Origin: an uncultured delta proteobacterium | GTDB taxonomy: Bacteria > Desulfobacterota > RBG-13-43-22 | Direction of reading: 5' to 3' | DNA: 64,000 nt | Assembly (NCBI GenBank): GCA_963743305.1 | Contig: CAVUPH010000034.1 | Span: 22,200-86,199 of the forward strand | Shown here: in pieces, positions 1 to 64,000 of the stretch | Layout: each line of letters starts with the position of its first letter | How positions within the stretch are numbered: position 1 is the stretch's first letter | Program-made: the position numbers and the translations under genes | Notes under the pieces: model-generated | The model's input: only the letters and a program-made list of their open reading frames with translations | Databases searched by the model: none | Told to the model about the DNA's origin: nothing

Positions 1-444
1 AAAAAAGAAGTTATCGAGGCTGTTCTGGCCGCCGGCTGGTTTGACCTGAACGAGGTTCGGCTCCGCACCCAGGCCTTAAGTCAATTTCAAAATAATACTG
101 AATTTTATTCATTAACTATCGGATGTAAGAGGGCGTTAAATATACTTAAAGGTATTGATAAATCAACGATGGGCACCGTTAGGGAAGGATTGTTTCAGGA
201 AGATGCAGAAATTCAATTATTTGATAAAATAAACGAAAATAGGGATAAATTAAACCAGCATCTCGAAAAAAGATACTATAGTGAGTATTTACATGATCTT
301 GCCAAGTTAAGACCCTATATAGACCTATTTTTTGAGCAGGTATTAGTCATGGCGCCGGACGAAAAGATAAAGAACAACCGCCTGGCCCTGCTACTGGAAT
401 TGACTACCCTTTTTAATCGATTTGCTTTGTTTTCATTAATGTAG
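1..444 (+). CDS. glyS: Glycine--tRNA ligase beta subunit, C-terminal part (5' truncated by window)
   Basis: Frame open from base 1 (KKEVIEAVLA...KRALNILK); C-terminal DALR-type motif LRPYIDLFFEQVLVMAPDEKIKNNRLALL. Confidence 0.9.
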   Translation, partial: KKEVIEAVLAAGWFDLNEVRLRTQALSQFQNNTEFYSLTIGCKRALNILKGIDKSTMGTVREGLFQEDAEIQLFDKINENRDKLNQHLEKRYYSEYLHDLAKLRPYIDLFFEQVLVMAPDEKIKNNRLALLLELTTLFNRFALFSLM

Positions 445-470
445 GGGCGGCCACGGGGGGCCGTCCCGAC
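441..470. repeat. GTAG-type REP-like hairpin
   Basis: GTAG followed by imperfect palindrome GGGCGGCC...GGCCGTCCC overlapping the glyS stop; a similar unit ending in CTAC lies at 13557-13580. Confidence 0.5.
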
Positions 471-601
471 GAAACAACGAATGGATTATTAATATCGGTC
501 AGCAGATTCGCTACCATATATAGTAGCTAAATTCCATCCGAATACCCCTTATAGTATTTTTTTCTTTACATCTCCGGACTGCTCCCGTTACAATAGCCTC
601 C

Positions 602-3600
602 ATGAGAATCAAACGCCTTGAATTGAACGGTTTTAAGTCTTTTCCCGAAAAAACGATCATCCCTTTCCCCAAGGGGATTAGCGGGGTGGTTGGACCCAAC
701 GGTTGCGGCAAAAGCAATATCGTAGACGCCATCAAATGGGTCATGGGGGAACAAAGCCCTAGACAGCTTCGGGGAAAAGGGATGGAGGATGTCATCTTCG
801 CCGGTTCCAACGGCAAATCTTCGGTCGGCATGGCCGAGGTGTCCCTGGTCCTGGACAATGACAATGGCTCCTTTCCCCCGGAAATGGCCGGCTTTAGCGA
901 AGTGGTTATTACCCGGCGGCTTTTCCGAGACGGGGAAAGCGAATACGCCATCAACAATCAAAACTGCCGTTTGAAAGACATATCCCACCTGTTTATGGGC
1001 ACCGGAGTAGGCAGCCGGGCGTACGCCGTTATTGAACAGGGTCGGGTAGGGGCGATTATCGATTCTAAACCGGAGGACCGCCGGCACTGGATCGAAGAAG
1101 CCGCCGGTATCTCTAAATATAAACACCGAAAGCAGGAAACCCTGCGTAAGCTGGAGTCAACCCAGCAAAATATGTTACGGGTGGGGGACGTGATCGCCGA
1201 AGTCAAACGGCAAATGAATTCCCTTTACCGTCAGGCCAAAAAGGCCGAACGGTTCAAGGAAGCCCGTCTGGCCTTGAAGGAAATAGAGCTGACGCTTACC
1301 CTCCGTGATTATGGGGACATCCAGGAAGAAAAGGCCCGGCTGGAACAGGAATTGGATCTCCAGCAGGGACAATTGCGGACCTCGAAAGATGAAATGACGG
1401 CCATCCAAGATCGCCTTCAGCAGATTCAAACGCAGCTTGGCGAAACCGATCGGAGTTTAAAAGTCCTCCAGGAACAGTATTATCAGCAAAAAGGGTCCCG
1501 GGAAAAACAGGAAAGCTTCCTCCAACAGCTTCAACAGGAACTGGGAGGCTTGGAACGGCAACGTTTGGAGACCGGGCAGGAGCTTAAGGAAATCCAATCC
1601 TGGCTTCAGGACAAAGAGATCGAAGCCCAGACCCTGAAGGAAGCCTTCCAGTCCTTTAAAGAACGGTTGCAGCAAGAACAAGAACGGGTAACCCTTCAGG
1701 AGGGGACGGTGAATCGCCTGAAAAGCGAACACCATTCCCACCAGCAGGAATTGGAAAGCAACAAAGATCACCTGCTGAATACCATGTCGGAGCAGACCCG
1801 GATTCGTAATCTGCGACTGGGACTGATCAAACTCCGAGAAGACCGAAATCTTCGTCTGGCCCGGCAGGAGGAAGAACGCGACCAGTTGAACGAACGCCGG
1901 GAACACCTGAATCGCCTTTCCACGGAAGCGACCGAAAAAATCAAACGAGAACAAAAAACCATCGAAGACCTGCGAGCGGATCTGGAGCAAAAACGAGTAG
2001 GGCAGGGGGAGCAGGTTGAAATCCGCAAAGAGATCGAAGGGGAGCTCAAGGAACTGGAACGGCTTCTTCTCCAGGACCAGGGACAAATCAAAAACCTCCA
2101 GCAGATTCGGGATAATTATCAGAGTTATCAGAACGGCGTCCGTTCCCTGCTGCAGCGCGACCACCCGACCGGAGACGAAGAAGGAAAGAAGCGGGTTCGC
2201 CTGCTGGCCGAGGGGATAGAGACCGAACCCGGGTACGAAGCCGCCGTGGAAGCGGCCCTGGGAGAAAGCCTGCAAGCCGTCCTCGTTCAGGATCAAGGGG
2301 AAGCGCTGGAGGGCATCCGGCAACTCAGAGGCACCCAGGCCGGAAAGGCCACTTTTCTCTTATTGAATCAATCCCAGCCGGCTGAGTCGGAGGGGGGCGC
2401 TGCCTCCGTTTTCCCGGGCAATGGGTTTCAGCCTTTAATCTCCAAAGTAGTCGTGAAAACTGAACTGCAATCCTGGGTGCAGCACCTCTTGGGTGAGTTT
2501 CTGCTGGTTCCCGACCTGGATCAGGGGCTGAAGCTTTGGGAAGACCGGGGAGGGAGAAACGCTCTGGTTACGCCGGAAGGTGATGTGATCAGTCGCCTCG
2601 GAGTGATCTCCGGAGGCAGTTCCGGAAAAACGGAATCCGGGATCCTATTTCAAAAAAATCTGATCCGTCGTCTGGAACGGCAGATTCGAGACGGGGAAAT
2701 CCAGGTTCGGGAAAAACGAGCGGCCCTGGCGGGCCAAGCCGAAGTCCTGCGGGATCTGGAAGAACAGCTTGCCGAACTGGCGTCCCAAATTCGGGAATCG
2801 GAAAAAAGAAAATCAGAGCTGGAAAAAATCCAGTTCGGTTATCAGGAGGAGGCCAAGCCCCTGCAACGCCGTCTAACCCTGATTGCCATCGAAGAAGAAG
2901 AAACCCGGTCCCTGGTGGCTTCTGAAAATTCCGAGGAGGAAATTCACCGAATCCAGGAAGAAGCCCTGAACGAGGAAGTCGCCGTCCTGAAAAGCAGGCT
3001 CCTGGGCGAAGAAGAAACGGGTAAACGGCTGGAGAAAAGCTTGGAGGAGGCCCGGGAGGTCTTAACCCGGATCAGCACCGAGTATTCGGTCCTCAAAGAA
3101 AAAGGGGATCACCTCTCCAAAGAAGCGGCCAGTCTGCAGGAAGCCCTGGCGGACAGGCAAAGCCGGCGGCAGCGATTAACGGATCGGCTGGCCGCCGGAG
3201 ACCGGCGTCGAGAGGATCTCGAAATCAAAATGGCCGAAACCCAGGACGCTCTGCTCCTTTCCCAGACCGAATTAGAAAGGCTGGAAACCCTGATCCAGAC
3301 GGCGAAGCAGACTTGGGAAAAGGACCAACAGGAGAAAGATCGGGTGGAGACCAATTCCCGGGATAAACGGTCCCAAATCGACCAACTGGAAGCCCGGGAT
3401 CACGAATTGCAGTTGCAGGCCGCCCAAGGGGCGCTTAAACTGGAACATTTGAAAGAGAAAACCCGGGAGCAATTCGGGTGTGAACTGGAGGAGGTTCTGG
3501 AAAGGCCGCGCCCCAGCGAGGAAGATTTTGCGGCCCTCTCTCAGAAAAGACAGGAGCTGAAAGGGAAAATAGAACAAATCGGAGAGGTTAACTTGACGGC

Positions 3601-4183
3601 CATTGAAGAATTCCAGGCCTTCAAGGAGCGCCATGATTTTTACCAGTCCCAGGAAGAGGATTTACTGAAATCGATCGATTCCCTGAAAAGGGCCATCCAA
3701 AAAATTAATGCTACATCTAAGGACTTGTTTTTGTTGACTTTTAAAGCCATACAGGAAAAGATGGAACTGGTCTTTCCCGTATTGTTCGGCGGCGGTACGG
3801 CTAAGCTTTCTCTGGTGAATGAAGAGGACCCGCTGGAATCCGGAATCGACATTATTATTCATCCCCCCGGAAAACGCTTGACCAGCATGGGGTTGCTCTC
3901 GGGCGGGGAAAAAGCCTTGACGGCCCTGGCCCTGGTTTTCTCCATCTATCTGGTTAAGCCGAGTCCTTTCTGCCTGCTGGATGAAATTGACGCCTTCCTG
4001 GACGAGGCCAATGTGGAGCGTTTTAAAAAATTCGTCCACGGTCTGGTAGATAACTCTCAGATCATTCTCATCACCCACAACCGGAGAATCATGGAGATGG
4101 CTGACGCGCTCTATGGGGTTACCATGGAACAACCGGGCATTTCTAAACTGGTTTCCGTACGCCTCGATAATGTGTTAAATTAA
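602..4183 (+). CDS. smc: Chromosome segregation protein SMC
   Basis: Walker A GPNGCGKSN, coiled coils, hinge (AALGE..VTPEGDVI..GG), signature LSGGEK, Walker B LLDEIDAFLD; 1193 aa. Confidence 0.98.
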   Translation: MRIKRLELNGFKSFPEKTIIPFPKGISGVVGPNGCGKSNIVDAIKWVMGEQSPRQLRGKGMEDVIFAGSNGKSSVGMAEVSLVLDNDNGSFPPEMAGFSEVVITRRLFRDGESEYAINNQNCRLKDISHLFMGTGVGSRAYAVIEQGRVGAIIDSKPEDRRHWIEEAAGISKYKHRKQETLRKLESTQQNMLRVGDVIAEVKRQMNSLYRQAKKAERFKEARLALKEIELTLTLRDYGDIQEEKARLEQELDLQQGQLRTSKDEMTAIQDRLQQIQTQLGETDRSLKVLQEQYYQQKGSREKQESFLQQLQQELGGLERQRLETGQELKEIQSWLQDKEIEAQTLKEAFQSFKERLQQEQERVTLQEGTVNRLKSEHHSHQQELESNKDHLLNTMSEQTRIRNLRLGLIKLREDRNLRLARQEEERDQLNERREHLNRLSTEATEKIKREQKTIEDLRADLEQKRVGQGEQVEIRKEIEGELKELERLLLQDQGQIKNLQQIRDNYQSYQNGVRSLLQRDHPTGDEEGKKRVRLLAEGIETEPGYEAAVEAALGESLQAVLVQDQGEALEGIRQLRGTQAGKATFLLLNQSQPAESEGGAASVFPGNGFQPLISKVVVKTELQSWVQHLLGEFLLVPDLDQGLKLWEDRGGRNALVTPEGDVISRLGVISGGSSGKTESGILFQKNLIRRLERQIRDGEIQVREKRAALAGQAEVLRDLEEQLAELASQIRESEKRKSELEKIQFGYQEEAKPLQRRLTLIAIEEEETRSLVASENSEEEIHRIQEEALNEEVAVLKSRLLGEEETGKRLEKSLEEAREVLTRISTEYSVLKEKGDHLSKEAASLQEALADRQSRRQRLTDRLAAGDRRREDLEIKMAETQDALLLSQTELERLETLIQTAKQTWEKDQQEKDRVETNSRDKRSQIDQLEARDHELQLQAAQGALKLEHLKEKTREQFGCELEEVLERPRPSEEDFAALSQKRQELKGKIEQIGEVNLTAIEEFQAFKERHDFYQSQEEDLLKSIDSLKRAIQKINATSKDLFLLTFKAIQEKMELVFPVLFGGGTAKLSLVNEEDPLESGIDIIIHPPGKRLTSMGLLSGGEKALTALALVFSIYLVKPSPFCLLDEIDAFLDEANVERFKKFVHGLVDNSQIILITHNRRIMEMADALYGVTMEQPGISKLVSVRLDNVLN

Positions 4184-4184
4184 T

Positions 4185-5216
4185 ATGTTGAAATGGTTTC
4201 GCAAGAAAGAAGATGAACTTCCGGAGGGTTTACCAAACGGGTCGTCCGAAAAGAACCCGGCCTCCGGGGAATCAATAAGTCAAGCTGAAGAGCCCCAGGG
4301 GAATCGCAAGGGATTTTTTCACCGACTTAAGGAACGTTTAACCAAGACCCGGGAATCGTTTGTCGGACGAGTCGATCAATTGGTCCTGGGGAAAAAAGAG
4401 ATCGATGAAGATCTGTTGGACGAACTGGAAGAGATTCTAATCACCTCGGATTTAGGGGTCGATACCACCCAGGCGCTGATCGCTTTGGTCCAGCAAAAAG
4501 TCAAACGCCGGGAATTGGACAACCCGGAACGCCTCAGAGAAACCCTCCAGGAGGAAATATTACGTTTTCTGGAAGCGACGACTCCACCCAGCAATCATCT
4601 ATCTAAGCCTTTAATTATATTAGTGATCGGTGTTAATGGGGTCGGCAAGACCACCACGATCGGCAAACTGGCGCACCAATACCGGCTGGCCGGGAAAAAA
4701 GTTATGCTGGTAGCCGGAGATACCTTCCGGGCAGCGGCTGGAGAACAGTTGGAGATTTGGGCCAAACGCTCTCAAGCGGAAATCATTCGCCAGAAAGAAG
4801 GGTCGGATCCCTCCGCCGTGGTCTACGACGCACTTCAGGCAGCCCGGGCCCGGGGAATCGATATCGTGTTGATCGATACCGCCGGACGACTTCACACCCG
4901 GGTGAACTTAATGGAGGAATTAAAGAAGATTCACCGAACCATTCAAAAAGAATTCCCGGAAGGACCTCACCAGACCTTACTGGTCCTGGATGCCACTATG
5001 GGTCAGAATGCCATTTCGCAAGCCCGGATCTTTAATGAGGCGATAGCGGTCACCGGGCTTATTTTGACAAAGTTAGACGGCACCGCCAAGGGAGGGATTG
5101 TGGTGGGGATCAGCCAGGAACTGAAGATACCCATTTCTCAGATCGGGATAGGGGAACAGGTGGACGATCTGCAACCATTCAAGCCGCGGGAATTCGTAGA
5201 AGCCATATTTAGATAA
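4185..5216 (+). CDS. ftsY: SRP receptor FtsY
   Basis: GVNGVGKTTT, DTFRAAA, DTAGR, TKLDGTAKGG; conserved smc-ftsY order. Confidence 0.98.
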   Translation: MLKWFRKKEDELPEGLPNGSSEKNPASGESISQAEEPQGNRKGFFHRLKERLTKTRESFVGRVDQLVLGKKEIDEDLLDELEEILITSDLGVDTTQALIALVQQKVKRRELDNPERLRETLQEEILRFLEATTPPSNHLSKPLIILVIGVNGVGKTTTIGKLAHQYRLAGKKVMLVAGDTFRAAAGEQLEIWAKRSQAEIIRQKEGSDPSAVVYDALQAARARGIDIVLIDTAGRLHTRVNLMEELKKIHRTIQKEFPEGPHQTLLVLDATMGQNAISQARIFNEAIAVTGLILTKLDGTAKGGIVVGISQELKIPISQIGIGEQVDDLQPFKPREFVEAIFR

Positions 5217-5273
5217 TTCTTTTATTTTTTCCTATTTAGTTTACATAATATATCTTATCAGACATTGATATAA

Positions 5274-5924
5274 TCAAAAGAAAAAATGATCGGCCAAGGC
5301 TTTTAGGCTGGAAAAAATACGGTCCGAGGCCTGGAGGTACGGGGGCGGCAAGGTGGAGGCGACGGCATAACAGGTCAGGCCGGCCGCCTTGGCGGACTGG
5401 ATGCCGGCCGGGGCATTTTCGACCACCAGGCAGCCTTCCGGTTCCTGGTTTAATTTTTCCAAGGCCTTAAGGTAAGGATCCGGATTTGGTTTAAACCGCG
5501 ATACATCGTCGGCGGTGACGATCGTTTCAAAATAATCGCGGTATCGATGGCCCGCCCATATTTGTTCAACCAGATTCATCCGGGAACTGGTCACTAGTCC
5601 CAGACGCAATCCTTGTCGTTGAAATCTGTCGATCAAAGTCAAGGCCTCGGGATAAAGACGGACCTTACTGAGGTACTCTTCCCGAAAGACTCGATTTTGC
5701 CGATCATAGATTTCCAGGATCCGATTCGAATCGATGGGCCGCCCGGTCTTCTGGAACAAATTCTCGATGATATCCAGTCCCATGGCGCCCTCATGTTCAT
5801 AGATAAATCGTTCTGTTATAAATATACCATCATTTTCAAGTAGTTGCTTCCATGATTGCATGTGATAACTCATGCTGTCCACTAAAACCCCATCCATATC
5901 AAACAAAATAGCTTTCAATGTCAT
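5274..5924 (-). CDS. HAD-family phosphatase (beta-PGM/CbbY-like)
   Basis: FDMDGVLVDS motif I, VTSS, KPNPDPY, VVENAPAG. Confidence 0.9.
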   Translation of the reverse strand: MTLKAILFDMDGVLVDSMSYHMQSWKQLLENDGIFITERFIYEHEGAMGLDIIENLFQKTGRPIDSNRILEIYDRQNRVFREEYLSKVRLYPEALTLIDRFQRQGLRLGLVTSSRMNLVEQIWAGHRYRDYFETIVTADDVSRFKPNPDPYLKALEKLNQEPEGCLVVENAPAGIQSAKAAGLTCYAVASTLPPPYLQASDRIFSSLKALADHFFF

Positions 5925-6121
5925 ATTTTATTGACTGTCATCCTGGAGCAAAGCGAGATCTCATTCCATAATCCTTTATATCTCCGTTAATTTGATTTTA
6001 AATTGACACCCTACCCTATTTAACCCTAATATCATAATAAAAATAATTTCGACTAAACGCCCGGAGCCTCGGGCGAAGTCAACGAAACCTGACTATTTCG
6101 GGTAAACTGCGCAGGATAAAC

Positions 6122-6268
6122 TTGATGGTTTCGCAAAAAGTCTCCAGCGCTGTCATTGCGAGGAGTGAAGCGACGAAGCAATCCCCGAAAATCTGCTAGT
6201 TACCATGGTGGGGATTGCTTCGCTTCGCTCGCAATGACAGGTTTTTTGACTTTTTGCGAACGCATCAA
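6122..6268. repeat. Nested palindromic element (MITE-like ends enclosing a GTCATTGCGAG-type REP hairpin)
   Basis: Outer IR TTGATGGTTTCGCAAAAAGTC / GACTTTTTGCGAACGCATCAA; inner IR TGTCATTGCGAG..GAAGCAATCCCC (6151) / GGGGATTGCTTCG..CTCGCAATGACA (to 6239). Confidence 0.8.
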
Positions 6269-6379
6269 ACTTGATCTGATCGACTTTTTGCGAGTCCTTA
6301 GCTTTTTTTAAAACAAACTTAATAATTAATAATAAATTATTAGTTATACATACTTAATGTTCTACTTAAAGGAGCCCTT

Positions 6380-7852
6380 ATGGAACTTCAGGCCTTCCCC
6401 AAAAAAATACAACCCCATTTGCTGCCGAAGGTTGGCGGGCGATTGGAGTATAACTGTTTAAACTGCGGCGGGAATCATGCCATCGAAACGCTGCTCTACA
6501 CCTGTCCAACCTGCGGAGGGGTTTTGTTGATTGAAAACCGGGACGATCGGGCGCTGACCTCCCGCTCCGGGACCCATTGGCAAAGGGTATTCGATTTTCG
6601 TCGCATGGTAACCGAACCGGCGCTCCGAGGGATTTTCTGTTTTCACGAGCTGATCGCCCCGGTGATCCCCCTGTCGGCCATCCTTTATCTGGGAGAAGGC
6701 CATACCCCCCTGATCAAAGCCAATCCCGGTCTGACCCGGGAGATCGGCCTGGATTTTTATTACAAAAATGACGGTCAAAATCCCAGCGCCTCGTTCAAAG
6801 ACCGGGGCATGGCCTGCGCCCTTAGTTATCTGAACTTTCTCATTCAAGAAAAAAAGGTCAAGGGGGTTCTATCCATCTGCGCTTCGACCGGTGACACTTC
6901 CGCCTCCGCCGCCCTCTATGCCGCCTATCTGGGAGATTCCGTCCGTTCCGCCGTCTTATTGCCCCAGGGAAAGGTTACCCCCCAGCAATTGTCCCAACCC
7001 CTGGGTAGCGGGGCCACGGTCATTGAAATCCCGGGGGTCTTCGACGACTGCATGAAGGTGGTGGAGTACCTATCCGACCATTACCCGGTGGCCCTGTTAA
7101 ATTCCAAAAACGCCTGGCGGATACTGGGGCAGGAGTCCTATGCCTTTGAAATTGCCCAGTCCTTGAATTACCATCTGGAGGGACTGGTCTTACTAGTCCC
7201 CATCGGCAACGCGGGCAACATTACCGCTATCCTCTCCGGGTTTCTAAAACTGTATCGCTATGGACTCATCACGGCCTTGCCCAAGATTATCGGGGTTCAA
7301 TCACGCCACGCCAACCCGGTTTACCGCTATTACCTGGAGCCTTCACCCAAAAAAAGGGTCTTTAAGCCGGTTAAAGTAAAACCCAGTGTCGCTCAGGCCG
7401 CCATGATCGGCAACCCGGTATCCATGCCCCGGGTAGTTCAACTGGTGGAACAATACAACCAGACCCAGGATCGTCAAAAGGTCTTTGTGGTCGAAGTCAG
7501 CGAACAGTCCATCATGGACTCCATGCTGACCGCCAACCGAAACGGGCACATTGCCTGCACCCAGGGCGGAGAAAGCCTGGCCGGTTTGGCGCAGGCCCTG
7601 CAGGAAAAGAAGGTTACCCGCCGGGAAACGGCCATTCTGGACGCCACGGCCCATGCCCTCAAATTCTCGGGGTTTCAGGATATGTATTTTGAAAACAGTT
7701 TCCCTCCGGCCTTCGGGATTCATCCCCGAAAAAAGCTGCAAAATTATCCGGTCAGCGTGAACACTCCCCTGCCCTCCCGCCGCTCGGACCGGGAATACGG
7801 GCGGTTTATCGAGTCCGCCGCCCTTCAGGTGGCCAAGCTGTTGAAAATGTAA
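6380..7852 (+). CDS. thrC: Threonine synthase
   Basis: N-terminal CxxC pairs, PLP motif NPSASFKDRG, CASTGDTSAS, VPIGNAGN, ATAHALKF. Confidence 0.92.
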   Translation: MELQAFPKKIQPHLLPKVGGRLEYNCLNCGGNHAIETLLYTCPTCGGVLLIENRDDRALTSRSGTHWQRVFDFRRMVTEPALRGIFCFHELIAPVIPLSAILYLGEGHTPLIKANPGLTREIGLDFYYKNDGQNPSASFKDRGMACALSYLNFLIQEKKVKGVLSICASTGDTSASAALYAAYLGDSVRSAVLLPQGKVTPQQLSQPLGSGATVIEIPGVFDDCMKVVEYLSDHYPVALLNSKNAWRILGQESYAFEIAQSLNYHLEGLVLLVPIGNAGNITAILSGFLKLYRYGLITALPKIIGVQSRHANPVYRYYLEPSPKKRVFKPVKVKPSVAQAAMIGNPVSMPRVVQLVEQYNQTQDRQKVFVVEVSEQSIMDSMLTANRNGHIACTQGGESLAGLAQALQEKKVTRRETAILDATAHALKFSGFQDMYFENSFPPAFGIHPRKKLQNYPVSVNTPLPSRRSDREYGRFIESAALQVAKLLKM

Positions 7853-7862
7853 AGGGTAACGC

Positions 7863-8334
7863 ATGAAGTATGTGCTGGTCACCGTGGGAAAAATCAAGGC
7901 GCCTTTTATTGTAGAGGGGATGGACCTCTACCGGCGACGCATTACCCGCTACACCGAATTTTCAGTTATTCCGGTCAAAGAGGAAAAAATCACTACCGGC
8001 TGTAACGAGGACTTGATCAAACAGAAAGAGGGAGACCGGATTCTGGAAAAAATTCCGGTGGAAGGCTGCCGGGTGGCTTTAGACCAACGAGGAAGAGACG
8101 CTGGCCTCAGAAGCAGTGGTTCGATTTTCTGAACGATTTGGGTCGCCAGGGAATCAAGAAAACCTTTTTTTGTATTGGAGGACCATTGGGCCTTTCCTCC
8201 CAGGTATTGAGCCAGGCCCATCACGTACTCTCCCTTTCATCCCTGACCCTGACCCATGAAATGAGCGCCCTGCTATTCAGCGAACAGCTCTACCGCTACC
8301 TGACGGTTAAGCCGGCGAGAAGTATCACCGGTGA
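7863..8334 (+). CDS. rlmH: 23S rRNA pseudouridine-1915 N3-methyltransferase, with two apparent frameshifts (about 8095 and 8310)
   Basis: VGKIK..KEG..ALD.RG then in a new frame FCIGGPLGLS..LSLSSLTLTHEM..EQLYR; restoring one base gives the canonical end KAGEKYHR*. Confidence 0.88.
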
Positions 8335-8501
8335 TAAGGATCTGTAAACAAATAATCTTGACAAAGCGACACTACAACCGTTCGCCCTGAGCTGCGAGCC
8401 TGTCGAGCAGTCGAAGGGTGAACGATACGGCCATGCTTCGGCAGGCTCAGCATGAACGGAGATACCGCGGCATTGTACAGCTTATTTCTTGACGGGTCTA
8501 A
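8335..8501. mobile_element. About 165-bp MITE-like element, copy 1
   Basis: Highly similar inverted copy at 15244-15412; imperfect terminal IRs (TAAGGATCTGTAAACAAATAA / TTATTTCTTGACGGGTCTAA); internal GAGCCTGTCGA-type REP units. Confidence 0.8.
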
Positions 8502-8575
8502 CCTGGCCAAAAGTCCTGAACAGTCCACCTGGATGGATTTTTTATTGACGACTATTTCGTCATTTGACATAATAA

Positions 8576-9754
8576 ATGACGATGAAAGCGTCACAACCTA
8601 AAAAAGGCCACGAGCCGCCGGTCATCAATCGTCTTCCTGACCTTGTCGGTTGGATGGGAACGAAATCACATTTTCTTTTCGGACCACGCCAGACCGGCAA
8701 GACCTTCCTGATTCACCGGTTGTTTTCCGGGATCCAATTGTACGATCTACTCGATACTTCCATTTACCTGGCCCTCAGTCGGAATCCCGGTCTTCTGGAA
8801 GAGCAACTGTCACCAGAGAATAAGGTAGTGGTCATTGACGAAGTCCAGCGCCTTCCTGAACTGCTCAACGAAGTTCACCGCCTTATCGAGAAACGACGGA
8901 TTCGATTTCTGTTAACAGGCTCCAGCGCCCGTAAATTGAGGCGGGGCGGCGTTAACCTGCTCGGTGGTCGCGCCCGTACCCGATACCTGCATCCCTTAAC
9001 CTATCGGGAGTTGGGGGCGCGTTTCGATCTGGGAAAGGCCATTGCCCGCGGCTTACTGCCGTCTGTTTATTTCTCCGACGATCCCCAAGCAGACCTGGAC
9101 GCTTATACCGGCACCTATCTGCAACAGGAAATCGTGGCGGAAGGGGCGACGCGAAACGTACCCGCCTTCAGCCGATTCCTGCACGTGGCCGCTCTGTGTA
9201 ATGCGACGGTCGTCAACTATACCAATGTTTCCAATGATGCCCAGGTACCCCGCACCACGGTCTATGAGTATTTCGAAATTTTAAAGGATACCCTGCTCCT
9301 GCACGAAGTCCCGGCTTGGCGCCATTCCCACAAACGCAAGCCACTGACGTCTTCCAAGTATTATTTCTTCGATGTCGGCGTAGCTTCAGCCTTACAGGGC
9401 CGCTTGGTTAAACCAGGCACACCCGAGTTCGGGCTGGCCTTTGAGACCTGGATTCTTCATGAACTGCTGAGTTACCGGGACTATCTCTCCGGTGAGCCGG
9501 TCAACTATTGGCGTTCCAACTCAGGATTCGAGGTCGATTTCATCCTGGGCGATCACACCGCCATAGAAATCAAAGCCAAGAAAACCGTAACCATTCAGGA
9601 CCTTAAATCCCTGAACGCCCTGGCGGAAGAGAAAAACCTTAAGCGTTTTCTCTGTGTCAGCCTGGAAGACCGTGCGCGGCAGGTGGGGGTGGTCCGAATA
9701 CTCCCCTACCGCCTTTTCCTAGACGCGCTATGGGACCGCGAATTTACTCCGTAA
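8576..9754 (+). CDS. AAA+ ATPase with DUF4143 domain (COG1373-type)
   Basis: GPRQTGKT, IDEVQ, LTGSSA, LGGRA, KYYFFDVG, YWRS..EVDF..AIEIK. Confidence 0.9.
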   Translation: MTMKASQPKKGHEPPVINRLPDLVGWMGTKSHFLFGPRQTGKTFLIHRLFSGIQLYDLLDTSIYLALSRNPGLLEEQLSPENKVVVIDEVQRLPELLNEVHRLIEKRRIRFLLTGSSARKLRRGGVNLLGGRARTRYLHPLTYRELGARFDLGKAIARGLLPSVYFSDDPQADLDAYTGTYLQQEIVAEGATRNVPAFSRFLHVAALCNATVVNYTNVSNDAQVPRTTVYEYFEILKDTLLLHEVPAWRHSHKRKPLTSSKYYFFDVGVASALQGRLVKPGTPEFGLAFETWILHELLSYRDYLSGEPVNYWRSNSGFEVDFILGDHTAIEIKAKKTVTIQDLKSLNALAEEKNLKRFLCVSLEDRARQVGVVRILPYRLFLDALWDREFTP

Positions 9755-9928
9755 GAAAGATATAAATTCACTATTCTCCCTCCGTAACGTTGCGAGTTTA
9801 TGTAACCAGTACCTTTGGTCTTTTGCCACTGGGTTAGTGTGTATTGGTTTACTAAACCTAAATCCTTTTCTGCCGATATACTACCAGGGCAGAAAAACCC
9901 GATCGGGATTCTTAAGGAGGAAAAAGAG

Positions 9929-10879
9929 ATGGCGAATCGTTTTAAGGGCAATACAAAAGGAATGATCCTCTTTGGCTTCTTTTTTTGGCTGACGGGGATT
10001 CTTTTAACACCGGTCTGGGGACTGGAAGTCTCCCCGGCCGATAAAAAGGCCTATTACGACGCCCTGGCGGCGACGGAAACCGCCACCCAGGATAAAATCA
10101 GCACGAAGCTCCTGGCCGTTCTTCCAAGTTGGGACCCGATCAATCATGAACGGTTACACGGCGGGGATATCGTCTGGGAAGGAGTGCCGGGGCAATCCCG
10201 TATCCTGGTGGGCGCCTTTATGTCCCGGGCCAGTTACCAGAATTATTACGCCTCGCACCTGAACGATCCGGAATATCTTCTGACCAAAAGCCTCTGGGTC
10301 ACCGTCGTCCCGGAGCTGAAGAATTTTTTCATGGGGCAAACCTGTCCCCCCTCTAAAGAACGGGTCCGCCAATTGATGGGCCTTAACCCGGCCTATTCTT
10401 TCGATGTTTTTCTGGAAATGTGGGTCTCCCCTTCCGATCTCTTTCGACCCAGTCCGGACCCCGAAGCCAACGATCATGAAGCCATGCTGGCCAGAAAGAT
10501 TGGGCCGGGAAACTGGGTGTTTCCCCAGGACGGCAATCCTTTTATCCAAATCAACGACACCGCGCTTTTTTTGGAGGCCAACTGGCTGGCCCCGAAAACC
10601 TTCAAACAATGGTTTATGGATCGTGCCGAGACCATCTATCATCGCGACGGCGAAGACCCGAGCGGCTGGGGAGACCCCTGGACTCGCCTGGGGTACACTT
10701 ATGATTGGGGAAATCCCGTCAATCCGATCGGAATGAGTGAATTCATACTCCGTATCCGCCCCGACACTAAGGATTTGGCGATTAAACTGGTAAAGGCCGT
10801 CGACGCCGACACGGTTGACTGGAGCGGTTACTTCAAATGTCTCTATAACGTCTGGTATCCACTGATTTTCAATAATTGA
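9929..10879 (+). CDS. Secreted hypothetical protein
   Basis: AAGGAGG SD before ATG 9929; signal-peptide-like N-terminus; motif-like segments DLFRP and PWTRLGYTYDWG..GMSEF. Confidence 0.75.
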   Translation: MANRFKGNTKGMILFGFFFWLTGILLTPVWGLEVSPADKKAYYDALAATETATQDKISTKLLAVLPSWDPINHERLHGGDIVWEGVPGQSRILVGAFMSRASYQNYYASHLNDPEYLLTKSLWVTVVPELKNFFMGQTCPPSKERVRQLMGLNPAYSFDVFLEMWVSPSDLFRPSPDPEANDHEAMLARKIGPGNWVFPQDGNPFIQINDTALFLEANWLAPKTFKQWFMDRAETIYHRDGEDPSGWGDPWTRLGYTYDWGNPVNPIGMSEFILRIRPDTKDLAIKLVKAVDADTVDWSGYFKCLYNVWYPLIFNN

Positions 10880-10932
10880 GAGGTGGGAGCGGACGGCAGG
10901 TCACCGGCGCGCGGAAACACTCCCTCCGGCCT

Positions 10933-11154
10933 TCAGACCGCTTCCACCAGCGTTACTTCCGGGACCTGCTGTTTTAAAAATTTCTCAATCCCCATCTTTA
11001 AGGTCATTTGGGACATGGGGCAACCCTTGCAGGCCCCGGTTAATCGCACCTTTACCAGGCCCCCTTCGGTGACCTCCACCAATTCCACGTCTCCGCCATC
11101 GGCCTGTAACTGCGGCCGGACTTTATTCAGCGCATCCTGGACTTTTTCTTTCAT
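10933..11154 (-). CDS. NifU/NfuA C-terminal-domain Fe-S carrier protein
   Basis: VRPQLQADGGDVELV..RLTGACKGCPMSQMTLKMGIE; start at MKEKVQ after a G-rich SD. Confidence 0.92.
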   Translation of the reverse strand: MKEKVQDALNKVRPQLQADGGDVELVEVTEGGLVKVRLTGACKGCPMSQMTLKMGIEKFLKQQVPEVTLVEAV

Positions 11155-11472
11155 CGATTTTCCCCCTTCAGGCGTTTCGCCCATTAATTGCCGGCCTCCG
11201 GCTTTCGCCAGACGACTCACGGCTACTTTTTATTAAGGTCTGACGACCCTCCTCCGGCAGATAGTGAGCCGGAGTCCCGAATCCAGGCCCTTCCCCTTGA
11301 TTCGACCTGTAATAACCTATCACTTCTCCAGCCGAAGAGCCAATAATTTATCCTCTCGGCGACGGTGACTTATTTCATGATTGTACGAATAGCCTGAATT
11401 CAAAGAAAAAAATTTAATATTCGCCAATTACCGGTCGATAATCCGGTAAAACCTTTTCAATGGAGGGAGTGG

Positions 11473-11964
11473 ATGGCTCACACGGTTATCAGAAGAAGGA
11501 TCACTCGGACGTTCTGGGGCCTGCTCCTTTTTGGTCTCCTGGTCTTCTTGAGCGCTCCTGGCCGGACTGAAGAAAAAATCAATCGCTACGTGGGATCGGA
11601 GACGTGCGGGGGCTGCCATAGCGAACAATTCGATAATTTTACCAAATACTCCAAAAAAGCGCATTCCTTTCAGAGCATTGAAAAAATGAAAAAAGGACTT
11701 TCCGCCCAAGAAATCCAGAACTGCTATAAGTGCCATACCACCGGATACGGAAAACCGGGCGGGTTTCAGGACCCGGTCAAGAGCCCGGAACTGAAAAACG
11801 CCGGGTGCGAGGTCTGCCATGGTCCCGGTGGCGATCACGCCGACGCCCAAAATGGTAAAAAAATCCGCCGGAAAATGGACCTGAAGGTTTGTGAAGAGTG
11901 CCACACCAGTCAGCGGATTCAATCGTTTAAATTCAAACCATTAATCCATGCCGGAGCGCACTAA
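11473..11964 (+). CDS. Periplasmic tetraheme cytochrome c (c554-like)
   Basis: Signal peptide; [32 protein letters not shown] (4 CxxCH). Confidence 0.9.
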
Positions 11965-11966
11965 CC

Positions 11967-13499
11967 ATGTTCAATCCCGATAAACGCTTTCATCTCCCCG
12001 GTCTCAAGAAAATAGCCTCCAGTTTGCAAATGAAATTGCTGCTGACCTTGTCGGTCATTACCTTGTTGGTGGTGGGCCTCCTCCTTTACGTCCTCATGAC
12101 CGGGCAGGAAAACAGTATCCGTACGCAATTGAAACGGTCGGGCGACCTGCTGGGCGGATCGGTATTTAACGGGATTATCTATCCCCTTTCCAGGGGGGAT
12201 AATGAAACCGTAAAAAACCAACTTTCCCAAATGCAGGAAAAGATGAAGGCTATCCAGGTCTTTGTTTTTGATTTTGATCAGAAGGTCTCCTTTGCCACCG
12301 AAAAAGCCATGATCGATCAATCGCTGAGCAATTTTGTCGCCAATCCCCGGGGCCTTTCGACCGTAAAGAAAGTTTTGAATGACGGGACCGCCCAGGACAC
12401 GGGGTTTGAAGAAATGGTGGGAGGTCGGCCGTTTTTTTCGGTGGTCCAGCCGATCCGGAATGAGCCGGCCTGCTATCACTGCCACGGACAAAGCCGTTCG
12501 GTTCTGGGAGGCTTGCTGGTCAGGCAGTCCAGTGAGCAAGTGGTCTCGGCCTTGAATCGGACCCGATTATTGGGATTGCTCTTTGGAGGGCTGGGCATCG
12601 TCGGCATTATCGTGCTGGTGTTTTTTCTGATGAACCGCTACGTCGTTCAGCCGATCCGGGTGGTGGCCGCCAGGGCCGAACAATTGGCCCAAGGGGATTT
12701 ATCCGCCGGGGGGCAAGACCAGCAGACCGCAGAAGACGAGGTAGGTCAACTGAACCGGTCTTTCACTCAAATGACCGGCCAATTGCGCCGGGTGATTCAA
12801 AAAGTGATGCACCTCTCCCGCCAGGTGGCGGATGGATCTTCCAGCCAGGCCAGCGCTTTCGAAGAAACCTCGGCCTCGATCAACCAAATCGCTTCCATGA
12901 CCAAACAAAATGCCGAAAATGCTCGTTTCGCCGACCGGCTGATCATTGAGAACACCGGATTGGTGGAACAGGCCGATCATAGTATGCAGGATCTGGGCCT
13001 GTCCATGAAACACATTTCGGAGGCGGGTCTGGAGATCGGAAAAATCATCAAGACGATCGACGAAATCGCCTTTCAAACCAACCTGCTGGCCTTGAATGCC
13101 GCCGTTGAGGCCGCTCGGGCCGGAGAGGCGGGCGCCGGATTCGCCGTAGTGGCCAATGAGGTGCGGAGCCTGGCCCTGAAATCGACTGAGGCCTCGAAAA
13201 ACACGGCCGACCTGATAAATAACACCATCAGCAAGATCGAGCAGGGATCAGGAATGGTCAAGAAAACCGGCGAACTTTTTGATCGGATTTTGACCGGGAC
13301 TCAAAAGGCTAAGAGTCTGATCAGTGAGATTTCCGAGGCCAGTCAGGAACAGTCCCAGGGGCTTGATCAAGTCAGCCAGGCTATAGTCCAGATCGAGGGC
13401 GTGACCCAGAAAAACGCCGAAGGAGCGGAAGAAATGGCCACGGATATGGCCTTCTTTACGTTGGAACCAGGAAACCACAAACTATTGCCTGCCCCGTAA
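11967..13499 (+). CDS. Methyl-accepting chemotaxis protein with a periplasmic c-type heme site
   Basis: Two TM helices, periplasmic CYHCH, HAMP (DEVGQL), signalling motif [30 protein letters not shown]. Confidence 0.93.
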
Positions 13500-13733
13500 G
13501 AGTAACCAGGCCCGGGGTAAGGCTACGACGACATGGGCTAAATCCGGCTCCGGGTTGGGCGGCGGGGTCGCCGCCCCTACGAGGAACTAAACCAACACGC
13601 CCGCGGGCGGGTACCCCGAGGTCTAAAAATAGAAGGGCAACTTTTAGCCTAACTGGTTGACATTAATAATTAATAATCAATTGTTAATTATTAACTATTA
13701 ATGAATACTTTGTAGCCCGAGTTTATTTACGTA

Positions 13734-14069
13734 TTAAGGCGCCAGCAGAACCTGATCCCCAAATCGATCCGCCAGGGCCTTTTTCAGGGATTCCGCAACG
13801 GCTTCGTCCGTCAATTCAACAAATAACTCCCCTTTTTCCCCAACCACCAGGCGCCCGAAGGGCGCTACCACTTCGGCCACCTCGTCGGGCTCGACGGTCC
13901 ACCAGCCCCGGGTGCGATCCAGCAATTCCCGTCCCTTTAATCGACGGGGTGTGACCAGATCGATGGTTCGGAACCAGGCCTCCCAGCCGATCTGGGCCGG
14001 GGCGGCTAAAACCGGGCTGACGGGATCATGATAAATCCGGCAGCGCCCGAAGAGTCGCAGATAAATCAT
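13734..14069 (-). CDS. Hypothetical protein
   Basis: ATG overlaps the upstream stop (TGATG); coupled in the ttcA operon. Confidence 0.65.
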   Translation of the reverse strand: MIYLRLFGRCRIYHDPVSPVLAAPAQIGWEAWFRTIDLVTPRRLKGRELLDRTRGWWTVEPDEVAEVVAPFGRLVVGEKGELFVELTDEAVAESLKKALADRFGDQVLLAP

Positions 14070-14407
14070 CAGAGAACATCCTCCATTAGCTCGCGGATAT
14101 CGTCTTCGGGCCAATCCATAGGGATCGGAGGGCCGACCCCTTGTTCTTTAAAAGCCCGGACGAGGGCGTATTCATAAAGATCGGCGATCTGGGATTGCTT
14201 CAGCTCGGATCCCCGGTAATTGGCTCGGGCCCAAGCTCGTTCCCAGAGCCGCCGGGCGAGATCCCGGGCCGGGCGAACCCGGGGATCAAAGGCCGGGATG
14301 GCCAGGCGGACCAATACCCCGGCCTGCCGGGCTTCCAGCAAACCAAATATCTTCCGCAGCCGCTCTACCTCCGGGTCTAATTCCCAGGAGTCTTTTGAAG
14401 ACCTCAA
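14069..14407 (-). CDS. Hypothetical protein
   Basis: 112-aa ORF between ttcA and the next ORF, AGAGGA SD, TTG start. Confidence 0.6.
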   Translation of the reverse strand: MRSSKDSWELDPEVERLRKIFGLLEARQAGVLVRLAIPAFDPRVRPARDLARRLWERAWARANYRGSELKQSQIADLYEYALVRAFKEQGVGPPIPMDWPEDDIRELMEDVL

Positions 14408-14420
14408 TTAAAATTTCCTC

Positions 14421-15176
14421 TCACGTTCGCCTTTTTCCTCTCGGAATCGGCGGCAACAAGTAGTCGGTTCGGATATTACTCAGGGCATTAAAAATATTGC
14501 CTTTGATCTTGGGGTTGTGGACGTAGGCTTCGGTTAGCATTTTTTTGAGCTGCTCGCGGGAAGACCGGCCGGCGCTGGGGCAGGGATTGATAATTTCCGG
14601 CCAGGCCCGTCTGTGGACCAATCCCTGGATCTCCCGTTCCCCGAGCAGGGTCAGCGGCCGGATCAGCGTCAAAGCCCCCTGAAACAGGACTTGACGGGGG
14701 ACCATGGTACTGATTTGGCCTCCAAAAAATAGGTTCAGGAAGAAGGTTTCAATGATATCGTCCTGGTTATGTCCCAAGGCCAGCTTGGAACAGCCCAAGG
14801 TATGGGCCATTTCAAACAAGCGCCGGCGACGCAACCGGGCGCAAAGGAAACAGGGGTTCTCGCGGTTTTCAGGACCATGGGCCCGAATTCCATAATCAGT
14901 TTGTTCAAAATGGAATGGTATTTCCAGACTCCGGCAGAAGGCCTCAACCGCTTGAGGTCGTGTACCGGAAAAACCCATATCCAGATGTACGGCGATCAAT
15001 TCATAGGGGTTGGGGATCCAACGGAGACGTTCCCGCAGCAGCCATAAGAGCGAGAGGCTGTCCTTTCCCCCGGAAACCGCAACGGCGATGCGTTCTCCCC
15101 CATCGATCAATTCATAGTGACGAATGGCTCGGCCCAACTTTTTAAATATCTTTTTGTCGGCCGCCGGCAGTTCCAT
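14421..15176 (-). CDS. ttcA: tRNA 2-thiocytidine(32) synthetase
   Basis: PP-loop SGGKDS, PCFLCARLRR, GHNQDDIIET, LIRPL, NPCP. Confidence 0.88.
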   Translation of the reverse strand: MELPAADKKIFKKLGRAIRHYELIDGGERIAVAVSGGKDSLSLLWLLRERLRWIPNPYELIAVHLDMGFSGTRPQAVEAFCRSLEIPFHFEQTDYGIRAHGPENRENPCFLCARLRRRRLFEMAHTLGCSKLALGHNQDDIIETFFLNLFFGGQISTMVPRQVLFQGALTLIRPLTLLGEREIQGLVHRRAWPEIINPCPSAGRSSREQLKKMLTEAYVHNPKIKGNIFNALSNIRTDYLLPPIPRGKRRT

Positions 15177-15243
15177 GGTTTGAGTTTATACCAGAATCGG
15201 AGGAGGTTCCAGACTTCTTTTTCATTCGATGTTGGACATTTAG

Positions 15244-15412
15244 TTAGAACCCTTCAAGAAATAAGCTGTACAATACCGCTGATATCTCCGTTCCTGCTGA
15301 GCCTGTCGAAGCATGGCCGTATCGTTTACCCTTCGACTGCTCGACAGGCTCGCAGCTCAGGGCGAACGGCTGTAGGGCCGCTTTGTCAAGGTTATTTGTT
15401 TACAGGTCCTAA
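15244..15412. mobile_element. About 165-bp MITE-like element, copy 2 (inverted relative to 8335-8501)
   Basis: Reverse complement matches copy 1 over its full length with few substitutions. Confidence 0.8.
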
Positions 15413-15497
15413 GTTAGTACAAAAATAGCTCATCCCAAAGAGCGAAACCACAAATTTAGTTGCACCACCGGACAAGATCCATTAGCATCCAAGACCG

Positions 15498-17015
15498 ATG
15501 CCCACACCGGAAAACCACTATTACCTGAAGCGGCTTCTCCTCCTCCTGGCCCTGGTCCTGGGGGGCCGATTGGCGATGGCCGCCCTCCTGCCGCTGAGTC
15601 CTCAGGAGGCCTATTACTGGGTCTTTTCCCTTCATCCGGCCTGGAGCTATTTCGACCACCCTCCCCTGACCGCTTACCTCATCGGGTTTTTCACCCATTT
15701 CCTGGGCGATCAGGCGGTGGTCATTCGTTTAAGCGCCCTGCTCTTCTCCTTTGGTTTTTCCCTGCTGGCCTATTACCTGGGAAAAGAACTGTTCGATCCT
15801 CGGGTCGGATTCCGGGCCGGGGTGTTATCCGCCCTACTGCCCTCTTACGCCATAAACGCCTTGATCATTACGCCGGATGTCCCCCTGGTGTTCTTCTGGA
15901 CGCTGTCCGCGTTCCTGACCCTGCGAGCGATCCAAAAAAACCGTTTCGGGTATCACCTCTTATCCGGAATTTCTCTAGGATTGGCCCTAGCATCGAAATA
16001 CACGGCCGTATTGTTGCCGGCTTCCCTGCTCCTTTTTTTACTCTTGACTCCGGACCGGCGGCGCCACCTGAAACGCTGGGAGCTCTATGGGGGCTGGGTC
16101 CTGGCGGCGCTTATTTTTTCCCCGGTCATCCTCTGGAATGCGGGCCACGATTGGGCCTCCTTCGCCTTCCAATCCACCGACCGCGCCCGGGAGCTGGGCA
16201 AATTTTCTCCCAGAGAGTTGGGCGCCTTTCTGGCCTCCCAGGCGGGTGTCCTCACCCCCCTGGTCTTTGCCGGAATGGCGGTCACCTTGGGACTGGGCGT
16301 CAAACGAATTTTCCAACGGCCAGGCTGGAGGGAAAATTTCCTCTTATTCTTGAGCCTGCCCATGATCGGACTGTTCACCCTGGTGGCTACGCGGGAATGG
16401 GTCAAGATGAACTGGCTGATCCCGGCGTACCTGCCCTTGATCATTCTGATGATGCGCTACTACCAGGAAAGAATCTTTTCCTGGAAATGGGTCTACCGGG
16501 GGCCGGCGGCCTGGACCTGGGTGACGGTGGGGGTGTTTTTTATTGTTCTGCACCTCTGGCCCTTTGTCCCTCAAATCAAGGTTTCCGGCTCCATGGACAC
16601 CTTGACCGGTTGGCGGGAATTGGCCGAACACCTGCAAAAAGTCCAAGAAACGATCCAAAAGGAAAGCGGTTCGGACCAACCGCCCTTTATCCTGGCCTGG
16701 GGGCATAAGACGGCTTCGGAGTTATGGTTCGAATTGAAAGGACATCCCCCCGTGTATGCCCAAACGGCGCTGGGTAAAAAGGCCCTGGCTTACGATTTCT
16801 GGTTCGACCCGGCGCCGCTCAAGGGAAAGGATGCCCTTTTTGTCTGGAGTTCATTTGAAAATTATTCTTATGAAAGCTCCGATCTCTTAATCCGTTTTTT
16901 CGAAAAAGTGGAACCGCTGGAACCGTTTACCGTCTATCGGGGAAAGTATCCCTTACGAACGTTTCATATTTATCATTGTTCCCGCTATCGGGGTTTCGAT
17001 TTCAAAAAACCCTGA
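15498..17015 (+). CDS. GT-C glycosyltransferase (ArnT/PMT family 39-like)
   Basis: QEAYYW..SYFDHPPL, ITPDVPL, SKYTA, PVILWNA.HDW.SF; many TM helices. Confidence 0.88.
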   Translation: MPTPENHYYLKRLLLLLALVLGGRLAMAALLPLSPQEAYYWVFSLHPAWSYFDHPPLTAYLIGFFTHFLGDQAVVIRLSALLFSFGFSLLAYYLGKELFDPRVGFRAGVLSALLPSYAINALIITPDVPLVFFWTLSAFLTLRAIQKNRFGYHLLSGISLGLALASKYTAVLLPASLLLFLLLTPDRRRHLKRWELYGGWVLAALIFSPVILWNAGHDWASFAFQSTDRARELGKFSPRELGAFLASQAGVLTPLVFAGMAVTLGLGVKRIFQRPGWRENFLLFLSLPMIGLFTLVATREWVKMNWLIPAYLPLIILMMRYYQERIFSWKWVYRGPAAWTWVTVGVFFIVLHLWPFVPQIKVSGSMDTLTGWRELAEHLQKVQETIQKESGSDQPPFILAWGHKTASELWFELKGHPPVYAQTALGKKALAYDFWFDPAPLKGKDALFVWSSFENYSYESSDLLIRFFEKVEPLEPFTVYRGKYPLRTFHIYHCSRYRGFDFKKP

Positions 17016-17075
17016 CCGCTTAAATGTATGTCCGCATAGGCACAGCCGAGGGCGACTGGGCTACAGTCGGTCGGG

Positions 17076-19339
17076 CTACCGAAGCCCTGACCTCCCTTTT
17101 TCATTTGATATTCGATGTTGGGCGTTCGATGTTCGATGTTCATCTTCTTCAGTGACCCTCCCCTGGCTTAGCCTTTCCCGCAGGGCGGTGTGGCGTTCCT
17201 GGGTCTTGTTGTTACGGATGCCCATGGCCAGGGCCTTCTTGGTGCCGATGAGGACGATTAAGCGTTTGGCCCGGGTAACGGCGGTGTAGATCAGGTTCCG
17301 CTGCAGCAGAATATAATGCTGGGTCATCACCGGTAGGACGACGGCCGGATATTCACTCCCCTGGGATTTGTGAACGGAGATGGCATAGGCCAGGGTTAGT
17401 TCGTCCAGGTCGCTGAAATCATAGGTCACGAACTGGCCTTCAAAATTTACCACGATTTCCTGCTGCTCCTGATCGATCTTGGAGATCCTCCCCAGGTCCC
17501 CGTTAAAGACTTCCCGGTCGTAGTTATTGCGCACCTGCATCACCTTGTCGCCCACCTTATAAAAACGGGGACCCCGCTGCAGTCCGGTCGTTCCGGGATT
17601 CAAGCCCTCCTGCAGTAAGTGATTCAAATTTTCCGCGCCCACAGCCCCCTTGTACATGGGCGTCAGCACCTGAATCTCTCCAAAGGGATCCAGGGCATAA
17701 CGATCCGGAATTTTTTTTCCCACCAGTTCCAGGATCCAGCGGGCCGCCTTTTCCGGGTCCTCCTGGTGAATAAAATAGAATTCTTGATCTTTTTCCCGCC
17801 TTTCCGCCGGAATCAGCGGCAGCTCTCCCTGGTGGATGCGATGGGCATTGGAGACGATCAGACTGCCTTCGGCCTGGCGGAAAATATGGTCCAATTCCAC
17901 CACCGGGATCCGACTGGGATTCGATCAAATCGGCCAGGACCTGACCCGGGCCGACCGAGGGCAACTGGTAAACGTCTCCCACCAGGATCAGCACCGCCTG
18001 ATCTGGTACGGCCTTGAACAGGTGATACATCAGGACCGTATCGATCATCGAGGCTTCATCGACGATGATCAGCTCCGCTTCCAGGGGATGGCTTCTGTCT
18101 CTGGTAAAGCGTTTTTGGCGGGGGCTGTAGCCCAGGGTGCGATGGATGGTGGCGGCCGGGTAGTCTGTAACCTCGGAGAGCCTTTTGGCCGCCCGTCCGG
18201 TGGGGGCCATCAAAATGCTTTTCAGCTCCGATCGCCGGTAGGCCTCCAGGATCGATCGCACCAGAGTGGTTTTCCCGGTTCCCGGCCCTCCGGTGATGAT
18301 CAGCAGTTTTTGGGTCAGGGCTTTTTCGAAGGCCTCCTGCTGCCGGCCGGCCAGGTGGAGGCCGAGCGATTGCTCCACCCCCGCCGACTGTCGGATCCGA
18401 CCGCCCGGCAGAGGAAGTTTCTGAGACAAAAACTCGTCGATTCGCCGGGCCAGGCCCTCCTCACAATGACTCAAATAGGGCAAGAAAATGAGCGAGGGCC
18501 CTTCCGGATCCGGCCTTATTTGGAGTTCCTGTCGCTTCAGCAAGATCTTTTAGCGCCCGGTCAACCCGATCCGCTTCGACTTTCAGCAGTTCGGCGGCCT
18601 GTCGAACCAGGTCCTTCTCGGGATAGCCGGTATGGCCTTCTTCCGCCTTCTGCTGTAACAGATAGGCTATCCCGGCTTCCACTCTTTGCGGAGCCTCCCT
18701 GGCCATCCCCAGTTTCTCCGCCAGTCGGTCGGCAGTAATGAATCCGACCCCGAAGAGGTCTCCGGCCAGATCAAAGGGATTTTCCTGGATCCGGGTGATG
18801 GCCTCTCTTCCATAATGTTTGAATATCTTGGAAGCCAGTCCGGTGGTAATCCCATGTCCCTGCAAAAAGATCATGATCTGGCGGACGTCTTTTTGCGCTT
18901 CCCAGGACTTTTTAAGCTGGGTAACCCTTTTGGGCCCAATCCCCCCCACCAGGGACAATTGTCCGGGGTTTTTATCGAGAATCTCCAGGGTCTTGAGACC
19001 AAAGCGCGCGACGATCCGTTTAGCCATCTCCGGTCCAATCCCTTTGATCAAACCGGAACCCAGATACTTCTCAATACCAATCTCCGTGGCCGGGGCCAGA
19101 GATTCATAGCTTTCCACCCGCACCTGCAGTCCGTACTTGGGGTGGCGTTCATAGACCCCCTGAATTTTTAATCGTTCCCCCAGACCGACGGACATCAGAT
19201 TGCCGATTACGGTGACCAGTTCCCGCTGGCCTTTCAACTTCAGCTTGGCAATGGTGAAGTGGCTTTCCTGGTCATTGTAGGTGATCCGTTCCACGTGACC
19301 TTCGAGACTGACGCTGTTTTTTTCGGAGGGCTGGGGCAT
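17076..19339 (-). CDS. recD2: ATP-dependent RecD2 DNA helicase, with two apparent frameshifts (about 18545 and 17915)
   Basis: Three consecutive frames give YLGSGLIKGIG, TGGPGTGKTT, APTGRAA, VDEASM, VGDVYQLPSVG, HIFRQA, AYAISVHKSQGSE, YTAVTRA. Confidence 0.92.
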
Positions 19340-19425
19340 GATTCCAGATTCGATGTTCGCTGTCGGACGTTCGATGTTCGATGTTCAATTTTTTAGAGTT
19401 GTGTTTCGATTCACTCTACCCAACC

Positions 19426-21519
19426 CTATTTTTCCAACACCATGCGGGCATCCAAGACTTGACCTCCGCTTCCGGCTTCATAAACCATAAGGGGATTGAT
19501 ATCGATTTCGGCAATTTGGGGAAAGTCCGTGAGCAGGTCCGAAAGTCTGACTATCGCCTCCACAATCGTCTCGAGGTCGGAATTCTTTTGACCGCGCACG
19601 CCCTGGAGCAATTTTATACCCTTGATTTCCGCGAGCATGGATCGCGCCTCGGTGCGATTGATCGGGGCCACCCGCAGGACCACGTCCCCGATCACTTCCA
19701 CGTAAAGCCCGCCGATACCAAAGGCGATGACCGGTCCGAAGTTGCTGTCCTGTTTGCCGCCGAGGATGATCTCCCGCCCCCGAGGAGACATTTTCTGCAG
19801 GACCACGGTGAAACCCTCGTGGACGGCCGGCTCTTTCAAGGCCAGGTCTTGGAGTTGATAGTAGGCCTGTTTGAGGTCCTCCGGGCCCTTCAGATTTAAA
19901 TGAACCCCGCCCACATCATACTTATGGGCCACATAGGGGATGGCCAGCTTCAGGGCCAGGGGGTAACCCAGTCGCTCTCCTTGATCCAAGGTCTGTTCCA
20001 GCGAGCGGGCACTGGCCCGGGGAATGACCGGAAAACCGTAGTGATCCAAAACCTCCAGTCCCTCGTAAAGATAAAGGGGACGCCCGGCCTCCTGCGCCCG
20101 TTTCAATAAAACGGCTACGGCTTCCCGGTCGACCGTCCGCTCTCCCGGTTCGGCTTTCAATCCCTGTACTTTTTGTCGGGTGAAACGCAAGGAGAGGTGC
20201 AAGGCCTGGGTCGCCTTTTCGGGGGACAAAAAGATCGGCATGGTATAGTGTTTTTTCAGGTAGGAAATTTCCAGGTCTTCCGCAAAAATACAGACCGCCA
20301 CCGGTTTTTGAAATCGAAGACTCAACTCTTCCGCCTTCTGGATCATCTTCCGGGAATCCTCTTTTTCCTGTTCGGCCCGATACCCATGGATCAGCAGGGC
20401 GCCGTCGATATCCTCTCGCTTCAGGGTCTCCTCCATGATCTGCACATACACGGGCAGATCGAAGAGGTCGCCCAAATCCAAGGGATTGGACAAGGTGATC
20501 ACGCTGGCCCGAAAATGTTTCTCGAATTCCTCCAAAAAAATTCGGGGGAAGGCCGGCAGGTGGAACCCATATTTGGAACAGGCGTCGGCCGCCACCACGG
20601 CGTGGCCTCCGGAGCGGGAAATAACGGCCAAACGATTGCCCCGCAATCGGGGTAAGGTCAATATTTTCAGGGTATTAATGACCTCCTCAAAATCCTGCAC
20701 CCGAATAGCCCCGGCTTGTTGGAAGGCGGCGTCCACCACTTTATTATCCGAGAGCATAGCGGCTGTATGGGAAAAGGCGATCCGGGCGCTGCTGGGTCCG
20801 GTATTGGATTTGTGAATGAGCACCGGTTTGGGGGAAGCGCTGATCAATTCCATCAGCCGGCGTCCATCGCTCAACCCCTCCAGGTAAAGGCAAATCACCT
20901 CGGTTCCCGAATCCTGGATCAGGTATTCAAGCAGGTCGTTTTCGTCGACGTTGAGTTTGTTGCCCATACTGACAAACTTGTTGACCCCGATATTCTCACT
21001 GGCCAGGAACCCGAGATAACTCAAGCCTACTCCACCGCTTTGGGCCAAAATGGAAATGTGGCCCAAACGCATTTCTCGGTTTAAATGCATAAAGGGCAGG
21101 CAAAGGCCGTTTTCCATGTTGATGTTGCCAATCCCGTTGGGACCGATAAACCGGAGGTGATGCTTCCGGGCTACTTCCAGAATTTCTCCTTCCAGTCGGG
21201 TCCGTTCCTGGGAAAACTCCCGGAACCCACCGGATTCAATGATCGCGTGGCGAATGCCCTTCCGGCCGCATTGATCGAGGAGATTAGGGACGGTTGGGGC
21301 CGGGGTGAGAATAACGGCCAGATCGATCTCCCCGGGAATCTGGTTGATTTCGGCATAGATTCTTTGGCCAAACAGGACTCCGTCTTTGGTTCCTACTGAA
21401 TAAATTTCCCCGGAGAACTGGAATTCCATCAGATTGTTGACGATGTTTCTGCCCAGGTTGTCCGGTGTGTTGGAAACCCCGATCACGGCCACGCTTTTGG
21501 GGTAGAAGAATGTTTTCAC
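19426..21519 (-). CDS. Acyl-CoA synthetase (NDP-forming), fused alpha/beta
   Basis: [26 protein letters not shown]-like AQSGGVG, SHTAAM, NPLDL, C-terminal ATP-grasp with EIDINPL..DAR. Confidence 0.9.
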
Positions 21520-22445
21520 GTTATTCCTTCCGTCAGGGCGGTGCTCAGGTAGCGTTCGCCCGTATCCGGAAAAATCACCACGATCAACCGACCCCGGTTT
21601 TCCGGCCTCCGGGCCACTTCCAGGGCCGCCCAGAGAGCCGCTCCCGAGGATATCCCGCAGACGATCCCTTCCTCCCGGGCCAGGCGGCGAGTGGTTTCCA
21701 GGGCCTCGTCATTGCCGACCGGGATGATTTCATCGATGAGGTTAACGTTTAAGACCTCCGGGATAAAACCGGCCCCGATGCCCTGGATCTTATGGGGGCC
21801 GGGCTTTCCTCCCGATAAAACCGGTGAATCCCGAGGTTCGACGGCAATAGCCCGAAAAGAAGGCTTGCGAGCCTTGAGGACCTCAGCCACCCCGGTAATG
21901 GTACCCCCGGTTCCCACCCCGGCGATCAGGATGTCCACCTGGCCCTCCGTATCGTCCCAAATTTCCCGAGCGGTGGTTAGGCGATGGGCTTCAGGATTAT
22001 GGGGGTTTTGAAACTGCTGCGGGATAAAGGAATCCGGATACTCTTGAGCCAATTCCTGGGCCCGCTGAATGGCGCCTCGCATCCCCTCGGCCCCCGGCGT
22101 TAAGACCATTTCCGCACCCATCAGCTTAAACAGCTTGCGCCTCTCGATGCTCATGGTCTCGGGCATGGCCAGGATCAACCGATATCCTCGGGAGGCGCAG
22201 ACGCAAGCCAGTCCGATTCCGGTGTTGCCGGAAGTGGGCTCGATGATCACCGTCCGGGGACCGATCCGATTTTCTTTTTCTCCGGCCTCAATCATAGAGA
22301 GGGCGATCCGTTCCTTGACGCAGCTTAAGGGGTTAAAGGACTCCAGTTTCCCGACCACTTCGGCCAGACATCCGCTGGTTACCCGCCGCAGTTTAACCAG
22401 AGGGGTGTTTCCGATCGTCCGGGTAATGTCTTCAAAAATCCTCAT
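21516..22445 (-). CDS. cysK: Cysteine synthase A
   Basis: [50 protein letters not shown]. Confidence 0.96.
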
Positions 22446-22593
22446 TTGATGACTCCTGCTCTTGGGGTGATCATTTCCGGTTTAAGTGGGGGCCCCTTTT
22501 TTCGATAATAATAGTAATGGAGATTGATCCGGCGGTCAAATGGATATTCGTGGCTTGACAGAAAAAGAAAAGGGTTTTATTAATTTAATTAAG

Positions 22594-23526
22594 ATGACCA
22601 AAACAGGATCGTTTCAAATTTTCAACCAAAGAATCACCTATGGGGGGTTGGTTTTCTTCCTTTTCGCGCTGGGCGCCCCGGGCTTGCCCCGCGCCTATGG
22701 GAATACGGCTTTTTCCTGGTCACAGATCCAGGGGGGGGAGTGGTCCTACCGAACCCGAAACCGCGACTCCCTGTATGCCATCGCCGGTCGTTTAGGGCAG
22801 CGCTGGGAATATCTGGCCCGAACCAACCAACTTCAACCCCCCTTTGCGCTCTCCATTGGCAAGACCCTGCGGGTAAACAACCGTCATATTTTCCCTCAAT
22901 CCACCGTTGCCGAAGGGCTGTTGTTGAATCTTCCGGGCCATATGATCTACCTATTCGCTAATGGAAACCTGGTTAAACGGTATCCGGTGGCCATCGGTCG
23001 CCCGGATTGGCCGACTCCCCGCGGCCATTTTACCATTATCGGCAAATTCAAGAATCCCACCTGGACCGTTCCCCAATCCATCCAGGAAGAAATGCAAAAA
23101 GAAGGCAAGCTGGCGGTGGAAAAGGTTCCCCCCGGGCCGGATAACCCTCTAGGAGAGTATTGGTTGCCCCTCTCCGCGGCCGGTTACGGGATCCATTCCA
23201 CCATTTGGCCGGAAAGCATCGGCCACTCGACGTCCCATGGCTGCATCCGGATGCTCCCCGAGGACATTGCCGAGCTGTTTCCCTATGTGAAGTCGGGAAT
23301 TCCCATTTCGATTATTTACGAGCCGATTAAATTGGCGCAGACTCCCGATAATAAAATATTTTTGGAAGTCCATCCCAACGTCTACCAACTGCCACTTTCC
23401 TATTGGGACTATGCCCAGGATCTGGCCCAAAAAAGGGGACTGACCGCTCAGGTGGACTGGGGCCGGGCGGCCAGTGTCCTGGCTGAGCAAACCGGGGTGG
23501 CGGAAGAGATCACTAAAACCAGGTGA
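22594..23526 (+). CDS. L,D-transpeptidase (ErfK/YbiS family) with a LysM-like domain
   Basis: YPVAIGR..TP.G, NPTW, PPGPDNPLG, YGIHST..SHGCIRM; start chosen downstream of TTGACA at 22555. Confidence 0.9.
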   Translation: MTKTGSFQIFNQRITYGGLVFFLFALGAPGLPRAYGNTAFSWSQIQGGEWSYRTRNRDSLYAIAGRLGQRWEYLARTNQLQPPFALSIGKTLRVNNRHIFPQSTVAEGLLLNLPGHMIYLFANGNLVKRYPVAIGRPDWPTPRGHFTIIGKFKNPTWTVPQSIQEEMQKEGKLAVEKVPPGPDNPLGEYWLPLSAAGYGIHSTIWPESIGHSTSHGCIRMLPEDIAELFPYVKSGIPISIIYEPIKLAQTPDNKIFLEVHPNVYQLPLSYWDYAQDLAQKRGLTAQVDWGRAASVLAEQTGVAEEITKTR

Positions 23527-23552
23527 ATCCCCTGCGAACAAATTCAATAAAT

Positions 23553-23581
23553 AGAACGGGGGGCCTTTGGCCCCCCGTTCT
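23553..23581. terminator. Intrinsic terminator between convergent genes
   Basis: Perfect stem AGAACGGGGGGCC-TTT-GGCCCCCCGTTCT. Confidence 0.75.
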
Positions 23582-23630
23582 GCTTGCCGGACCTCGGATA
23601 ACCATCCCGAGATCCTGAATCAGGTTTAAA

Positions 23631-24998
23631 CTACCAGCGCCAGATGAAGTCCGACTGGAATCGCTGGTCCGGATCCCCATTTGGTTTGGACGAAGTCTTG
23701 TTGACCACGTCGGTGATGAAATAGGTAGCCCGGAAGTCCAGGAACTTCAGCAGGCGGTAGGTAAACATGAATTTGTCCCCTTCCCGGTTGGCGAAGTAAA
23801 AGTCGCCGTCGGAAAAGGCCCCCACCACCGCATCGTTCTCGATATAGGAGTGCTGGTAGTAGAACTCCCAGTCCCCGGGTTTTTGCGTTTTGCCGAATCT
23901 GAATCCGGCGTTCCAGGCGGTGTTGTATTTGACTTTATCGGCATTGTTCTTGGAATACTCGCCAAATAGGCGCACAGGGAATTTACCGATTTTAAAATCA
24001 ATGAACCCGATCAGGTCCGTGATCTTGTAATCGAAGGTCAGGACCCCGGCGCTGTTGACGGTGTTTCCGAAGCCCCCGCCGAAGGCCGTGGACCCGATCC
24101 GGGAGCTGCCCAAATCCCGCCAGTCGTAATACGATCCGGCCAGGGTGACTTTAGCCACATCGAAGTCTGATTCGAACCCAAGCTGATAGAGGTACATCAT
24201 CGCATCTGCGCTGGTGGATACCTCGTTGACCACAAACTGGCCCAGGTTGGCAAAGGGTTGAAAGGGTTTAAACTTGCTGAACTTATAGCCTTCATAAAAA
24301 CCTTCTACGGCGGTGTCCGGGTCAAAGAACATATCCGTTTGCACCCAGGGGGGTTTGAACTTTCCACCGTAAAACTGCAGCCCTTCCAACCACTTGGGCT
24401 GGTAGCGGGCATAGGCCAGGAGGATAAAATTCGGCTTTTGGTTAAATTCATTGGTGAAAGTGGCGTTGGAAACCGTGGTGTTATTATCCGTGGTTCCGGA
24501 CAATGGCGAGCTGGAACCGAAGGAGGCCACGGCGTTGAACTCATCCGACAGCTTGGCGTCAAAGACCAGGCGTAGACGGAAGCGGAACTGGTCGCGTTTA
24601 TAGGTCGAAGCTTCCCTAAATTTCGAGGTTTTGGGATCCTGGGTGTAAGTCTTCAGTTCCTGCCGGTCTTCCCAGCGCAGCCGCAAATCCCCGCTGAAGG
24701 TAATTCGTTTGGTCCACTCCGGCAACTGAAATTTGCCGGTTTCTTCCTTAACCTCTTTCTTCACCGAGGCCTGAAGTTCTTCTTTCAGGGAATCGGCCTT
24801 GGAGCTATCCAGTTTGTTGTTTAATTGTTGCTGGAGTTTCTGGATTTCGATCTGCTGGTTCTCAATCACCTTTTGCAGTTTATCGATTTTCTCCATGACT
24901 TCCTGGTTGGACTGGGCGGAACCAGTATCAGTGCCGGCCGTCAGCCCTAGAAAAAAAAGGGCGCCAACCCACCCGATCAAAAATTTTCTTAACTGCAT
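23631..24998 (-). CDS. Putative outer-membrane porin with an N-terminal coiled coil
   Basis: Signal peptide, coiled coil, FSGDLRLR..RFRFRLRL, alternating beta pattern, C-terminal aromatic FIWRW. Confidence 0.8.
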   Translation of the reverse strand: MQLRKFLIGWVGALFFLGLTAGTDTGSAQSNQEVMEKIDKLQKVIENQQIEIQKLQQQLNNKLDSSKADSLKEELQASVKKEVKEETGKFQLPEWTKRITFSGDLRLRWEDRQELKTYTQDPKTSKFREASTYKRDQFRFRLRLVFDAKLSDEFNAVASFGSSSPLSGTTDNNTTVSNATFTNEFNQKPNFILLAYARYQPKWLEGLQFYGGKFKPPWVQTDMFFDPDTAVEGFYEGYKFSKFKPFQPFANLGQFVVNEVSTSADAMMYLYQLGFESDFDVAKVTLAGSYYDWRDLGSSRIGSTAFGGGFGNTVNSAGVLTFDYKITDLIGFIDFKIGKFPVRLFGEYSKNNADKVKYNTAWNAGFRFGKTQKPGDWEFYYQHSYIENDAVVGAFSDGDFYFANREGDKFMFTYRLLKFLDFRATYFITDVVNKTSSKPNGDPDQRFQSDFIWRW

Positions 24999-25050
24999 CT
25001 CTTCTCCTTTCAGATAAATAACTGAACCGTTTCTATTGTTGCGCTAACTC

Positions 25051-25216
25051 AAATTTGATGACCTCGCAAAAAGTCAAAAAACGACTTCCTGCTCGGCGGG
25101 GGATGGTTTCCCCTCCCCCGCCATTTGAAGTGAATTCAAATGGTTCCACCCCTACCTCAGCCCGGCGCTTAATCGCGCTCGGGCTGCTGAGGACTTTTTG
25201 CGAGTCCGTCAAATTT
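25051..25216. repeat. MITE-like element sharing terminal IRs with 6122-6268
   Basis: AAATTTGATGACCTCGCAAAAAGTC ... GACTTTTTGCGAGTCCGTCAAATTT; different internal hairpins. Confidence 0.75.
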
Positions 25217-25430
25217 AACCGGCCACCTTTTTGATCACCCCCTTGCCGGTTGATTAAATCGGCCTGATGATTGAAGCGTGCTATATCAAATTCGAGGCCA
25301 AGAAAAAATTTAGATAACTTATTGATATTATAGGTACGGAGAGTCCTGCGGGAAAAAAGGGGACTGACTTATTAAGATACAGTGTTCCCTAAGATGACAC
25401 AGAAATCGCGGTTCGTCTTCCAGGGCGCTA

Positions 25431-25459
25431 TTGACTTCCATCTTCATTCCCCTTAAACT
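25431..25459 (+). promoter_or_regulatory. Sigma70-like promoter of the kor operon
   Basis: TTGACT-N17-TAAACT just upstream of the first ATG. Confidence 0.55.
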
Positions 25460-25476
25460 TAAGGCTCAGGGCGCCC

Positions 25477-25728
25477 ATGACTGCCATCGAACCCAAACAA
25501 AAAGCTAAGCCCCACCGCGTGAATATTTATAAATCCTGGTGTAAGAATTGCGGGATCTGTACCGCTTTTTGCCCCAAAGGTGCGCTCCAACGAGATGCCG
25601 AGGGTTTCCCCTACGTGGCCGATCCGACGTTGTGTGTCGGCTGCCGGTTATGTGAACTTCGCTGCCCTGATTTTGCCATCGAGGTCCAGGACATTGCCAA
25701 CCCGGACAAAGAAACCCAAACTACCTAA
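25477..25728 (+). CDS. korD: 2-oxoacid:ferredoxin oxidoreductase delta subunit (2x[4Fe-4S])
   Basis: CKNCGICTAFCP and CVGCRLCELRCPDFAI. Confidence 0.88.
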   Translation: MTAIEPKQKAKPHRVNIYKSWCKNCGICTAFCPKGALQRDAEGFPYVADPTLCVGCRLCELRCPDFAIEVQDIANPDKETQTT

Positions 25729-26848
25729 GATAGTCTTCTGGCAGGGAAACCAGGCCATGGTCGAAGGAGCTTTGGCCGCAGGCTGCCGTTTCTTCGCCGG
25801 GTACCCAATCAGCCCGGCCACGGAAATTCTGGAAGGGATGTCCCGGCGGATGCCGGCCCTGGACGGGGTATTCATCCAAATGGAGGACGAAATTGCCGGA
25901 TTGGGGGCGGTGATTGGGGCTTCGCTGGCCGGAGTCAAGGCTATGACCGCCACCAGCGGACCGGGCTTTTCCCTGATCCAGGAAAACTTGGGCTTCGCCT
26001 GTGTGGCCGAAGTGCCCTGCGTGATCATTAATGTCATGCGTGGCGGTCCCAGCACCGGGCTTCCTACCAGCCCGGCCCAGGGGGATGTGCTTCAGGCCCG
26101 CTGGGGGACTCACGGCGATCATCCGATTATTGTCCTTTCGGTCTCCACCACCCTGGACTGTTACCGGGTCACCCATCAAGCCTTCAATTTATCGGAAAAA
26201 TATCGCACTCCGGTCATTATTCTCTCCGACGAAGTAGTGGCTCATACCCGGGAAACCTTCACTACTCCCCATCCGGAGGAGTTGCCGATCTACGATCGCC
26301 TGAAACCGACGGTGCCCCCGGAATGGTTCGTTCCCTACGAGACCAAAGGACGGTTGGTGCCGGCCATGAGCCCTTTCGGGGAAGGCTACCGTTACCACGT
26401 GACGGGGTTGATCCACGATGTCCGGGGCTTTCCCACTAACCGGCCCGAAGAGGTGACCGCCTTTCAAAACCGGCTCCAACAGAAAATCAGCGAAAACCTG
26501 ATGGACATCCTGTGGGTGGAAGACTACCGGGTGGAGGATGCCGAGCAAGTGGTGATCGCCTACGGATCGGTGGCCCGCTCCGCCCTTCATGCCGTCCGCC
26601 TGGCTCGCGAGCGGGGCATCAAAGCCGGGCTCCTCAAATTGATCACCTTGTTTCCTTTTCCTCGGGCGGCCTTGGAGCGGATCACCGGCATCGCCCGGGT
26701 ATTGATTGTTCCGGAGATGAACTGGGGTCAAATATCCCGGGAGGTGAAACGAGTGAACCGGGGTCGGTGCCGGGTGTTGACCCTGAATAAATATGACGGG
26801 ACCCTGATCCAGCCCCGGGAAATCCTGCAGAAACTGATCGGCGAATAG
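25694..26848 (+). CDS. korA: 2-oxoacid:ferredoxin oxidoreductase alpha subunit
   Basis: GNQA..FFAGYPISP, QMEDE, TSGPGFSL, RGGPSTGLPT; probable TTG start at 25694. Confidence 0.9.
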   Translation: MPTRTKKPKLPKIVFWQGNQAMVEGALAAGCRFFAGYPISPATEILEGMSRRMPALDGVFIQMEDEIAGLGAVIGASLAGVKAMTATSGPGFSLIQENLGFACVAEVPCVIINVMRGGPSTGLPTSPAQGDVLQARWGTHGDHPIIVLSVSTTLDCYRVTHQAFNLSEKYRTPVIILSDEVVAHTRETFTTPHPEELPIYDRLKPTVPPEWFVPYETKGRLVPAMSPFGEGYRYHVTGLIHDVRGFPTNRPEEVTAFQNRLQQKISENLMDILWVEDYRVEDAEQVVIAYGSVARSALHAVRLARERGIKAGLLKLITLFPFPRAALERITGIARVLIVPEMNWGQISREVKRVNRGRCRVLTLNKYDGTLIQPREILQKLIGE

Positions 26849-26852
26849 AACC

Positions 26853-27683
26853 ATGGCGGAGATCACCAAACTCATTCACCACTACCTGCGTCACGACAAA
26901 AAATTTCCGCATCTCTGGTGCCCGGGTTGCGGAAACGGAATTGTGCTGGGGGCGCTGATCCGGGCCATCGACGATTTGAAATACGCCAAGGATGAGATCG
27001 TGCTGGTCTCCGGGATCGGCTGCTCGGGACGGATGAGCGTCTACGCCGATTTCAATACCTTGCATACCACTCACGGACGGGCGCTGACCTTTGCCACCGG
27101 AATCAAGCTGGCCAAGCCGGCCCTGAAAGTCATTGTCATCATGGGGGACGGAGACGCCCTGGCTATCGGCGGAAACCATTTCATCCATGCCGCCCGTCGC
27201 AACATCGATCTGACCGCCCTGATCATCAACAACAGCATCTTCGGCATGACCGGCGGCCAGCATTCTCCGGCCACCCCGTACGGGATGCGAGCCACTACTA
27301 CATCCCTGCACAATATTGAACCGGCCTTCAATATCTCCGAACTGGCCGTGACCGCCGGGGCGGTTTTCGTGGCCCGGGGAACGGCCTATCATGCCCAACT
27401 GCTGCACCAACTGCTGGAGAAAGGACTGCGAAAAAAAGGGTTTTCCCTGGTGGAGATTATCACCCAGTGCCCGACCTATTACGGCCGGAAAAACCGCCTG
27501 GGGAGCACGGTGGAGATGATGCAATGGCAGCGGGACCAGGCGGTTCCAGTGGAAAAGGCCGGGGAACTCAAACCCGGAGAGCTGATCGATAAATTTACCA
27601 TCGGGGTGCTGGTGGACAAGGAATTACCGAACTTTGTGGATGAGTATGAAAAAGTGAAGGAATACGCCAAGACCGAAAAATGA
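26853..27683 (+). CDS. korB: 2-oxoacid:ferredoxin oxidoreductase beta subunit
   Basis: WCPGCGNG, SGIGCS, HGRA, TPP motif GDGD..NN..GMTGGQ, CPT. Confidence 0.92.
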   Translation: MAEITKLIHHYLRHDKKFPHLWCPGCGNGIVLGALIRAIDDLKYAKDEIVLVSGIGCSGRMSVYADFNTLHTTHGRALTFATGIKLAKPALKVIVIMGDGDALAIGGNHFIHAARRNIDLTALIINNSIFGMTGGQHSPATPYGMRATTTSLHNIEPAFNISELAVTAGAVFVARGTAYHAQLLHQLLEKGLRKKGFSLVEIITQCPTYYGRKNRLGSTVEMMQWQRDQAVPVEKAGELKPGELIDKFTIGVLVDKELPNFVDEYEKVKEYAKTEK

Positions 27684-27723
27684 CTGAGGCTGGGGTTGTT
27701 TTTGCATTAAGGTGAGGGGGGCG

Positions 27724-28293
27724 ATGTTCTCGAGATATGAAATTCGTTTAAGCGGTACCGGCGGCCAGGGAATGATCCTGGCCGGAATGATCCTGGCCGA
27801 GGCGATCGCCTTCGGGGAGAAGAAGCAGGTGGTCCAGTCGCAGAATTACGGTCCGGAGGCCCGGGGCACCAACAGCCGTTCCGATATCATCATCAGCGAC
27901 CAGGAAATCGATTACCCCAAAGCGCTGCGCCTCGATACCCTGCTGGCCCTGAATCAGGCGGCCTTGGATGAGAATTTCCCGGCCCTCAAGTCGAACGGAC
28001 TGCTCCTGGTTGACTCGGAACTGGTGAAGGAAGTGCCCCCGGTCCCCCATGTGGCCCTTCCCCTGGCCCGACTGTCCACGGAGAGCACCGGACATCCGCA
28101 ATCGGCCAATATGGTGGCTTTGGGGGCCTTGTCCGCTTTAACCGGGCAGGTATCCCTGCGCTCACTGGCCGCTGCCTTAGCCCGCTATTTTAAGGAGGAC
28201 GGTTTGGAGAAAAATATTAGGGCGCTTAAGAGCGGGGCCCGGTACGGGAAGGAACGTTTCTCTGCGGATTCTTCGCCGATCGCTGTTGTTTAA
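27724..28293 (+). CDS. korC: 2-oxoacid:ferredoxin oxidoreductase gamma subunit
   Basis: SGTGGQG, YGPEARG, ANMVALGA. Confidence 0.9.
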   Translation: MFSRYEIRLSGTGGQGMILAGMILAEAIAFGEKKQVVQSQNYGPEARGTNSRSDIIISDQEIDYPKALRLDTLLALNQAALDENFPALKSNGLLLVDSELVKEVPPVPHVALPLARLSTESTGHPQSANMVALGALSALTGQVSLRSLAAALARYFKEDGLEKNIRALKSGARYGKERFSADSSPIAVV

Positions 28294-28978
28294 AAATCGG
28301 CTTCTTGTAGATTTCAGTCAAATTGACGGCCATAGCTTCCAATAACTCTCCGGGCACACCCACAAAGATCTCGTTTTTTCCCAGGGCTTGAGGAATACGG
28401 TCCCCAACTCCGTTTAAGGTAAGGTTGATCTTTTTTTTCAGGTAGGGATAGGCGATAACATCCCCGCAGACCCCCTGGTAACCGGTACCGACCTTTAGAT
28501 TATGACGTTCGCCGGTCAGGTACTGGTTGGCCATCAACAACCACTTGGCTTGGTCGGAAGTGATCCGGAACAAACAGACATCAACGCCCAAGACGGCCTT
28601 TTCCAGAGGACTTAAGACCAGGGCTTGGGTCCGTCCGGGAGGAACCTGGTTTCCATCGGCAAAATACTTCTGAGCGGCCTCCTGGTTCCCAAAAACCCCC
28701 ATTTGAACGGTTTGTTTACGGGCCACTTTTTTCGATTCCTTTTTGAATCCCAAGGCCGTCAGCCCCATGGTGCAACCGATATCGCCCTTGCCGACTAATA
28801 AGCCCTTCCCTTTAAAGGCTTCCATAACCGCGAAACAGATGCTGGGTAACGGTTTCTCCGGCTTTTTAAAGACCACGGGCGTTTCTTCCAAGTTGGTGAT
28901 AATCCGGATAGCCACCGGACCGGATTTGATTCCCAGGGTCTGGCGAAAGATTTTGGCCTGTTCGATCAAGTCTTTCAT
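28226..28978 (-). CDS. DUF169-family protein
   Basis: PVAI..ICFAV..IGC..G..LG, GYQGVCGD, GDR pattern. Confidence 0.65.
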   Translation of the reverse strand: MKDLIEQAKIFRQTLGIKSGPVAIRIITNLEETPVVFKKPEKPLPSICFAVMEAFKGKGLLVGKGDIGCTMGLTALGFKKESKKVARKQTVQMGVFGNQEAAQKYFADGNQVPPGRTQALVLSPLEKAVLGVDVCLFRITSDQAKWLLMANQYLTGERHNLKVGTGYQGVCGDVIAYPYLKKKINLTLNGVGDRIPQALGKNEIFVGVPGELLEAMAVNLTEIYKKPIFKQQRSAKNPQRNVPSRTGPRS

Positions 28979-28996
28979 GAAATTATCAAAGGTCCT

Positions 28997-29311
28997 TCAA
29001 AGTTTTCGTCTTTTCCGAAGTGGAATTATCTTTTTTGATCCGGTCGATTCCGGTTCGGGTTCCGGTTCCTGGATCTCGACCGGCGCAACGACCTTCTCGA
29101 TTCTAATCGTTCGTCCGCCCATGGAAAATTCATTTCCCTGGACATATTCCGATCTTAGGATCCATTCCCCCAAGGTTGGAGGGACCTGGAGAATCAAAAA
29201 TTTTAAACGCAGCCATCCCGGTTTACTATCCGGAATTACGTCCTCAACCCGGCCGAAAAAAGCCGGTTTGCCCTCGATATAGACCAGGATGACATCCCCT
29301 ATATCGGTCAT
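28997..29311 (-). CDS. Conserved hypothetical protein
   Basis: GDVILVY..P..FGRVEDV.PD.KPGW..FSMGG; compact 104-aa ORF. Confidence 0.7.
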   Translation of the reverse strand: MTDIGDVILVYIEGKPAFFGRVEDVIPDSKPGWLRLKFLILQVPPTLGEWILRSEYVQGNEFSMGGRTIRIEKVVAPVEIQEPEPEPESTGSKKIIPLRKRRKL

Positions 29312-29521
29312 GTCGCATCTATTTTGGGTTGTTTTATTTTTTTCGGGAACAAGTCCCGGGTGGAACTAAGAGGTATTACCGAACCACTTCAGGTGAGTTC
29401 TTTTGTACCGCAGTCTGCTCCCAAATGTCAACATCTTTTATCAAACTATTAGTTTCCGGGGGAAAGAAAAAAGCCATTAAGAAAGAATGTCTCCTGCCGG
29501 CAGGGTATAATATACAACGCC

Positions 29522-30328
29522 TTAGTACACATAGATGACAGCAGCCCCGACGGACACCCGCTCGGTGTACTGCCCTTCCAGGTTCAGACGGAATCCTTTT
29601 CCTAGCGGTACTTCGACCCCGGTATATCCTCCGAAGACGGTCTTGTTCTTCATGGTCGTCTCCCCTGAGGCGTAGGCCAGGCCGTCGACGTCCCCGGATG
29701 ACGATACCTTTAATTCCGAATAGTGGACATAGGGCCCGATATACACCTTGAGGCCATCGAGAATGGTGGCTTGAAATCCCAGGCCGCAATTCACCTCCCA
29801 AAAATTTTTAACCGAAAGTTCGACCGAAAAAGGTGCGCCGTTTCGAGTTCCCGAAACGCTGTCGCTGAAGTCACTCAAGTAATAGGTCCCCTGGATAAAT
29901 GCCCCCAGGCCAAAGGTCTTGTTGAAAGGATAATAACCCTTGGTCCCCACCGTGCTGAAAAATATCCGCTGATCTTCAAAGTCCTTTTTGGAGGTGACCG
30001 TCGAAGCAGTTGAGGAGCTGAAGGCATCGATAAGCTTTAAATCCGACATGCCCACTCTGGCGGTGACTTCCCAACTATTTCGAGATCCGTAGCCCAATTC
30101 CGAATAGACCTGATTCTGGCGGGTTGCCTGCTCCGCGCCATTCTTAAATTTATCCTCCTGAAACCAATATCCCAGGCCGGTGTGTAGGCCCCCGGCCTCT
30201 TTGGCCATAGGTTGCGGCGGTCCGAAAGGCCCGCCCGCGGCCGCTCTTCCCGGAATACTCAGCATCACGAAGACGATCATTACGACCACTTTCAGACTTT
30301 TCATAGGAACGCTTTCCCCCTCATTCAT
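29522..30328 (-). CDS. Outer-membrane beta-barrel protein, last gene of the mla operon
   Basis: Signal peptide, amphipathic beta strands, C-terminal YVY; overlaps the mlaA stop. Confidence 0.7.
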   Translation of the reverse strand: MNEGESVPMKSLKVVVMIVFVMLSIPGRAAAGGPFGPPQPMAKEAGGLHTGLGYWFQEDKFKNGAEQATRQNQVYSELGYGSRNSWEVTARVGMSDLKLIDAFSSSTASTVTSKKDFEDQRIFFSTVGTKGYYPFNKTFGLGAFIQGTYYLSDFSDSVSGTRNGAPFSVELSVKNFWEVNCGLGFQATILDGLKVYIGPYVHYSELKVSSSGDVDGLAYASGETTMKNKTVFGGYTGVEVPLGKGFRLNLEGQYTERVSVGAAVIYVY

Positions 30329-31225
30329 TTTTGGGTAGTCCCGAATCTTTGGCGGGATTCTTCCCGCCCTTGCGGTTGACCTTCTTCAGCCGATATTGGA
30401 CATAGGCATCGCGGATGGCCACGTAAGGATCGACGGCGGCCCCTTTGAGGGACTCATAGTCACCGATCCTCAGGGAGGTGTCATTCAGCAGGTCATAGGC
30501 CCTGGTCCCCTCGCTGGCATACCAGGGAGTAAGATAGCTGTAGGGAGTCAGGAAGGCATCCCCAATCAGCCCCAACGTGTCGCGAGGACTGGAAGGACCG
30601 AACACGGGCCAGGTGATGAAAAAATCCTGCCCCCATCCATAGGTACCCAAGGTTTGACCGAAATCCTCATCTTGTTTGGAGAGATTGATATCCTGGCTCG
30701 ATGACGGATCCAATAACCCCCCGACCCCCCAGAGGGTGTTTATCGTGAAACGGCCAAGTTCCGTCGCCGCACCCTTGAAGTTCGCCTGGAGCAGACAATT
30801 AACGAAACGAACCGGGAAGGTTAGGTTCGCAAAGAAATTGCTCACGCCGACACGGGCGGGCTCGGGCACGACCTGGCCATATCCCTGCGCGACCGGTTTG
30901 AGCACCCAGAAGTAAAGCTTGTCGTTGAACTGGTACATGGCCCGATTGAAAGGCTCCAGGGGGTCGGCTATTCCAACCTTGGCCCCTTCGCTCACCTTCT
31001 CCGAAACTTCAATATCGCCATATTCATCGACGTTTTTGGTTTCAGATCCGACCGGCGTCTCCGAGGGCTTTGGAGGCGTCTGCGGGGAACTGGTAGACCG
31101 CCGGATCTGGCTGGGCCTGAGGAGTCTGCAACCGGCGTGGCGAGGGAAACGGCGGGATCAGGACTGTGAGCGCAACCCGCCGCGAATAAAACGAACAGGA
31201 GAACGAAAACTGAGAATCCTTTCAT
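30321..31225 (-). CDS. mlaA: VacJ/MlaA lipoprotein (apparent frameshift in the N-terminal linker)
   Basis: Lipobox LFAAGC in 30992-31225; DPLEPFNRAM, EDFGQTL, GPSSPRD, DPY..IRDAY in 30321-30995. Confidence 0.88.
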
Positions 31226-31313
31226 AAGACGAGCCCCCTCTTCCGCCTTCTCGGGTCATTTAGCCTAGTGGGAGAACATTAATCCCAGCATTCACCATTT
31301 CCCGCGTAAGGCC

Positions 31314-31907
31314 CTATTGCCCCTTCACTTTCTTTCGCAGGATCTCCAGCAACTGTTCCGGCGTATTTTTTGCCAGGATATCATTAAACTGGGTACGATA
31401 ATTTAGAACCAGGCTCACGTTTTCCACAACGACGTCATATACTTTCCAGACGCCGCCCTTCAGCAGCACGCGATAGGTGATAGGAATTTCCTTGGAAGAG
31501 GTAACGATCTTCGTCGGGACCTCGGCCTGGGTGGCCGAGACCATGCTTTCATGCTCAAAGACCACTTTTTCGTTGGTATAGGCCAGGATTTTGTCGATGT
31601 ACGCCTTTTCCAGCACCTCTCGAAAAAGTTGGACAAACTCCTTTCGTTGGGCGGTATTCAGACTGTTCCAGTTCCTGGACAACGTGCGCTTCGACATTTC
31701 GACGTCATCAAACATATTTTCATAGATGAGCCGCAGTTTTTCCTTTTCGGTCTCTTTGGCCGAGGCCGGTTTGAGCTTGGGATCACGCAACACCTCCAGG
31801 ACCTTGTTGACGTTGGTCTGGACCGCCTCCAGCGGCGTACCGGCATATACCGGAAGAGAACCGAGTAACAAGAGGATCAGGCTCATTAGGACGATGTGTC
31901 TTTTCAT
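31314..31907 (-). CDS. mlaC: Periplasmic phospholipid-binding protein MlaC
   Basis: WKVYDVVVENVSLVLNYRTQF; signal peptide. Confidence 0.92.
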   Translation of the reverse strand: MKRHIVLMSLILLLLGSLPVYAGTPLEAVQTNVNKVLEVLRDPKLKPASAKETEKEKLRLIYENMFDDVEMSKRTLSRNWNSLNTAQRKEFVQLFREVLEKAYIDKILAYTNEKVVFEHESMVSATQAEVPTKIVTSSKEIPITYRVLLKGGVWKVYDVVVENVSLVLNYRTQFNDILAKNTPEQLLEILRKKVKGQ

Positions 31908-31936
31908 AACCTTCCTTTCTTAATCCGCCTGGGCGG

Positions 31937-32392
31937 CTAGTGTTTCTTCACGTCTCCGAAGGCATACTTGCTGACCAGATCTACGAGGTCCACCGCCGGC
32001 TGCGTTTCGGTAATGGTGCCTCTCGGTTGGAGCAGCGCGCCTGCGCCGCCGGGGTCAATGCTGATATGCATATCCCCGATCAGCCCTTCCGTTTTAATGG
32101 AAGCAATGGCATCGTCATAAATTTTGATATCCTTCCGGATGTGCATCTCCACCACGGCCTTCTGGCTTTTCTGGTCCATGGCCAGCTGCTCTACTCGCCC
32201 TACCTCAATCCCGGATATATAAACCAGGCTGCCAGCCCTCAGGCCGGTGACTGAGGTGAATCTAGCGAAGAGCGGATAGGTGTCGTCGCCGAAGAGGGAA
32301 ACATGACCCAATTTCACCGTCATATACCCAACGCAGAGGAGCCCGAAAACGAGAAATATCCCAACCGTGGTTTCCATGGTGTACTTTTTCAT
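31937..32392 (-). CDS. mlaD: MCE-domain protein MlaD
   Basis: ETTVGIF, F..VTGLR.GS.V.ISGIEVG, ASIKTEGLIGD..I.IDPGG, ETQ. Confidence 0.93.
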   Translation of the reverse strand: MKKYTMETTVGIFLVFGLLCVGYMTVKLGHVSLFGDDTYPLFARFTSVTGLRAGSLVYISGIEVGRVEQLAMDQKSQKAVVEMHIRKDIKIYDDAIASIKTEGLIGDMHISIDPGGAGALLQPRGTITETQPAVDLVDLVSKYAFGDVKKH

Positions 32393-33642
32393 CTGCCTAA
32401 TCTCCTCACGTCGCACCGAATTCGGCCAATTTCTTTTTGTTGCGCTTTGGCCGCATCGATGACCGGATCGATATCGGCTACCGGTTGGCCCTCGGCAATT
32501 CCGGCCAGGACCGAAAATTCAACCACTTCCGCAGAAACGGCCTGTCGGCCATCCCCGGCACAGGCCTCTCGAAGGCCTCGTTCTTGAAGATCCTGGATAA
32601 AATCCTGGAGAATGCCCTCCGCTTCTTTCAGGTCCGAATAGGGGAGCACCGTGACAAATTCATTGCTGAGACGGCGGGTGGAAAACCCCCCGATGGCCCC
32701 GAAGTGTTTATCGATGTAAATGGCCAGACTCCGCAAGGCCACCTGGGCCGCATCGTAGCCCACGCTCGTCCGGAAGAACTCCGGATCAACCAGAGAAAAA
32801 ACCGCCACGCTGTACGTTGCCCCGCCGGAGGTCTGCCGCAACTGAACATGGTGCATCACTTTGAATTGCCTTTTGGAATATAGACCGGTCAATTCATTCT
32901 GCAGCCCTTCCAGACTGCGAATGACCTCATCTTTGAAGGGGTGGTCAAAATTTTCCAGTTCCTCCGGTGAGCCTTGAAAAACTATGGATCGATCATAAAG
33001 AGCCAGAATGCGGTTGGAGATAAAATAGACATCCGGTATCTCGTGGCTGACCAGGATACCGGTAAACCCGAATTTCCGCTGATACTGGGCAATCATGCCC
33101 AGGATGGCATTTTTCCGGACCGGGTCTTGGCCGGAAGTAGGTTCATCAAAAAGGACGATTCGAGGATCCGTGACCAAAGCCCGCGCCAAGGCGGCCCGCT
33201 TTTGCATGCCGCCGGAGAGCTCCGAAGGATACTTATGAACCGCTTCTTTAAGCTCCGTTTGTTCGATTCTGGCCATAACCCGGCTATCGATCTCGGCTTT
33301 CTTCAGGTTCGTCGTCTCCCGCAAGGGAAGGGCGATATTTTCATAGACGGTGAGGGAATCGAAGAGGGCATTGTCTTGAAACATGTAGCTTATCCGAGCG
33401 AAATTGGCGGCGCTCTCACTTTTTTCCATTTCGCCCAAGGGTTTGCCCTTGAAGAGAATAGTCCCTTCATCCGGCTTGAGCAGCCCGATGATATGCTTCA
33501 GGAGCACACTCTTCCCCGAACCGCTCAGACCGATAATGGTGGTGACCTGTCCCTCGTAGATCTGCAAGTTAACCCGTTCCAGGACGGTTCGGGAGCCGAA
33601 GCGTTTGGTGACCTCCTGGAATTCGATCAACGGGCTATCCAT
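32389..33642 (-). CDS. mlaF: MlaF ABC ATPase with a C-terminal degenerate GGDEF-like domain
   Basis: GLSGSGKS, FQDNALFDS, LSGGMQKR, FDEPTSG; about 170-aa extension ELTGLY..GYDAA..RRLSNEFVTVLP..AGIA. Confidence 0.88.
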   Translation of the reverse strand: MDSPLIEFQEVTKRFGSRTVLERVNLQIYEGQVTTIIGLSGSGKSVLLKHIIGLLKPDEGTILFKGKPLGEMEKSESAANFARISYMFQDNALFDSLTVYENIALPLRETTNLKKAEIDSRVMARIEQTELKEAVHKYPSELSGGMQKRAALARALVTDPRIVLFDEPTSGQDPVRKNAILGMIAQYQRKFGFTGILVSHEIPDVYFISNRILALYDRSIVFQGSPEELENFDHPFKDEVIRSLEGLQNELTGLYSKRQFKVMHHVQLRQTSGGATYSVAVFSLVDPEFFRTSVGYDAAQVALRSLAIYIDKHFGAIGGFSTRRLSNEFVTVLPYSDLKEAEGILQDFIQDLQERGLREACAGDGRQAVSAEVVEFSVLAGIAEGQPVADIDPVIDAAKAQQKEIGRIRCDVRRLGR

Positions 33643-33651
33643 GGGTTAACC

Positions 33652-34491
33652 TCAGATGAGCAGCGACGTGACCACATAGTCAGACACCAGGATGAGCACG
33701 CAGGAGATCACCACGGACGAGGTGGTGGAGAGCCCGACGGCCTTGGCGCCATGGCTGTCCGCGCGCATGTGGGTAAAATACCCCTGGTAACAACAGACCG
33801 TGGAGACGATAACGGCAAAAACAATCGACTTGATCAATCCGTCAGTGATATCTTTCAGGTCCATACTGGTCTGAACACGATAAACATAGGTGCTGGCATT
33901 GGCACCCAGGAGCAATACGCCGGAGACGTACCCGCCGATAATGCCGACGAGGTCGAACACGGCGGTGAGCAAGGGGAAGCTGATGATCGCGGCGGTAATC
34001 CGGGGGGTGATGAGATACCGGAGCGGATCAATACGCATGGTGCTCAGGGCGTCAATCTGTTCGGAGATGCGCTGAATGCCGATCTCGGCGGTGATAGCCG
34101 AACCGGCCCGGGCGGCAATCATAATCGCCGTGAGCACCGGTCCCAATTCCCGAACCAGCGTCAGGGCCACCAGGGTGCCGAGGGCCCCCTGGGCGCCGAA
34201 TTTTACCAGGGCATGATAGGATTGAAGGCCCAGCACCATACCGGTGAAGAAACTGACGAGCATGATGATCATCGTGGATCTGGCCCCGATATAATAGACC
34301 TGCTGCACGATCTTATCCAACTGTTTGGATCGTACGATCCTCAGCAGCGCCATAAGGAGAAAAATGGCTGAGGCGCCTAAATGGTCGATCCAACTGATCG
34401 CCACCCGACCGATAAGGGCAAAGGGACCGGTCAATAGCCTGCCGCGCTGCCCCCCAGGTTTGCTTTGCTGACTGTCAGCATCAATGGTCAT
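33652..34491 (-). CDS. mlaE: MlaE permease
   Basis: RELGPVLTA..RAGSAITAEIG..EQIDAL..IDP..PR. Confidence 0.94.
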   Translation of the reverse strand: MTIDADSQQSKPGGQRGRLLTGPFALIGRVAISWIDHLGASAIFLLMALLRIVRSKQLDKIVQQVYYIGARSTMIIMLVSFFTGMVLGLQSYHALVKFGAQGALGTLVALTLVRELGPVLTAIMIAARAGSAITAEIGIQRISEQIDALSTMRIDPLRYLITPRITAAIISFPLLTAVFDLVGIIGGYVSGVLLLGANASTYVYRVQTSMDLKDITDGLIKSIVFAVIVSTVCCYQGYFTHMRADSHGAKAVGLSTTSSVVISCVLILVSDYVVTSLLI

Positions 34492-34667
34492 GCCAGAACT
34501 CCCGAGACTGGTTCCCTAGGGCGAATTAGGATTAGATTCTTACATCCCTTTCACTCGGTGGACAATTTTTAATAGGCATTATATGCTTAACTCCCCGGAC
34601 CTTGTCAATGAAAATGAGTTGCCGCTCTTGGTCGGGGGGCAGGATTCTTGGGCTCAAGTCAGTAGAG

Positions 34668-34696
34668 TTGACGCCGAAAGGATTCCTTCTTATACT
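34668..34696 (+). promoter_or_regulatory. Sigma70-like promoter of the MES-methyltransferase pair
   Basis: TTGACG-N17-TATACT. Confidence 0.6.
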
Positions 34697-34730
34697 ATTA
34701 CGAAAATCCGCTTTTTTTGAATCCTGCTAA

Positions 34731-37700
34731 ATGAAACTTGATAGTAAGAAAGCCATTTGCGGTATCTGCTCGGCCGGGTGCTGGGTAATGGTTCATTATG
34801 ATACCGAGGGGAAAATCGACTCGGTGGGACCTGATGAAGGTTCTCCCTGGGGGAAGATCTGCCGCTTGGGCGAACTGGCCCGGGAGGTCGTCTATTCGCC
34901 CAACCGACTATTATATCCCTTGCGCCGCAAAGGTCCCAAGGGCACTTTTGATTTCGAGCGTATCTCCTGGGATGAAGCCTATGCGACGATCGTCGATAAA
35001 CTGCGAACGATCAAGGCGGAGTCCGGGCCGGAAGCCACGGCCATCTATACCGGAAGCGGAAGTTTCGAGTTATCCCTCTGCGATATTTTCCAGCCGGCCG
35101 GGGTGGCGGTTTCTTCGGCTTCTAGCGTCCTCTTCCCCTTCGGGTCGCCCAACACCTTGGGCGTAGGGGCCCTCTGCTATGTATCCTTCGCCATGATCGC
35201 CCCTCATGTCACCATGGGGGGGATGTTCATCAACATGTTCTCGGATATCGAGCGGGCCAACCTCATCGTCATCTGGGGGAAAAACCCGGCAGCCCACTGC
35301 CCGCCCGATGATTTTATCCAGATCGAACGGGCCCACCGGCGCGGCGCCCGCCTGGTGGTGATCGATCCCCGTCGGACGGCCATGGCCAAGTACCCGAATG
35401 CCGAATGGGTCCCCATTCGCCCCGGTACCGACGGCGCCCTGGCCCTGGGAATGTGCCAGGTGCTGATCGAGGAAGAGCTTTTCGAAGAAGCTTTCGTTAA
35501 AGAGTGGACGATCGGATTCGAGGCCTTTGCCCGATATGTCCAGCACTTTCGACCGGAGGTGGTGGAACATATCACCGGGGTGCCGGCGGCTACCGTTATC
35601 CGCTTGGCCCGGGAGCTCGCCGGGACCAACGGCGTGTCTCCGGTCATGTACAGCGGCCTGGAATACAGCGACGGCTCCGTGCAGGCCATCCGCGCCACCC
35701 TGGTGCTCTGGGCTCTGGCCGGCCAACTGGATGTACCCGGCGGACGCTGTTTCCTGCCGGCCCGGAGCAAGTTTCCCATCAACCGGGAAGGGCTGATCCC
35801 CAATCCGGACATTCGCAAGGCCGCCGGATACAATAACTTCCCGATCTATACCCTCTACCGCGGTGAGTTCCATGCCAACATCCTGCCCCGGGCGGTACTG
35901 GAGCAGGACCCCTACCCTATCCGCCTGCTGATCAGCCTGGGGGCCTCGATTATCAGTTCCTGGCCCCAGTCCGCGGTCTGGCGGAAAACACTGGGGGCCC
36001 TGGACTTTTTGGTCTGCATCGACCGACAATTAACCGCCGATGCTGCCTTCGCCGATATTGTCCTCCCGGCCGCCACCTACTACGAGATCGAATCCTATAT
36101 GGTCTATGGACCCCTTTTCCGAATCCGGGAACGGGTCATTGAACCGCTGGGGGAGGCCCGAAACGACTTCTTTATCCTTTCCGAACTCGCCCGCCGCCTC
36201 GGCTACGGCCACCTCTATCCCCAAAACGAAGCGGAACTTCTGGCCCGAGTCTTGAAAGGCTCGGGCTTCACCCCGGAATCCGTCCGGGCCGCCGGCGGAA
36301 TGGTTCAGGTGCCCACGGTAATGATGGAGTACAAGAAATGGGAAAAAGGGCTGCTGCGCCCGGATGGCCGACCCGGGTTCGACACCCCTTCCGGCAAGTT
36401 CGAAATCGCCTCTTCGCTGCTGGAAGAACATGGCTACGACGCCTTGCCCGTCTATACCGAACCCGGCGAGGGACCGCTGGCCCGGCCGGACTTGGCCCGG
36501 AGTTTTCCCCTGGTCTTCAATTCCGGAGCTCGTTCCAATATTGATTTGCACGGACTACACCAGAGCCTGCCCTCCCTCTCGCGGGAACAACCCGTGCCCA
36601 CGGTGATGATGAACCCCCGGGATGCCGCCGCGCGCGGAATTCAAAACGGAGATCCGGTGAAGCTAGCCACTTTACGGGGATCCATCCCCCTCTATGCTCA
36701 GGTCACCGAGGATATCGTGTCCGGGGCCGTTGAGGTCAGCGGGATGGGGGGCGGGGCCCTTGGCCCGAAAGCCTGGCGCGACGCCTGCGTGAACGACTTG
36801 ACCGATTTGCAGCGCTATGATCCGATCTCCGGTTTTCCGGTGTACAAGGCCCTGCTCTGCGAGGTAGTGAAGAATATCGAGGGCGAAACCGTGACGGTCG
36901 GCGGCCCGGGGGAATACACACCCGATGGATCCCTGGAAACTCCGGCGGTTCCCCACCGCATTTACCTGGACCACAACGCCACCACTCCCCTGGATCCGGA
37001 AGTACAGAAGACCTTGATCGCCTTTTTGGAGTGCTACGGGAACCCGTCCAGCCTCTATGCGGCCGGCAAAGAATCCCGGACCGCCATGGAAACGGCGCGC
37101 CGCGCCATCGCCCTGCTGCTCAACTGCACGGCCCGGCGAGTCCTCTTCACCGGCGGCGGTTCGGAGGCCAACAACCTGGCCATCAAGGGAACGGCCTGGG
37201 CCGCCGGCCGGGCCAAGGACCATATCATCACCTCGGCCAGCGAACATCCCTCGGTGCTCGAACCCTGCCGTGGACTGGAACGGCGAGGTTTCCGGGTCAC
37301 CTATCTTCCGTCCGACCGGGAAGGCCGGGTCCGACCGGAGGACCTCCGCCAGGCCCTGGACGATCGTACCTGCCTGGTGAGCGTCATGCTGGCTAACAAT
37401 GAGACCGGTGTCCTCCAGCCGGTGGAGGAACTGTCCGCCCTGTCCCGGGAGCGGGGGGCGCTCTTCCATTGCGATGCCGTCCAAGCGGTGGGCAAAATCC
37501 CGGTGGACGTGGGGGCACTGGGGGTGGATCTCCTAACCCTCTCGGCCCACAAGTTGCACGGTCCTAAAGGGATGGGGGCGATCTTCGTCCGCCAGGGAGT
37601 CGTCCTCGATCCCTTGGTCAGCGGCGGGCACCAGGAGCAGGGCCTGCGGGCCGGCACGGAAAACGTTCTGGGCATCGCCGGCTTCGGCAAGGCCGCCGAA

Positions 37701-38108
37701 CTGGCCCTGAAACATCTCTCGGATTTGGTATCCATCCGGGAAAAGCGGGATCAACTGGAACGCGGAATCCGGAAAATCCTCCCCCAAGCGTGCATCAATG
37801 GCCATCCTCATCTGCGGCTGCCGAACACCTTGAACGTCACTTTGCCGGGCTTCCGGGGCGAATCGCTGGTCCTGGCCCTCGATCAACGGGGAGTGGCCGT
37901 TTCCTCAGGATCGGCCTGTCGCGCCGGGAACCCGGAACCCTCCCATGTCTTGTTGGCCCTGGGGCTTTCCGAGGAGGAAGCCCACTGCTCCCTGCGTTTT
38001 TCCCTGGGCCGCGAAAATACCCTGGAGGACATTGTCCGAACCCTCTCGATTTTAGAGGATATCATCCGTAATCAACAAGCGGTAGTTCGTTTTGTATCCT
38101 GCAGGTGA
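34731..38108 (+). CDS. Metallopterin-dependent ergothioneine synthase (bis-PGD oxidoreductase module fused to a cysteine desulfurase)
   Basis: CGICSAGC..C [4Fe-4S] motif, RISWDEA, PIRPGTDGALA, ADIVLPA, TPSGKFE; C-terminal IYLDHNATT, ANNETG, DAVQ, SAHK, RAGTEN, SSGSAC; next to an EgtD homolog. Confidence 0.85.
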   Translation: MKLDSKKAICGICSAGCWVMVHYDTEGKIDSVGPDEGSPWGKICRLGELAREVVYSPNRLLYPLRRKGPKGTFDFERISWDEAYATIVDKLRTIKAESGPEATAIYTGSGSFELSLCDIFQPAGVAVSSASSVLFPFGSPNTLGVGALCYVSFAMIAPHVTMGGMFINMFSDIERANLIVIWGKNPAAHCPPDDFIQIERAHRRGARLVVIDPRRTAMAKYPNAEWVPIRPGTDGALALGMCQVLIEEELFEEAFVKEWTIGFEAFARYVQHFRPEVVEHITGVPAATVIRLARELAGTNGVSPVMYSGLEYSDGSVQAIRATLVLWALAGQLDVPGGRCFLPARSKFPINREGLIPNPDIRKAAGYNNFPIYTLYRGEFHANILPRAVLEQDPYPIRLLISLGASIISSWPQSAVWRKTLGALDFLVCIDRQLTADAAFADIVLPAATYYEIESYMVYGPLFRIRERVIEPLGEARNDFFILSELARRLGYGHLYPQNEAELLARVLKGSGFTPESVRAAGGMVQVPTVMMEYKKWEKGLLRPDGRPGFDTPSGKFEIASSLLEEHGYDALPVYTEPGEGPLARPDLARSFPLVFNSGARSNIDLHGLHQSLPSLSREQPVPTVMMNPRDAAARGIQNGDPVKLATLRGSIPLYAQVTEDIVSGAVEVSGMGGGALGPKAWRDACVNDLTDLQRYDPISGFPVYKALLCEVVKNIEGETVTVGGPGEYTPDGSLETPAVPHRIYLDHNATTPLDPEVQKTLIAFLECYGNPSSLYAAGKESRTAMETARRAIALLLNCTARRVLFTGGGSEANNLAIKGTAWAAGRAKDHIITSASEHPSVLEPCRGLERRGFRVTYLPSDREGRVRPEDLRQALDDRTCLVSVMLANNETGVLQPVEELSALSRERGALFHCDAVQAVGKIPVDVGALGVDLLTLSAHKLHGPKGMGAIFVRQGVVLDPLVSGGHQEQGLRAGTENVLGIAGFGKAAELALKHLSDLVSIREKRDQLERGIRKILPQACINGHPHLRLPNTLNVTLPGFRGESLVLALDQRGVAVSSGSACRAGNPEPSHVLLALGLSEEEAHCSLRFSLGRENTLEDIVRTLSILEDIIRNQQAVVRFVSCR

Positions 38109-38136
38109 GGGGAGCTTTATTTAGAAAAATAAGACT

Positions 38137-38214
38137 GAACATCGAACATCGAACGTTCGAATTGAGGTTTATTTATTCGAGGTTGGGCGTTCGATGTTCC
38201 ATGTTGGACGTTCA
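38137..38214. repeat. Heptamer (AACATCG/CGATGTT) tandem arrays in inverted arrangement
   Basis: GAACATCGAACATCGAAC... and ...GTTCGATGTTCCATGTTGGACGTTC; same unit at 17111-17141, 19349-19387 and about 15225. Confidence 0.7.
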
Positions 38215-38237
38215 TTTTATTCGAAAAAGGGGGTTGT

Positions 38238-39254
38238 ATGCCGGTCCAGGACAGGATACTCCGATTAACGGAGAAAGAGGTCTCCGCGGGCAACGGAGCC
38301 TTTGAACGGGATGTCCTCGAGGGGCTGAGCCGGGCGCCCAAATCCCTTCCCAGTAGGTATTTTTATGATGATGAAGGGAGCCGGCTTTTTAAACAGATCA
38401 CGGAATTGCCAGAGTATTATCTCACCCGATGTGAGTCTGAAATTCTCCAAACCTATCGCTCGAAATTGGCGTCCCTGCTCGCCGGCGTTCGTTTCAACCT
38501 GGTGGAGCTGGGGGCCGGGGACGGCAGGAAAACCAAATTATTGTTGGAACATTTTCTCGGCGCGGGGCTGGACTTTCGTTACGTTCCCATCGATATCTGC
38601 GAATCAGCGGTCAACGATTTGATTGGAAATCTCAAACAGCACTGGGCCCATCTTCCCAGCGAAGGACTGGCGGCGGAATATTTCGAAGGGTTGCGCTGGC
38701 TTTCCGAACGGAAGGAACAGCGCAGCCTGGTGCTGTTTCTGGGATCTAATATCGGCAATTTCAGCCAGGACGAAATGCGGGTCTTTCTCCGGAACCTCCG
38801 GGAGGCCCTGAATGAAGGGGACCTGCTCTTAATGGGTTTTGATTTAATCAAATCCGTTCCGCTGCTCGAGAAGGCCTACAATGACTCCCGGGGAATCACG
38901 GCCCAATTCAACCTGAACCTGCTGCGGCGGATCAATCGGGATCTCGGGGGTAATTTCCGGCCCGAGGGCTTTCGATTTTTCAGCCATTTCGACCGCTTCT
39001 CGGGGGCTATCGAGAGTTACCTGATCAGTGAACGAAGGCAGGCCGTGGAGGTGGAACGGCTTAATCGCGCTTTCCATTTTGAAGACGGGGAAGCAATTCA
39101 TACTGAACGTTCTCAAAAGTTTCTGGAATCCGAGGTCGTGCGGCTGGCGCAGGAAACGGGATTCACCGTGGTTCGGCAGATGAAAGATCCGCAGGGATAT
39201 TTTTTGGATTCCCTCTGGCAGGCGGGGGAGCGAAAGAAAGAAGAGGGAAGATAG
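38238..39254 (+). CDS. egtD: L-histidine N-alpha-trimethyltransferase (EgtD/EanA)
   Basis: KSLPSRYFYDDEGSRLF..ITELPEYYLTRCE, ELGAG, FLGSNIGNF, AYNDSRGITAQFNLN, IHTE. Confidence 0.93.
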   Translation: MPVQDRILRLTEKEVSAGNGAFERDVLEGLSRAPKSLPSRYFYDDEGSRLFKQITELPEYYLTRCESEILQTYRSKLASLLAGVRFNLVELGAGDGRKTKLLLEHFLGAGLDFRYVPIDICESAVNDLIGNLKQHWAHLPSEGLAAEYFEGLRWLSERKEQRSLVLFLGSNIGNFSQDEMRVFLRNLREALNEGDLLLMGFDLIKSVPLLEKAYNDSRGITAQFNLNLLRRINRDLGGNFRPEGFRFFSHFDRFSGAIESYLISERRQAVEVERLNRAFHFEDGEAIHTERSQKFLESEVVRLAQETGFTVVRQMKDPQGYFLDSLWQAGERKKEEGR

Positions 39255-39398
39255 AAGACGGAAGGTTGCGATGTGGTCTGTGGCGGAATCAGGGAAGAGA
39301 TTGGTGTGTACGAGTACGTGTATGAGTACGGAACTCAAAATGAGCCCTACTCGTACACGCTTATCCCTGTTGCAGGTTTAGCAAGGGATGAATGAGCC

Positions 39399-40655
39399 TT
39401 AACGGGCGTATTTTTCTTTGACGTAGGCTAGGGCCTCCTCTATCGCCTGAACCGCTAGGTCCAGGTCCTCTTCGGTGTGCCGGTGACATATATAGCCATG
39501 ATGGTGCGGGTGCAAAAAGACCCGTCGGCGAATAAGCTGGGTATAAAAATCATCCCGTTTAGCCCGATAGGTTTTGGCCTCATCCCGCTTAAAGGTTATA
39601 AAAAACATGGGGGCTACACCGCTTAGCTCGGCTCCCACGTCGTAGCGGTCAAGGCATCCCTGGATTTTTTTCCAAAAGCGGGTCCCTTTTTCCCAGATCT
39701 GGTCCAGGACCCGGTCCCGTTCGAGGATTTCAATGGTTTTCAGCGCGGCCACAAACCCGTCGCTGTTAGGAAAGAAGGTGGAAGAGATGAAGAGCTTCTG
39801 GGCGGAAGCCATCATGACTTCTCTTTTCCCGGTAACCACACTAATGGCATAGCCATTGGCCATCCCTTTTCCCAGGACCACCAGGTCGGGGGCGACCCCG
39901 TAATAGGCTTGCGCCCCTCCCAGGGCCAGCCGGAATCCGGTCCGCACTTCATCAAAGACCAAAATGGCGCCATAGCGGGTGGCGATTTCCCTGACCCCTT
40001 CCAGGAACCCGGGTTCAGGCTCTTCCATCTTGGCATGCAGGGGGTGCCCGAAGGGGGTCATAATGATGGCCGCAGTCTGCTCCCCGTGCTTGGCCATCAG
40101 GTCCTCGAGTTGATCGAGACGGTTATACCGAAATTCAAAGACATCCTCATAAAACTTTTCAGGAACGCCCCCCTTCATCTCCACACACCAATCATGCCAG
40201 CCATGGTAACCGCAGCGCATCACCTTGATCCGGTTGGTAAAGGCCCGGGCAATCCGGATACTCGCCGTGGTGGCATCGGATCCGGTCTTTAAAAATATAC
40301 TCATTTCCGAACAGGGGACCAATTGGCTCAGCTTTTTAGCCAGCTCATTCTGATACCGTTGGGTTAAAGTGAAGCAGAAGCCTTTGTCCCTCAACTGGCG
40401 GATAACCGCTTCGTCCACTTCTTCTTCTCGATAACCCAAAATGATGGGCCCATACCCGCAAAGAAAATCGATATATTCATTGCCATCCACGTCGGTGACC
40501 CGACCGCCCCGGCCGCTTTCCACAAAGATGGGGTATTCTCCCTCGATAAAATCGGCGGGTTTCCGGGCGCCCAGGACTCCCCCGGGGACCAGGGACAGGG
40601 CCTCTTGATAGATCTCCTGACTTTTAGTAATATTCAGTTTTTCAGCGCTTTTCAT
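39399..40655 (-). CDS. Class III PLP aminotransferase (GSA-aminomutase-like)
   Basis: DVDGNEYID..GYGP.ILG, GYHGWHD, FDEVRTGFR, PDL..LGKGMANG. Confidence 0.85.
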   Translation of the reverse strand: MKSAEKLNITKSQEIYQEALSLVPGGVLGARKPADFIEGEYPIFVESGRGGRVTDVDGNEYIDFLCGYGPIILGYREEEVDEAVIRQLRDKGFCFTLTQRYQNELAKKLSQLVPCSEMSIFLKTGSDATTASIRIARAFTNRIKVMRCGYHGWHDWCVEMKGGVPEKFYEDVFEFRYNRLDQLEDLMAKHGEQTAAIIMTPFGHPLHAKMEEPEPGFLEGVREIATRYGAILVFDEVRTGFRLALGGAQAYYGVAPDLVVLGKGMANGYAISVVTGKREVMMASAQKLFISSTFFPNSDGFVAALKTIEILERDRVLDQIWEKGTRFWKKIQGCLDRYDVGAELSGVAPMFFITFKRDEAKTYRAKRDDFYTQLIRRRVFLHPHHHGYICHRHTEEDLDLAVQAIEEALAYVKEKYAR

Positions 40656-40709
40656 AAAAGATTTCCTTAATGGGTTGAAATTAAGTTGTTCGGCGGTTAT
40701 TCGGTTTTC

Positions 40710-40780
40710 AATCCCCTAAATCCCCCTTTGCTAAAGGGGGACTTGGGCTCCCCCCTTTAGCAAGGGGGTGGGGGGATTTT
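40710..40780. repeat. Intergenic double-hairpin REP-like element
   Basis: TCCCCCTTTGCTAAAGGGGGA and CCCCCCTTTAGCAAGGGGG enclosed by AATCCCC/GGGGATT. Confidence 0.65.
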
Positions 40781-40817
40781 CGTGCTTCGCAGGTGTGCGG
40801 TCGCAGATCCTGACGGA

Positions 40818-41963
40818 TTAGACCGTCAGCAACGAGCTGATGGTTTCCGTCTGGTGAATTTTGGCGCCCCTTTTGATCAAGGCGGCCAGGAATTTTTCCG
40901 GATCGATACATCCTTCGGGGGCCACCACGCCCTTGACCGTCACCTCACCCGCATCCATCATCAAGGCCGCGATGGAGGCGGGCAATCCCGTGCCCGGGGC
41001 CATCCGGCCCGCCATATCGGCGGTATAGGTCACCTTTTCCCCGTTTCGCTCCCCCTTAACGATCACTTTAAGCCCGGAGGAATTCGGCCCGTTATCCCTG
41101 CCTTTAGGGATCGTGTCCCAGAGTTTCAGCGTCAAGTCATAAGGCACGACCTTGGTTCCCCTCACCTCCAGGATCTCGGTGCTGAGAAATCCGGTATCAT
41201 TTTGTTCCTTGATCAACTCATCCACCCAGCCCGGTATGAGGGCGCCTTTAATGACCACCTTCTTCACTCCTTCGATGTAGCGGGGGATGGTGATCGGCTG
41301 AGGATGTCCCACATAGCGAACTTTACAGGTGCCCAGGGGTTCAAGGAAGGTGGCGATCTCCTCGCCCGTGCCGCCATCCACGTACTCCAGCTTCCCGTCC
41401 AAATATTGGGGGATTTTTCCCGTCACCATGTGCAGGCTGTGATCCCAGGCCGCACCCGCCAGTTCGGCGATACTGACCACCCAGAAGAGATGGATCTCGT
41501 TAACGCGGTCCAGTTGATTCGCATACCACTTGACCAGAACATTGTTGGTTCCGGGGTCGGACCCCATCCCCGTCAGAACGGTGATTCCCGCCTCCTTAGC
41601 GGCTTTATCGATGGCGGCTTCGGAAAAGAGAACGGGTACGGCCTCATAGTCATCGCAGATATCAATATAGTTGACCTTGGCTTCGACCGCAGCCCTGGCG
41701 ACGGCCACGGCGGTCTTGTAGAAAGGCCCGGCACAATTGATGACCACGTCAACTTCTTTGATGGCGGCCACCAGGCCGTTATGGTCCTGCACGTCAATTT
41801 TCTGAAGCGATACTTTATTGCTGTTACGCAGCTTTTCCTGCACTCTCGCGGGATCTATATTTATGTCGCCCAACGTTACCGATGTAATCTGCTCCTGTTT
41901 AATAAGGTCCCGGGCGACCCCCTGCCCCATACCGCCCGTGCCGCCTACTACCAATGCCTTCAT
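40818..41963 (-). CDS. Saccharopine dehydrogenase-like NAD(P) oxidoreductase
   Basis: VVGGTGGMG Rossmann fold, INCAGPF, YIDICDD, GMGSDPG, GVVAPEG; AAGGAGG SD before MKAL. Confidence 0.85.
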   Translation of the reverse strand: MKALVVGGTGGMGQGVARDLIKQEQITSVTLGDINIDPARVQEKLRNSNKVSLQKIDVQDHNGLVAAIKEVDVVINCAGPFYKTAVAVARAAVEAKVNYIDICDDYEAVPVLFSEAAIDKAAKEAGITVLTGMGSDPGTNNVLVKWYANQLDRVNEIHLFWVVSIAELAGAAWDHSLHMVTGKIPQYLDGKLEYVDGGTGEEIATFLEPLGTCKVRYVGHPQPITIPRYIEGVKKVVIKGALIPGWVDELIKEQNDTGFLSTEILEVRGTKVVPYDLTLKLWDTIPKGRDNGPNSSGLKVIVKGERNGEKVTYTADMAGRMAPGTGLPASIAALMMDAGEVTVKGVVAPEGCIDPEKFLAALIKRGAKIHQTETISSLLTV

Positions 41964-42092
41964 GATTCCTCCTTTATTAAGCTCAAATTCGAAGCACGAA
42001 ATCGACTCGGCTGAGCGGCTCGACCTGAGCTCGCCGACAGGTCTCGTCGCAGGCCGAAACAAATTCAGTGGGTGAATTTTTGAATAGTCGAG

Positions 42093-42386
42093 TCAGCCAC
42101 CCGCCAAGGGGTCCATATAGGCTTCAACCCGCACGGTGTCGCCTTCGCTGACTTTTTTCTTCAACCCTTCGGAAAAGGTGAAATGACTCTCTCCATTGAG
42201 GTAGAGATGACGGAGGTCGTCTCCCATCTCCCCTCGTTCGATGAATCTTAAATGAGGGTACATACCGGAAAGCTTCTGCAAGATATCCTTCAAGGTATGT
42301 TCACCCTCCTGAAGATCCATCTGCAGGGGAGGTTCAAAAACATTCTTTATTCGAAGGTTTGAATCAATCTTGACCTTGATTTTCAT
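42093..42386 (-). CDS. MoaD/ThiS-family ubiquitin-like protein
   Basis: beta-grasp pattern LNG..EGD.V and C-terminal LAGG. Confidence 0.8.
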   Translation of the reverse strand: MKIKVKIDSNLRIKNVFEPPLQMDLQEGEHTLKDILQKLSGMYPHLRFIERGEMGDDLRHLYLNGESHFTFSEGLKKKVSEGDTVRVEAYMDPLAGG

Positions 42387-42865
42387 TGAGACGCCTGCCG
42401 GGCCTTCTTTCCCGCCGCCTCCACCGCCTCGATGATCTTCTTGTATCCGGTGCAGCGGCAGAGATTAGAAGAAATGGTATTGATGATCTCTTTCTTGGTC
42501 GGTTTTTCGTTTCTATCCAGGAGCGCCTTGGCCGTCATGATCATACCGGAGGTGCAAAAACCGCACTGAACGGCACCCTTCTCCATGAAGGCCTCCTGGA
42601 GCGGATGGAGTTCTCCTTCCTGACGCAGCCCTTCCACCGTCGTAATAACCGCGCCATCCACTTCGGGGGCCAGGACCAGGCAGGACCTCAGTGGTGTACC
42701 GTTCACCACCACCGTGCAGGCCCCGCAAGCACCCAATCCGCAGGACTCTTTGGCCCCGGTGAGCGAAAGCCTCTCCCGTAGAGTTTCCAAGAGCGTCTCA
42801 TAAGGCCGCACTTGAAGTGTGACCTGTTCGTCGTTTATCTGAAAGGTAACCTTCATCGTCTTCAT
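42383..42865 (-). CDS. Xanthine dehydrogenase-family 2x[2Fe-2S] subunit
   Basis: GAKESCGLGACGACTV, SC, QCGFCTSG, NLCRCTGY. Confidence 0.95.
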   Translation of the reverse strand: MKTMKVTFQINDEQVTLQVRPYETLLETLRERLSLTGAKESCGLGACGACTVVVNGTPLRSCLVLAPEVDGAVITTVEGLRQEGELHPLQEAFMEKGAVQCGFCTSGMIMTAKALLDRNEKPTKKEIINTISSNLCRCTGYKKIIEAVEAAGKKARQASQ

Positions 42866-43809
42866 CGCGCACCCCCCCGCTGGACTTTCTTGATCGCCCG
42901 TTTAAAGAGGACACCGACCATCTTCTTCCGGTAGACCGGAGTGAGCGTGGCGTTCAATACCGGCTTCGCGTCTGCCGCCGCCCGGGCGGCAGTATCTATG
43001 ACACTGCGTTCATCAATGGTTTTGAGAGCATAAACCCGGGGTGCCAGACCGACACCTCCGACACAGACCCTGGCGGAAGAACCTTTCAGCGAAACAGCCA
43101 CCCCCACCAAGGGATAATCCACGGAATCCCGGACCCGTAATTTCTCGTAGGTTCCTTTCGTATTCTCCCAGGGTAACCGTATTTGCGTCAGGATCTCCCC
43201 CGGCCCCAGCGCCAAGGGCTTCCTACCATCGCCGCTGAAGAGTTTTTCCAACTTTACCGTCCGTTCACCCTCGGGGCCGACCAATTTTACTCGGGCCGAC
43301 AGGGTAATGAGTGCGGGCGCGTTGTCACTGCAGTAATTCGAAAAGCAGGCCTGGGCCTGGGGAACAACGTTGCACGCCGGGCCGCCCATTTTCCAACAAA
43401 AACCTCTCGCGCGGCGCCATTCGAGGGATTTGTTATAGAGGAGACAGCGCGTATCCTGGAGGATATTCCCGCCGATGGTGCCTCGCATCTGGAGCGTTTC
43501 GCAGGAGGTGGCCTCGAGGGATTCGTAAAGGGCGGGAAATTTTTCTTTTATCCGGGCGTCATTCTTCAGTTCGAAGAGCGTAACGTTCGAACCGATAACC
43601 AGCCACCCGCCCTGTCGGGAAAAAGTTTTTAATTCGTTGATCGGCTTCAGGTCAATGAGGGCCACCGGCGTTGACAATCGCAGCTTCAACAGCGGGATAA
43701 GGTCCGTGCCCCCGGCGAGATAACGAGCCTGCCCGTCGAAATGGGCATAGCGGTCGATGGCCTCGGCAATGTTTTGCGCTTTTTGGTAGGCAAACTTAGG
43801 TAGGATCAT
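42862..43809 (-). CDS. Xanthine dehydrogenase-family FAD subunit with an HcrB-type four-Cys insert
   Basis: LAGGTDL, GTIGGN, insert RCLLYN..CWKMGG.ACN..C. Confidence 0.9.
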   Translation of the reverse strand: MILPKFAYQKAQNIAEAIDRYAHFDGQARYLAGGTDLIPLLKLRLSTPVALIDLKPINELKTFSRQGGWLVIGSNVTLFELKNDARIKEKFPALYESLEATSCETLQMRGTIGGNILQDTRCLLYNKSLEWRRARGFCWKMGGPACNVVPQAQACFSNYCSDNAPALITLSARVKLVGPEGERTVKLEKLFSGDGRKPLALGPGEILTQIRLPWENTKGTYEKLRVRDSVDYPLVGVAVSLKGSSARVCVGGVGLAPRVYALKTIDERSVIDTAARAAADAKPVLNATLTPVYRKKMVGVLFKRAIKKVQRGGAR

Positions 43810-46085
43810 CCCTTCACCCCCCTCTTCCCTTCCAATAGGTTCAACACCCTGTCCGGTGTAAGCGGCAATTCGTTGAAAAGCGCGCCGGTGGCATTGGCCA
43901 CGGCACAGGCGACGGCGCTGTAGGCGTTCATCCGGATGGTCAGGCCTCCTTCCTTCGCCCCGAAAGGCCCTTCAGGGTCCCGGGAACTTACGATGATCGT
44001 CTCTATCTCCGGCATGTCGCACGCCAAGGGAACCTTGTATTCCAGAAGATCCGGGTTGAGGAGGAAGCCGCCGTTCCAAAGGTTCTCTTCGGTGATGGTC
44101 GCCACTCCGGCCTGCTGGATGGACCCCTCCATCTGCCCTTCCACCGCCATGGGGTTTATGGGACGCCCGCAATCGTGGGCCGCCGTGAAATGGGGGATGG
44201 TGACTTTTCCCGTCTCGGGATCAATAGCTACTTCCGCCACGGAGGTTCCAAAGGAGAAGGTCCCGGCCATCTGGCCCCAGGGTCTCGAGACCCATTCCCT
44301 CTCAAAATCGATGTGGGGGAAGTAAGAACCGGTGGCTACGATCGGATCTCCCCTGGAGAAGGCCTCCCGCACCACCCAGGAAATAGGCATTTTTTTATCG
44401 GGGTTGGTCCGGGAATAAGCCCGGCGGTCTTTCAGATCGATGTCGGCCTCTTTCACGCCGAGCTTTTCCGCGGCAATGGCGACGATCCGCTGGCGGGCCT
44501 TTTCACAGGCGGCCTTCACCGCGTTGGCTCCCACGAAGGCGGCCGCCTGGGAATAGGCGCCCGGATCGAGGTTGGTGACCTCCGTATCGGCGTTCACGAG
44601 GTTGATGTCCTCCATGGGGACGCCGAGGATCTCTGAGGCCACCTGAATGACCATGGATTCGTTTCCCTGTCCGTTGTCCACGAGACCGGTAACGAGTGCT
44701 ACCTGACCGTCATCATTGATCTTGACGTAGCACGACGAGCCGGAACGGAAGCCCATGGGGAAACCGCACATGATGGCCACGCACCCCATGCCGATTCCTC
44801 TGTGCTTCGTCGGATTGGCCCATTTGTTTTTGAAGTTTGTTTTTTCGGAAGCGGAATTAATGGTTTCTTGGAGACCGCAACTGGTAATCTTTGATTTCGT
44901 CGCCGTTACCTCTCCGGCGGTCAGGCCGTTCTTGAGGCGTATATCCACGGGATCCAGGCCCAGTTCTTTGGCCATCAGGTCCATCTGGACTTCGTTCCCG
45001 GCGAGAAAGGCCCTTCCGTGGCAACCGTACATCCCCCGAATGCCTTTGTTGGTGAACACCCGGTACCCATGGTAACGGACGTTGGGGAAACGATAGCATT
45101 CCTCGTAGACATAAAAGGGGATCGAGGTGGCGATAGGGCCCGTCGAGCTGTAAGCGCCGCCGTTATATACCGCGCGGTAGTCCTTCGCTACAATGGTGCC
45201 ATCCTTTTTCATGCCCGTTTTAACCGTGGCGATGATGTCGTGGATCTGTCTTGAGCTCGTGGCGTTCTCCTCGCGGGAAAGGACCAGCTTGACCGGCCTG
45301 CCGGCCTGGATGGACAACAGCGACGCTACCAGGTCACCAGGCGCCACCTCGGATCGCCCCCCAAAAGCGCCTCCGGAATTGATATGACGTACACGCACCC
45401 GGTTGAGGGGTATCTTGAGGAGGTTCGACAAGGCCTTGGCGCGGACATGGGGTCCGGCGTTGGGCATCCAGAGGTCGAGGAAACCGTTCTTGTAATAAGC
45501 GACGACCGCATAAGGCTCCATCATCGCGTAGGCCTCCCCGGCAGCCCTGAAGGTATCCTCTCGGACGAGGAAGGCTTTCCCCAGGGCCTTATCCACTTCA
45601 CCCACATCGATATGAACGTGAATATTAATGTTGTTCTTATATTCGTTGTGGATCTGAGGCGCGCCCTCTTCCATCGACTCCAGAGGCTCAAAAACGGCGG
45701 GTAGGGGTTCATAGTCCACCTGGATGTAGGAAAGGGCCTCCAGGGCCGTTTCCTCGTCCACGGCGGCGACGGCCGCTACATCTTCTCCGATATAGCGGAC
45801 CTTGTCCGTGGGGAGCATGGCGTGGTCCTGGGTATACCGGAAGACGCCCCATTTGATCCCGTACGCATCAAAGCCGCTGACGGCCGCCTTCACCCCCCGC
45901 ACTTTCAGTGCCCGCTTGGTGTCGATGCGGACTATCTTGGCATGGGGATAAGGGCTCCGCAGCACTTTCGCCACCAGCATGTTGGGCAGCTTCAAGTCGG
46001 CGGTATAACGCGCCTCGCCGGTAACTTTGGCGAGAGAGTCGCTTCGCACCACCCTTTGGCCGACAATATTCAAATCCTCTTTCAC
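43806..46085 (-). CDS. Xanthine dehydrogenase-family molybdopterin-binding subunit
   Basis: KVTGEARYTAD, RSPYPHA, GGAFGG, GQG, AHDCG.PINP..EGQ, GPFGAKE; AAGGAGG SD, GTG start. Confidence 0.93.
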   Translation of the reverse strand: MKEDLNIVGQRVVRSDSLAKVTGEARYTADLKLPNMLVAKVLRSPYPHAKIVRIDTKRALKVRGVKAAVSGFDAYGIKWGVFRYTQDHAMLPTDKVRYIGEDVAAVAAVDEETALEALSYIQVDYEPLPAVFEPLESMEEGAPQIHNEYKNNINIHVHIDVGEVDKALGKAFLVREDTFRAAGEAYAMMEPYAVVAYYKNGFLDLWMPNAGPHVRAKALSNLLKIPLNRVRVRHINSGGAFGGRSEVAPGDLVASLLSIQAGRPVKLVLSREENATSSRQIHDIIATVKTGMKKDGTIVAKDYRAVYNGGAYSSTGPIATSIPFYVYEECYRFPNVRYHGYRVFTNKGIRGMYGCHGRAFLAGNEVQMDLMAKELGLDPVDIRLKNGLTAGEVTATKSKITSCGLQETINSASEKTNFKNKWANPTKHRGIGMGCVAIMCGFPMGFRSGSSCYVKINDDGQVALVTGLVDNGQGNESMVIQVASEILGVPMEDINLVNADTEVTNLDPGAYSQAAAFVGANAVKAACEKARQRIVAIAAEKLGVKEADIDLKDRRAYSRTNPDKKMPISWVVREAFSRGDPIVATGSYFPHIDFEREWVSRPWGQMAGTFSFGTSVAEVAIDPETGKVTIPHFTAAHDCGRPINPMAVEGQMEGSIQQAGVATITEENLWNGGFLLNPDLLEYKVPLACDMPEIETIIVSSRDPEGPFGAKEGGLTIRMNAYSAVACAVANATGALFNELPLTPDRVLNLLEGKRGVKG

Positions 46086-46518
46086 AGATACCTCCTTAGA
46101 AAATGGCAGGTTTTATCAACGGTGTTCCTCTAAGGCCTTGCCTGTAAAAATTTACCCTATAGTCTCAGACATCCGGGTGTCCTCCCCGAGCCCGGAAAGA
46201 GTATAAGGGAAAAGAAGGCTAAAGGCAAGTGGACAAAGAGGATCATTTGAAAAAAATTGGCTGCAATCTCCCCTCGACTCGCTGTGGATTGTCGATTAAA
46301 ATTAGGGAGTTTGTCAAAAAAGGGCACACCTCCCGGTGGGCGCTCCTAGCGGGCCGAAGCGGCCCTGGCGGCCATGAACCTGACGGCCCGGCTCAATAAA
46401 ATCTCCCTACTTACTTTGAGGGTACCAGAGTGCCTAATAAAAGAGATCGGATTGAATATCCATCGCTTTGAGATGCGGTTACCGGGAGAATGTCCCCGTC
46501 GGCCATTGGCGCGTTTTA

Positions 46519-46987
46519 CTACTTCCCTTTCACGCCAACCGATTTAGATAGGGTTCGAATGTAGGCGATCAGTGAGGTAATATCCTTGATCCTTGAAAAG
46601 ACCGCCCCAGGAAGGCATTTGGTTGGATAGCCCGAGGGCCGCACCCCCCTTTTTGACCACCTCCGTGATCTGGGCATCGGAAAGTTTAGCCATCAGGTTC
46701 GGGTCGGCCAATTTAGCCGGAGGGGTGGTCAAAGTATAGGAATTGAAGCCATCCCCATTCCCGGTGGCCCCGTGGCAAAGGACACAGTAATAGTCAAACA
46801 AGGCCCGACCTTTTTTTTCGTTAAAGGTGAGTTGGCTGTGTTTTTGGGGAAGCAAGAATGTTGGTTTTCCTCCCTGGTTCTGAGGAATGGGGGAAGGAGG
46901 TTTTTGAGTTTCTCCCGGCGAATTCAGAATAAAAAAGATCGAGGCGCTGATCGAAAGTACGAGGGAAAAGTTTCTTATCATTTTCAT
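46519..46987 (-). CDS. Monoheme cytochrome c (apparent frameshift near the 3' end)
   Basis: Signal peptide, CVLCHGATGNGDG, MPSWG; shifted frame gives the typical end DITSLIAYIRTL..*. Confidence 0.85.
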
Positions 46988-47027
46988 TCCTTCAGGTTTT
47001 TATCCCCGGCTATGACCGCTAGCGCCG

Positions 47028-48995
47028 TTACTTGGGAGAGGCCAGAAAGGCTGCCAGGGCCTCGATTTCCTTATCGGTCAGTTTATAGACCGGCTCAACC
47101 GAGCGTTTGACAAAGGCCTTGGGATCCCGCAGATAATAAAGGATCCATTCAAGCCTCAGCCGGTCCCCGACCTTGGTCAGCACCGGTCCGATCAGGCCAC
47201 CCTGTTGATTGATTTGATGACAGGTCTGGCAGGCGTATTTCTTATTGTACAAGTCTTTCCCGGTCTGGATCAGGGCGGCATTATGGCTGGCCGTCTCAGC
47301 GACTCGGCCGGTTAAATTCTCAACCCGGTCATCCACCAGGGTAGTCCCAAAATAGGCATAAAGAGTCTCGATTTCCGAATCCTGAATTTTAAAAAGCGGC
47401 ATGCGTTCCACCAGGATGGGCCGAATGGTGTCGGGGGCCTTCATGAATTTCTGCAACCAGGTTTTCTTGACCCGGCTCCCCTCCTGGGAGAGGTCGGTGG
47501 CCATTTCCCCGCCTTTTCCGTAAATTTGGTGACAGGTAAAACAGCGATACTTGTCCAGTACCTGGCCAAATTTTCCCTGCGGGGCGTAGGTCGAGGGCCG
47601 CTCTCCCAAAGGGAGGGTGTAGGCGGCGGGGACCTCCTGGCCTTTCATTCCCAATAAATAAGTGGTTACAGCTTCGGCTTCCCGGTCGCTGAAGGCGTAA
47701 TCGGGCATCTTTAGCTCTGCTTTGAAGAGCCTGGAGTTTTTCATCTTATTGTAAAGCCAGTTGGGCACGGTGCGATCATGAGGGGTGACCTGGACACGGC
47801 CAAACTCCAGATGGCTGATATGGATCCCCCCGATGGTAGTCAGCTCCACGCCGATCTCGCCGCGATCCTTAACGCCTTCGATCTTGGTATGGCAAGCGGT
47901 GCATCCCTGTTTTTCTATTAATTCTTTCCCTTGGAGCTTATTGCCCCGCTGAACCATTAGGGCCTGGGCGGCGGCCTGACGCTCATCCAAATCCAGGTCG
48001 ATATATTCTCCCGCTAAGAAGTTGACGATTTTGAGGATTTCCTGATCGGAAAAACCGTAGATCGGCATCCGTGAAGCGGCCCAAAGCTCATGGGGATTTT
48101 TGATAATCCGGCTCAGTCGTTCCGGAACCATCTTAGAGGAAATCTTGCTGAGTTCAGGTGCCAGGGTCCCCCCTTTGCCTTCAACGGAATGGCAACTGAC
48201 ACAACGGGAGTCCTTGAATAATTTTTTGCCTTCCTCGGTGGATCCGCCCACTTTGCCCTCCGGGGGCTTTTCGCCTTGGAAGAGAAAGGCGGACACATCC
48301 GCTGCCTGCTGGGAAGAAAATTTCGGGTTGGGCATCGTGGTCTTGGGAAGATAGCTTTTAGGGTTCAGGACCCAGCGATAGAGCCAATCGGATTTTACCC
48401 ACTGACCGATCCGATCCAGCGGCGGCCCGACGAAGGTCCTTTCTTTTCCCTTGACCAGGTGGCAGCCCCGGCAACCGTAATCCTTAAAGATGGACCGACC
48501 TTGGGCCAATACCGGTGCCTGATCCCGAATAGTCTCGCCGTGACAAAGACCGCAGGCATTTTCCATAAAGTCCTGATGGTAGATGGCCTGATTCCAATTC
48601 TCCACCGGACCGTGAGCATCCTTCAAAGGGGTGGCCAATCCTTGTCCCCCATGGCAGACGGTGCAGCCGAATTTTTCGAAATCGTGCCCACCCACGTCGG
48701 GATGGGAGCGGAAAGGCTGAAGGGCATTTTGAAACCGCGGGTCTTCCAGCCCGAGATGACAAGTCTCACAGCGATCCGTCCTTTTTAGTTTTTCGATCCA
48801 TCGCTGCCGAACCCCAAATTGAAAGTTAGGGTCTTTACCTTTCTGGGTGACCTTTTGGAGGAGGAGGGACTTAAATTGTTTCTGATAGGTTAGATAAGAG
48901 GGGTTGGAATTTTTCCAAAGCTGTCCGATAAAAAGGAGCAAGACCAATAAAGCCAAAAAGGGAAAGATCCTTTGAAATATATCTTTCATTTCCAC
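47028..48995 (-). CDS. Membrane-anchored octaheme cytochrome c
   Basis: N-terminal TM; 8 CxxCH (CETCH, CTVCH, CGLCH, CRGCH, CVSCH, CTACH, CFTCH, CQTCH); repeated class-I-like domains with P.L..G and MP. Confidence 0.92.
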   Translation of the reverse strand: MEMKDIFQRIFPFLALLVLLLFIGQLWKNSNPSYLTYQKQFKSLLLQKVTQKGKDPNFQFGVRQRWIEKLKRTDRCETCHLGLEDPRFQNALQPFRSHPDVGGHDFEKFGCTVCHGGQGLATPLKDAHGPVENWNQAIYHQDFMENACGLCHGETIRDQAPVLAQGRSIFKDYGCRGCHLVKGKERTFVGPPLDRIGQWVKSDWLYRWVLNPKSYLPKTTMPNPKFSSQQAADVSAFLFQGEKPPEGKVGGSTEEGKKLFKDSRCVSCHSVEGKGGTLAPELSKISSKMVPERLSRIIKNPHELWAASRMPIYGFSDQEILKIVNFLAGEYIDLDLDERQAAAQALMVQRGNKLQGKELIEKQGCTACHTKIEGVKDRGEIGVELTTIGGIHISHLEFGRVQVTPHDRTVPNWLYNKMKNSRLFKAELKMPDYAFSDREAEAVTTYLLGMKGQEVPAAYTLPLGERPSTYAPQGKFGQVLDKYRCFTCHQIYGKGGEMATDLSQEGSRVKKTWLQKFMKAPDTIRPILVERMPLFKIQDSEIETLYAYFGTTLVDDRVENLTGRVAETASHNAALIQTGKDLYNKKYACQTCHQINQQGGLIGPVLTKVGDRLRLEWILYYLRDPKAFVKRSVEPVYKLTDKEIEALAAFLASPK

Positions 48996-49019
48996 CGCCT
49001 TTTTAAAGGCCGAAAATAC

Positions 49020-50159
49020 TCAATGCGTGGGCCAGGACTGCCAGGGCCAGTAAAGGACCCAGCCCGGTCCCCGCAAAAACTGCCCGATGACAATCAGCCC
49101 CAGGTACACCGTGACGACCGCGGTGAAAATGATATTGGCCTTTCGGCGGCTGGGGTGAAACCAGACCCCGATTCCTTCACGGCCCCGATCCAGATAGGGG
49201 ATCAGGATGATCAGAATAATCATGACGTTGGGAACCAGGACACCGAAAAAGAAGGGGGCGCCCCAGGACAGGAGTTCTTGCATACCCACCAGAAACCAAG
49301 GGGCCTTGACCGGACTGGGTGTCACCGAGGGGTTGGCCCCTTCTTCCAAAGGGGCGTTGAACAGGAGCGAGATCGCCATAACCAGGGCCAGGATCAAGAG
49401 AAATTTGCTGAGCTCCCGGACGATGATATCCTGCCACACGGAAGATCCCTGCTCCGGTCCCTGGGCCGTTGGAGCCGTCTCCCCTTCTTTAATATCCAAA
49501 TGTCCACCCCAGACGGCCCAGGCTAAGAAATCGTCCTTCCGAATCCGCCAGAAATGGACCCCCATGACCAATCCGATAACCAGAGGGATGATTTTAACGT
49601 GCAGGCCGTAGGCATGGACCAAAGCGTTTTGACCGACCTCGTTTCCACCCAGGATCAGATACTTGAGCTTTTCTCCGATAACCGGCGCCGAGGTGACCAC
49701 ATTGGAGGTAATGGTCATGGCCCAGTAGCCTTTTTGGTCCCAAGGCAGGATATAACCGGTTATGGCCATGACCGCCGTACAAAGGAAAAGGACCAGGCCG
49801 GTCACCCAATTGAATTCCCTGGGTTCCCGATATTCAGCCGTGTAAAAAACCCGACTCATGTGCAAAAAGACCGAGATAAGCATTAGGTAAGCGGCAAAAC
49901 GATGCATGTTGCGGAAGATCAGGCCGAAGCTGGCTACATATTCCAGATCTTTGATTCCCTGGTAGGCCCTTTCCGTGTCCGGGGTGTAATAGAACATCAA
50001 CAGGATCCCGGTAATCGTCAGGATGATAAAGAGATAAAAGTTGATCAGGCCCAGACCGAGGATCCTGGTCCTCAGCCATTGATTGACCGGAATCTCTTTT
50101 CGGACGATGGATTTCCAAAAACGATTCTGGAAGAGGAGATCCCTGGCATCGATTCTCAT
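49020..50159 (-). CDS. Cytochrome b (b6 N-terminal plus subunit-IV-like domain)
   Basis: TGILLMFYY, RNMHR..LHMSRVF, NWVTG, TGYILPWDQ..YWA, GLHV..VHFWRIRKD, KAPWF. Confidence 0.93.
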   Translation of the reverse strand: MRIDARDLLFQNRFWKSIVRKEIPVNQWLRTRILGLGLINFYLFIILTITGILLMFYYTPDTERAYQGIKDLEYVASFGLIFRNMHRFAAYLMLISVFLHMSRVFYTAEYREPREFNWVTGLVLFLCTAVMAITGYILPWDQKGYWAMTITSNVVTSAPVIGEKLKYLILGGNEVGQNALVHAYGLHVKIIPLVIGLVMGVHFWRIRKDDFLAWAVWGGHLDIKEGETAPTAQGPEQGSSVWQDIIVRELSKFLLILALVMAISLLFNAPLEEGANPSVTPSPVKAPWFLVGMQELLSWGAPFFFGVLVPNVMIILIILIPYLDRGREGIGVWFHPSRRKANIIFTAVVTVYLGLIVIGQFLRGPGWVLYWPWQSWPTH

Positions 50160-50198
50160 GGGATGGATTCTCCTTGGAAAGGATCCACGGCCTGATCC

Positions 50199-50657
50199 TT
50201 AGACCGAGAGAGTGCGTTGAAAAGGAACCGTCCGGCTTTCATCTACCAGGAGCCTGCCGTCCGCGGTTAAGGTGACTTCGTACCAGGCCAGGGGATTTTG
50301 AGCCGGTCCGGTGGTAACCTGCCCCCGGGCATTGAACAGGCTGCCGTGACAGGGACACTCAAAGCGATTGCGCTCCGGGGCCCATTGGACGGAACAGCCT
50401 AAATGGGTGCAAACGGCCGAGACGACCTTAATGAGATTTCCCTGACGAAGGACAAAGATTCTTTTCTCATCAATATAGTCCACGCCTTCGGGATAATCCT
50501 CGGGTTTGCCGATTTTAAAAGTCAGAGGAGGCTCGTAGAGTACATTAGGAATCACATAGCGGACGGAGGCGGCCGTGAGGCCGGCAAAGCTCCCCAAGGT
50601 CGCTACCCAGCCGATTTGATTTAAGATTTCCCGTCTGGTGTACTGCCGTGCGGTCAT
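50199..50657 (-). CDS. Rieske [2Fe-2S] protein
   Basis: Tat-like TRRE, CTHLGC and CPCHGS. Confidence 0.95.
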   Translation of the reverse strand: MTARQYTRREILNQIGWVATLGSFAGLTAASVRYVIPNVLYEPPLTFKIGKPEDYPEGVDYIDEKRIFVLRQGNLIKVVSAVCTHLGCSVQWAPERNRFECPCHGSLFNARGQVTTGPAQNPLAWYEVTLTADGRLLVDESRTVPFQRTLSV

Positions 50658-50700
50658 AATTATTCCTCCAAACCCCGCAGTCTGGTCTGAGGGCTCGGTG

Positions 50701-50823
50701 CTATCGCTTGATCAGGGCAACCAGAATTTCGGCCAGGACCAGCAAGAACACCCCGAGGGCCCCCCCGCCGATGACGACGATCAACATTTCTTTGAAGAGA
50801 CTATAGTCTTCGTGAGCGTTCAT
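50701..50823 (-). CDS. 40-aa single-TM small protein (absent from the ORF track)
   Basis: Manual translation MNAHEDYSLFKEMLIVVIGGGALGVFLLVLAEILVALIKR*; ATG 3 nt after the upstream stop, AGAGGA upstream. Confidence 0.65.
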   Translation of the reverse strand: MNAHEDYSLFKEMLIVVIGGGALGVFLLVLAEILVALIKR

Positions 50824-50826
50824 CCG

Positions 50827-51619
50827 TTAGGGTTTCCTCTGGGGGATTTTTACCACCGTCGGCTTCTCCGGAATGTCTTGGATCGTCAGCTTACCCGAAA
50901 GGACTTCAAAGTCGGGTTTTTCCCGAAGCCGATGAACCCAACCGGTTTTGAAGTCCGGCCACCAATAAAAACGGTAACTCCCGGGGGGGACTTTTTCAAA
51001 GGTATACCGTCCTTTCGAATCGGTTTGCGTGGCCAGAAAAATCCCCTGGTCGGAGACGGTGGATTCTTTCACTTCTTCCGAGAGCATTTTCTTGACGGAA
51101 GCCAGTGAGACACCCGTATAATTCTCGAGCTCGATCCTCACCTTTCCGTTAGCCATTGGCTTCCCCTGCCATTGAATAATTCCTTGCACCCGGCCCATTT
51201 CCTCCAGCAAGAGCTGTTCGTGAAGGGCCGTAGTCTTTGAAGGCGCTGGACCTTCCCCCGGCCTTCTCTCCAGGCCGGGACCCGGAGTTGGTGAAACATC
51301 GACCTTCCGGCTTCCTTCTATTATTCTTTCAAGCCGTTCGATCCTTTTTTGAAGTTCATCGATTCTCTCTAGAAGCTGTGCCTCCCTTTTTCCCGCCAGA
51401 GGGTTTCCCTGCTCGCTTTTCTCGGCGGGTTGGATCGTTTTCAGGGGGACCTGAACCTTCCCCCCCGTTTCGGTTTCCCCCCCCAGCGTGCTGCCTGGTA
51501 TCACATACTCCTTCAATTTGATCGACTCGGCCGAGGAGGAAGACAACGGCAATCCGCTCATCATTAATACCAGCCCCAGGCGAATGACCAGTTGCCCGGC
51601 CTTTCCTCCTGCTAGTCAT
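50827..51619 (-). CDS. Secreted protein with a coiled coil and a carboxypeptidase-regulatory-like beta-sandwich
   Basis: ORF 50827-51564 (TQTDSKGRYTFEKVPPGSY); signal peptide probably starts at ATG 51619 across a frameshift near 51596. Confidence 0.65.
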
Positions 51620-51644
51620 ACTTAAGCTCATGAAAGCCCTGGCC

Positions 51645-52298
51645 TTATCTCTGTTTCAATTTATCCTTTTCAAAATCAACGGTAACGGTCTTCCCTTCCC
51701 CCACGACCACTTCCTTGGAGGTCTCTTGGAGCTTCTCATGCCAGACCTTGAGTTTATAGGTTCCCGGGGGGACATTTTTGATCTCGTATTTCCCGGAATT
51801 GTCGGTGAGGGTGAAGTAGGGGTTTTGTAAGACGATGATATAACCGAGCATTTCCGGATGGACATTACAGAGGAGGGGGACCTCCCCTAGATTATCAAAC
51901 TTGACGGTCTTTTTGACGCCCGTGCCGTAGAGACCCAGATTAAAAGTGGTGGCGGAGCCGGGAGGGGCAAAGACATTGTGGGCCACGGTATCGTCATTGG
52001 TAAAGTCGACCGTGGTTCCTTTGAGAATGGGCAAAAGATGGGGGGTGAAGACCATGCCCTTCTGACCCATGAAGGCCTCCTTTTTGGGAGGGGAAAATTC
52101 ACCCTTGACGTGATCCACGTATACCAGGGCCGGGTACCGTTTCACCCAAGGGGTGTTGACCACCCCTTTAATGAAACCTCCCGATGGATGGCCTTTAGTC
52201 TCTTGGGCCCGGATCGGCAGGGCCGGTAAGCAAACCGCCAGGGCGATGATTCCGGCGGCCAATAAACGCACTCTTTTGCTTTGGAACAGGTTAGCCAT
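51645..52298 (-). CDS. Periplasmic cupredoxin plus carboxypeptidase-regulatory-like domain protein
   Basis: Signal peptide; type-1 Cu ligand pattern AHNV ... CNVHPEM; C-terminal NVPPGTYKLKVWHE. Confidence 0.8.
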   Translation of the reverse strand: MANLFQSKRVRLLAAGIIALAVCLPALPIRAQETKGHPSGGFIKGVVNTPWVKRYPALVYVDHVKGEFSPPKKEAFMGQKGMVFTPHLLPILKGTTVDFTNDDTVAHNVFAPPGSATTFNLGLYGTGVKKTVKFDNLGEVPLLCNVHPEMLGYIIVLQNPYFTLTDNSGKYEIKNVPPGTYKLKVWHEKLQETSKEVVVGEGKTVTVDFEKDKLKQR

Positions 52299-52382
52299 GA
52301 GATTCCTTTCTTTACAAATTCAATTTTCTAATTTCCCCGCTACCGCGAGGTATTTCAGTCTTCAGCAGAAGGTCCTCGAACG

Positions 52383-53741
52383 CTAAAAAGAAAAATCAAG
52401 CTGAAAGGACATCATATCATCCGCATGCAGCTTTTGGCCTGCCGCCTCTCTGGGCTGGTTGGTCGTGTAGTACAAGTATTCCAGGTTGAGTTTGATATTG
52501 GCGCGCAATAAAAAGGCTATACCGCCAATAATTCGGGCTTGATCTTGGTCGCTGGCGTCTACGGTCAGCGCCTCGAATCGGGCATACGGGATCAACCAGG
52601 GAAATATAAAATAGTTTCCCTCAACAAACCAGAGATTCTTGGTTGTACTCGTCGTAGATGGTTCGTCGAGAAGCGAAATTCTCCGTATCCCTGAATGGGG
52701 GAATATTTTTGCGCCCGTGCTTGTATCCGTCGGAGGGGTAACAGGCTCATCCGCGTTTTGCCTGATATATCCTCCTCCCAGGGAAAGATCTTTGTAGTTC
52801 ACCCGGGCATCCGCTCCGAATCGCGTAGCCCTGTCGGCATTCGCGCCGGTGTACCCCTGATAGCCGAAGAGACCGAAAAGGATGGAGTCGTCCCGCCAAA
52901 AACCGGACGGCGAGGTGGTCAGCCCGCCCTCTTCGGATTTCAACCCGGTACCATCAAAACCCAACCCGCCGATTTTGAAAGACAGACCACCGTAATAATC
53001 CAAAGAACTGCTGTCCGTGTTGGCCTGCACCAGGCCGGCATAGTAGCGCCAACGACTCCCGAATCCATTGACCTGGAAACCGGGTTGAGGCTGCAGAGCA
53101 AGCACATCCTGGTACTGGTAGCTGTTGATGGTAAAATTATTTTCATCCCGGGAGTTGGGTAAGGCGATCGATTGCCGGCCCACATTCCCGGCTTTAATGT
53201 TCAGGTGGTGCTTGCCGAGAATTCCACTGAAAAGGTCCGACCACATCAACCAGGCCTGCCCCTCCGTGGTGTTAGATCCGGAATCGAAAATAAAAGCCAG
53301 GTTCATAAAGAAAGAGAAGTCCTTCCCAAAGGTGCCGGCCCCCAGCAGGTCCACCTCTCCAGGGAAGTTAAACTGGGTATTCGAGGAGTTTCCATTGGCG
53401 TCACCGGTGTTGACATTGACGCCTCCGGTGGACCGGATGGATAGGGGCGGCATCCCGGGTATGTCGGAGGGCCAGATGGAATTGGGAAATAGCTTTTTGT
53501 AGGGCTCCGCCCCCAGACTGACCGGCTGATCCTTGACATAAAGTTCATCGGTGTCGGGCAGCCTGTAGCCGAGCAACCGGAAGGCCTCTCCCACGGCCGA
53601 CAGTTTCGGCCAGACGGTATGACAGGTCATACAGGCCGTTTTGTATTTTCGGGCGAAAGCCGGAATGGCCGCCGCCTCTTTCGGGAGAAATGAAACCCAA
53701 AAAACCGCCAAGACGATGCTTCCCAGAAGTACCCTTTTCAT
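52383..53741 (-). CDS. Cyc2-like monoheme cytochrome c-porin fusion
   Basis: Signal peptide then IPAFARKYKTACMTCHTVWPKLSAVGEAFRLLGY; beta-strand-rich remainder ending FQLDFSF. Confidence 0.82.
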   Translation of the reverse strand: MKRVLLGSIVLAVFWVSFLPKEAAAIPAFARKYKTACMTCHTVWPKLSAVGEAFRLLGYRLPDTDELYVKDQPVSLGAEPYKKLFPNSIWPSDIPGMPPLSIRSTGGVNVNTGDANGNSSNTQFNFPGEVDLLGAGTFGKDFSFFMNLAFIFDSGSNTTEGQAWLMWSDLFSGILGKHHLNIKAGNVGRQSIALPNSRDENNFTINSYQYQDVLALQPQPGFQVNGFGSRWRYYAGLVQANTDSSSLDYYGGLSFKIGGLGFDGTGLKSEEGGLTTSPSGFWRDDSILFGLFGYQGYTGANADRATRFGADARVNYKDLSLGGGYIRQNADEPVTPPTDTSTGAKIFPHSGIRRISLLDEPSTTSTTKNLWFVEGNYFIFPWLIPYARFEALTVDASDQDQARIIGGIAFLLRANIKLNLEYLYYTTNQPREAAGQKLHADDMMSFQLDFSF

Positions 53742-53863
53742 CTCTTCCTCCTTTCGATCAAAGCTCGGACTTTGACCGTCTTGATGTTTCCGGATTTATC
53801 CCCGACTTCGGTTCTGGTCGTAGAACTCTTTTCCTTTCTTTTCAGAAGGTCCCCGGATATCCC

Positions 53864-53906
53864 AAAATAGAAAACCCCAGATCTCCTCCGAGATTTGGGG
53901 TTTTTC
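53864..53906 (-). terminator. Intrinsic terminator inside the 5' leader of the Cyc2-like operon
   Basis: Minus strand AAAACCCCAAATCTC-GGAG-GAGATCTGGGGTTTT followed by CTATTTT. Confidence 0.7.
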
Positions 53907-53972
53907 AGATTCTTTCACGGACAACCTCCCGAAAAGGGTGCACGGCCAAATAAATCAATGAATTGTCATTGA

Positions 53973-54001
53973 ATTATCAAGACCTCCGGGGGAAGTGTCA
54001 A
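53973..54001 (-). promoter_or_regulatory. Sigma70-like promoter of the Cyc2-like operon
   Basis: TTGACA-N17-GATAAT on the minus strand; adjacent palindrome TCAATGA-N4-TCATTGA at 53955-53972. Confidence 0.65.
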
Positions 54002-54199
54002 GTTTTTTTTTCAGTGTCGGCCATAAAGCTATCGGTGAATTGATCACCAGGGAAAAGTGTACCGGGGGGAGAAGTGGAATGGGCCTTTCTGCACCACAAA
54101 TTTTAATTTAAAACGACTTTAGCCTCCTCGTCCAGTCGATCAGGGCAACAAGTAATTCCTTCCCGAGAATCGAAATGGTTTTATCCTTCATCACTGCTG

Positions 54200-54364
54200 T
54201 TTCTAGCTGTCTTTCCATACAAAATTATTCCAGTCTGCATCTTCATCTCCGATCAAAAGCATAACTTTTACTTTGGTCATTTCCCGTAGTTTTTCCTTAA
54301 GCTTTTCCGGGACAGAAAGATGTCCATCGGCTAAAATTTCGGCCACATATTCATAAGTTTCCAT
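54200..54364 (-). pseudogene. Small AbrB/antitoxin-like ORF, broken
   Basis: GGAGG SD; METYEYVAEILADGHLSVPEKLKEKL then a frameshift; 3' boundary approximate. Confidence 0.4.
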
Positions 54365-54593
54365 TTTAACCTCCCTTACCGACGTTAACCTATCGAGATA
54401 ACAAATTCATTGGTAAGTTTTATTGTATTTTATGCCTGCTATCTTCCCCCGTCAACCTATCCTCCCCTTGAGGTACGTTGGCAGACCGGCCGGCGGCAGG
54501 TTCGGTCGCCCCTGTCTGGCTTCGATCCCGATGCGGCTTATTCTCCGAAGGATTCAAATTATAACAGAAAGCTGCGGGTGTTTCCGAATAATT

Positions 54594-55152
54594 CTACCCG
54601 GAGGGGAACTGGTCAGGCAATTCTTTGGTCCGGGCGGCCCGCACCACCGCCGAGGTGGTCACCCCGAGGAACCGGGCCACACCCGCCGCCGAAAACCCCA
54701 GCTCGCCTACAGAGGCTCGGCAATACGCTTCTAGGGCATCGGAAACCTAGCGCTTCCGGCTCCCGGAGCGGAGTTCAGTCTCGGTGCTATCCTAATCCGT
54801 GGCGATCTCCCGGGCCAAGGCCTCCAAATCCAGTCCTGGAGCTTTTCTTCTGAAGGTTTCTTTTTCCAGTTCCGCGGACTCGGACCAGATCTGCTCCACA
54901 AAGTACCCATCGCCCGAAACGCGATCAACGGGCCAGGGGCTCTTTTCCGGCTCGGACCGGCGGATGGAAATGGTTGGGCATCAACGCCCAGTCGTCTATG
55001 GACCATCTGCCCGAACGGCACAATGCCGCCTAACAGTCAATGAAGTCCTCCCGGTTTTTCCTGGTTCTAAATATCTTGCTGGTCTCGATCCCCTACTAGC
55101 CCATGACGTGATGCAAGGTTCCGGGGGCATCCAGACGCGGTTGTCTCGGCAT
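54594..55152 (-). pseudogene. REP-associated tyrosine transposase (RAYT, IS200/IS605 Y1 family) remnant
   Basis: MPRQPRLDAPGTLHHVM.., WALMPNHFH (HUH), C-terminal HTH VARFLGVTTSAV; in-frame stops and an internal deletion. Confidence 0.8.
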
Positions 55153-55217
55153 AATTCTCCCAATAGAGATTAGACCAACTCCTGGCAAGTTTATTCTGAA
55201 ACTATGTCCCCTCTTAC

Positions 55218-55387
55218 TTCCGGATAGAGAAACCACGGATCACGGAAAAGAAATGGCATAAGCAACTGGAAATGGTCTTTTAAGGGCAGAAGCACTCAAG
55301 CGAATAATTCTGAGGAACCCGGTGCGGGAATTCTGCACGCCGGGGTCTGTGAGGGGGCAGTCGGGCAACTGGCTGTCCTATCTCGAT
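55218..55387 (+). mobile_element. Group II intron 3' fragment (maturase tail, domains V and VI)
   Basis: DV GAACCCGGTGCGGGAATTCTGCACGCCGGGGTC (55315-55347), DVI GGGGGCAGTCG-GCAA-CTGGCTGTCCTATCTC-like hairpin, terminal AT; upstream ..EKPRITEKKWHKQLEMVF*. Confidence 0.85.
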
Positions 55388-55394
55388 CCCCTTT

Positions 55395-56080
55395 ACGACG
55401 CAGTCCACGGTAAAGGCGAACATACCGGCCACCGTGTCTCCACAATGGGCCACGGTATCGGCCTCCAAAAATCCCGGCCGGGTTTCATCCCACTGGTTGG
55501 TTTTCAAGGGGATTTGTTTCCGCAGGAGGGTACCCGGCTTGGTCGTAGCTCGGCCGCGTTTTTTATATTGGATCCGGACCGGTTTTAGCAATCAATCCAG
55601 GGTGGCCGTCGAGATGGTCTGCAGGGTCTTCCGGACCTGGGGAGGCAGTTCGCCGAAGGTGGGACCGTAACTGGGAAGCCATATAGGCAACAAGGCTTTC
55701 AACCGGGAAGAGCAGGGCTGATTAGCCGTCAGCCAAATTTTTCTTAGGACTTTTAAGAGCGCTGGGGAGTCATAGACCGGCTTGGGGCCTCGCCGCTTAG
55801 GTTGGGGCTTGGTAAACCGTTTAAAGCCTCTGAGCAGGCGAATAGCGTGCTTTCGATGATAATGGGTGGCGGAACAGAATTCATCCAGAATGAAGTGCTT
55901 CTGGGCCTTGGAGGCCTTTTTATACCGTTTAACGATGGCCTCTAGGTATTCATTTTTCGATCGGGGACTCATAATTTTAACCTCCTACCGGGCGTTTTCA
56001 CCTGGTAACATTAATTATGAGTCAACGATCCCTTGGTTTTCACCTCCTTGGTAACATTTAATATGATGCAATTCGGGGCA
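55395..56080 (-). mobile_element. Truncated IS (DDE/integrase-core transposase, ISNCY-like) with its left end
   Basis: RYKKASK..ILDEF..YHRKHAIRLL, ISTATLD, KPGTLL, PGFLEADTVAHCG; frameshift at 55592; subterminal repeats GGTAACATT..ATGA at 56004 and 56050. Confidence 0.8.
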
Positions 56081-56227
56081 AGGTTTGGCCCTTTTATTTG
56101 GGACGGGGTTATGCTACTATTCATCCAAGTAAAAGTCCCCCCAAAACGATGGAGGTGTATAGATAGGTAGAAACCAATACAAAACCGCAGGTTGAATTAC
56201 ATATAACCTATTACAATGATTAAATAA

Positions 56228-56303
<76 letters not shown>

Positions 56304-56778
56304 AGTAAAATCAATTAGTAGTTAATGATTTGTTGGGCTTTAAGCCCTTTTCTATTTTGATGGTCAGTCGGTAGTTTGTCCCACTCATGTCCCGCCTTTT
56401 TACCGCGCGGACGGTCTTTTTGCCTCGGAGTATGGGTTCATGAAGTCCGTCAGGTCCATGCCCGTATAGGCGGCAGGTCGGGAATATCCCCCCTTTCATT
56501 AGGGCGGCGGCCCATACGGTATCCATAGAACAGCATACACTTGATAGACCCTTCAGGATCAAAGTCCGATGTAGTCAGTTCCCACCCCGGCCTTTCCGAT
56601 AAACAGTCAATATGAATCTTTTCGTCCGCGTTCTATGTAAAGGGTGCTAAGGCCGACAAGCCTGCCTTCCCCCTCGAATAAGCCCCCGCCAATCGAACCT
56701 CTGAGTCAGAATAAGAATCATCTGGGGCCTTTCAATTAAAAAGAGCCTCCGGGATTCGAGAGAAAAGCCCTCGATTTT

Positions 56779-56880
56779 TTGCTGGTAACTGTTACCGGAT
56801 TTTGCCCGGATGCGTTCGGTAATCCCTTCCGTTTTCAAAACCGGAAGCAGGTACTCAAGATGGCTGGTTTGGATCATCTC
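56779..56880 (+). pseudogene. IS110-family transposase fragment
   Basis: TVTGF..GNPFRFQNRKQVLKMAGLD resembles the IS110 helix-hairpin-helix / RF...AGL region. Confidence 0.55.
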
Positions 56881-56993
56881 CAGGTTTCCGACACCTGGAC
56901 TGTATGTGAAAGCCTTCTCAATCCTTACAGCAACAGATCTCTCAAAAGTAAAACATCAAGTAATCTAAATAGATTAATTGAATATAAGTCCTT

Positions 56994-57008
56994 TGGCATG
57001 CTCCTTGC
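56994..57008 (+). promoter_or_regulatory. Sigma54 (-24/-12) promoter
   Basis: TGGCATGCTCCTTGC matches TGGCAC-N5-TTGC spacing; AT-rich upstream tract. Confidence 0.65.
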
Positions 57009-57096
57009 CTGTAGTAGGTGAAAATACAACTATGATCGAGGGTTTTTGAGTACCGGGTTCCGCTCAGAAGCAAGAACCTCGGCAGGAGGCATTGCT

Positions 57097-57942
57097 ATGT
57101 TCATTACACGCGCCCTACGGGCGCGCAATTATTCCCGAAGATTAGTCCAGTCTTTTCAATTGTTTACCATGTTACTGGGTATGACCCTGATCGTACCCGC
57201 GGGTACCGGGCATTCAGCCCAGGTGAGTCTTGCCTGGGACGCCAACACAGAGCCGAACCTGGCAGGCTATAAGGTCTACTATGGTACGGCCTCCCAAAAT
57301 TACGGCTGGGTCCTTGACGTTGGAAAGGTTACGACGTTCACGGTAACCGGTCTTACCGATGGGCTGACCTATTATTTTGCCGCCACTGCCTATAACACCT
57401 CGAACCTTGAGAGCGCCTATTCCGGCGAGGTGAGCACGGGCACCTGTATTTACTCCATTTCCCCTTCAAGCCAGAGCTTTACCGCATCCGGGGGGACGGG
57501 CACCGTAAGCGTGACCACTCAATCAACGTGCCCCTGGACCGCCGGCAGCGGTGCTTCCTGGATGACCATCACTTCAGGAAGCAATGGCACTGGAAATGGG
57601 ACGGTCCGCTATTCTATGTCCGCCAATACCAGTTCATCCTCCAGAACAGCGAGCTCCACCATGGCGGGAAAGATTTTCACCGTCACCCAGGCGGGAACTT
57701 CCGGTTCGACGTTCACCATCGCCGCCTCAGCCGGGACCGGTGGATCGATCTCCCCTTCGGGTGCGGTCTCCGTCAGTTATGGCGCCGGCAAGACCTTTAG
57801 CATCACACCAAACTCAGGCTACCGCGTGGCCAGAGTATTGGTCGATGGAAAATCCGTGGGAGCGGTGACCACCTACTCTTTCGGCAACTTGAACACAAAT
57901 CACACGATTGCGGCCAGCTTTGCACGGAGGTGGTATTGGTGA
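57097..57942 (+). CDS. Secreted Ser/Thr-rich protein: FN3 + BACON + divergent InlB B-repeat-like domain
   Basis: GGAGG SD; LAWDAN..GYKVYYGT..YYFAATAY (FN3); C.W.A.S..SW.TI..G.GNGTV (BACON); GGSISPSG..TPNSGY..VDG. Confidence 0.8.
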   Translation: MFITRALRARNYSRRLVQSFQLFTMLLGMTLIVPAGTGHSAQVSLAWDANTEPNLAGYKVYYGTASQNYGWVLDVGKVTTFTVTGLTDGLTYYFAATAYNTSNLESAYSGEVSTGTCIYSISPSSQSFTASGGTGTVSVTTQSTCPWTAGSGASWMTITSGSNGTGNGTVRYSMSANTSSSSRTASSTMAGKIFTVTQAGTSGSTFTIAASAGTGGSISPSGAVSVSYGAGKTFSITPNSGYRVARVLVDGKSVGAVTTYSFGNLNTNHTIAASFARRWYW

Positions 57943-58205
57943 TCGAAGCAAGGATGCGACCATTAGGACTCCTGGCGGAGCTATCCAGGACGGAAAGAAC
58001 CTCCTTGTCAAAGGAAATACGGTTTAACAAATCCTGCATAGCCGTCCTCCCAGGATATCATTTGCAAAAATGGAGGGATTGATATTTTTTTGACATTTGA
58101 ACTAAAGTATGATTAACATCCGGTTCGAATTAGAAATGAACCTGCGGTTTAACCGTCAACCTTTTCGCGGAATGAAAGGATTGCCAGTGACCTGACCCGT
58201 CTCCG

Positions 58206-58244
58206 CCCCGTTTTGACAAAGTCAATACGGGGTTTTTTATTTTT
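58206..58244 (+). terminator. Intrinsic terminator in the leader of the ABC operon
   Basis: CCCCGTTTTGAC-AAA-GTCAATACGGGG followed by TTTTTTATTTT. Confidence 0.7.
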
Positions 58245-58387
58245 CTCCCCAGACGTCATTTCAATAATCGGATAAATATCCAAGGCCTTAACGGGAGCCG
58301 TAGAAAAACCATTCGCTCTTAAATTATTGTCCCCTGTTTTTATTGTTTTTGGATTTAACCCCTAACCTATAAAAAAGGAGGAACGGT

Positions 58388-59752
58388 ATGGCTTTTGAAA
58401 CCAAAGGTTTGAAGGGGCGAAGGATCGGAGTTATCAGTCGTCGTCAGTTTATCAAAACCGGACTGGCCGGGGCGGCGTTGGTCGGGGCCGGTGACCTGGT
58501 TTTTCCGCGTTATGGCGCGGCCCAGAAAAAAAAGTTAACCATCCTCCAATGGGTGCATTTCGTCCCCGGGTACGACGAATGGTTCAAAAATAAGTACACC
58601 AAGGAATGGGGGGCCAAGAACGACACCGAAGTGATCGTCGACACCATCGGTCTGACCCAACTGAATGCCCGGGCCGCCGCCGAAGTTTCCGCCAAGAAAG
58701 GCCATGACCTCTTCATGTTCCTCTGGCCCAAACCGGACATGGAAGACCAGGTCATCGACCACAAGGAGATTTACGAGGAAGTAGGTCGGAAGTACGGCAA
58801 GCCCATCGACCTGGCTGTTAAGAGCACCTACAATCCCAAGACCAAGAAGTATTACGGCTTTTCCGACAGCTTTGTCCCCGATCCGATCAACTACCGCAAG
58901 GACCTCTGGGACGACGTGGGCGTGTTTCCGGACAGTTGGGAGGACATCCGCAAGGGCGGGGCCTTGATCAAGAAAAAACACAACATCCCGGTGGGCATCG
59001 GCCTGGCCTCGGAGCTAGACACCAGCATGGCCATGCGGGCCATCATGTACTCCTTCGGCGCCTCCGTCCAGGATGCCAACGGTCACCTGGTCCTCAACTC
59101 CAAGCAGACCCTGGAGGCGGTTAAATTCGTCATGGCTTTATTCAAGGAGACCATGACCGATGAGGTCTTTACCTGGGACCCCTCCTCCAACAATCGCATG
59201 ATCCTGGCCGGCAAGGGATCCTTGGTCCTGAACGCCATTTCCGTCACCCGGACGGCGGAAAAGGAAAATCCGGAGATGTCTAAAAAAATCCAGATCGCCA
59301 AGGCCGCCAAAGGTCCGGTGCGCCGAATCGGCCTGGAGCACGTCATGGACGTCTACTGTATCTGGAAGTTCGCCGAAAACATCGCGGGTGCCAAAAAATT
59401 CCTGGTCGACTACATCTTCAACTTCCGAGAGGCCTTCCTGGCCAGCGAATTCTATAACTTTCCCTGCTTCGCCAAGACCGTCCCGGACCTCAAGAAATTG
59501 ATTGCCTATGATAAGAATGGCCAACCGCCCGAGAAATACAAGGTCCTGGAGGACGTGCTGGATTGGGCCACCAACGTGGGCTACCCCGGGTATGCCACGG
59601 CAGCCATAGACGAGATCTTCAGCACCTGGGTCATCCCCACCATGTTCGCCAAGGCGGCCGTCGGTCAGATGAAACCGGAGGAAGCCATCAAGGCCGCCGA
59701 CGTGCGCTGCCAGGCCATTTTTAAGAAATGGAAGGATAAAGGGGTCATTTAG
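58388..59752 (+). CDS. Tat-exported ABC substrate-binding protein (family 1)
   Basis: SRRQFIK Tat motif, YRKDL, P.SWE, NN..ILAGK; AAGGAGG SD. Confidence 0.9.
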
Positions 59753-59763
59753 GAGGTTTTGCC

Positions 59764-60796
59764 TTGGCTATTGTCGAAACACGGGGTTTGGAAAAACACT
59801 TCAATGAAGTGAAGGCGGTGGACGGGATCGACCTCCTGAGCCGAGAGGGAGAATTCCTGGTCCTGCTGGGCCCCTCGGGCTGCGGCAAGACCACGCTGCT
59901 GCGGATGATCGCCGGGCTGGAAAAACCCACCCAAGGGGGATATCCTGATCGGGGGGCAGGTGGTGACCCACCTGCCCCCGCGGGCCCGCGGCATCGCCAT
60001 GGTTTTTCAAAGCTACGCCCTCTACCCTCACCTGACCATCTACAACAACATCGCCTTCCCTTTGAAGTCCGCCAAGATGGACAAAGAGGAAATCCGGCGG
60101 AAAGTGGAATGGGCGGCCTCCCTGTTCAAAATCTACCATCTGGCCCATCGGAAACCCCGGGAACTTTCCGGGGGCGAGCGCCAGCGGGTGGCCCTGGCCC
60201 GGGCACTGGTTCGGGAACCCAATGTCTTCCTGCTGGACGAACCCCTCTCCAACCTGGACGCCAAACTGCGGGCCTCGGCCCGGGAGGAACTTTACCGTTT
60301 CCAAAAGGATGTGGGCATCACCACCATTTATGTCACCCACGACCAGGTGGAAGCCATGGGCATGGGGGACCGCATCGCGGTTATCGACCACGGGAAGATG
60401 TGCCAATTGGGGACACCGGACGAGGTCTACAACGACCCCGCCGATATCTTCGTGGCTGGCTTTCTGGGCTCCCCGCCCATGAATCTGGTAGAGTTCAACC
60501 AGCATATCCTCGGCTTCCGGCCGGAAAATTTTCTGCCCCGGGAACTCTACAGCCATTGCGAATCGTTGCCCTTGGAATTCGAGGTGACCCGGGTGGAAGA
60601 CCTGGGCGCCGGCCGTCTGATTTACGGCAAGATGGACGACAAATTCAACCGGGCACCGGTGGTGGCCAACCTGCCGACCAGCTTTACCCAATATCCGATA
60701 GAAACCGGCAGCACCTATAATTTCGCTGTGCCCCAGGGACTGGTTAGATTTTTCGACGCCCGGACCGGGGGGCGCACCGCGCCTCTGCCCCTTTAA
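59764..60796 (+). CDS. MalK-type ABC ATPase (apparent frameshift near 59938)
   Basis: GPSGCGKTT in the first frame; [31 protein letters not shown] in the second. Confidence 0.92.
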
Positions 60797-60805
60797 GGAG
60801 ACCCG

Positions 60806-61751
60806 ATGGCTTCCCTCGTCAACGCCCCGGTCAACGGGATCCGCCCCCAGGGCCGACAATGGACTTATGTCCTGGACAACGAAAAGGTGCTGGGCTTGGT
60901 GATGATCTCCCCGGCTATCCTCTACGTGCTGGCCCTGGTGGGCTACCCTCTGGTCCTGGCCATCCTGTACAGTCTGAGCGATATCACCATCGGCAGCGCC
61001 CAGTATCATTTCGTGGGACTGCAGAAATTCAAAACGCTGATCGGCACCCCGGAATTCCGAACGGCCTTAAAGAACACCTTACTGTTCACCTTGGTCTCCC
61101 AGGTGATCGTCATGGTGCTGGCCAATATCCTGGCCCAGTTGCTGCTCAGGGACTTCAAGGGCAAATTTTATATCCGGGCCCTGATCCTTATGCCCTACGT
61201 GGCCCCCATCTCCCTGGGGGTCATCGGCTGGCTCTGGATGCTCGATTCCATTTACAGCCCCATCAACTGGGTGTTGCAGCACTCGGGACTTTTCGGCAAG
61301 GATTTCTGGCCCATGTGGCTGGGCAAACCCTCCCTGGCCATGATCTCCATTATCACGGTTCACGTCTGGCGGATGCTCCCCCTGGCTACGGTCATTATCC
61401 TGGCCGGACTGTCTTCCATCCCTCTGGATATTAAGGATGCGGCCCTGGTGGACGGGGCCGGCTATTTTCGCACCTTGTTTCAGATCACGCTTCCCATGAT
61501 GCTGCCCATCATGCTTGGTGGCCGTCCTGTTCGGCATCGTCTTTTCGTCTACAGATATCATCATCATCCTGGTCCTGACCCGGGGCGGTCCCTTCGACTC
61601 CACCCAGGTCCTGGTCAGCCAGGCCTTTTTTACGGGCATCGACGCCGGCGACCTGGCCGGGGGGGCCGCCTACGCCCTCTTCCTTTTTCCCCTTCTGGTG
61701 GCCGTGGCCATTTTTATGCTGCAGATCGCCCGACGTTCGGAGGTAGCCTGA
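60806..61751 (+). CDS. CUT1 ABC permease (apparent frameshift near 61515)
   Basis: EAA-loop variant DAALVDGA..ITLP; continues LTRGGP. Confidence 0.88.
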
Positions 61752-61752
61752 G

Positions 61753-62610
61753 ATGGAATACGACGAGAAAAGGCTTAAACGGAGGGCCTTGAGAGTCGGC
61801 CACGTCCTTAGCCTGTCCGTTTTCGCCCTCTTTGCCAGCCTGCCTTTCCTCTGGATGCTGATCACGACCTTCAAGCAAAACGCGGATCTCTATAACCGGA
61901 CCAATAACCCTTTCATCTTCAACATGGCCCCGACCCTGACTCACATCAAAACCCTCTTTTTTGAGACCCTCTTCTACCGTTGGCTGTTAAACACCGCCTT
62001 AGTGGGGACCCTGGTGGTGACCATCACCCTGCTTCTGGCCATTCCGGCGGGCTACAGCCTGGTTCGCCTCAGCGGCCGCACGGGGGAACGGTTGGGGATC
62101 GGCATCTTCCTGACCTATCTGGTGGCCCCCACCATCCTGTTCATCCCCATGTCCCGGATGGTGGCCAACCTGGGACTCCAGGACTCCCTCTGGTCTTTGG
62201 TCGTCGTCTTCCCTTCCTTCACCGTTCCCTTTGCCATCTGGCTGCTGATGGGTTTTTTTAAGGCCATCCCCAAAGACCTGGAGGAGGCGGCCATGATCGA
62301 CGGCTGCAGCCGACTGGGGGCCTTTATACGCATGGTCATCCCCATCTCGGTCCCGGGAATATTGACCGTGGTGATCTTCAGCTTCACCCTGGTGGTGCAG
62401 GAGTACATCTACACCCTGACCTTCGTGACCTCCGCCTCTCAGTACACCATCAGCGTCGGGGTGCCCACCTTCCTGGTCCACGGGGACGTCTACAACTGGG
62501 GGGCACTGATGGCGGGCTGCCTGATCGCCTCCCTGCCGGTGGCCATCGTCTACAATTTTTTTCTGGACCGATTTATCAGCGGACTGACCCTCGGGGCGGT
62601 GAAGGGCTAG
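61753..62610 (+). CDS. CUT1 ABC permease
   Basis: IPKDLEEAAMIDG, WGALMAG, GAVKG. Confidence 0.92.
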   Translation: MEYDEKRLKRRALRVGHVLSLSVFALFASLPFLWMLITTFKQNADLYNRTNNPFIFNMAPTLTHIKTLFFETLFYRWLLNTALVGTLVVTITLLLAIPAGYSLVRLSGRTGERLGIGIFLTYLVAPTILFIPMSRMVANLGLQDSLWSLVVVFPSFTVPFAIWLLMGFFKAIPKDLEEAAMIDGCSRLGAFIRMVIPISVPGILTVVIFSFTLVVQEYIYTLTFVTSASQYTISVGVPTFLVHGDVYNWGALMAGCLIASLPVAIVYNFFLDRFISGLTLGAVKG

Positions 62611-62627
62611 CGGGGGCGAATTTCACC

Positions 62628-62918
62628 TTACTCGTGTAATTTGAGCTCTGATAGTTTTTCATTTTTTGCCTCCCGGTTTGAAATTTGGACGGAGATGGCG
62701 CAACCCAGATCCTCCGGAGTCAGGACCAGGGTCCAGCCGTATTTCCGGGCTATGGCCTGGGCCTGGCAATGAGCCAGTTTGACCTGCAGATCCCGGCCCG
62801 GGGACCGGGCATCCTCGGGCAATTCCTCCGCTTCCTGCAAGAATTTTATCGCCAGGGGGAAGGTTCCCGGATTCACATACCGTCGTAAGGCCTTTCCCAT
62901 TTTTCGCCACGCTTCCAT
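62628..62918 (-). pseudogene. Truncated DUF169-family gene
   Basis: TFPLAIK..HCQAQAIARKYGW..DLGC then abrupt divergence; far shorter than the 28226-28978 paralog. Confidence 0.55.
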
Positions 62919-63027
62919 TCGCCGCCCTCCTTCCGTTAACCCCTAGGGAATTCCCTAATTATTAACAATTAACAATTGATTATTCATTTATTTTCAGACC
63001 TCGGGGGGCCAGTCCCGGCCAGGGGGG

Positions 63028-63384
63028 TTAGAATGAAAAAACCTTGGCCTCCACCGCCAAGTCAATCAGGGTGACGCCCGTCCCGATTTTGCAGCCGGGG
63101 GGAAGATCATCCTCGCCGATCAGGCGGGTTTCCGCGCAGGGCTTGCAGACGATGATGGCCGCCTTATTTTCCACCAGGAACTTCCAGTAAGTAATCAGCT
63201 CATCGCCCGTCGGGGCCTTGATCCGTTCCGTAAGGGAGAGGTTGGTGAAATAGACGGCGTCATCGATGAGGAAGATCGTAACCTCATGCCCTTTGTCGGC
63301 GGCGATCTTGGCCAACTGGAAACAGCGGGTGGCTCGGGTCGGATCTTCAGGTCCCCGGGTCAAGACAAATAGAAATTTAGCCAT
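63028..63384 (-). CDS. DsrE-family protein
   Basis: V.IFLIDDAV, VCKPCAETR, C-terminal VFSF. Confidence 0.82.
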   Translation of the reverse strand: MAKFLFVLTRGPEDPTRATRCFQLAKIAADKGHEVTIFLIDDAVYFTNLSLTERIKAPTGDELITYWKFLVENKAAIIVCKPCAETRLIGEDDLPPGCKIGTGVTLIDLAVEAKVFSF

Positions 63385-63626
63385 GGGCTATTCCTCCTGG
63401 TTCATTTTATTGACAGTCCCCGGCGACAGGGCGCAGGGGTAATCCTGCTTTTCTAATATCATAAAAAGCGCCGAATGTTGATTTTAAAAACTTGACGAAA
63501 TCTTTGGGAAGGGTACTCTTGGAAGATAAATCCAAAATCACGACCTTCGAATGCGGAATTCCCAGGAGCCGGATCTCTATGTTATCCTCTTTAACCTATC
63601 GGACTCACCGACCGTCCCCGCCACCT

Positions 63627-64000
63627 ATGTTGCCTCTGAACCCCTTTCCCCAGTGCTCGGATTGCCTCAGCGGTTTAGCCCGGGAAGCCTCCCGGATGGC
63701 GGCGGGTCCGGACGAGCACCTGCGATGTCGGACCGAGGCCGAAGCCCTGAAGACCCTGGAGGCGATTCTCCCCACCGGGTTGTCCTCCCCGGAGGTGGCC
63801 AACCGGGTCTACCAGGTAATTCGCCAAGTATCCGGGAATGAAGACCCCTACCGGGAGGCGAAAAAACACGAAATGCAACTGGCCCGGGAGGCCAGCGTTT
63901 ATTTCCTGCAGAGGCCGCCGCGGGATTTGAAGGAATGCGTCTCCCTGGCGGCTTTAGGCAATTCCTTTGATTTTTTTAAGGAACCGGAGGAAGCCTTGTC
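63627..64000 (+). CDS. DUF89/ARMT1-like damage-control phosphatase (3' truncated by window)
   Basis: Manual translation MLPLNPFPQCSDCL..SPEVA..SGNEDPYREAK..AALGNSFDF. Confidence 0.8.
   Translation, partial: MLPLNPFPQCSDCLSGLAREASRMAAGPDEHLRCRTEAEALKTLEAILPTGLSSPEVANRVYQVIRQVSGNEDPYREAKKHEMQLAREASVYFLQRPPRDLKECVSLAALGNSFDFFKEPEEAL

Follow-up and report, generated by a model that had tools for sequence, protein, structure and literature searches.

A Cyc2-like haem-porin, cupredoxin and Rieske/cytochrome b operon: probably a widespread, undescribed electron conduit between dissolved extracellular iron and the quinone pool

Introduction

Can one operon of an uncultured deltaproteobacterium encode a whole path for electrons between the outer membrane and the quinone pool and, if so, in which direction would they flow? 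The question is raised by a locus within a 64,000 nt stretch of DNA (the window), for which an earlier note made from the sequence alone had proposed a trans-envelope conduit. That reading is supported here by the Cyc2 motif, a modelled barrel, co-conservation of the genes and the lack of a described counterpart in the literature. The operon probably specifies a widespread and so far undescribed link that carries electrons between dissolved extracellular iron and the quinone pool.

Organisation of the operon

Eight genes lie on the minus strand between 46519 and 53741 (Table 1). Their close packing, as claimed earlier, was borne out by ORF calling with translation table 11 and a gap script: spacing is 3-84 bp, and the intergenic gaps are 84, 80, 3, 43, 39, 24 and 40 bp in gene order from the Cyc2-like gene. 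Cupredoxin, Rieske, cytochrome b/b6 and class-I cytochrome c domains were confirmed by Pfam and NCBIfam scans.

Table 1. Coordinates of the operon genes and of a candidate promoter in the window.
Feature	Position	Strand	Description
Promoter candidate, sigma-70-like	53973..54001	-	TTGACA-17-GATAAT; 11/12 consensus matches; ~230 bp upstream of the Cyc2-like start
Cyc2-like gene	52383-53741	-	452 aa; one CxxCH, at residue 37
Cupredoxin gene	51645-52298	-	217 aa; type-1 Cu ligands
Accessory gene	50827-51564 as ORF; 50827-51631 with frameshift mended	-	245 aa as ORF
TM peptide gene	50701-50823	-	40 aa; single hydrophobic stretch
Rieske gene	50199-50657	-	152 aa; CTHLGC, CPCHGSLF
Cytochrome b gene	49020-50159	-	379 aa; b6 and subunit IV fused
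Octahaem c gene	47028-48995	-	655 aa; CxxCH at 76, 111, 148, 175, 265, 365, 485 and 589
Monohaem c gene	46544-46987 as ORF; 46519-46987 with frameshift mended	-	147 aa as ORF

A consensus scan of the region returned 7 promoter-like sites against 6.3 in shuffled sequences, and the candidate in Table 1 is offered as a lead only. Terminator-like sites numbered 18 against 13.2 +/- 3.5 in shuffles, all of them weak-stemmed and within genes, and the scan gives no argument against a single predicted transcript.

Two of the genes are frameshifted in the window. DNA alignment places one extra A near 51604 in the accessory gene, relative to the related loci L002 and L003, and one near 46587 in the monohaem gene, relative to L002, L003 and L006; the contexts are AAA for AA at one site and CAAG for aligned AAG or CAG at the other. 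Once the extra A is allowed for, the monohaem gene ends at the left boundary that the earlier note had given for the operon.

The Cyc2-like haem-porin

The first protein carries the N-terminal Cyc2 motif that had been reported for it, as the string AAAIPAFARKYKTACMTCHTVWPKLSAVGEAFRLLGY. A signal peptide runs to about residue 25 and is followed by IPAFARKYKTA-CMTCH-TVW-PKL, and the AF2 model (pTM 0.73) is a 16-strand barrel over residues ~100-451 that ends in a final Phe. Foldseek matches of the model were the 16-strand porins PorB, OmpF and OprP, the last of which (2o4v) is the structure cited for Cyc2 by Keffer 2021. By its sequence and predicted fold, the protein has every published feature of a Cyc2: PAFAR-5-CxxCH, PKL four residues past the haem site and a suitable length, as set out for motif, PXL and length by Keffer 2021, together with a 16-strand porin in the AlphaFold model. 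R31-K32-Y33, C37, C40, H41 and P45 are invariant in 58 sequences. A signal peptide, a single CxxCH, PxFAR[Q/K][T/Y], PxL and a 16-strand porin are likewise common to the Cyc2 family, as in Leptospirillum Cyt572 and the Cyc2 of 'Ca. Mariimomonas ferrooxydans'.

The protein probably belongs to cluster 3. In the papers examined, every Cyc2 with a described assay oxidised Fe(II): A. ferrooxidans Cyc2, Leptospirillum Cyt572, Cyc2 PV-1 and, expressed in E. coli, a cluster-3 type Cyc2 from the anaerobe-lineage Thermodesulfovibrionia; a Ghiorsea Cyc2 has also been characterised, according to the accessible part of its source. At locus L021, likewise from Thermodesulfovibrionia, the Cyc2-like protein shares 48% identity with that of the window. 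The papers examined mention neither cupredoxin nor Rieske/b neighbours, whereas the window gene has both.

Cupredoxin, accessory protein and membrane peptide

As had been claimed, the second gene encodes a type-1 copper protein: Pfam recognises a cupredoxin, and all four ligands (H107, C144, H147 and M150) are invariant in 38 sequences, with C-x2-H-x2-M kept in 74/74 homologues. Its amicyanin-like domain interrupts a CarboxypepD_reg (transthyretin-like) sandwich (Pfam; AF2 pLDDT 90.2), and its relatives are amicyanin, the NirK cupredoxin extension and plastocyanin.

The accessory protein comprises a signal peptide, a coiled-coil stretch, a Pro-rich linker and a C-terminal CarboxypepD_reg-like domain, the last a weak Pfam match (22.8 bits, below cut-off). 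It had been described as secreted, which holds once the 1-nt frameshift is read through; the window ORF as it stands has no signal peptide, but homologues start with one and the true start in the window is the ATG at 51631. A tblastn match was found in 30/80 loci.

Directly upstream of the Rieske gene, the single-helix membrane peptide gave tblastn matches at the same position in 11/80 loci (46-88% identity) and no family match in the Pfam and NCBIfam scans; it is possibly a small subunit of the Rieske/b complex.

The Rieske/b complex and cytochromes c

The predicted Rieske 2Fe-2S subunit carries both boxes listed in Table 1 and a twin-arginine N-terminus (TRREIL). Its best solved relatives are 9rk4 (8.6e-25) and 9rk3 (4.6e-21), both confirmed by identifier as anammox Rieske proteins, and the Ser of CPCHGS is kept in 32/33 homologues. 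Cytochrome b (match to cytochrome b6, 2e-40) consists of a b6-type N-half fused to a subunit-IV-like C-half, with the His pairs His86/His100 (spacing 13) and His187/His202 (spacing 14), APWF at 286 as Qo motif, and an N-terminal region without a Cys where b6 binds haem cn. In NCBIfam it scored 223.6 bits with ExtP (cut-off 290) and 68.6 bits with ExtQ (cut-off 150), both below cut-off.

The octahaem cytochrome stands in for cytochrome f/c1. An N-terminal hydrophobic stretch, which appears to be uncleaved and to anchor the protein in the membrane, is followed by four close-set haems and then by four class-I cytochrome c domains. It scored 107.7 bits with ExtS (NCBIfam; cut-off 100), a cut-off passed only via the repeated domains, and the family scans find the SoxX-type domain four times; its solved relatives are weak ones only, actinobacterial QcrC. 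The monohaem protein is a class-I cytochrome c with a signal peptide, matched by tblastn in 32/80 loci.

Conservation of the gene set

The genes are co-conserved across many phyla. In 74 of 80 related loci the cupredoxin gene adjoins the Cyc2 gene, and five of the six others are contig ends with no more than 315 bp left past the Cyc2 match. Rieske, cytochrome b and octahaem genes follow the pair in 25 of the 49 loci whose downstream sequence extends for 7.5 kb or more; these belong to Desulfobacterota, Acidobacteriota, Nitrospirota, Bacteroidota, Ignavibacteriota and Hydrogenedentota, and to one unclassified MAG. Since the arrangement recurs across phyla it is more than chance, and because the same gene set is found in uncultured bacteria of many phyla the conduit is probably widespread.

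Relation to known systems

Full-text literature searches returned no described system with this gene arrangement, in line with the earlier statement that it was not recognised as characterised. The refuting tests named in the earlier note, as far as they were run, favoured its reading. The Rieske/b part does have relatives: by sequence comparison it comes closest to the anammox Rieske/b complexes, and in NCBIfam its nearest families are Geobacter ExtP/ExtQ/ExtS.

Cyc2 and the cupredoxin of A. ferrooxidans are encoded together in the rus operon. In the accessible part of the account of rus/petI (Cyc2, rusticyanin, CycA1, bc1), one pathway likewise joins a Cyc2 of the outer membrane with a cupredoxin of the periplasm and a Rieske/b complex. 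The window differs in having everything in one operon, without oxidase genes; its cupredoxin is of the amicyanin-like kind (C-x2-H-x2-M), set within a CarboxypepD_reg domain, its complex is b6f-like with an octahaem cytochrome in place of c1, and its host is a neutral-habitat, anaerobe-type Desulfobacterota MAG.

The anammox complexes Kuste4569-4574 and Kustd1480-1485, as far as the available portion of their description goes, also combine a b6-like cytochrome b and a subunit-IV-like part with a hexa- or octahaem c that replaces cytochrome f, and it is their Rieske proteins that the window Rieske protein has as best solved relatives. In the window, by contrast, cytochrome b and subunit IV are fused, the Cys for haem cn and an HAO-like partner are missing, and the complex is linked to an outer-membrane Cyc2 and cupredoxin, which that portion does not mention for the anammox complexes. 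The anammox-type NAD(P) oxidoreductase gene (Fer4_20, Pyr_redox_2 and 2x4Fe-4S) is absent from the window but present in 14/33 related loci.

The Geobacter ext cluster adjoins an outer-membrane conduit. In G. sulfurreducens its members ExtP, ExtQ and ExtS (names by NCBIfam) likewise combine cytochrome b of the b6 type and a subunit-IV-like protein with a multi-domain cytochrome c of class I; the operon described here has no multihaem porin-cytochrome genes, unlike that cluster, and its ExtP and ExtQ scores are sub-cut-off. Contig C32 of the host genome carries a separate, Ext-like Rieske/b locus. In Zixibacteria RBG-1, judging from the part of the report available, an outer-membrane porin-cytochrome, mono- and multihaem cytochromes and Rieske/b are also joined in one MtrAB + PetAB cluster, which its authors read as serving iron oxidation or reduction. 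In that cluster the outer membrane is served by MtrAB, a decahaem cytochrome with a separate porin, and not by a fused monohaem Cyc2, and the same text places no cupredoxin in the cluster, naming a blue copper protein solely in the legend of a figure. In the present analysis the Zixibacteria loci read Cyc2-cupredoxin-octahaem-monohaem, with Rieske/b in 0/3 long loci within the sequence stretch examined.

Proposed electron path and its direction

From the gene content, motifs, folds and co-conservation we infer cellular locations, an order of carriers, partners at each step, a direction and a substrate. In the outer membrane, the Cyc2 haem-porin would give electrons to, or take them from, a dissolved species outside the cell, Fe2+/Fe3+ being the likeliest, and the periplasmic amicyanin-like cupredoxin would be its constant partner. 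The monohaem c and the membrane-anchored octahaem c would link the cupredoxin to the b6f-like, anammox-type Rieske/b complex, which would join the chain to the menaquinone pool.

We lean towards inward flow over export, and give Fe(II) uptake into a high-potential chain a probability of about 0.45. The Cyc2 haem would oxidise Fe(II) and pass the electrons on to cupredoxin and cytochrome c, a periplasmic pool at high potential that could discharge to a cbb3-like haem-copper oxidase whose genes lie elsewhere. The Rieske/b complex would feed the pool from menaquinol, or reverse on proton-motive force to supply reductant. This layout is the one proposed for Acidithiobacillus (Cyc2, rusticyanin, bc1), and the Fe(II) oxidation seen with the assayed Cyc2s is a precedent for the direction. 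Signs of high potential are the Met axial Cu ligand, the amicyanin loop, the class-I c domains and the Ser of CPCHGS, and the two anammox Rieske proteins nearest to that of the window were measured at +303 and +335 mV, according to the available part of the source.

The host had been called apparently anaerobic, which calls for some qualification. Its genome (90% complete) has genes for acetyl-CoA synthase and 2-oxoacid:ferredoxin oxidoreductase and no DsrA or NarG above cut-off, but it also encodes a cbb3-like oxidase (CcoN/CcoO-like genes) with CcoS and a Cu-ATPase, cytochrome bd oxidase and NrfAH. A COX1-family gene scored above cut-off in 29 of 31 genomes carrying the full cluster and in 142/401 of the phylum sample, where the model takes in NO reductases too and the genomes compared are related, not independent; the hosts are therefore not acceptor-poor strict anaerobes. 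Several observations tell against inward flow. The link to an oxidase is weak with the narrower ccoN model (9/29 genomes with a Cyc2-like gene against 61/372) and vanishes inside the window's own family, Cyc2-like against the rest (ccoN 5/8 against 3/6; COX1 6/8 against 4/6). The operon itself has no terminal oxidase, the host has the look of an anaerobe, with no RuBisCO found in its genome, lifting electrons from ~+300 mV to menaquinone is costly, and the b and c subunits have as their nearest named family a Geobacter operon whose name refers to selenite/tellurite reduction.

It is rather unlikely, though worth weighing, that the same conduit runs in reverse, the Rieske/b complex oxidising menaquinol by a proton-motive Q cycle and electrons passing through octahaem c, monohaem c, cupredoxin and the haem of Cyc2 until they reach an extracellular acceptor that is dissolved and of high potential, for example complexed Fe(III) or Mn(III). 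The operon would then be a complete linear path with no terminal enzyme missing, and would serve a metal- or humics-reducing anaerobe as an energy-conserving route. The acetyl-CoA synthase, the lack of DsrA and NarG above cut-off and the 16 ORFs with at least three CxxCH in the host, ExtKL-like and ExtM-like cytochromes among them, would fit such export, as would the Ext-like b and c subunits, the NAD(P) oxidoreductase-like subunit of related loci and the marking of cluster-3 Cyc2 as a possible reductase by FeGenie. A published bifurcation model for such complexes requires a high-potential sink, in the part of that paper available. Loci of other lineages couple the Cyc2-cupredoxin pair with different membrane modules that plausibly bind quinol: an ACIII/Qrc-like set (L031), a CydA-like protein (L060) or a Cys-rich polytopic protein (L046/L048). 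However, known export conduits rely on low-potential multihaem cytochromes, and we know of none that uses a cupredoxin. Ordinary Fe(III) oxides would be out of reach for a chain near +200 to +300 mV, a reductase role is not demonstrated for any Cyc2 in the Cyc2 literature examined, and the haem-copper oxidase-family genes of the carrier genomes also speak for Fe(II) uptake over export.

Less probable still, two units may merely share an operon, the Rieske/b, octahaem and monohaem proteins being an ordinary quinol:cytochrome c reductase for an oxidase or nitrite reductase, and Cyc2 and cupredoxin acting separately, for example in periplasmic or extracellular sensing or handling of iron or copper. 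The pair stands without any Rieske/b genes in 24/49 long loci, is followed by two-component sensor kinases in L036, L043 and L047 and by copper-efflux genes in L048 and L075, and its Rieske/b link requires at least 11 gains or losses on the Cyc2 tree. Against this, the order of pair then Rieske/b is kept with short gaps in six named phyla, a different redox membrane module is usually there where Rieske/b is missing, and two further Rieske/b loci in the host genome could serve general respiration.

That the cluster is decaying and no longer functional in this genome, as its two frameshifted genes of eight and a Cyc2-like pseudogene with four stops in a same-family genome (G286) might suggest, is very improbable; the two extra A's are probably assembly errors, because each is a single A added beside other A's in an otherwise intact frame, the remaining six genes are unbroken and 95-99% identical to those of L002, and another gene of the window, RecD2-like and outside the operon, is likewise split in two.

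Organisation and reading frames of the cluster

The eight closely spaced minus-strand genes described in the earlier note were recovered as ORFs, and are listed in the table with the other features of interest. Cupredoxin, Rieske, cytochrome b/b6 and class-I cytochrome c domains were recognised by Pfam and NCBIfam, and no model in either collection matched the Cyc2-like protein or the 40-aa peptide.

Coordinates of the cluster, of related loci (L numbers) and of other features in the window, its source genome (G000) and another genome of the same family (G286)
Feature	Location	Coordinates	Remarks
Gene cluster	window	46519-53741 (-)	eight genes, intergenic gaps 3 to 84 bp
Cyc2-like protein	cluster, gene 1	(-)	452 aa
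Cupredoxin	cluster, gene 2	(-)	217 aa
Accessory protein	cluster, gene 3	(-)	frame broken in window
Membrane peptide	cluster, gene 4	(-)	40 aa
Rieske protein	cluster, gene 5	(-)	152 aa
Cytochrome b	cluster, gene 6	(-)	379 aa
Octahaem cytochrome c	cluster, gene 7	(-)	655 aa
Monohaem cytochrome c	cluster, gene 8	(-)	3' frame broken in window
Hairpin	window	53870-53905	16-bp stem
Adjoining ORFs and tRNA-Arg(TCT) gene upstream of cluster	window	55280-55972; 56228-56303	ORFs in different frames
Split RecD2-like helicase	window	17557-19339	two overlapping ORFs
Molybdopterin oxidoreductase/class-V aminotransferase fusion and following methyltransferase	window	34731-39254	fusion ORF 1125 aa
Further Rieske/b locus	G000, C37	55892-59073
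Further Rieske/b locus	G000, C32	58421-64221
Fragmented Cyc2-like gene	G286, C51	788-1428	four stop codons
Fer4_20/Pyr_redox_2 gene	L021	5621-7483	example; 13 more loci besides these four
Fer4_20/Pyr_redox_2 gene	L024	12177-14045	example
Fer4_20/Pyr_redox_2 gene	L059	3111-4946	example
Fer4_20/Pyr_redox_2 gene	L064	11985-13889	example
Cyc2, double cupredoxin and following cytochromes	L031	12605-19290	Planctomycetota
Cyc2, cupredoxin and CydA-like protein	L060	4292-9687
CuA-motif proteins after the pair	L046	12113-15446	one fused to cytochrome c
COX2/Cupredoxin_1-type match	L048	3775-6720
COX2/Cupredoxin_1-type match	L033	12588-15579

Two of the genes are out of frame. In a DNA alignment the window reads AAA near 51604 (51600-51606) where the related loci L002 and L003 read AA, which places the real start of the accessory gene at 51631. 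The accessory protein had been called secreted; of the 30 loci that gave a match (best 80 of 295), 26 encode a homologue beginning with a signal peptide, but the window ORF as called starts without one. The monohaem gene likewise carries one extra A near 46587 (46585-46589) relative to L002, L003 and L006, changing the C-terminus, and the same comparison puts its real end at 46519. Both frameshifts are probably assembly errors, judging from these alignments, and a cluster in decay is a very unlikely alternative account of them. Decay of the cluster does occur in some relatives, as seen in G286 where the Cyc2-like gene is in fragments. Elsewhere in the window the helicase gene is split into an HHH_RecD2/OB_YrrC part and an AAA_19/AAA_30 part, which suggests one more assembly frameshift.

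The Cyc2-like protein and its cupredoxin

Cyc2 is a common marker for microbial iron oxidation, and its homologues in anaerobes, or in phyla without known iron metabolism, are left 'hypothetical' or ambiguous. The definition of Keffer 2021 comprises a signal peptide, a single CXXCH, AXPXFAR[Q/K][T/Y] before the haem site with PXL four residues after it, and at least 365 residues forming a 16-strand porin. The first protein of the cluster has a hydrophobic N-terminus ending in AAA ahead of IPAFAR (cleavage site judged by eye) and a single CxxCH at residue 37. The string reads AIPAFARKY-KTA-CMTCH-TVW-PKL, with five residues from PAFAR to the first Cys and PKL in the place of PXL, and R31, K32, Y33, C37, C40, H41 and P45 are invariant across an alignment of 58 relatives, picked for full length among the 120 matches listed. 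In the AlphaFold2 model built on this alignment (pLDDT 71.7, pTM 0.73) the stretch from residue 100 to 451 contains exactly 16 strands, and the haem domain (residues 26-97) is of low confidence. Foldseek against the PDB matched the model to the 16-strand porins PorB (1e-11), OmpF, Omp32 and OprP; the last of these (2o4v, 1.3e-8) gave the top query TM-score of 0.52, and is the structure cited for Cyc2 by Keffer 2021. The claimed Cyc2-type barrel, putatively of the outer membrane, is supported by motifs, length, modelled fold and porin matches, and by the sequence and fold criteria of Keffer 2021 the protein is a predicted Cyc2.

A profile of the family found no meaningful match among the sequences of solved structures (best E 0.066), and the ESM Atlas returned hypothetical clusters only, including one in which 12% of the members carry Porin_O_P. 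The family is large, with 1106 matches at E ≤ 0.001 among 7999 scored candidates, and with 1756, 490 and 186 representatives at 50% identity for E ≤ 1e-3, 1e-10 and 1e-30; every source-given name for these relatives is 'hypothetical protein'.

The second protein is a predicted type-1 (blue) copper protein by ligand set and modelled fold, as had been claimed. His107, Cys144, His147 and Met150 are invariant across an alignment of the window protein with 37 of the 74 homologues, and all 74 homologues have the short amicyanin-type loop C-x2-H-x2-M. The AF2 model is confident (pLDDT 90.2), with structural matches to the NirK cupredoxin extension, the Nitrosopumilus cupredoxin, amicyanin, pseudoazurin and plastocyanin, and the copper domain sits inserted within a CarboxypepD_reg-type sandwich. 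Complex prediction for Cyc2-like residues 26-452 with cupredoxin residues 33-217 scored 0.00; this is no answer and carries no weight either way.

The Rieske, cytochrome b and cytochrome c subunits

The Rieske protein has a twin-arginine N-terminus and the boxes CTHLGC and CPCHGSLF, and 32 of 33 homologues retain the Ser of CPCHGS. Among solved structures it is most closely related to 9rk4 (8.6e-25) and 9rk3 (4.6e-21), with the b6f PetC proteins ranking behind. These two structures represent Kuste4569 and Kustd1480, which are the Rieske proteins of two unusual anammox complexes and for which potentials of +303 and +335 mV were measured (anammox Rieske paper). Cytochrome b consists of a four-helix b6-type half fused to a subunit-IV-like half, and its top solved relative is cytochrome b6 (2e-40). 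The haem-b ligands His86/100 and His187/202 have 13 and 14 residues between them, which is the b6 spacing. In b6 a covalent haem cn is bound by a conserved N-terminal Cys, and at what we take to be the corresponding position, as throughout the N-terminal 85 residues read from the sequence, cytochrome b of the window has no Cys. The Qo motif is APWF, at 286, a variant resembling the APWY/GPWF types described by Kao and Hunte. The identities proposed for these two proteins hold by the cluster boxes, the His spacing and the Pfam and NCBIfam matches, and together with the subunit-IV part and its Qo motif these features would make the complex b6f-like.

The octahaem cytochrome, in which four close-set haems are followed by four class-I domains, occupies the place of cytochrome f or c1. 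The window proteins are not members of the Geobacter Ext equivalogs of NCBIfam: scores fall below the cut-off for ExtP/ExtQ (223.6 vs 290 and 68.6 vs 150), and the octahaem score for ExtS (107.7, cut-off 100) is a sum over three repeated domains. A multihaem cytochrome c is also shared with the NAD(P)-linked Rieske/b complex of anammox bacteria, but the flavoprotein gene of that complex is missing from the window cluster, which sets the two apart. Homologues of the anammox flavoprotein in the source genome are located elsewhere, none beside a Rieske/b locus.

Conservation of the cluster across genomes

Related loci were sought in one genome per species; 295 were found and the best 80 retained, so the sample is biased towards the Cyc2 subfamily of the window. 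Neighbouring genes were called by tblastn (E ≤ 1e-5). Among these best 80 of 295 a cupredoxin gene adjoins the Cyc2 gene in 74, and five of the remaining six loci end no more than 315 bp from the Cyc2 match, leaving L076 as the only one truly without it. Rieske, cytochrome b and octahaem genes (the Rieske/b module) follow in the same order in 25 of the 49 loci whose downstream sequence is 7.5 kb or longer, again from the best 80 of 295.

By the phylum labels on record, the module is present in these long loci in Desulfobacterota (13/17), Acidobacteriota (7/8), Nitrospirota (1/1), Bacteroidota (1/4), Ignavibacteriota (1/1), Hydrogenedentota (1/1) and unclassified loci (1/2). It is absent from those of Planctomycetota (0/5), Zixibacteria (0/3), 'Deltaproteobacteria' groundwater MAGs (0/4), Nitrospinota (0/1), Schekmanbacteria (0/1) and Gemmatimonadota (0/1); the Zixibacteria loci keep only the octahaem and monohaem genes.

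A tree of 75 Cyc2-like proteins (the window and 74 loci, six being excluded for a match below 330 residues or a broken frame) interleaves phyla and implies that the Rieske/b link was gained or lost at least 11 times; none of 500 label shuffles was as clustered. The mixed phyla and repeated gains or losses indicate that the modules have been shuffled, and the shuffle test that this was not random. Cyc2-like matches at E ≤ 1e-10 occur in 29 of 401 sampled genomes of the window's phylum, and a match was found in seven of the 13 genomes of its own family. L073 and L077, whose bins carry the labels Gemmatimonadales and Vicinamibacteria, have identical Cyc2-like proteins. In addition, L011 (Acidobacteriota) groups within Desulfobacterota, while L065 (Desulfobacterales) and L081 (Ignavibacteriae) form a pair. 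Mis-binning or recent transfer is suggested by these cases.

Further modules beside the Cyc2-cupredoxin pair

A protein of 610-630 aa with Fer4_20, Pyr_redox_2 and two 4Fe-4S motifs is encoded in 17 of the 80 loci, and in 14 of the 33 that have Rieske and cytochrome b (both from the best 80 of 295). Its gene lies directly before the Rieske gene and after that of the cupredoxin or accessory protein, and its make-up is identical to that published for the NAD(P) oxidoreductase subunit of the anammox complexes. In the clade of the window this protein is absent, replaced by the 40-aa peptide.

In L031 the Cyc2 and double cupredoxin genes are followed by those for a cytochrome c, a Band-7 protein and a c7-type cytochrome and, further on, molybdopterin-family, 4Fe-4S and NrfD proteins and SCO1, a set that would form an ACIII- or Qrc-like complex in the Rieske/b position. 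In L060 the genes for Cyc2, a cupredoxin and an accessory-like protein precede one for a CydA-like protein of 664 aa, which contains the subunit-I domain of cytochrome bd; c-type cytochromes, three in number, and an EB_dh (haem b) domain are encoded there too. The pair in L046 is followed by proteins with the CuA-type motif C-x3-C-x3-H-x2-M, at whose position L048 and L033 have COX2/Cupredoxin_1-type matches; a Cys-rich polytopic membrane protein lies beside the CuA proteins in L046 and L048 (with a Fer4_5 match in L048). An oxidase operon was rejected for L033, L046 and L048, which have small CuA-motif proteins and no adjacent COX1. Sensor kinases follow the pair in L036, L043 and L047. The theme shared by these neighbourhoods appears to be a Cyc2-cupredoxin front end with interchangeable inner-membrane redox modules.

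Relation to described systems

No description of the Cyc2-cupredoxin-Rieske/b cluster was found in the literature searched by full text, a scope with subscription journals mostly outside it. This covered available parts of the Cyc2 papers, FeGenie, the 2023 network study, the 2026 review, the 'Ca. Mariimomonas' paper, the MBNT15/Deferrimicrobium genome paper and the anammox Rieske paper. Of the systems in these texts, the MtrAB-PetAB cluster of Zixibacteria RBG-1 comes closest in concept. The arrangement in the window, which recurs widely among uncultured lineages, would be a conduit built on Cyc2, a dedicated cupredoxin and a Rieske/b complex of the anammox type.

One large Cyc2 subfamily is nearly always paired with a dedicated cupredoxin, and often trailed by a b6f-like Rieske/b and octahaem cytochrome. 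The homologues of this subfamily thereby gain a concrete, testable route from the outer membrane to the quinone pool, which extends the Cyc2-rusticyanin-bc1 logic of Acidithiobacillus to neutral, low-oxygen habitats (peat, groundwater, sediments) and brings the poorly understood anammox-type Rieske/b complexes into connection with it. Gene-neighbourhood rules of this kind could sharpen the annotation of iron cycling in metagenomes.

Host genome and direction of electron flow

The source genome (4.9 Mb, 90% complete, 5.7% contaminated) encodes acetyl-CoA synthase, 2-oxoacid:ferredoxin oxidoreductase, NrfAH, Qrc-like and Tmc-like cytochromes, Ext-like multihaem cytochromes and a cytochrome bd oxidase. 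A divergent oxidase of the cbb3-like type is also encoded, accompanied by CcoS and a copper ATPase. At this completeness no DsrA or NarG scored above cut-off and no RuBisCO match was found, and the host was rejected as a sulfate reducer or nitrate respirer and as a RuBisCO-based autotroph. Two more Rieske/b loci, one with a heptahaem cytochrome and the other with ExtM-like 11- and 10-haem cytochromes, bring the number of such complexes in this organism to three.

The direction favoured for the cluster is uptake, in which Fe(II) would be oxidised outside the cell and electrons carried inward; we hold this tentatively, at a probability of about 0.45. A. ferrooxidans Cyc2, Leptospirillum Cyt572 and Cyc2 PV-1 oxidise Fe(II) in reported assays, as does a cluster-3-type Cyc2 from Thermodesulfovibrionia, and a Ghiorsea Cyc2 has been characterised as well. 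High potential also seems to mark the carriers, which comprise the cupredoxin, c domains of class I and a Rieske protein whose nearest relatives lie around +300 mV and whose Ser is retained in 32 of 33 homologues. Suggestive too is a COX1-family gene in 29 of 31 full-cluster genomes vs 142 of 401 in the phylum sample, although COX1 also takes in NO reductases and related genomes are not independent. All eight Desulfobacterota carriers outside the window's family have such a gene, but within that family an oxidase is equally common without the cluster, the narrower ccoN model gives little enrichment, and the cluster itself holds no oxidase gene. A specific link to cbb3 was rejected as too weak (ccoN 9/29 vs 61/372, with no within-family difference).

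Export of quinol electrons through Cyc2 is the less probable direction and, in our view, unlikely. In this direction the cluster would supply every step between quinol and the outer membrane, the host resembles a metal- or humic-reducing anaerobe, cluster-3 Cyc2 is flagged as a possible reductase by FeGenie, and in the published model the flavoprotein variants require a high-potential sink; the Fe(II) oxidation reported for Cyc2 proteins favours uptake. That the parts of the cluster have separate functions is quite improbable.

A more speculative reading, to which we give equally little credence, is that the pair would be the outer half of modular conduits between the outside and the quinone pool, with Fe(III)/Fe(II)-coupled bifurcation in addition. 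This conduit family would have spread over at least a dozen phyla by gene transfer, the pair being wired in many lineages to an anammox-type Rieske/b that brings an NAD(P) reductase of its own. The Fe(III)/Fe(II) couple outside the cell, reached via cupredoxin and Cyc2, would then serve as the high-potential branch of a quinol-based bifurcation yielding NAD(P)H, and the version in the window would be the same machine minus its NAD(P) arm. In the anammox literature, as far as its available text goes, the 'favourable partner reaction' for Kustd1480-1485 is still missing; if this reading is true, the Fe(III)/Fe(II) branch would be the reaction sought.

Sequences surrounding the cluster

A candidate promoter matching 11 of 12 consensus positions lies ~230 bp upstream of the cluster, and the terminator-like sites inside the genes are weak, without enrichment over shuffled sequence. 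Between the promoter-like site and the Cyc2-like start, in the leader, is a hairpin that has runs of T or A on either strand and might act as a terminator in both directions or in regulation. Further upstream are two ORFs without a Pfam match, which resemble one broken gene, and an adjoining tRNA-Arg(TCT) gene. An unrelated xanthine-dehydrogenase-family gene set starts downstream of the cluster. Elsewhere in the window, the ORF in which a molybdopterin oxidoreductase is fused to a class-V aminotransferase is followed by a histidine-specific methyltransferase (Methyltransf_33, EgtD type).
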